A stretch of 32,599 nucleotides of DNA, taken from contig JAUCBJ010000787.1 in NCBI GenBank assembly GCA_032718475.1, positions 1 to 32,599 of the forward strand, read 5' to 3'. The notes beneath the pieces are model-generated. The model was not told the origin of the DNA. It saw only the letters and a program-made list of their open reading frames with translations, and searched no databases. This document shows, piece by piece, positions 1 through 32,599 of this stretch. Both the position numbers and the translations under genes were made by a program. Positions within the stretch are counted from its first letter, which is position 1; each line of letters begins with the position of its first letter. Source of the DNA: Nemertoderma westbladi (Eukaryota; Animalia; Xenacoelomorpha).

Positions 1-3000
1 CCGACATAACCGCTTATCCCACATGACTTCGCGTCTCTCCATTAATGACTTCTTCAGGAATTCATCACACATATTCAAACGGTGGGTCCCGTCACACAGC
101 GCACATTTCGGTTTGATGTTACTTACCTTATTTTGAGTCACATTGTGTACACTTGCCTTTTCTTCGGGCTTTCTCACCGGAATTCTCTTGGGAGACGTGG
201 GAGGAGTTTTTCTTACCTGTTCTCTCCTGTCATTTGCTCGAGACTTGAATTTACTTACCTGATCTTTAGGCATTTTATTGACATAATAAGATCTATCAGT
301 GTCTTTCCCGCTATCTTCTCCTTGAGAAGTCTGGCTTTCGCCGTCGTCTGTATAACACACTGGTGTTACCTTTCTCCTAGAGACGGGTTTTTCACTTACC
401 TTGTTTTCCGGTGTCTTCTCTCTGGACAGTTTCAGGAGCTGTAATTTCACTTCTCCATCTAGGAATGACATGAGATCAGCCATGGTAGGGTCTCGTCGTT
501 GTTGTTCCATCATATATAACACTTTCTTATCCCAGCGTGTACCTACTCCACCCTTCGGTAAAGTAGAAGCCACTGCTCTAATAACCATAGCATTCTGATA
601 CTCCTGAGACTTACCTAGCCAATCTAATTGTCTACAGATCTCCTGAATCTCATCGGAAAACTCGATAATTCCGCTGCTAATAAACTTTCGGGGCGCTACC
701 AACTTTGCATACAAATACCCAGCGATGTTATTCCTATTACAATACCTGATGTTTAGTGTATCCCAAACTTGTCTTAATCCGTCTGGATGTCCAATAAACT
801 TTAACGCCATTAACTTGGGAGATCCTTCCAAGCACTCGATGAGGTATCTAAGTTTTTCTCCATTAGATAGTACAGAGTTCTGTATGTTATCTTTGTAATA
901 TTCATTAAAAGGTAACCATTTCATCTCATCTCCATTGAACTTGACGATCTCTCCCACCTTTACCGCCTGCCGGGCTTCGGTTCTAGCCATTTGACGCGTA
1001 AAACTTTCTTGGGCCATCGTGTTATTTAATATCGAGTTATCGGTATATAAATTTCTCGGATTATGATCAGTTCTATAGGGAATGTCATTATCAACAAGTC
1101 TATAATTACCCTTAATAGGGTTCACTATAGGAGTTTCTACTTCGCTAGCAGTATATATGCGTGTAGGCTCCACACCTTGCGCATGAGATACTTCAGACCT
1201 AACAGGTTGACACATTGTTACAGGGGGTGGTGGTATACCCCTTTGTGTATTTACTAATTTATCGCGTTCTAGCGCGATACTTTGCTGCACTTCTTGCAAC
1301 TCAAGCCTACTTTCCCTTACTGTGCCCTTGAATTGCTGAACCGTCTCCTGCATCTGCCCGAGCAGGAGATCCATCCCCCGCCGTCTATCGTCCACCCATT
1401 CGACCGCCGAAGCGGGAGTCGCCAACGTTGTAGCGAGCGGACGAGGGACAACGGGCGACAAATCAGGAATATTTCGCTCGGGGTCCAGGACCTGAACTGT
1501 ATCCTGGGCAGTTCTACGGGGCACAGGTAGCTTAGTGCTATGCAGAGGGAATTTAGAGGTAGTTTCAGGGAGCACAGGTGTGTCTATCACCGAAGGGGTG
1601 ATTTCAAGAACAGGCCTAATTATTTCAGGCTCATCTACTATAGTAGGGAGTCTTTCTATTTTAATTATTTGGTCTGTGGGCTCTGTACTACCTAAGTTGG
1701 TGTTATTTAGTTGCCTTCTAACAGCTGGAGGCAAATCAGGCAATTTCTGACGGTGGAATGTTCTTTTACGTCTGCTTAGACGAGATCTATTTCCTTTGCC
1801 TTCAGTATCGGTGGTATCGCCTTCCTCAGATGATGTATATCCCTGTCTTTTGGGAGTAGATCGATTCATCATCTGCATATTACTAGCTGTTAACTGTTTA
1901 TTTATGCAGTCTTGATTCTCCTGAATGTTTTCCAATTCTAATTGGGTGGTTTCTTCAGCCGCTTTCCTTTCTGCTTCTGCCACTTTTGCCTCTGCCGCTG
2001 CCTCTGCCGCTGCCTCTGCCGCTTTTGCCTCTGCTGCTGCCTCTGCCGCTTTTGCCTCTGCCGCTGCCTCTGCCGCTTTTGCCTTGGCCGCTGCCTCTGC
2101 CGCCTTTGCCTCTGCCGCTGCCTCTGCCGCTTTTGCCTTGGCCGCTGCCTCTGCCGCCTTTGCCTTGGCCGCTGCCGCCTTTCTTTCTGCTTCTGCAGCT
2201 ACCACTGCTGCTTTCTTTCTGTCTTCTATACGTTTTTTCTTTACTTGTTCTTCTTGGACTCGGGTGATGCGGAGTTGTTCATCGAATTTAGCCTGATTCG
2301 CAGCCCTCATTTCCACATCGATGGCATCCAACACAAGCTTGGTTCCTTCACTATTAGGGCTAAGTCCCTCTAACCTTCTCCTCAACTCGTCATCACCTAA
2401 AAAACGTTGATAGTCTGACAGATAGATGTCAATGGCATCCCTCTTATGCGGTTTCTCTGCCGTCGCTTCACTTTCCACTTGGGAAAAAGTAGCGTCTGTT
2501 GATTCTCCATGGGTTGAGCGCTCCTCCAGCTGAGCTTTCCACTGAGCTGTTCCTTGAAGCTGGAGACTCACCCTTTGAAACCAAGTCTTTACGGCAACTT
2601 GCAACGACGTGTCTTGCCTTCGTTTAGAAGCCTCCTCAAAGGCCGATAATATTAGCCTGATTCGTAGAATTCTTTCTCTCACTTGATAAAGCAGTTGTCC
2701 CTGCTCTTGAGGTCCTTGTGGTTGTTGAAACAGTTGTCCTTTTACTCGCTCCATAGAACTGAAGAATCCCTGTGTGTATCCGGCTGCGGACCTCTTCCAC
2801 ACAGCGGGATCGATGGTTTCCTTGGCTACTCCCATCCGGTGTATGTCTTCCCAGGCAGCTTCTGATAAATCAAACGGGAGTCCGGGTCCGGGGAAGTTCC
2901 ATTGCGACTCGACCATGGACTTCAGTTCTTCCCTTGTGTATCCAGCATAACTATCTCTAGTTGAACGCTGGCTTCTCGCCCAATCGATCTGGTGTTCTTC

Positions 3001-3390
3001 CACAGCGATCAATAACCTAGTGAGTACGGCTGCAGGAAGGATGAGAAGGGGATCTGAATAAGCCTCATCCGTCATCCTTGCTCCGCGTTCGGGTGTCAGT
3101 TCTACCGTATCTTCACTACTGGAGCTGTTGGGCCGTTGAGAAGTAAGTTCTTGGCTCGCGGGTTGTTGCTGTTCCGCTGCTTCTTGGTCCCGCTTGACCT
3201 GAGCTCGAGTGCCTATGATAGACCTACGATGTTGGACCAGCCTAGGTTCTGTTATTACTACTGGAGGGATGACCTTCCTCACAGTGGGAGGTGAACTGAA
3301 CTTACGACTAGACAGTTCTACATCTCTATCTGAGTCGCAGATAGTTACATCTAATAAACTGTCTGACAGGTTCTGCTTAGTATCAGACAT
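1..3390 (-). CDS. gag: BEL/Pao LTR-retrotransposon Gag(-Pol) polyprotein, 5' part (at least 1130 codons, open beyond position 1)
   Basis: Hand translation from ATG at 3390 (MSDTKQNLSDSLLDV...; in-frame TAA just upstream) shows no stop down to position 1. DUF1759-like capsid segment KFNGDEMKWLPFNEYYKDNIQNSVLSNGEKLRYLIECLEGSPKLMA at about 942-805. BEL-type zinc knuckle CALCDGTHRLNMCDEF...ERREVMWDKRLCR (C-x2-C-x3-H-x4-C, then the start of a second knuckle) at about 105-1. Confidence 0.9.
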   Translation of the reverse strand, partial: MSDTKQNLSDSLLDVTICDSDRDVELSSRKFSSPPTVRKVIPPVVITEPRLVQHRRSIIGTRAQVKRDQEAAEQQQPASQELTSQRPNSSSSEDTVELTPERGARMTDEAYSDPLLILPAAVLTRLLIAVEEHQIDWARSQRSTRDSYAGYTREELKSMVESQWNFPGPGLPFDLSEAAWEDIHRMGVAKETIDPAVWKRSAAGYTQGFFSSMERVKGQLFQQPQGPQEQGQLLYQVRERILRIRLILSAFEEASKRRQDTSLQVAVKTWFQRVSLQLQGTAQWKAQLEERSTHGESTDATFSQVESEATAEKPHKRDAIDIYLSDYQRFLGDDELRRRLEGLSPNSEGTKLVLDAIDVEMRAANQAKFDEQLRITRVQEEQVKKKRIEDRKKAAVVAAEAERKAAAAKAKAAEAAAKAKAAEAAAEAKAAEAAAKAKAAEAAAEAKAAEAAAEAKAAEAAAEAAAEAKVAEAERKAAEETTQLELENIQENQDCINKQLTASNMQMMNRSTPKRQGYTSSEEGDTTDTEGKGNRSRLSRRKRTFHRQKLPDLPPAVRRQLNNTNLGSTEPTDQIIKIERLPTIVDEPEIIRPVLEITPSVIDTPVLPETTSKFPLHSTKLPVPRRTAQDTVQVLDPERNIPDLSPVVPRPLATTLATPASAVEWVDDRRRGMDLLLGQMQETVQQFKGTVRESRLELQEVQQSIALERDKLVNTQRGIPPPPVTMCQPVRSEVSHAQGVEPTRIYTASEVETPIVNPIKGNYRLVDNDIPYRTDHNPRNLYTDNSILNNTMAQESFTRQMARTEARQAVKVGEIVKFNGDEMKWLPFNEYYKDNIQNSVLSNGEKLRYLIECLEGSPKLMALKFIGHPDGLRQVWDTLNIRYCNRNNIAGYLYAKLVAPRKFISSGIIEFSDEIQEICRQLDWLGKSQEYQNAMVIRAVASTLPKGGVGTRWDKKVLYMMEQQRRDPTMADLMSFLDGEVKLQLLKLSREKTPENKVSEKPVSRRKVTPVCYTDDGESQTSQGEDSGKDTDRSYYVNKMPKDQVSKFKSRANDRREQVRKTPPTSPKRIPVRKPEEKASVHNVTQNKVSNIKPKCALCDGTHRLNMCDEFLKKSLMERREVMWDKRLCR
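1965..2200 (-). repeat. 27-nt coding tandem repeat giving an Ala/Glu/Lys helical tract (AKAAEAAAE / AKAAEAAAK)n inside Gag
   Basis: Plus-strand unit approximately TTTTGCCTCTGCCGCTGCCTCTGCCGC, about 7 copies, in frame with gag on the minus strand. Confidence 0.9.
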
Positions 3391-3519
3391 GTTTATGTTT
3401 ACAGTTGAATGTCTACTGCTGTATTACAGTCTGAGCAAGTCTAGTAACTCAGTATTAACTGCGAGCCTAGTAATTAATTACCAGTACTGCTACTCAGTGT
3501 AGCGTGATATATAATATAT

Positions 3520-3770
3520 TAGAATACCGGTATGCTTATAGTATATATAACTATTATTACAGACTAGGTTTATCACAGAATACCGGTATAATTTTAGCAC
3601 AAATATATATAAATATATAATAGGCCTATCGGGAATACCGGTATACAGCTTACAGTTTTGTAGTATATAATTATAATTCTGGAATAGAATTAATTACAAG
3701 TACCGGTATAGTTTCAGCCTAAATTTATAGAAATAAAGATAATAGGCCTATCGTAAATACCGGTATATCA
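3520..3770. repeat. Degenerate repeat: five TACCGGTAT palindromic cores spaced about 55-65 bp
   Basis: (GAA)TACCGGTAT at about 3522, 3578, 3632, 3701 and 3755; TAATAGGCCTATCG at about 3618 and 3740. Confidence 0.65.
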
Positions 3771-4691
3771 ATTATTTTAAATAATTGAATTTCTGAATTT
3801 TAGGGTTACTTGGTTACTTTACTTACTTTATTACCGTTATTTGAGCAGTAGTCCAACTGATATTGAGACCTAATGGTAGGCCTACTATTTATAAATCGTT
3901 AGATTTGATTTATAATATATATATACCCGTTTTAATGGGTTTTGTCTATGTTTGAAATAAATGTTATTATTTCTGGGGTAATCACTACACAAAGCGGTAC
4001 GCTTTCAGTGAAGTGTTACTTATAGGACACTAAAACAAATAATACTAATTTACCTAAGTTACTTAATACTACAAATTACGTACAATTCGGGTGAGATTAC
4101 AATCTCTAAATAAACACAAAATTTACAAAACACAAAATACGAATTTTTAGGGTAATTTTACAAGAAGTCTACAAACCAGCCTAACAAAGGGTTAGGAAAC
4201 TGGTTATTACAACGGACAGGGTACTACGGTATTTGAAAATAATAAGTAGTAGTAAATACACTGCGTTGTCCAGATAGGAAATACCACCGCCTGACGACCT
4301 ATAGCCGTATCGCTATAGGTACTACGTTATGTATCACGGAGTGTTCCTACCTAGAAGTTAATAGAGCTAATCGAACGTGCCTATCAACTACTTTACAACA
4401 CAAATATAATGTCTACACTAATTACTTTCGGAAAGCACTGTACACTAAACCCTAAATTAGGTACGAGTACTTGTATAACATATAATCTGTAGTTAAATAT
4501 ACTTGAACAGCTAAAAGAACCACGGCATCTGCTGGAGTGACCGATGCACAAAATCACCAGTCTTTACCTACGCCAAGCAGCCCGTGTAGTACCGGGGTTA
4601 ATTTAACTATAGTGGTATGTATAACAAACACAATTACTGTAGAAACAAACTTGGGGAATGAATGTTGCGAATAATCGCATAAACTCTGAAT

Positions 4692-5263
4692 AATAAATAT
4701 TACGCTACGCGTACAAACCACTCAAACAAAATGCAGACCAAACACTGAAAGACTACTATCAAGCCTAAACAAACTACGGTATATGCAGACTCCGAAATGA
4801 TTAGATAGTATGCGTTCTAACCCAGTAGTACGACTTATTCTTTAATTGGGGGTTTACCTTACAGCATTGGCTGCCCCTACTTCCTAACCGTTCTTTATCG
4901 GACAAGGGCTCTACACACACTACAATTCGTTCAGACCTAACAACAGCCAGACAACTATCCAGCCTACAAATTATCTAAATAAATATTATACGCTACCCGT
5001 ACAGACTTACACAAACAAAGTACAGACTAAACGATGGCAGACTACTCCCAAGCCTAAATAAACTACAGGACATGCAGACTCCGAAATGATTAGGTAGTAT
5101 GCGTTCTAACCCAGTAGTACGACTTATTCTTTAGTTGGGGGTTTGCCTTACAGCATTTGCTGCCCCTACTTCCTAACCGTTCTTTATCGGACAGGTGATC
5201 TACACACTGCAATCCGTTCAGACTTAACAGCAATCAGACAACAGCTCAGCCTACAAATTGTCT
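4692..5263. repeat. Tandem duplication, about 289 bp x2, with a highly conserved 122-bp core
   Basis: Cores 4783-4904 and 5072-5193 differ at only 4 positions; the flanking parts of the units are visibly more diverged. Confidence 0.9.
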
Positions 5264-5434
5264 GCACAATTTGATCAGGCTTACACGCCTTCTGTTCAAT
5301 ACTGGCCTACAAACAAATAAAACTGACAGAAATAAGTAAGCTCCAAAAGAAACAAGGGGTGTACAGTCCCTAATCTCTTAAACAGCCTACCGGTATACAA
5401 CAATCAAATCGAATAATACTAATGTACTTATACG

Positions 5435-5557
5435 GAAGTACCGGTTAGGACAGTTGGGCCTACGGACCTACAGAAGTACCGGTTCTGGCAGTTGGACCTA
5501 CGGACCTACGGCAGTACCGGTTCTGGCGGTTGGGCCTACTGACCTACTGAAGTACCG
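5435..5557. repeat. 38-bp tandem repeat x3.2
   Basis: Unit GAAGTACCGGTTCTGGCAGTTGGRCCTACGGACCTACN at 5435, 5473 and 5511, partial at 5549. Confidence 0.9.
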
Positions 5558-6787
5558 TTCAGGTTTACCGGTTGACCGGTACCTTCAACTTTATTGCTTA
5601 CTGCAATAAAGAAGCTATATCCGTTATTGTTCGCGCTTTAAGACCTTTGGCAGTTTAACCCGCCAAATTAGGATGTCTTCTAGATAATAAATCACCTTTA
5701 GCCTATGACAAGTATTTAATTCACTACACTAGTCGAAACCAATCTGTGCGCGATCATTCACCCGCTGGATATACCCGGGAGATTGGGTTCGACGGCTTAA
5801 TCTTATTGCTATGTAAGCTTAATATATTATTCGACTGACAGTATTATATAATCTCTGACAATATTATTCACCTTCGGGGAATATTAACAGTTCCTTTAGG
5901 ACGTGGCGCTTTATCTATACAAACAGAGTTATGACTTAAACTACTCACAACGATATGGCTTAGTTATAATTCACATATATGGCGCATTCTTTAGGAAATG
6001 CTTCGTTATCAGTCTCACTCATACACAATGCTGCACAATACTGCACACTGATCTGCCGATCTTCACTGATTTTAGTTATATATAAAAGGAACACGGACTG
6101 ACTCATGTAGGGTCTATCAAATAACATTAGATTCACTTCAAACCACTTTAACATAAGTCACAATCGTTATATGTAACCTTTCTCTCTTACCTTCGGTATA
6201 TCAAGAATATTGGGTTTCGGGGTTATTTATCGTTATTCCAAATATAATAATTCATCAACCATATTATGAAGAACTGACAGTAAATAGCAGTATAACAATA
6301 TAAAAGTATGCACAGTGATTCAGTGTGTGTTAAGTTCATTAGTTTGTGTTGCAATGTTGATAACGGATATATGCCCTTTATAATTAAGCCTACTAGTGTT
6401 AGACTAAAACAGAAAAGCACAAAATATTTACAAGCCGTTCTCTCCTGGCTCAGGAAAGAAAGACCAACAACACTGAAAACTGATAAGAATAACCTTATTT
6501 ACAAAGGCTTCCACCCAACACAGAGAAAGAGCATACAGATAGGAAAATTCAGTTCAGTAGATCTGTGATAGGTCGAAATCAAAATCAACTCAAATCCTAT
6601 TGGCAGATACTTTCCCAAGCTGGTTGGACAATCAAACGTAGCCCAGATCCCTTCGCACAGCGAATCAGCCAATCAGCCGGTAGCTTGTGCTATTCGAGTT
6701 ATAGATCCCTTTTTAGAGTATTCCAGCGCCTGGGGGGAACCGGTTAGCAAGGCAAACGAATCAGTTATCCCACAAAAGCTTTTACAC

Positions 6788-6974
6788 CGGTCTCCTTCTG
6801 GGCGCCTCCACTACGTCCTCCCTCTCCGGTCTCCTTCTGGGCGCCCCCACTACTCCGTCCTCCCTCTCCGGTCTCCTTCTGGGCGGCACCACTACGTCCT
6901 CCTTCTCCGGTCTCCTTCTGGGCGCCACCACTACTATGTCCTCCCTCTCCAGTCTCCTTCTGGGCGACGCCACT
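6788..6974 (-). repeat. GC-rich 39/42-bp tandem repeat (4.6 copies), possibly coding SGGAQKETGEGGR(S) repeats
   Basis: Plus-strand unit CCGGTCTCCTTCTGGGCGCCNCCACTAC(NNN)GTCCTCCCTCT; unit lengths 39, 42, 39, 42; lies inside ORF 6765..7019(-). Confidence 0.85.
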
Positions 6975-7055
6975 CTGTGTTGATTGAGTGGGGGGGGGGG
7001 GGGGAATACGCAAGCCCATACATGTAAAAATATATAAATATTAAAGACTGTTTCC

Positions 7056-10000
7056 CATTAGGTCCCAAAGGAGCATTAGGTCCCAAAGAGCATTAGGTCC
7101 CAAAGAGTGTTAGGTCCCAAAGAGCATTAGGCCCCAAAGGGCATTAGGTCCCAAAGAGTGTTAGGCCCCAAAGGGGCATTAGGTCACAAAGAGTGTTAGC
7201 TCCCTAAGAGCATTAGGTCTCAAAGGAGCATTAGGTGCCAAAGGAGCATTAGGTCCCAAAGGAGCATTAGGTCCCAAAGAGTGTTAGGTCCCAAACTGCT
7301 TTAGGTCCCAAAGAGCTTTAGGTCCCAAAGTAGTGTTAGATCCATAAGGAGCATTAGGTCCCAAAGGAGCGTTACGTCCCAAAGGAGCATTAGGTCCCAA
7401 AGGAATGTTAAGTCCCAAAGAGCATTAGGTCCCAAACAGTGATAGGTCCCAAAGGAGCATTAGGACCGAAAGAGCATTTTAGGTCCCAAAGAGCATTAGG
7501 TCCCAAAGAGCATTAGGCCCCAGAGAGCGTTAGGTCCCAAATAGCGTTAGGCCCCAAAGAGCATTATGTCCCATAGAAGAGCATTAGGTCCCAAATGAGC
7601 GTTAGGTCCCAAAGAGCATTAGGTCCCAAAGAGCATTAGGTCCCAAAGGAGCATTAGGTCCTAAAGGAGCATCAGGTCCCAAAGGAGCATTAGGTCCCAA
7701 AGAGCGTTAGGTCCCAAAGAGCATTAGGCCCCAAAGAGCATTAGGTCCCAAAGGAGCGTTAGGTCCCAAAGGAGTGTTAGGTGCCAAAGGAGAATTAGGT
7801 CCCAAAGTAGCATTAGGTCCAAAAGGAGTGTTATGTCCCAAAGAGCATTAGATCCCAAACAGTGCTAGGTCCCAAAGAGCATTAGGCCCCAAAGACCATT
7901 AGGTTCCAAAGGAGCGTTAGGTCACAAAGGAGCATTAGGTCCGAAAGAGCATTTTAGGTCCCAAAGAGCGTTAGGTCCCAAAGGAGCCTTAGGACCAAAA
8001 GAGCATTTTAGGTCCCAAAGAGTGTTAGGCCCCATAGAGCATTAGGTCCCAAAGGAGCATTAGGTCTGAAAGAGTATTTTAGGTCCCAAAGAGCATTAGG
8101 TCCCAAAGAGCATCAGGCCCCAAAGAACGTTATGCCCCTAAGAGCGTTAGGCCCCAAAGAACGTTAGGCCCCTAAGAGCATTAGGTCCCAAAGGAGCATA
8201 AGGTCCCAAAGAGCATTAGGTCCCAAAGAGTGTTAGGTCCCAAAGAGCATTAGGCCCCAAAAGGCATTAGGTCCCAAAGGAGCGTTAGGTCCCAAAGAGT
8301 GTTAGGTCCCTAAGAGCATCAGGTTCCAAAGGAGCATTAGGTGCCTGAGGAGCGTTAGGTCCCAAAGGAGTGTTAGGTCCCAAAGAATGTTAGGTCCCAA
8401 AGAGCGTTAGGTCCCAAAGAGCATTACGTCCCAAAGGAACATTAGGTCCCAAAGGAGTGTTACGTCCCAAAGAGCATTAGGTCCCAAACAGTGTTAGGTC
8501 CCAAAGGATCGTTAGGTCTGAAAGAGCATTTTAGGTCTGAAAGAGCATTTTAGGTCCCAAAGAGCGTTAGGTCCAAAAGAGCATTTTAGGTCCTAAAGAG
8601 CATATGTCCCATAGAGCATTAGGTCCCAAAGGAGCATTAGGTCCCAAAGAGCATTCCCAAAGAGCTTAGGTCCCAAAGGAGCGTTAGGTCCCAAAGGAGC
8701 ATTAGGTCCCAAAGGAGCATCAGGTCCCAAAGGAGCATTAGGTCCCAAAGAGCGTTAGGTCCCAAAGAGCATTAGGCCCCAAAGAGCATTAGGTCCCAAA
8801 GGAGCGTTAGGTCCCAAAGGAGTGTTAGGTGCCAAAGGAGAATTAGGTCCCAAAGTAGCATTAGGTCCAAAAGGAGTGTTATGTCCCAAAGAGCATTAGA
8901 TCCCAAACAGTGCTAGGTCCCAAAGAGCATTAGGCCCCAAAGACCATTAGGTTCCAAAGGAGCGTTAGGTCACAAAGGAGCATTAGGTCCGAAAGAGCAT
9001 TTTAGGTCCCAAAGAGCGTTAGGTCCCAAAGGAGCCTTAGGACCAAAAGAGCATTTTAGGTCCCAAAGAGTGTTAGGCCCCATAGAGCATTAGGTCCCAA
9101 AGGAGCATTAGGTCTGAAAGAGTATTTTAGGTCCCAAAGAGCATTAGGTCCCAAAGAGCATCAGGCCCCAAAGAACGTTATGCCCCTAAGAGCGTTAGGC
9201 CCCAAAGAACGTTAGGCCCCTAAGAGCATTAGGTCCCAAAGGAGCATAAGGTCCCAAAGAGCATTAGGTCCCAAAGAGTGTTAGGTCCCAAAGAGCATTA
9301 GGCCCCAAAAGGCATTAGGTCCCAAAGGAGCGTTAGGTCCCAAAGAGTGTTAGGTCCCTAAGAGCATTAGGTTCCAAAGGAGCATTAGGTGCCTGAGGAG
9401 CGTTAGGTCCCAAAGGAGTGTTAGGTCCCAAAGAATGTTAGGTCCCAAAGAGCGTTAGGTCCCAAAGAGCATTACGTCCCAAAGGAACATTAGGTCCCAA
9501 AGGAGTGTTACGTCCCAAAGAGCATTAGGTCCCAAACAGTGTTAGGTCCCAAAGGATCGTTAGGTCTGAAAGAACATTTTAGGTCTGAAAGAGCATTTTA
9601 GGTCCCAAAGAGCGTTAGGTCCAAAAGAGCATTTTAGGTCCTAAAGAGCATATGTCCCATAGAGCATTAGGTCCCAAAGGAGCATTAGGTCCCAAAGAGC
9701 ATTCCCAAAGAGCTTAGGTCCCAAAGGAGCGTTAGGTCCCAAAGGAGCATTAGGTCCCAAAGAGAATTAGGCACCAAAGAGCATTAGGTCCCAAAGGAGC
9801 GTTAGGTCCCAAAGGAGTATTAGGTCCCAGAGGAGAATTAGGTCCCAAAGTAGCATTAGGTCCCAAGGAGTTTTAGGTCCCAAAGAGCATTATGTCCCAA
9901 ACAGTGCTAGGTCCCAAACAGCATTAGGTCCCAAACAGTGCTAGGTCCCAAAAAGCATTAGGCCCCAAAGACCTTTAGGTTCCAAAGGAGTGTTAGGTCA

Positions 10001-11115
10001 CAAAGGAGCATTAGGTCCAAAAGAGCATTTTTAGTCCCAAAGAGCGTTAGGTCCCAAAGGAGCCTTAGGTCCAAAAGAGCGTTTTAGGTCCCAAAGATTG
10101 TTAGACCCCAAAGAGCATTAGGTCCCAAAGGAGCATTAGGTCTGAAAGAGCATTTTAGGTCCCAAAGAGCATTAGGTCCCAAAGAGCGTCAGGCCTCAAA
10201 AACATTTTTGCCCCTAAGAGCATTAGGCCCCAAAGAACGTTAGGCCCCTAAGAGCATTAGGTTCCAAAGGAGCATCAGGTCTGAAAGAGCATTTTAGGTC
10301 ACAAAGAGCATTAGATCCCAAAGAGCATTAGGCCCCAAAGAGTGTTAGGCCCCTAAGAGCGTTAGGTCCCAAAGGAGTGTTAGGTCCGAAAGAGCGTTTT
10401 AGGTCCCAAAGAGCATTAGGCCCAAAGACCATTAGGTGCCAAAGAGCATTAGCTCCCAAAGAGCGTTAGGCCCCAAAGACCGTTAGGTCCCAAAGAACAT
10501 TAGGACCCAAAGATAGTTATGCCCCAAAGAGCGTTAGGTCCCAAAGGAGCATTAGGTCCGAAAGAGCGTTTTAGGTCCTAAAGAGCATTAGGTCCCAAAG
10601 AGCATTAGGCCCCAAAGAGCATTAGGTCCCAAAGAGCATTTTAGGTCCCAAAGAGCGTTAGGCCCCAAAGATAGTTAGGCCCCAAAGAGTGTTAGGTCCT
10701 AAAGGAGCGTTAGGTCCGAAAGCGCATTTTAGGTCCCAAAGAGCATTAGGTCCCAAAGAGCATTAGGCCCCAAAGAGTGTTAGGTCACAAAGAGCATTAG
10801 GCCCCACAGGGCGTTAGGACCCAAAGAGTGTTTTAGGTCCCAAGGAGCGTTAGGTCCCAAAGAGCATTAGGATCCAAAGATAGTTAGGCCCCAAAGAGCA
10901 TTAGCTCACAAAGGAGCGTTAGGTCCGAAAGAGCATTTTAGGTCCCAAAGAGCGTTAGGTCCCAAAGAGTGTTAGGTCCCAAAGGAGCGTTAGGTCCCAA
11001 AGGAGTGTTAGGTCCCAACAGAGCATTAGGTCCCAAAGGAGCATTAGGTCCCAAAGGAGTGTTAGGTCCCAAAGAGCATTAGGTCACAAACAGTTTAGGT
11101 CCCAAAGAGCATTAG
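7056..11115. repeat. Satellite array, 17/18-bp monomer TTAGGTCCCAAAG(G)AGCA, roughly 230 copies, with a 1048-bp higher-order duplication
   Basis: Monomer is read directly. Rare variants recur at a 1048-bp offset (ATCAGG at 7671 and 8719; GCATTCCCAAAGAGCTTAGG at 8651 and 9699). Confidence 0.97.
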
Positions 11116-11138
11116 TAAATATTAGTAAATATTAGTAA

Positions 11139-12012
11139 AGTAAATATTAGTAGACTTATTATCAACCTACTATCCTAGAGCCAAAGTAAATATTAGTAGA
11201 GTTATTATCAACCTACTATCCTAGAGCCGAAGTAAATATTAGTAGAGTTATTATCAACCTACTATCCTAGAGCCTAAGTAAATATTAGTAGAGTTATTAT
11301 CAACCTACTATCCTAGAGCCTAAGTCAATATTAGTAGACTTATTATCAACCTACTATCCTAGAGCCTAAGTAAATATTAGTAGAGTTATTATCAACCTAC
11401 TATCCTAGAGCCTAAGTAAATATTAGTAGAGTTATTATCAACCTACTATCCTAGAGCTGAAGTAAATATTAGTAGAGTTATTATCAACCTACTATCCTAG
11501 AGCTGAAGTAAATATTAGTAGACTTATTATCAACCTACTATCCTAGAGCCTAAGTAAATATTAGTAGAGTTATTATCAACCTACTATCCTAGAGCCTAAG
11601 TAAATATTAGTAGAGTTATTATCAACCTACTATCCTAGAGCTGAAGTAAATATTAGTAGAGTTATTATCAACCTACTATCCTAGAGCCTAAGTAAATATT
11701 AGTAGAGTTATTATCAACCTACTATCCTAGAGCCTAAGTAAATATTAGTAGAGTTATTATCAACCTACTATCCTAGAGCCTAAGTAAATATTAGTAGAGA
11801 TATTATCAACCTACTATCCTAGAGCCTAAGTAAATATTAGTAGAGTTATTATCAACCTACTATCCTAGAGCCTAAGTAAATATTAGTAGAGTTATTATCA
11901 ACCTACTATCCTAGAGCCTAAGTAAATATTAGTAGAGTTATTATCAACCTACTATCCTAGAGCCTAAGTAAATATTAGTAGAGTTATTATCAACCTACTA
12001 TCCTAGAGCCTA
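11139..12012. repeat. 46-bp minisatellite x19 (AGTAAATATTAGTAGAGTTATTATCAACCTACTATCCTAGAGCCTA)
   Basis: Head-to-tail copies at 11139, 11185, 11231 and onward to 12012; near-identical, no spacers. Confidence 0.97.
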
Positions 12013-12149
12013 AATGTTCATGCTCTTTCACATGAAACCATCGAAATGTCAAAAAAAACAAGCGCGAAATCGCGCAAAGGTCTGCGTCTACTAACGCATG
12101 AACTGTCTCCTTGAATGGCTAACTACCAATCTTACTACAAAAAAATTTA

Positions 12150-12220
12150 CCGGAAAGTGGGATTGAACTCGGTACCTAGAGATTCTAAGTCCAACGCTCT
12201 AGTAACTTCGCTACTGCGAC
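12150..12220 (-). pseudogene. tRNA-derived sequence (SINE head or tRNA pseudogene)
   Basis: Minus strand GCAGTAGCGAAGTTACTAGAGCGTTGGACTTAGAATCTCTAGGTACCGAGTTCAATCCCACTTTCCGG has an A-box-like motif, an anticodon-arm-like segment and B-box GAGTTCAATCC, followed by a T7 run. The acceptor stem does not pair. Confidence 0.65.
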
Positions 12221-12624
12221 GTACGCAGCCTTAAAAAACGAAGACCTCACACTAAGACCTTGTACTCTCAATTAATTAAACCAGACAGTAATCGTCCATT
12301 GAAAAACACAAATCGCAATAATTTAACAAATCAAAAACTAATTATCGCGCCCTGCATCTCATCAATATGAACACGTGTGCCTTCATGTAGCAAAAGCTGC
12401 AAGCCATCTTAGTGAACACTTACAACTATACTATTGCTAGTTTAATTCAATTCCTCAAACAACAGCTAAAAACAGTCGCTGTGCAACATCAATTTTGCAG
12501 AGTAAAGCAAGGGGGGTGGCAGGCTGCCTCTGACGACAAGTAAAGCTATAAATACTACTATAAATAAGAGTTTATTGTGTTCAAGGAACAGGCAGTTAAT
12601 GGCTTCCGATACACACACTGATAC

Positions 12625-13156
12625 GCCATTGGTATAGCTTCTGTGACCAATTTTGTAATTTAAAAATTACGAAAATAAACTTTTTGCAGAACATATTAAT
12701 GACCAAAAATATTGATGATATTATAACAGCTTACAGTGTACAGTACCTATATTAATTTTTTTTATTTTGTATACAATTTCAAAAAATACTAGCGAGCAAA
12801 AAAACACCAGCAACCATAAAACAATATCTACTAAGGTTCTAGAACATTCACCAATATCAAAAAAACACTCAAATACAATATTACTATTTTTTTATTGTTT
12901 TTTATTTTCAAAAATACTAGCTAGTAAAAAAACACTAGCTACCATTAAAAAATATCTACTAAGGTTCTAGAACATTCACCAATAAAAAAAACAATGAAAT
13001 TACAAAAAAAAGAAATTTTCAAAAATGGTCACACAAGCTATGTAAGGTACTATTATATTTGAGTGGTGGAACATTGTATGTTGACTTTTTGAATGTTAAT
13101 TAAGCGAGTTAATTAAGCTTATTAAGCTCAAGTACCTTACAAGCTATACCAGTGCC
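12625..13156. mobile_element. MITE-like non-autonomous element with about 30-bp terminal inverted repeats and an internal 128-bp-offset duplication
   Basis: Left TIR CATTGGTATAGCTTCTGTGACCAATTTTG (12627-12655). Right TIR CAAAAATGGTCACACAAGCTA...TACCAGTG (13020-13154) is split by an insertion. Internal repeat AATATCTACTAAGGTTCTAGAACATTCACCAATA occurs at about 12823 and 12951. Confidence 0.7.
13041..13141. mobile_element. 101-bp insertion with TG...CA ends, 11-bp perfect TIRs and a 5-bp target-site duplication
   Basis: TGTAAGGTACT...AGTACCTTACA flanked by AGCTA at 13036-13040 and 13142-13146. Removing it restores the host TIR. Confidence 0.85.
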
Positions 13157-13410
13157 CACAGACTTTTATAAAACTGCCATAGCATAATTATAACAGTTCG
13201 GAGATGGCTCGCAGTTTTGACTAGCCCCACAACCAACTGCATTAATATTGATATTGATGTTTCACCATTGCGATAAAACAAGTTTTTTTCGCCTTTTATG
13301 TAGGACGCCCCACTGAGAATGTAGCGAAGCTCACTGTTGCACACTGCAGCTGCATCAGTAGGTATAATCGGATTAATACGTAAGTGATTTAATATGTAGA
13401 AAGGGAGGCG

Positions 13411-13660
13411 GGGTAGCGTAGCTTAATTGGTTAACCGCAAGGCCTGCAATCAATAATTGGTTGTGGGTTCGATCCCTACCATGGTCCACCCACCCTTAAT
13501 CCTTGCCTAGTATCCAGAAATGGAAAATAAAAACAAATTTCCTCTGTGGAGTAATCCTAGGGGGTGGGCTCTGTAAATAAGTCGTAAGAAAGTGGCAATT
13601 TTATGCGATAAATTTATTGTTTCACTTTCTGTTATGTTTCATATTAAATTGATTTGAAAA
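13411..13660 (+). mobile_element. tRNA-derived SINE
   Basis: A box TAGCTTAATTGG (13419-13430) and B box GGTTCGATCCC (13466-13476), non-pairing acceptor stem, about 170-bp body ending in ATTAAATTGATTTGAAA. The 3' end is approximate. Confidence 0.7.
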
Positions 13661-13979
13661 CCCTATATAGCATTGGAGAACTCCTTGTCTTTCTCTTGAG
13701 TAGTACCGCTTCCGCTTTGCATGACATTCGCCGTAATGGCCAGCTTCAGCACAATCTTGTGTATTATCGGCCTCATGAAGATATTAGGCATGGAATGCTC
13801 ATGAGTTTCATGACACGCCGTTTAAAGTACACTGGTCTTGAAATTGCGGATGATTCGCAAAATTCACGGGTGATATGGAGTTATGGCGGAGCAATTTTGT
13901 CGATAAGCCGGCATAACATGCTTAATGCAGCAACACACATTTCTAAGCACTATATGTAGAACCCATGTACTGTTATGTA

Positions 13980-13985
13980 TTTATT
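13980..13985 (-). terminator. Candidate polyadenylation signal (AATAAA) of the dynein gene
   Basis: First minus-strand AATAAA I found downstream of the stop codon, about 650 nt away. Confidence 0.4.
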
Positions 13986-14633
13986 GTTACGCTGGTCGAA
14001 GTATTTTTATATGATAAATTGTCTTCTGTTCTTACTTAATCATTCTCCAAGTTAATTAAAATATTTGAGATAACCAGAAAAATATATTTAAATAGACATG
14101 AAAACAATATAAAAATATTATTAGCAATAAAAACACTAGTATTTACAAAACATGACATATTTACATGCACCCTCTTTCACAAAACGACTTTATCAACATA
14201 TTTTAGGAATACGAAACATTCGTAAAAACATAAACCAACCGTAGCCATACTGTCTGGGGTTACACGTTTGGTTAGCTAAATTATTTCGATTATTTAAAAA
14301 CAAGCAATATTATTTACATCAATTTAAAAACTTTACCAGACACAGTTGCCAAACAGTAAAAAGTACTCAATTAATAACGAAATTTACTATTTACAGAAAG
14401 CAACTAAAATTGATTCCTCACTTTTGACAAAGTACATATTTGGTATAATCAACAGAGTCAACCCCGACAATAACAGACGTGAATACGTCTTTTATGAACA
14501 AGTTGTAAAGTGGTTTTGGCGATAAATAACACACTTCTACTGTAGCTAATATAGCTAACATACCATTAAATAGTGTCCCAAGTAATTGGCAATACTGTAG
14601 CTAAATGTAACAGTTGATAGGCCTAAGCAATAG

Positions 14634-17600
14634 TTATTCCGCCTGACTGAGGAGTAGAGCTGTTCCTCGTTTCACCCAGTGGGTCGCTGGCATACTTCCA
14701 GATTTCAGCTCCACGCACTCCACGAACGAGGGTCTACCTGGCGTCCCAGAACGATTTGGATAGGCGTAAGTGGGACATATGTACAGTCCCTTTGTCTTTG
14801 TTTTCTTGTTTTCCACCGGCTTGAAATGAATAGAAGGCATCCGACATTGGAGCTGCATCGGTTCAGCTTCTATTAAACAGGAATTCTTCTTATCCCATCC
14901 CGCTCCCTCCAGAAACATACCTTTTATTAAAACCCCGTCCTTGGGGGGCCCAGTCACATTTGTATCATCGATGGTGAGCACAGAAAACTCCCAGGAGAGA
15001 GTATCAACTGATACATTATTCTGTCGAGCCGCTACTTGGGACACCGCTGTGAGGAAACCGGTGGGAAAGGTGAATCCACTCAACCAGAATATGATAGGGG
15101 GATGAGCAGTGGAACTCCATTTTTCCAACTGTTCTATTCGCATTACCAAATCTCGCACCCACGCTGCCAGTGGCTTGATGGAAGGGTAGGCCTTCCGCCA
15201 TAATGGTGGTACTTGTGCCTCTAAAATACACGTAAATGTTTCTTCCAAATCTGAAGACATGACAACTAAACCTTTAATGCCCTTGTCCAAATCGAGCAAC
15301 GATTTCCGGATAAGATTGAGTAAGTAATTGTAACGTTCAATCTCTTGTAACAGGACCACATTGAGAGGTGAGGGGTCATCCTTCATTATTTTCGCAGTCT
15401 GCCCATAATCCAAATCTTCAGGTACCTGTTTTAGAACGTTAGCGGAGAGCTCTAGTACCTTTGATTCGTTAGATTGGGCTCCCACCGTTGCAACCTGCGA
15501 TCCAAGTGACAGCAGAGTATCAAACAAAAGCTTCGTTTCAGCCTTTTGAGAGGAGATGTCAGCATTCGGGTGTTGTCCAAATACTTCTGGATGGTCCAAG
15601 TTTGGCAATGTCGATATATATTCTTTGTAAGATCGCAAACTGCCATCTCTAGGAATGTAATATGTGGGAAGAATAGAAAGCTTATAAAACGGTGTTTCTA
15701 GCACATCCTCATGGAAACAATCATTAATATAAGTCGTTAGTACTCGTCTATCATAATCGTCAGTGACGTGGCCACCATAATTAACTAATGCCACAAGGTA
15801 TTTGAGTGCATCCCAGGGTGTGTCATCGTATTCATCTAAGTAAAGGCTCAATAGGTGCTCACTGACTTCGAAATCAGAGTTGTTGAAACTGTAAAATACA
15901 TTCCACCCGAGTTGACCAAATTTTCGCCGCTCAATTAATATGGAATGGAAGAAGCAAAGACTGAATAACAAGCGCTGATATTTATCGTGCTTTCTTGTTC
16001 GCATAAACGATTGGTCAGTTACAGTATTGTACAACCGCTTCATGTTTGCCTTCACTCCACGTGGAGGCTCAGTGGTCATTTTTATTCCGGATTGGAGAAT
16101 GGCAATGGGAAAATCCGGATTTGGCGAGCTGCTTAGCCAAAGTCTGAAGTCTTTATGGGGCTCTTCCACTTGCAATTGTTCACAAAGTTTGTCTAATTGC
16201 GGCATCCATGACAAACTCAAATGACAATTTGCTAGGAATACCCAGTTTCCCTCTTTAATACCCTCTTTTATCATTCTTGTAGCGATTGGGGCTTGACCTT
16301 GTCCGAGAGATAGTGCCATTTGCGTCTGACCCATTCCATGTGCTAGGGCAGTTAGTGCTCCAGTGGGATCCACACCGGGGCTCAATACAAATATCAATGG
16401 TGTCTTACTTGATGAGTCGTCAAGGACAGCCTTCATATCCAACACTGGAGGCTCAACGAACCGTGTTCCTAAATTGTTTACAACGAAACTCATGGCCGCA
16501 AATGCAACCCGATCTGTTCTTAAGCAGCGCAAAATTACCATCTTTTGAAGTTCATTGCAAGAGTTTTCCCATTCCCCTGGCAATGGAGAAGTTTCCGGGT
16601 TGTCACTCATAAACCATATACTCCAATCTCGAGGATACTGCTCGAATGAAGTTATAATTCCATGGAAATTAGATAATTTTTCTAATTCTGATATGTTGTC
16701 CCAATCAGTTTCTGGCAACCAATTTGAACATGGGTTATCCATCTGTTCGTCCTTGTCCAAAACTATTCCACCAGTAAGAAAAAAAGTGAACTCTTCCATG
16801 TTAATTTTCCCAGCATTTTGTAATATCTTTACACACATATGGAAAGAAAACAACAGCTTGTGCTTCTCAAACAATCCACGACATGTGTAGCGGTAAACAG
16901 AATACGTATGCCAATCATTCAAGTTAGCAATTCTGTCTTCTAGTTTAGGACTCTTGTGTGACTTGTCAATACTTGTATTAAACAGGTCAATATAGGCATC
17001 TAAACTAAATTGATACATGGGATCGATTCTGCCCATGTCTATCAGTACAAAGAAGAGAATCGAAGCTCTTGTTGCACAAGGCCGATAACCTTCTCGTGCC
17101 GCATCTATTTTGGCTTCGGTTGTCTCACTCATTGCTAGCTGTTCAGTTACTTCCTGTGATGTTACCTTGGATGTTTGCAATGTGTTCACCAATTCTTCAT
17201 TTTCAAGTAAAGAACCTTCTGACTCATTTAGCAGTCGTAATATCTCATTCTCCAATTCTTTTAATTTCGTTTTCCCAGCAGCAATGTTTAATACCAATGA
17301 ATCTTTTTGTTCCTCTAACTCTGGCCTCTCTTTTCTCACAACGGTACCCAATAACTGGGCTTCGAGTCCTTGCTCCTTGACAGCAAAATTAACTATTGTC
17401 GTTTTTGCAGCGATTTCAGGTGTGTAATGAGGATTGCTGAGCTTCGTGGTAATGTAAAATTTAAAGTCTTGATTGTATTCTATTTCTTTATCACCAAGAC
17501 GGATCATATACCGTCCACCCAGTTTTATAAGAGATTTGTTTAATATTGGATTCAGACTTGGGTCAAGTTCCTCTTGGACGTTTTGTAACAAGACAGGATT

Positions 17601-20600
17601 TCCGAATTGTATAGAATTTTCAAGTGTACGCATATAATCATGCTGTTGTAAATCTATTGTCAAAAGTCCTCTCTTGCTTTCCATTTTTTTCACCCATTTC
17701 ACTGCTTGGCTTTGTGGGTCAACCATAAGAGGCCATCGGCGACCTCTGGTTACCATAACACCATTTTCTGTAGAAAACGTGTCGTTTGGAAGACCTTGAA
17801 TGTTCCACTGTCGGACAGTTGTTGGAATAGATAGGAAATTGGCAAAAGAAAATTCTGAGTCAGAAGGAATCAGAAGTTTTCTAATTTCTGGAAGCCATAT
17901 ATTATTAACAAGTTCTTCTCTGTAATTGGAAAGGAATGGACCAATGTAAGATAAAGATGCACTGGCAACCAAACAATCTCCAATGAGGTAACCTTTGCTT
18001 CCTTCAAGTTCTGCAACTGTAGATTCCCACCTATCTCTTTCACCAGCTAGACCACTAAGAAGCAGGGCAGCACGCTCCATTTGTATTTCCATCTTTTCAG
18101 CTTTAAGTCGCAATTCTTCCTTTTGTGCCAATTTTTCTTCATATTCATTTTTCAGCTTTTCTAATTGCGCATTCACCTCAGCTAACTTGCGTTGTTGTTC
18201 CGCCAGAGTCTTCTGTTTCTCAGCCAGCATAGCTTCTGCATGTTCCACCCTTTGTTTCTTTGGAAGAACAACTCGAAAAACTCTTCCATACACCTCCATT
18301 GCCCTAACCCACATGCATAATGATTTAGCTGCATTGGAAACTCTACCAACTGTATCTGGATAAAAGTCAGGTTGATTACAATATCCGGCAATTTTCTTCA
18401 ATGTTTTATCAGACATGTGATCTTTATCAAAATTAACAAGATTATCTATAAAATGCTGATCACCCAAGTCACGTTTTGCCTCAACCCATGTTGCCTCCCT
18501 TCCACGAAGTATCATAACTGCTTCCAATACTTTCTCTACAAGCTGCGGAGGTTTCACAAATGATTTTATTTCTGTTATATCCTTCTTGTTTAAAGACTTT
18601 AGTGCCTCCATGGCTTCCTCCAGGGCTGGCATAGCAACTTTGAGGTCTTCCAGTGCAGCATCTGCCATCTCCCTGCATTTGATTTCTTCTTCACCAATCT
18701 TTTCTGCTCGAACAGTGACTTGCTTTTGTTGTTCATCTGCATCTCTCTTTTGTTGCACAAGAACTACTAAATATTCCTCACATTGCTTCTGGAACTGTGC
18801 TACTTTGGTTTTCGCGATATCAAGGTCTACTCTCATAACCTCTACCTTTGTGCGAGTTTCATCAATTTTTTGAAGACCATTTGTTAACTTACTTATCTCA
18901 GCACCAATTTCTAAACTCTTTTCTGCTAATAATTCTTTATAGCCAGTAACCAGCTCCAAATAATTTGTAGGAGTAGTATAATTTCTACGCTTCAACTCAA
19001 TATACATTTTTTCACTCATTTTGGAGACACTTTGGTGCATAGTAACAAACACTGATGATATATTCGTCTTATTATCTTCTGAGCCTAGATCCATGTCAGC
19101 GAGGTACCTTTCAGCAACTTCCAATAAAGCATCTTTAGGCCACTCAGAGAAATAATCAATTGCTGCACAATTGACAAAAGCAGGATACATTCTTATTCTA
19201 TTCCTAAATGCTTCACCAACAGGGCTCATGCACAATATTACATGGAGATTACTTCGGACTCTTTCAATCAAAAACTTAAATACATTTTCAGGTGTGTCAT
19301 GTATGTCATGTTTTCTAACCTCCTCGCTAAGAGCATTGCGAACCTCTTCAAATTCATCCGATTTGTACAAATTCGGAATTTCGCCACTACTAAGTATATT
19401 ATTGATGTCTTCTAGGAATGAAACGTCAACAATTTGTGTATCATTAAACAGAAACACAGTTGGTTTGTTATCAACGCCAGCGAGTCTATATAGTCGTTTC
19501 AAGTCATCACGCCACTCTTGCTTCCTGTAATGTTTCGTAACCTCTATTTGAAAGGTGGTGTACTCAAGTATAGAAGCTGCTAGCCTTGACAATGATTGCC
19601 GCCCTGATCCTCCAATTCCAATCAGCATCATATTTCCTCTTGCCTGTCCAATAACTCTGACTATTCGACAAACATGTTCTATAGCATCCCTAAACATTAC
19701 AAGATCCATACCAACATAGCCAGGTGTCATATTGTAATCTTCAAGTGCGTTTTCAATGAATGTTTTTAATTCCTCTATATTTTGTAAATCTTCATAAACT
19801 TTACCATCTTTTGATAAAAATGAACCAAAAATAGGAGGCTGCTTTTGGTGGCAAATGTTATGAAATGTCTGCTCAAATAAAACTCCCAATTTATCACTAA
19901 GAATTATTACAAAATCGTCAAAATCAGTTTCATCATTAAGTCTATCAGCAAACACTCGGAAACATTCATGAATCCACAACCTTGTCAATGAAACTTTTGT
20001 ATCATGATAATCTTTACTGCAACGCATCAACCCTTGGAAAACTCGAGATATATCTCTAAGGTTAAATAAATAATGTATTTTGCTTGGAGTAGGGAAGTAG
20101 CGATTAACCACAGCATCATACATTTCTATTGTAGCTTGAAGCATTATGTCTCCTAAGGGCTTTAGATCCTCTTCGAAGTCTGACAATTTATGTGAAATCA
20201 TGCTTCCAAATATTCGCTTAATCTGACTTTCTGTTGGGAAGGTCATGTTTAATAAATTAAAACGACTTTGCAGTCTTTTAGAGATTACCATTCTACCACC
20301 ACCAGGAGGTCCCATTGCAGCAAGAATTTGCATATCACGAACAACTTTAGTTACTTGTTTTGCCCTATCATACCAAAAGCCATAGTCCATCCATTGTCGC
20401 ATCAACTCTAGTGGAGGTTGTGATCCAAACAAGTCTTTCATTGGCATATTGAAATCATCTAAATAAGTTACTAATTTTTTGCCTCCAATGGGAACATAAA
20501 CACCCTTTGTTCGCTTTTCAACCTTGCTTTCAATAATATCTTGAACATTATTACTGCTTGTTTGGGCAGAAAGATTGATAGTTAAGACACTGTATTGTGT

Positions 20601-23600
20601 GGTATTCATACTTTGGAGTACAAACTCAGCAACACTGGTTTTACCTGTGCCGACTGGACCAACTAGAAGCACAGGAACCCCTTTAGCTAGAAGATTATTA
20701 ACAATGAATTGATAGCGAACTGTATCAACAGTTGGTACCATTAGCTTATAGAATGGAGTATTTGGGACAAATTTCCATCCTCCTTTCAGTTTATCATCCC
20801 AATGGGCCCAGGTTCTATTCTTCCCATCAACATAGTATTCATAAACAGTATCTTTATTTGGAAATGACCCTTCTATTTCTCTGATGTATGTATCAATTTT
20901 CTTTCTACCTTCTTCATCAACTGCACCGCAAATGCTCCATAACATACAGAACATAAACCACATCTCCAACATTAAACTATAATTGGCGTCATCATTGGGA
21001 TTCGCACCAAATGCAGATGTTGCAAGGATATCCAGCAAATTGCAAAGGGAAGAAATGCCATTAATTTCAGCAATAGGCACCAGTTCCTTACAGTTTTGTT
21101 TCTTAAAATCAATTATCTTTGCCACATATTTATCAAATAATCTTTTAAATATGTCAGCTCCAGATTTCCTTTTTTCAAGCCATGAGTTTACGTAAGGCTT
21201 CCACCCAAGATCATTATAGTCATTGTAAACCATACCGCAACGGGAAACGGTGGCAGGGCTAGCTACAGATAAATTTTCGACCTCAAAAAGCAGAGAAACT
21301 TGATCTGGCATTGAAATTCGTTCACCATTAATGAGTGTCAGTACTTTATTGTCATCCATAACACTGTTCATAGACTCAATCCAAAGTGTATCAACTGGGC
21401 CATCAAACAACATCCATTTCTGTTCAGGTTTTTCATCTGCACAAGTTAAACGCATGACACTAGAGAGAATGCCATCTGTCCATTCATTTGTATTCAAATC
21501 AAACTCTCCGTAGAGTTCCCCTAAACTTAGGGCTTTGGGATTAATAACATATTCAATAACTTTGGTAAAGTTTGAATCTCCTTCCTTGCTTAGCCTACTC
21601 ATAGCAGCCTGTAATACACGCCATGTACACGATTTACCACTACCAGTTTCACCAACTATCATAACAGAATGCCGAGAATTTTTGGTTTCAAGTAATTGGA
21701 TAACTTTGACAATAGCAATTTCTATGGCTTGGTAACCAGCAGCTTGAAATTCTGTCACAATGGCTTTGCGAATCGTGGAATAGTCTACCTGTGGTGTATC
21801 AATGCCAGGGAATAAGTCTGACATAATGCCATTAAAAAGTGGTCTGTCAGCAGCAGTAAATTTTGGTATATTCATGTCCTTCATGGCAAACAGCAAGATC
21901 TCTTCATCTGCCATATTTGGATGGGCCCGCTTCTTTTTACCAGCATAGCGAAGCACACTTACCAGAGCGCGCAGACCAAAATCATAATGGTCTTGCTTTG
22001 ACAGCTGCTGCACAGCCAAATAATATAATGTATGAACTTTTTTAGCCAAAGTTCTTGTATTACTAAACCCTTCACCAAATAGAATATTTTCAGCTATATA
22101 TGCAGAATCTGGCACAACCATTGCAATTGGACGGAACATGGATGTCAAGTTATCAGGAAGCTCAGTTCGTCCAGCATAACCAGGATTCATTGTAATAAAT
22201 ATTCCACACGAGCCAACTAAGCGAATATCTCTCCCTTCAAAATTGAAATTTATCTTCCTTTGTTTTAAGCTGCTTAAAATTGACAGGATTTGTTGAGCAA
22301 CTACTGATAAAACCTCAATATTAATGCGGTTAAATTCATCAAAGCAACCCCAAGCTCCAGTCTGAGCAAGCCCTGAGTACATTCTGCCCATGCTTTTATA
22401 ATCCAGCCCTTCACTGCAGTTGATAACAATAACATAGTTACCGAGAGCTTTACCCAAATCCTTAGTAGTTTCGGTTTTACCAGTACCAGCTGGACCTTTT
22501 GGTGATCCTCCACGATTAATGTGAAGAGCTGTTGTCAAAGTCATATAACATCGATCTGTTAATGGAGTAACAACTAAACGACCACTGTTTCCCAAGTACT
22601 CATACCCATAACGAAACTGAGTAGTTGTCTGACGGACAATACAATCATCACTTTCTTTGTCCCAATATACACGAAGTTGCATGAGCCACTCAAAAGCTGT
22701 AACATCTGTGCAACCTGATTTTAAAAGTTTCTCTATAACATCCCGTGCATGTACTTCTATGGTCACCAATGCAACTATTTTTGCACGTTGTATTTTTGTT
22801 AGATTTCCCCGAATAATATCAGTACATTTCTCTAACAATCCAATTTGTTTTCGCTTCAATGATTTAAGGGGTTTTTTGGACTCTCTCTCTCTGACAAGAG
22901 CTAAACCTCTTGTGGTATCAGAAGTCCATTGGATTTGGCTGGAAGTAATAAGTAGTTGTCCTGCCCATTCTTTTATCCATTTATCACGTTTACTGGCTTG
23001 CTTCTTTAGAGCCAAACGACATTGTTTTAACAACTCCTTTAAAGTCCAACGCATTGTACGTTCAATATCACATAACCAGGCCTCAACTGGACCTTCAAGA
23101 ATAACTTGCTGAATAAATTCAACATATTCACCATCTGCTGAATACATTCCCAATGCCTCATGCTTTTGTGACATTCCAATTTTTTGCATTTTTAATTTGT
23201 AAATATTATCAAAACACTTTTTCATATGAGGCTGCACAGATTCTGGGTTTTTACTTTGGCCCAAAATTTCCAACAGATCATCATTAGATACAAAGTAAAA
23301 TCGTGGAAATATTTGCCGTTTTGTTTCCAGATACATATCCAAACTTTTCTGGATTTCTTCTAGCTTCCCATTCATATCATTTAGAGTTTCCAACATCCCT
23401 TCATGATGAGTCCCTCTGTAAGCATTATTGTCTTGATTAAGTCTCGACATAATTGCTAACCAATTTGTATTAACATCATCAAATTCATTGCTTTCTCTGG
23501 GTAATTGCTTTCTAATATCTTCCCCAAAAAATATATTTTCTAGGTACATCCACTGCCTCTGTACAGTAAGAATCATTTCAATCACTTCCATAATTCTACT

Positions 23601-26600
23601 CAAGGTTCGCTCCCAACGATCAACTTCCTTTTCAAATGGTTTCACATAGCGAGAAGCTTTCATTGTTGACATTGTCACTTGATTATCTTCTAATGTCTGA
23701 AATAGTTCGTCAGTTGTTTTCAATCTGAAGTGGCCCCTGTCCTTGTAGGGTCCAATTTCGAGGAACGTATTCTTCCAAGTATTATCAATGGCTTCTAAGG
23801 ATTGTTCAATTAACAACTCTTTTGATGCTGCACCAGAAATTTCACTTATCTTGTCAGCATATTGATCTAATTGCAATGCAATTATTTGTTCTAGTGTAAA
23901 GCTATCTGAATTTTGATCAAATTCCTTTCCAACCTCTGCTTTTAATTCAACCCAATGCCGATCTCGCATTGCATGATTTCGCAAATCAACAATAAGCGGC
24001 ATTGTTCTTTTGAATTGCTCTACTCTAGATTTAGATACAGCAACAATCTCCCATTTTTTGTCCTTAACTTCTCTAGCAATTCTGTTTAATTTTTTATATA
24101 ACTGACCACACTGAAGTTCCATATTATCTGCTTCTAACTCCTGAAACGTCAACGTTTTCCAATTTTCCCACATTGTTTCCCAATCCTTAGTTAGTAACCA
24201 AACCTGCTCAAGTTGATCTAACTCTTTCTCCATGGCTAAAATTTCTTTAGATGGCGGCTGATCTATTTTAAATATTGCCAAGCCTCGTCTTATATTTGCT
24301 TCTTGTTCCTTTAACAAACGTAATGCCTCACGTCTTGATGCAATATCAGCCAAAGCTTCATCAGGAGTTAAGGATGAGGAGAAGGGGCCATTCTGGTGGA
24401 AGTCCTCAACAGTTGATCCCACTTGTTTCTTGAATTCATCTGCAGAATGAATCAACCCAGTTTTAAATTTATCTTTGTGTTTCTTAAGCATAGCTTCAGC
24501 ATCAATTAAGTTTTGCTGGAATGTAATCCACTCATGTTCCAAAAGATCTAGTTTCTCTTGAGACTCCTCTGGAATTTGAACCTCATATTTTTCAAGAATG
24601 GCAAATTGTTCATGAATTGGTGAGATACGGTCCTCGATTTTATGCAAATCACCCTGTAGTTGCTCCAGTAACTTAATACTAGCTCCCAATTCATCTAATG
24701 TGGTTGGAACAACACCAACTTGCTCTCCATTCTTTTTCAAAAAGTATGTCAAATTATTGAGAGCTGTAATAGCCATGTCCTTCAATAATGTTGTAAATTT
24801 ATTTTGCCATTCCTGGCAATGGCTTAGAATGGAAAACTTCAGTGGAGAACAATCTAACATGACAAATTGAATGCTCAACACAGTTTCTTCTTTTTGTGCA
24901 TTGTTGGCAACTTCAGTATAGCGACCAATATCAGAGTCAAAACTAGCTACACCAGGATTAAGTTTATGATATCTACGAATAAATGCATCCTTGTTTACTT
25001 CCCATATTTCTCTATAAGAATCCCAGGTAGCCAAGTACTCATGCAATGATGTTGCATTATCTATCATTCCTTGTGCGATTATATGCATCAACTTACCAAC
25101 CTCATGATCAGCAGCAATTACCATATGAATTGGGTCTTTTGTTGATTTTTTAGCTGTGAGTAGGTTCGGAAGTCTGTCCAAAGGTGAAATAGTATCAGTC
25201 AAATGAGACCCAATACTATTTACTAATTTTGCAAGACCTTTCAGAGTTGGGTCAAATTCAACTCGATCACCATCAAGAACAACCTTAACTTTAAACAAAG
25301 GATTGGGTGGTGTCTTACCGTCTCCATTGATTGCCTTGGATAATTCCTGCAGTGACCATTTAACATTCAACCTGAATGCTTCTTCAACCATACGATCCAT
25401 CTTATCAGTGTATCTGTACCAATGGTTCTGTACCTCTTGGCCATCATTTCGGAAATATTCACATGTTTTCATCAATATATCCACAATTTCGATATGATTC
25501 ATAGCCAACCGTTCTGTGGTTGCTATTCTGTGCTTGCTTTGTTCCACATCGAACTGACCACTATCGTGAACCTTTGATACATTTATTCTTACCAATAGCA
25601 TCTCAGATATTGTCCTGCACAATTTGCTAATTTTAATGTTAGTTAGTTTGTATTCATCAACAACAGCTTGTACCTTACCAGCCTGGTTGTAACACTCCTT
25701 GATAAACAGTTCAGCAACTCCTTTAGATGCCCATGTAAGTTTGCTCAATCCAGGTACGATCTTTTTATCCAGAAAACGTATTCTCTCTCGGAATAAACCT
25801 CGCTCTTCTAAGCTGAGAGAAGATAAAATCCTATTGTATCCTCTAACAACTTGTAGGACATTCTCTCTCAGTACACGCAAGTCATCCTTACGCTCATAGA
25901 GTTCAGCAGCATAATGGGGTACTTCAAAGAGAATGCGTTGCCAATAATAAATTTCTTGGAGCAACTTAGCTGTAATTTTATCAAAATTTGAATCTAACAT
26001 TCCTGTTCTTTCTTGGCTGCGACACATCAAAGGTACATCTAATCGTCGTACAGGCTCTTTCTCAATTGCTAAAGTCCACTCTCCAAAATTCTTTCTAATA
26101 AGTTCATCAAGAGCTTGTACAAGTTGCAAATAGTTAGAACGAGCTTCCTCACCCATTCCTGTTGTCGGAAGGAAGTATGCACCCTCAATTAGTGTCATGC
26201 TCTTATCAACTCTATTTTTTAATGCTTTAGCCCATACAGCAGTGCCTGCATAGTAAGGTTGTAAAGGTGTCAACCATGCAGCTCTTCCGCTCAATTCCTT
26301 CTTAACCAAGTTCATCTCATCATTAAATATCTGAAATATCTCGGCAGTCTTCTTATCCAGTGTTCTTAAAATAGCCTCCCGCGAATGTAAATGTTGAAAT
26401 ACTTCCAGAAGATTGATACCTTCCTCGATAGTTCTTACTGATTCAAACGCGGAGTTGATTGTGTTGGTCATCATCACCTCAAGGTCTTTAACTCCTGATC
26501 TAAATTTATTGTATTCATCATGCCAGACAGTTGCTTTCACATCTAAAATGTGCTTCTTCACGAGCCTAAGGGGATTCAGACATCGACAAAATGCATTGTC

Positions 26601-28241
26601 AATTTCCAACAGGTTCCTGGCAACTTCTGGTCCACGCTGTCCAGCAAAACAGGGTAATGGTATTCTAGATCCCTCCTCATACCTCGAGAAGTGGCTCTGG
26701 CAATTACACACATCAATAAGGTCTTTGCAGCGTTGAATAAATGCATCAACTTGGGCAAATATACTAGTAGGATCCAAAACCCATCCAGTGAGGCTGGTTG
26801 AATATTTTGTGTGGACAGCACTTAAATGTGTGTATGATTCCTTCCAAGCTTTACAACATTGAATACTCTCATTGAGTGTTTGCTGGCATGATTGAACATG
26901 CCCATCGAATATCTTTTCAAGAGAAATTTCAGAGCAACATCTATTAATAATTTCGTTTGATACTTTACGAAACAGGACAGTAAGTCGTTCCCTGGTATTG
27001 TAAAATTCCGAATTAACCCAGATTATTCGGATAAGGTTGATAATTACTGGTATTAGTTTAGGAATGTCTTTAAGCATAGCGTTTCCTAGGTCCTGACATG
27101 GCTGCTTCAATATTTTTAGAAAATGAAGGTTTGATTGTGCTTGTAAAGATCCATCCTGAATTTGTTTACTAAGCTTGGCAAAAGGTGGTAAGTATGAGCT
27201 GCGGGCCATCTCCAATATCCTTTCAATCCTAATAACTCCAGGTTTGTTCAGCTGTTTACTAATGCCAGAAAGGTCGTCGCACCTGTTTGACCAGAAACGG
27301 AGTTCATCTAGAGGCCCAGTGTTCTCAGCCGTTTCTAGTGCGTCTTGAGAACTTAACATCTCCTTAATTTGTCTCGTCCAATGTATCATGGCCATCTCTA
27401 AGCGGCCAACCAGTTCCTTGTCCTTTACAACCTCGTCGTCTTCGAGGTCATCACCTTCTGTTGGAACATAAAGGACTGTGTATCCTTCCATTTTATACCT
27501 AGTGTCTGTCAAACAACTCAAGAATCGATGTAGATTGCTTGAAAATTCATTCCTTATGCTGTCCGGCCACGTTTTATTCCCCAAAAACAAAGGCGCATAG
27601 ACACCATTCATTAGCTTCAACAGACTTTGAATATGAGACGTCTGAACAATACCATACTGACATTTTTCACTGAAATTGCGGCCAGTAACTTCCTGGCCTT
27701 CGGATCTAATAAAGTAAGCCAGTTCGTCAACAACAAATGAGGGCACAACATGTTCAACACAAAGACCTTTATGCTTATCTATATAAATCACAAGTAACTG
27801 CTTGGAAAGATCCTCAATCCAAACATTTAGAACTTGGTCGTGTTCATCCGTCCACATATCCAACGTAAATCCAGTGAGTACAACAGATCCTTTAACTAAA
27901 GCTCCCAAATCGACAGGTGGTAATTCCGATTCAATGTCAGACTCTAGCTCAGAACTCTCTGCCGTTTTCCCAGCCATGCTACTTCTGGTGCTATAGCGAC
28001 TAACGGACAACCTCCCTGATCGCCCTGCCCCAGACGCCCCCCTCTGGCTTGTTCTTGCACTCTGAATGTCTAATGGGGCTATCGATGCGGCCGTAGACGC
28101 AACAGGTGTGCTGGTAGGCCCAGCTGCAGTTGAGCCTTCGCCCAGCAGAGACCCCAATGGTTGATCGGTAGGATCATCAGCTCCAACAACTTTGGCTTCT
28201 GACGCGTTATCAATCACATTAACTTCACCCGCGTCCGCCAT
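14634..28241 (-). CDS. DNAH2: Axonemal dynein heavy chain 2 (inner-arm I1/f beta chain), 4535 aa, single coding exon
   Basis: Full dynein architecture: long tail, linker, P-loops GPAGTGKT (AAA1), GETGSGKS (AAA2), GPVGTGKT (AAA3) and GIGGSGRQ (AAA4), CFDEFNR Walker B, coiled-coil stalk with MTBD, and C-terminal HWVKRGTALLL. Tail motif WPDSIRNEFSSNLHRFLSCLTDTRYKMEGYTVLYVP resembles vertebrate DNAH2 as recalled; orthology should be confirmed by phylogeny. Confidence 0.95.
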   Translation of the reverse strand: MADAGEVNVIDNASEAKVVGADDPTDQPLGSLLGEGSTAAGPTSTPVASTAASIAPLDIQSARTSQRGASGAGRSGRLSVSRYSTRSSMAGKTAESSELESDIESELPPVDLGALVKGSVVLTGFTLDMWTDEHDQVLNVWIEDLSKQLLVIYIDKHKGLCVEHVVPSFVVDELAYFIRSEGQEVTGRNFSEKCQYGIVQTSHIQSLLKLMNGVYAPLFLGNKTWPDSIRNEFSSNLHRFLSCLTDTRYKMEGYTVLYVPTEGDDLEDDEVVKDKELVGRLEMAMIHWTRQIKEMLSSQDALETAENTGPLDELRFWSNRCDDLSGISKQLNKPGVIRIERILEMARSSYLPPFAKLSKQIQDGSLQAQSNLHFLKILKQPCQDLGNAMLKDIPKLIPVIINLIRIIWVNSEFYNTRERLTVLFRKVSNEIINRCCSEISLEKIFDGHVQSCQQTLNESIQCCKAWKESYTHLSAVHTKYSTSLTGWVLDPTSIFAQVDAFIQRCKDLIDVCNCQSHFSRYEEGSRIPLPCFAGQRGPEVARNLLEIDNAFCRCLNPLRLVKKHILDVKATVWHDEYNKFRSGVKDLEVMMTNTINSAFESVRTIEEGINLLEVFQHLHSREAILRTLDKKTAEIFQIFNDEMNLVKKELSGRAAWLTPLQPYYAGTAVWAKALKNRVDKSMTLIEGAYFLPTTGMGEEARSNYLQLVQALDELIRKNFGEWTLAIEKEPVRRLDVPLMCRSQERTGMLDSNFDKITAKLLQEIYYWQRILFEVPHYAAELYERKDDLRVLRENVLQVVRGYNRILSSLSLEERGLFRERIRFLDKKIVPGLSKLTWASKGVAELFIKECYNQAGKVQAVVDEYKLTNIKISKLCRTISEMLLVRINVSKVHDSGQFDVEQSKHRIATTERLAMNHIEIVDILMKTCEYFRNDGQEVQNHWYRYTDKMDRMVEEAFRLNVKWSLQELSKAINGDGKTPPNPLFKVKVVLDGDRVEFDPTLKGLAKLVNSIGSHLTDTISPLDRLPNLLTAKKSTKDPIHMVIAADHEVGKLMHIIAQGMIDNATSLHEYLATWDSYREIWEVNKDAFIRRYHKLNPGVASFDSDIGRYTEVANNAQKEETVLSIQFVMLDCSPLKFSILSHCQEWQNKFTTLLKDMAITALNNLTYFLKKNGEQVGVVPTTLDELGASIKLLEQLQGDLHKIEDRISPIHEQFAILEKYEVQIPEESQEKLDLLEHEWITFQQNLIDAEAMLKKHKDKFKTGLIHSADEFKKQVGSTVEDFHQNGPFSSSLTPDEALADIASRREALRLLKEQEANIRRGLAIFKIDQPPSKEILAMEKELDQLEQVWLLTKDWETMWENWKTLTFQELEADNMELQCGQLYKKLNRIAREVKDKKWEIVAVSKSRVEQFKRTMPLIVDLRNHAMRDRHWVELKAEVGKEFDQNSDSFTLEQIIALQLDQYADKISEISGAASKELLIEQSLEAIDNTWKNTFLEIGPYKDRGHFRLKTTDELFQTLEDNQVTMSTMKASRYVKPFEKEVDRWERTLSRIMEVIEMILTVQRQWMYLENIFFGEDIRKQLPRESNEFDDVNTNWLAIMSRLNQDNNAYRGTHHEGMLETLNDMNGKLEEIQKSLDMYLETKRQIFPRFYFVSNDDLLEILGQSKNPESVQPHMKKCFDNIYKLKMQKIGMSQKHEALGMYSADGEYVEFIQQVILEGPVEAWLCDIERTMRWTLKELLKQCRLALKKQASKRDKWIKEWAGQLLITSSQIQWTSDTTRGLALVRERESKKPLKSLKRKQIGLLEKCTDIIRGNLTKIQRAKIVALVTIEVHARDVIEKLLKSGCTDVTAFEWLMQLRVYWDKESDDCIVRQTTTQFRYGYEYLGNSGRLVVTPLTDRCYMTLTTALHINRGGSPKGPAGTGKTETTKDLGKALGNYVIVINCSEGLDYKSMGRMYSGLAQTGAWGCFDEFNRINIEVLSVVAQQILSILSSLKQRKINFNFEGRDIRLVGSCGIFITMNPGYAGRTELPDNLTSMFRPIAMVVPDSAYIAENILFGEGFSNTRTLAKKVHTLYYLAVQQLSKQDHYDFGLRALVSVLRYAGKKKRAHPNMADEEILLFAMKDMNIPKFTAADRPLFNGIMSDLFPGIDTPQVDYSTIRKAIVTEFQAAGYQAIEIAIVKVIQLLETKNSRHSVMIVGETGSGKSCTWRVLQAAMSRLSKEGDSNFTKVIEYVINPKALSLGELYGEFDLNTNEWTDGILSSVMRLTCADEKPEQKWMLFDGPVDTLWIESMNSVMDDNKVLTLINGERISMPDQVSLLFEVENLSVASPATVSRCGMVYNDYNDLGWKPYVNSWLEKRKSGADIFKRLFDKYVAKIIDFKKQNCKELVPIAEINGISSLCNLLDILATSAFGANPNDDANYSLMLEMWFMFCMLWSICGAVDEEGRKKIDTYIREIEGSFPNKDTVYEYYVDGKNRTWAHWDDKLKGGWKFVPNTPFYKLMVPTVDTVRYQFIVNNLLAKGVPVLLVGPVGTGKTSVAEFVLQSMNTTQYSVLTINLSAQTSSNNVQDIIESKVEKRTKGVYVPIGGKKLVTYLDDFNMPMKDLFGSQPPLELMRQWMDYGFWYDRAKQVTKVVRDMQILAAMGPPGGGRMVISKRLQSRFNLLNMTFPTESQIKRIFGSMISHKLSDFEEDLKPLGDIMLQATIEMYDAVVNRYFPTPSKIHYLFNLRDISRVFQGLMRCSKDYHDTKVSLTRLWIHECFRVFADRLNDETDFDDFVIILSDKLGVLFEQTFHNICHQKQPPIFGSFLSKDGKVYEDLQNIEELKTFIENALEDYNMTPGYVGMDLVMFRDAIEHVCRIVRVIGQARGNMMLIGIGGSGRQSLSRLAASILEYTTFQIEVTKHYRKQEWRDDLKRLYRLAGVDNKPTVFLFNDTQIVDVSFLEDINNILSSGEIPNLYKSDEFEEVRNALSEEVRKHDIHDTPENVFKFLIERVRSNLHVILCMSPVGEAFRNRIRMYPAFVNCAAIDYFSEWPKDALLEVAERYLADMDLGSEDNKTNISSVFVTMHQSVSKMSEKMYIELKRRNYTTPTNYLELVTGYKELLAEKSLEIGAEISKLTNGLQKIDETRTKVEVMRVDLDIAKTKVAQFQKQCEEYLVVLVQQKRDADEQQKQVTVRAEKIGEEEIKCREMADAALEDLKVAMPALEEAMEALKSLNKKDITEIKSFVKPPQLVEKVLEAVMILRGREATWVEAKRDLGDQHFIDNLVNFDKDHMSDKTLKKIAGYCNQPDFYPDTVGRVSNAAKSLCMWVRAMEVYGRVFRVVLPKKQRVEHAEAMLAEKQKTLAEQQRKLAEVNAQLEKLKNEYEEKLAQKEELRLKAEKMEIQMERAALLLSGLAGERDRWESTVAELEGSKGYLIGDCLVASASLSYIGPFLSNYREELVNNIWLPEIRKLLIPSDSEFSFANFLSIPTTVRQWNIQGLPNDTFSTENGVMVTRGRRWPLMVDPQSQAVKWVKKMESKRGLLTIDLQQHDYMRTLENSIQFGNPVLLQNVQEELDPSLNPILNKSLIKLGGRYMIRLGDKEIEYNQDFKFYITTKLSNPHYTPEIAAKTTIVNFAVKEQGLEAQLLGTVVRKERPELEEQKDSLVLNIAAGKTKLKELENEILRLLNESEGSLLENEELVNTLQTSKVTSQEVTEQLAMSETTEAKIDAAREGYRPCATRASILFFVLIDMGRIDPMYQFSLDAYIDLFNTSIDKSHKSPKLEDRIANLNDWHTYSVYRYTCRGLFEKHKLLFSFHMCVKILQNAGKINMEEFTFFLTGGIVLDKDEQMDNPCSNWLPETDWDNISELEKLSNFHGIITSFEQYPRDWSIWFMSDNPETSPLPGEWENSCNELQKMVILRCLRTDRVAFAAMSFVVNNLGTRFVEPPVLDMKAVLDDSSSKTPLIFVLSPGVDPTGALTALAHGMGQTQMALSLGQGQAPIATRMIKEGIKEGNWVFLANCHLSLSWMPQLDKLCEQLQVEEPHKDFRLWLSSSPNPDFPIAILQSGIKMTTEPPRGVKANMKRLYNTVTDQSFMRTRKHDKYQRLLFSLCFFHSILIERRKFGQLGWNVFYSFNNSDFEVSEHLLSLYLDEYDDTPWDALKYLVALVNYGGHVTDDYDRRVLTTYINDCFHEDVLETPFYKLSILPTYYIPRDGSLRSYKEYISTLPNLDHPEVFGQHPNADISSQKAETKLLFDTLLSLGSQVATVGAQSNESKVLELSANVLKQVPEDLDYGQTAKIMKDDPSPLNVVLLQEIERYNYLLNLIRKSLLDLDKGIKGLVVMSSDLEETFTCILEAQVPPLWRKAYPSIKPLAAWVRDLVMRIEQLEKWSSTAHPPIIFWLSGFTFPTGFLTAVSQVAARQNNVSVDTLSWEFSVLTIDDTNVTGPPKDGVLIKGMFLEGAGWDKKNSCLIEAEPMQLQCRMPSIHFKPVENKKTKTKGLYICPTYAYPNRSGTPGRPSFVECVELKSGSMPATHWVKRGTALLLSQAE

Positions 28242-28479
28242 TTCTATAAATTAGATCTGAAAAATTTGCAAAGTAATTTAATGTGTATTAATGCTATGTA
28301 TCTAATTGTATCTAATATAATGCTACATTCTACCTGTATACAAATCGATAAGTATTAGATTAGATTAACCATTAATCATTAGATAATTTACGGTATATTA
28401 GGTAAAAAAATCCCTTAAAATTTTACGGGCAATATTTTCTTATTATGTTGGGAAATATTATACTACGTAATATTTCATA

Positions 28480-29556
28480 TGACACCCCCCCCCCCCCTCC
28501 CCCCCTAATTTTTCTACAAATCTTAATGAGATTGCATTACATTTGAAACAGAGATAATTTCACCTCCCGACCACTGACTGGGTGACCCAGAATTTTTATT
28601 TTTGCTTTCAATCTTTAGATACAAGCGTTTAAAAAAATGTCTCCGTCGATATTGCACCAGTTACACTACAGTTATTCTTCTACCTTATAGCTGTTTGTTG
28701 GTACAAATGGAAAGCTGGCCATGCAAGGATTCCAAATATGTAACACAATTTGAATTTCGTTGAGAAATAGCTGAGATATGAGCGTTCAAATGTTGCATGG
28801 TTATGCACCGGCGCGAGGCTATTTTATTCTATTTAATAAATGCATCATAATCTGGAATATTTTGTTTATCCAAATACGTAGCTGGGCAACAATGCATTAC
28901 ACGTTCGTGGGGCCTTCGCGCAGCACGAAGTGAGCAAAGCCTTTAGCATATGGGCACCATTAACGAGTTGTCTGACGTTAGTCAGAAGGCTTCAACACAA
29001 TACTCGTCCTCCTCTTGTGCCTCGTTGCGTTCGTTCGTTTTTGACGAAACTTCAGATTCTTTTTAAACTTTTGAAGGACTACATACGTACCAAGTTTCGT
29101 TTAATTTCATTAAGGAATAACCGAGTTATTAGCGATCAAAACGTTACGACGACAGACGACGACCGACGACAACAGACGACGACGACGACGACAGACAACT
29201 CTCCAATGGCACCCATATGCTAAGGCTTCGCTTACTTCGTGGCTCGCCCCACATCTTTGATCATACTATTACTTAGCTATTCAAACATTTAAAAAATGCA
29301 TGTAAAATGGAACATTTGAACGCTCATATCTCAGCTATTTTTCAAATTGTGTTACATATTTTGCAATCCTTACATCCTTACAATCCTCCAATATCGCTGG
29401 AGACACTTTGTTTAAACGCTTGTAGCTAAAGATAGAAAGCAAAAATAAAAATTCTGGCTCACCCAGTCAGTGGTCGGGAGGTGAAATTATCTCTGTTTCA
29501 AATTTCATGCAATCTCATTAAGATTTGTAGAAAATTAGGGGGGGGGGGGGGTGTCA
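28480..29556. mobile_element. Foldback/MITE-like element with long (about 270-330 bp) inverted arms
   Basis: 28480-28805 is the reverse complement, with indels, of about 29295-29556 (for example GAGATAATTTCACCTCCCGACCACTGACTGGGTGA versus TCACCCAGTCAGTGGTCGGGAGGTGAAATTATCTC). Poly-C and poly-G runs lie near the ends. Confidence 0.88.
28907..29252. mobile_element. Nested non-autonomous element with about 60-bp inverted termini and a (GAC)n microsatellite
   Basis: GTGGGGC...CACGAAGTGAGCAAAGCCTTTAGCATATGGGCACCATT...GAGTTGTCTG versus CAGACAACTC...AATGGCACCCATATGCTAAGGCTTCGCTTACTTCGTGGCTCGCCCCAC; GAC/GACA tract at about 29147-29197. Confidence 0.8.
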
Positions 29557-30420
29557 CTGAATTACGACACAATATTCTGGGACATGGTGTATACTACATT
29601 CTACATACTTAAAATCTGTTTATTGTTTTTTTTACAGATCTGGTTACAAATAAACAAATATATCCATCAATCTCTAATCTTTGAACTATTTTATTCTGAA
29701 ATAAATAATCAAAATCGGGAGAAAAAGAATACTTTTCCCAAGGCAAAAAAGTAACCCTTAGGGTTGCATTAAAGTAATATAAGAAAATGTGAAAATATCT
29801 TGGGTGGAAGTCCTTAAATTTAAATTCATCGAACATCGAAGTAGAAAAGGTTTGCGCGTAATTTAAGTCAAATCCATGCACACACTCAAAAAGTTATCGC
29901 AACTTTAGCTACTGCAAGGCGTACAAGTATATACTCCAAAACAAAACTCAATACTCAATATTGGTTTTATGTAGTGCTGCTCTTTACTTAAAGAAATAAA
30001 TATTCCAGAACATTAAATTATTATTTAACATTGAGTAAATCAGCCTCTAGAATTGAATAGTAAAATAATTAAACCGCTGAAACTATGAAAGCAGTATAGT
30101 ACGTAGGTCCTAATATATATGTAGGCTATCATTATTTCGTTATATCTTTTATTAAGAATTAACTAATTAAGCAACAAAAAGTAAAAATTTAAGAATATAA
30201 TTACGTACAGTATTACATGGATATATACGAAGAGAAGTGAACGAGAATACCCAACGCATGTAATAAATAATTATTTTCGCAAGAAAAGTTTCCTACGTAG
30301 TTTTTCATCAGTTGCAGTCGTTTCTAATGTTCAATCTTTGAATACTGTACAATATAGTTTAAAGTGTTCTGATCCTCGTGTTTTTATTTCCACTAACTAA
30401 AAAAATTACTCAACACCAAA

Positions 30421-30600
30421 TAAAATAAAGTCACCCCAAATAAAATAAAGTCACCCCAAATAAAACAAAGTCACCCCAAATAAAATAAAGTCACCCCAAA
30501 TAAAATAAAGTCACCCCAAATAAAATAAAGTCACCCCAAATAAAATAAAGTCACCCCAAATAAAATAAAGTCACCCCAAATAAAATAAAGTCACCCCAAA
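30421..30600. repeat. 20-bp minisatellite x9 (TAAAATAAAGTCACCCCAAA), decaying into degenerate copies to about 30810
   Basis: Read directly; one substitution across nine copies. Confidence 0.95.
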
Positions 30601-32063
30601 TAAAATTATTCAAACACCGAAATAAATTTTTCAACACCAAAAACAATTATTGAACACCCGAATAAATAAATGCTCCCAAAACAAATAATTCACACCAAAA
30701 CAAAATGATAAAACCTCAAAAATAAATACAAAGAACCTCAAAATAAATACATATTCCCCAAAATAAAAGCTTATTCCTCAAAAATAATCAAATATTTTAA
30801 CAAAATAAACAGACTCAGTTACAGACTCTCAGTTGCAGAATGCGGCTATTGGTACGAGGGTCGTCGGTATAATATTATTAAACATTTTGTTTGATTTATG
30901 GAAATAAATAATAAATGAATTATTTTGTATACAAATAAATTTTTCATGTAATATTACTGTAGGTGCTGGAAGAATTGTTTTTGGTTGACAAATTAATAAT
31001 TGTTTTTGGGGGATGTATAATTGTTTTCGAGGGTAAATAAATAAAACTAATTGGAAACGAAAGTGATAGTACATTTAATGTTTTTTTTAATTGTACTTGA
31101 TTTAAAAATTAACATTAAATTAAATGAAATTTAATTCACACAAAAATTAATAAATAAAATGTAGTAGCTCTAATGGGCCACCATACATTTGTTGTGTACA
31201 TGTTCGCACACACCATAGTGATGCTTACTGGAGATCGAGGCTATATCACCCGAACCTTCTGTTGTACTGTATTTTGAAACAAAGTCGCGAAAACTCACTC
31301 CTCAAAAATGTTCATACAAACTAAGGAGTACGGATCAGAAAATTGTTCATACTGTATTTGAGCGCGGCACGTGGAAATGTACACCAAATTCCACACACAC
31401 ATGTATTTATTAGGCCTACATATTCTTATAGGGGCCCTTGCGCTGTCAGTCAGATGGGGTAAGGATGGGTTAAAATTAGGTTAAAATTAAAATTAAAATT
31501 AGTTAAAATTAGTTAAAATTAGTAGGCTTAATTTCGGGTCTTGTACCGTGTACAATACTGGTGGGCCTACACAGCAACTGTTATTTTGCCTAATACAGGT
31601 CCCAGAGGTAAATCCTAACCCCACGGCATGGCCTACCCCACGGGCTGTTCTGTTACCTTTCTGACTGACAGCGCAACCTCCCTCTTGCATATTCTGAGAT
31701 TATTGAGTACCGGTAATGAATTGATTTTATTTAATTAATCAAGGGTTACTTACAGCTGCTAGTGCACCATAAAAAAGCTTCAGTGTATCTTCGATCTTAA
31801 GAAGTAAATACTTTCCGTTACCTGTGTAGAACTGAAGTAAAATAAAAATCACTTCCAATTATCCAATTAGTTGTTTCAGAGTTCAATAATTCCACAACTA
31901 CATATTTAATATAATTTATGTGTGAATGTTGGACCTAATCTACACATATATTTTCAGTGTGTCTGTATAAAATCATTTACCGGTACCGGTAGGCCAAAGA
32001 GGCCTAATAATATTATACTGTGTCTACAACAATATCATATGAAGGTTGCAAACTGTTTATAAT

Positions 32064-32077
32064 GTTGCCCTAGCAAC
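32064..32077. promoter_or_regulatory. RFX-binding X-box, GTTGCCCTAGCAAC
   Basis: Near-palindromic match to the X-box consensus GTTNCC-N(0-3)-RGYAAC, upstream of a motile-cilia gene. A half-site (AGGCAAC) lies at about 32137, with forkhead-like TGTTTA/TAAACA cores nearby. Confidence 0.7.
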
Positions 32078-32599
32078 GACATAATAATATTGGCTAAAGT
32101 TGATTTCGAGTGAGATTTGAGTGGTTGATAGCAGTTAGGCAACTTATATAGCTATTATAACTTAGTGATCGCGATCGCGCATGTGGTTTACATGTATAGC
32201 AGTTACTGTAACATATGATGCAGCATGAAGGGCCAACAGAAAGTACTTAATACATAAACAAGCTTAATATAATGTTAATGTAACGTTAAGTAGAAAATTG
32301 TTCCCATACATCCCATCGTTATTCAGCTGGCCCCACCCCCAAATTTTTCTACAATGGTCTTTGATAACTAAAGTCTATAATATATTATAATAATAATTAA
32401 TATTGCATTATATATTAATTTACAAATAATAATAAAATAATAAAGTATAAAAACAGCATGTCAGCCAGTCCTTTAATTTAAATTAATTATTTTATGGTAT
32501 AAGATTTAAAAAAGTATACTTCTGGCTGGCTGGCCTGGCTGGTAATTACACCTCACCACTATACAGTACTACTCGAGCAATAATGGGTAATTACCTGTA

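What the first reader, a model, noticed from the sequence alone, without database searches (positions are those of the whole stretch)
14634..28241. Complete 13.6-kb axonemal dynein heavy chain with no coding introns
Seen: one uninterrupted 4535-codon ORF embedded in repeat-rich genomic DNA, so this is not a cDNA. All motor motifs are intact. Known: animal DNAH genes normally have dozens of exons. Inference: either a very long functional retrogene, or in-place loss of all coding introns by recombination with a reverse-transcribed mRNA. A 5'-UTR intron plus an X-box promoter (listed separately) fits in-place loss or promoter capture.
Basis: partly seen in the sequence, partly recalled or inferred. 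Interest (0 to 1): 0.75.

Follow-up and report, generated by a model that had tools for sequence, protein, structure and literature searches.

The report
Intron-free giant cilia motor genes
In a repeat-rich invertebrate genome, the 13.6-kb coding sequence of the cilia motor gene DNAH2 has no introns, and several sister dynein genes likely lack them too while other genes likely keep theirs, which points to introns likely being erased gene by gene through RNA copies rather than to one stray retrogene.

Summary
Confirmed: 14634-28241 (-) is one 4,535-codon ORF encoding a complete DNAH2 (inner-arm I1/f beta) orthologue. It is genomic. Contigs of 12.6-13.8 kb from three public runs (two samples) cross it unbroken, and contigs run on into non-coding flanks. 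All 30 coding variants tested are synonymous.

It is probably not a one-off. Of 7 other dynein-like genes with contig lengths shown, 3 lie on single 13-15 kb contigs sized like a whole intron-free coding sequence. One of these has at most about 100 extra bases over 1.56 kb of coding sequence. Two more lie on 10-12 kb contigs, and 2 only on contigs of 1.2 kb or less. Unchecked scan notes report intron-bearing genes in this genome, one a dynein.

Best reading: repeated, gene-wise, RNA-templated loss of all coding introns, leaving a predicted 5'-UTR intron. In-place loss versus orphan retrogenes is unresolved, because no genome is held and synteny could not be tested. The host is an unplaced bilaterian. 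The scan had not noted this on other DNA. A known mechanism at unusual scale.

The parts
14634..28241 (-). Single-exon coding sequence of a DNAH2 orthologue (4,535 aa)
   Evidence: unbroken contigs in X1-X3
25713..27404 (-). DHC_N1 tail domain (aa 280-843)
   Evidence: Pfam PF08385, E 8.9e-144
22473..22496 (-). AAA1 Walker A (aa 1916-1923), main ATP-hydrolysis site
   Evidence: role from established dynein knowledge
17886..18890 (-). Microtubule-binding stalk (aa 3118-3452)
   Evidence: Pfam PF12777
28242..28256 (-). 15-nt non-coding leader between the predicted acceptor and the ATG; holds an in-frame stop
28257..31753 (-). Predicted 3.5-kb GT-AG 5'-UTR intron (not verified by RNA); holds 55 ATGs, a foldback element and a 20-bp tandem repeat
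   Evidence: donor and acceptor motifs; repeats; inference
28480..29556 (.). About 1.08-kb foldback, MITE-like element with three nested inverted repeats (145-nt arms, 93% complementary) inside the predicted intron
31754..31831 (-). Possible 78-nt non-coding exon with a 3-codon upstream ORF; an acceptor-like site before it suggests a second small UTR intron (speculative)
32064..32077 (.). X-box-like palindrome (RFX site; consensus recalled), predicted ciliary promoter element
   Evidence: 1 match, 0 in 100 shuffles, but with a pattern chosen after seeing the site; looser patterns give 4 sites in the window
13980..13985 (-). Nearest AATAAA downstream of the stop (about 650 nt); candidate poly(A) signal; no genomic poly(A) remnant

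Best explanation
This is an intact DNAH2 dynein gene whose 13.6-kb coding sequence has no introns, likely the animal's only copy, and it likely lost them, as several paralogous dynein genes likely did, by recombination of the chromosomal gene with reverse-transcribed copies of its own spliced mRNA, sparing a predicted 5'-UTR intron. Shown: the single-exon ORF, its genomic nature, its orthology and the purifying selection on it. Indirect: paralogues D, E and F are intron-free or nearly so. Inferred: (1) the ancestor had many introns; (2) loss was RNA-templated, in one sweep or several 3'-to-5' sweeps, with reverse transcriptase from the genome's retroelements acting in germ-line cells that express sperm or ciliary dyneins; (3) the process hit some genes completely and left others split, giving an all-or-none pattern; (4) the protein works as the beta heavy chain of inner-arm dynein I1/f, expressed from an RFX/X-box promoter 3.8 kb upstream.
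For: Paralogue geometry. Records D (13,744/13,573/13,782 nt), E (15,034/15,035/15,039) and F (13,138 in X2) reach 1,687, 2,318 and 1,426 codon-lengths 5' and 2,894, 2,693 and 2,953 3' of the AAA1 CFDEFN motif. In 68 full-length natural dyneins that motif has 1,217-2,116 aa before it and 2,372-3,085 after it. Mean record length in these runs is 61-123 nt. Tight test: the 2,212-nt X3 record of F holds pieces 1,558 nt apart in DNAH2 and leaves at most 103 spare nt (226 in X1). The same interval is 527-707 aa in 90 natural dyneins against 536 here, so almost no room is left for introns. The 8 unmixed loose-end consensuses, translated by hand, read in frame as dynein sequence. Loss looks precise: only five indels of 1-2 aa beyond residue 108. 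All 30 coding variants tested are synonymous, binomial p 6e-21. The RT model predicts loss of adjacent introns, 3' bias and germ-line expression (PMC3652778, passages). A BEL/Pao-type gag lies in the window. DHC genes are called 'very long and exon-rich' (PMC5100056, passages).
Against: That interval is assigned to record F by equal depth values in the joint table. Of 8 non-self records per run, 1 was not displayed. The contrast with intron-bearing genes rests on 2 short records (B, C) and on unchecked AI notes that were selected for intron features. Selection would also purge imprecise deletions, so precision does not prove an RNA template. Reverse transcription aborts often (PMC3652778), so a 13.6-kb cDNA is hard to make in one piece. 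The UTR intron and promoter are predictions, and the candidate exon carries an upstream ATG. The ancestral intron number came from no call (the search for it was empty). No synteny was available.
Confidence: 0.5

Rival explanations
1. Lineage-wide intron poverty: this animal lost most introns piecemeal across the genome, by any mechanism, and the dyneins are simply the longest examples; it is then an ordinary trait of the lineage.
For: Three to five paralogues share the state. Acoelomorph genomes are repeat-rich with 3.3-6.4 exons per gene, almost all genes in one short-read assembly were single-exon, and ZO1 and Eya have fewer exons than in other bilaterians (PMC10565955, passages and section 3.4). 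The best-fitting placement of this protein is sister to Ambulacraria, a position proposed for that group (recalled).
Against: Scan notes (unchecked) report multi-exon CFAP70, CLUAP1, RhoGEF, aconitase and PRP8 genes and an intron-bearing dynein gene in this genome. Records B and C are short in all three runs. Under independent loss, clearing even 40 introns from one gene with probability 0.05 needs about 93% loss per intron (hand arithmetic), which sits badly with genes that keep many. The taxon is not established.
Confidence: 0.25
2. Orphan retrogenes: full-length retrocopies of DNAH2 and some paralogues inserted at new sites, captured or brought a promoter and UTR intron, and replaced their intron-bearing parents.
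For: Intronless, under strong purifying selection, and no parent seen: the longest non-self match over 2 kb of the AAA1-AAA3 region is 75 nt, although orthologues average 85% aa identity in its AAA1 part. Orphan retrogenes are known and strongly conserved (PMC3548309, abstract). The flanks are repeat- and retroelement-rich.
Against: It needs at least four independent 12-14 kb retrocopies, each gaining a working promoter. No poly(A) remnant, and no flank-to-flank repeat longer than 9 nt, although these decay. An X-box with a 5' intron right before the ATG fits a native ciliary promoter.
Confidence: 0.19
3. A young or ordinary retrocopy whose intron-bearing DNAH2 parent still exists elsewhere in the genome.
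For: X4 holds a second DNAH2-like record (80% identity over 291 nt in AAA6; 367 letters where the window has 361, so it lacks this gene's 2-aa deletion). Short record B matches a stretch that is 93% conserved among DNAH2 orthologues. The tool filters out some contigs without notice.
Against: Depth over 15068-18169 is flat in X1-X3, so that record has no counterpart there and may come from another organism in sample S3. No exon-length DNAH2-grade match appears in AAA1. The protein is only 62-71% identical to its best relatives and lies on a long branch, with no sign of relaxed selection.
Confidence: 0.05
4. Assembly artefact or cDNA contamination.
For: X1 and X2 may be the source of the window, and the run type is guessed rather than on record.
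Against: Independent sample X3 shows the same unbroken stretch with its own synonymous alleles and joins to both non-coding flanks; flanking repeats are at 300-1,100 times the ORF depth in X1-X3.
Confidence: 0.01

Closest known systems
DNAH2 / inner-arm dynein I1/f beta heavy chain (class 6 of PMC5100056; Chlamydomonas DHC10)
   Same: Domain order, motifs and length; best PDB hits are DNAH2 (6,523 and 6,455 bits) and Chlamydomonas 1-beta (4,705); hits named as other dynein classes score at most about 2,800, and two unnamed putative chains 3,533 and 3,462.
   Different: No coding introns. DHC genes are described as exon-rich; about 80 exons in vertebrate DNAH2 is recalled and comes from no call.
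mRNA-mediated (reverse transcriptase) intron loss (PMC3652778, passages seen)
   Same: Adjacent introns lost together and precisely, with a 5'-most intron predicted to remain.
   Different: The cases in the passages seen are a few adjacent introns per gene in rodents; here a whole 13.6-kb coding region is cleared, apparently in several paralogues.
Orphan retrogenes (PMC3548309, abstract and outline seen)
   Same: Intronless, no parent seen, strong purifying selection.
   Different: A new genomic position is not shown here, and several very long paralogues are affected.
Drosophila Y-linked dynein fertility factors kl-2, kl-3, kl-5 (PMC6508621, passages seen)
   Same: Axonemal dynein heavy chains with about 14 kb of coding sequence in satellite-rich DNA.
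   Different: The opposite outcome: kl-3 has 16 exons and megabase satellite introns, whereas here the coding introns are gone.
Low exon counts in repeat-rich acoelomorph genomes (PMC10565955 passages and section 3.4; PMC6451197 one passage)
   Same: Repeat-rich genomes with few, long exons.
   Different: The main text of PMC10565955 never mentions dynein, intronless genes, retrogenes or intron loss. Whether this organism belongs to that group is not established.

Membership tests
DNAH2 (I1/f beta heavy chain) | Complete heavy-chain architecture with the long DHC_N1 tail | tested here: met
DNAH2 (I1/f beta heavy chain) | Closest to DNAH2 among dynein classes | tested here: met
   (named hits among the top 120 are DNAH2 wherever the name gives a class)
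DNAH2 (I1/f beta heavy chain) | Intact AAA1 P-loop and Walker B | tested here: met
DNAH2 (I1/f beta heavy chain) | Located in the axonemal I1/f complex | not testable with these tools
   needs proteomics or imaging
RT-mediated in-place intron loss | Precise loss of adjacent introns | tested here: met
   no intron relics; five 1-2 aa indels beyond residue 108; the ancestral intron positions themselves were not available
RT-mediated in-place intron loss | 5'-most intron retained | tested here: inconclusive
   motifs only; no spliced read seen
RT-mediated in-place intron loss | Gene stays at the ancestral locus | not testable with these tools
   no genome held; no neighbouring host gene found in the window
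RT-mediated in-place intron loss | Germ-line expression | not testable with these tools
   needs tissue-resolved RNA data
Orphan retrogene | Intronless coding sequence under purifying selection | tested here: met
Orphan retrogene | Parent gene absent | tested here: inconclusive
   no parent-grade match in X1-X3, but some contigs are filtered out and one DNAH2-like record appears in X4
Orphan retrogene | Poly(A) remnant or target-site duplication | tested here: not met
   such marks decay, so this is weak
Orphan retrogene | New genomic position | not testable with these tools
Lineage-wide intron poverty | Paralogues also single-exon | tested here: inconclusive
   of 7 displayed, 3 fit a whole coding sequence, 2 have 10-12 kb contigs and 2 are short; indirect
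Lineage-wide intron poverty | Low intron density genome-wide | not testable with these tools
   no genome held; unchecked notes point against uniform poverty

The most novel reading that the evidence does not exclude
An animal genome in which intron evolution has gone all-or-none. Many genes keep introns that swell with splice-junction satellites to tens of kilobases, while most of the longest ciliary motor genes have been wiped clean of every coding intron by RNA-templated recombination, possibly favoured because a gene with dozens of swelling introns becomes too long to transcribe. [quoted passage not shown]
Probability: 0.3. Interest if true: 0.78.

Novelty: new variant of a known kind. Interest (0 to 1): 0.55.

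Why it matters
How introns are lost is still debated. A family of 12-14 kb coding sequences, some members fully cleared and some still split within one genome, allows direct tests. Per-gene bimodality, 3' bias in partly cleared paralogues, synteny and germ-line expression each separate the RT, deletion and retrogene models. It also shows that an animal axonemal dynein heavy chain can be kept under strong purifying selection with no coding introns. If the trait proves uniform across the genome, it is an ordinary lineage feature and of modest interest.

Tried and rejected
No whole genome is held, so TBLASTN for a parent, synteny and genome-wide intron counts could not be done.

No RNA holder listed; this is no evidence on expression. 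X4 is labelled 'DNA?'. Its contigs cover 14126-17485 and 18121-19173 but not the 5' part, and flanking repeats are only about 3 times the gene's depth. That could be 3'-biased RNA, but it cannot be shown from contigs and is not used as evidence.

Rfam: 0 matches. The exact protein is not in the 15-billion collection, and no relative above 63% identity in the tail was among the 1,468 scored candidates. Naming 10 of 150 representatives found no close relative: an insect, a bug, an oomycete, an acanthocephalan, a leech, a heterolobosean cluster and unnamed records.

Taxon placement: FastTree on 26 of 120 hits left the query unresolved among bilaterians (support 0.39-0.55). An AU test on 13 of those 26 preferred sister to Ambulacraria and did not reject Spiralia or Chordata. 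It rejected Cnidaria, inside echinoderms and sister to all Bilateria (one gene, 2,000 replicates, flagged as too few).

Hidden in-frame introns: rejected. Poly(A) remnant and target-site duplication: not found.

Literature: the searches showed no listing that reports an intronless animal dynein heavy chain. Most hits were seen as listings only, and the library lacks most subscription papers. No supplements were read; those of PMC5100056 (and its CyMoBase gene structures) and of PMC10565955 may hold relevant exon counts. Scan look-ups for earlier intronless-dynein notes gave nothing relevant.

Full report
Observation. The window holds one ORF of 4,535 codons at 14634-28241 on the minus strand. 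It carries the whole dynein heavy chain domain set, with intact AAA1-3 P-loops. A search with the tail (residues 110-1300) returned DNAH2 proteins, at 54-63% identity in the 120 listed. Over the full length, 26 of those are 60-71% identical. Solved-structure sequences rank DNAH2 and Chlamydomonas 1-beta far above other named classes. Against 22 full-length orthologues there is no insertion that could be a retained intron; beyond residue 108 there are only five indels of 1-2 aa. An in-frame stop 4 codons before the ATG closes the frame upstream.

It is genomic and functional. Four runs hold the stretch or part of it. In X1 and X2 (one sample, possibly the source) and X3 (another study), single contigs of 13,655, 13,780 and 12,579 nt cross the ORF. 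Contigs reach past the ATG into non-coding DNA and overlap with contigs of the 3' flank, where repeats reach depths of 22,000-35,000 against 30-109 for the ORF. I tested the 30 coding variants shown in that call's table. I dropped 4 non-coding rows and 6 rows that come from a paralogue piece, and 92 further rows were not displayed. The displayed rows hold 5 of 5, 8 of 9 and 25 of 26 differences of the main X1-X3 contigs, but only 8 of 16 of the main X4 contig. All 30 are synonymous, where 79% of sites are non-synonymous (p 6e-21).

Surroundings. Upstream, an acceptor-like site ends 15 nt before the ATG, a donor-like site lies at 31753, and an X-box-like palindrome lies at 32064-32077. The predicted 3.5-kb UTR intron holds a foldback element and a 20-bp tandem repeat. 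None of this is verified by RNA, the X-box pattern was chosen after seeing the site, and the candidate exon has a short upstream ORF. Downstream lie a candidate poly(A) signal at 13985, dispersed repeats, a 46-bp and a 17-bp satellite, and a BEL/Pao-type gag. There is no poly(A) remnant or target-site duplication.

The paralogue test. Laying X1-X3 on the AAA1-AAA3 region at 80% likeness brought 9 records per run: the gene itself and 8 others, 7 of them displayed. I call these A-G. D, E and (in X2) F are single contigs of 13-15 kb. Their ends lie about where a whole intron-free dynein coding sequence would end: 1,426-2,318 codon-lengths 5' and 2,693-2,953 3' of the CFDEFN motif, against 1,217-2,116 and 2,372-3,085 in 68 full-length natural dyneins. 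D and E end at nearly the same places in all three runs, and mean record length is only 61-123 nt. For F the test is tight: a 2,212-nt record holds matches 1,558 nt apart with at most 103 nt to spare, while that interval is 527-707 aa in the 90 of 150 representatives where both motifs were found (536 here). A and G reach 11,793 and 10,457 nt in one run each. B and C are short in all runs (447-1,244 nt), as exons between repeat-laden introns would be, though they could be strays. The 8 unmixed loose ends translate by hand as dynein coding sequence; by recalled motifs, E looks DNAH10-like, A outer-arm-beta-like and the undisplayed record like cytoplasmic dynein. This evidence is indirect, because I never saw the paralogue sequences.

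Genome context. My reading before consulting scan notes was lineage-wide intron loss. Unchecked notes on the same genome describe many intron-bearing genes with giant splice-junction satellites, among them CFAP70, CLUAP1, a RhoGEF, aconitase, PRP8 and one dynein gene. They moved me to a mixed, gene-wise picture. They are leads, selected for intron features, and I did not test them.

Host. The protein is on a long branch, unresolved among bilaterians. A topology test prefers sister to Ambulacraria but does not reject Spiralia or Chordata. That is compatible with a xenacoelomorph, a group reported to have repeat-rich genomes and few exons per gene (PMC10565955, passages and section 3.4; PMC6451197, one passage), but it is not established.

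Mechanism. Best reading (0.5): repeated RNA-templated, in-place removal of all coding introns from DNAH2 and several paralogues, sparing a 5'-UTR intron, as the RT model predicts (PMC3652778, passages). Rivals are lineage-wide piecemeal loss (0.25), orphan retrogenes (0.19; PMC3548309, abstract), a surviving intron-bearing parent (0.05) and artefact (0.01). Against my reading: there is no synteny, the ancestral intron count is recalled, selection alone could explain the precision, cDNAs of this length are unlikely in one piece, and one DNAH2-like record in X4 is unexplained.

Comparison and novelty. The protein is an ordinary DNAH2. The mechanism is known; the scale and the repetition across a gene family are what stand out. 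Ten literature searches showed no listing that reports intronless animal dynein heavy chains, within an open-licence library and with most hits seen only as listings; no supplements were read. The Drosophila Y-linked dyneins show the opposite fate, megabase satellite introns (PMC6508621, passages). Verdict: real, a new variant of a known kind, interest 0.55.

Noticed in passing
window 1-3390 (-): 1,130-aa ORF open at the window edge, with DUF1759 (E 1.2e-10) and an Ala/Glu/Lys-rich repeat: gag of a BEL/Pao-type LTR retrotransposon (label recalled from the domain), preceded by about 3 kb of AT-rich leader.
   Followed up: partly
window 7056-11115 and 11138-12013: 17-bp satellite of about 232 copies with longer internal duplications, directly followed by a 46-bp array of 19 copies at 97% identity.
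   Followed up: no
window 28480-29556: Foldback element with three nested inverted repeats and G/C homopolymers just inside TG...CA ends; no clear target-site duplication.
   Followed up: partly
window 13155-13232 and 13855-13931: Two short dispersed repeats at very high copy number (bin depths up to about 35,000) in the 3' flank; a tRNA-like stretch near 13410-13490 seen by eye had no Rfam match and may be a SINE head.
   Followed up: no
run X4, records 28 and 29 (window 14884-16750): Two dynein-like records at 78-84% identity that are not seen, or only partly seen, in X1-X3; record 29 has the ancestral spacing that this gene lacks (2-aa deletion after residue 3968). Another organism in the sample, or an intron-split gene.
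   Followed up: partly
window 30413-30811: 20-bp tandem repeat of about 15 copies that degrades into 21-bp units, inside the predicted UTR intron.
   Followed up: no
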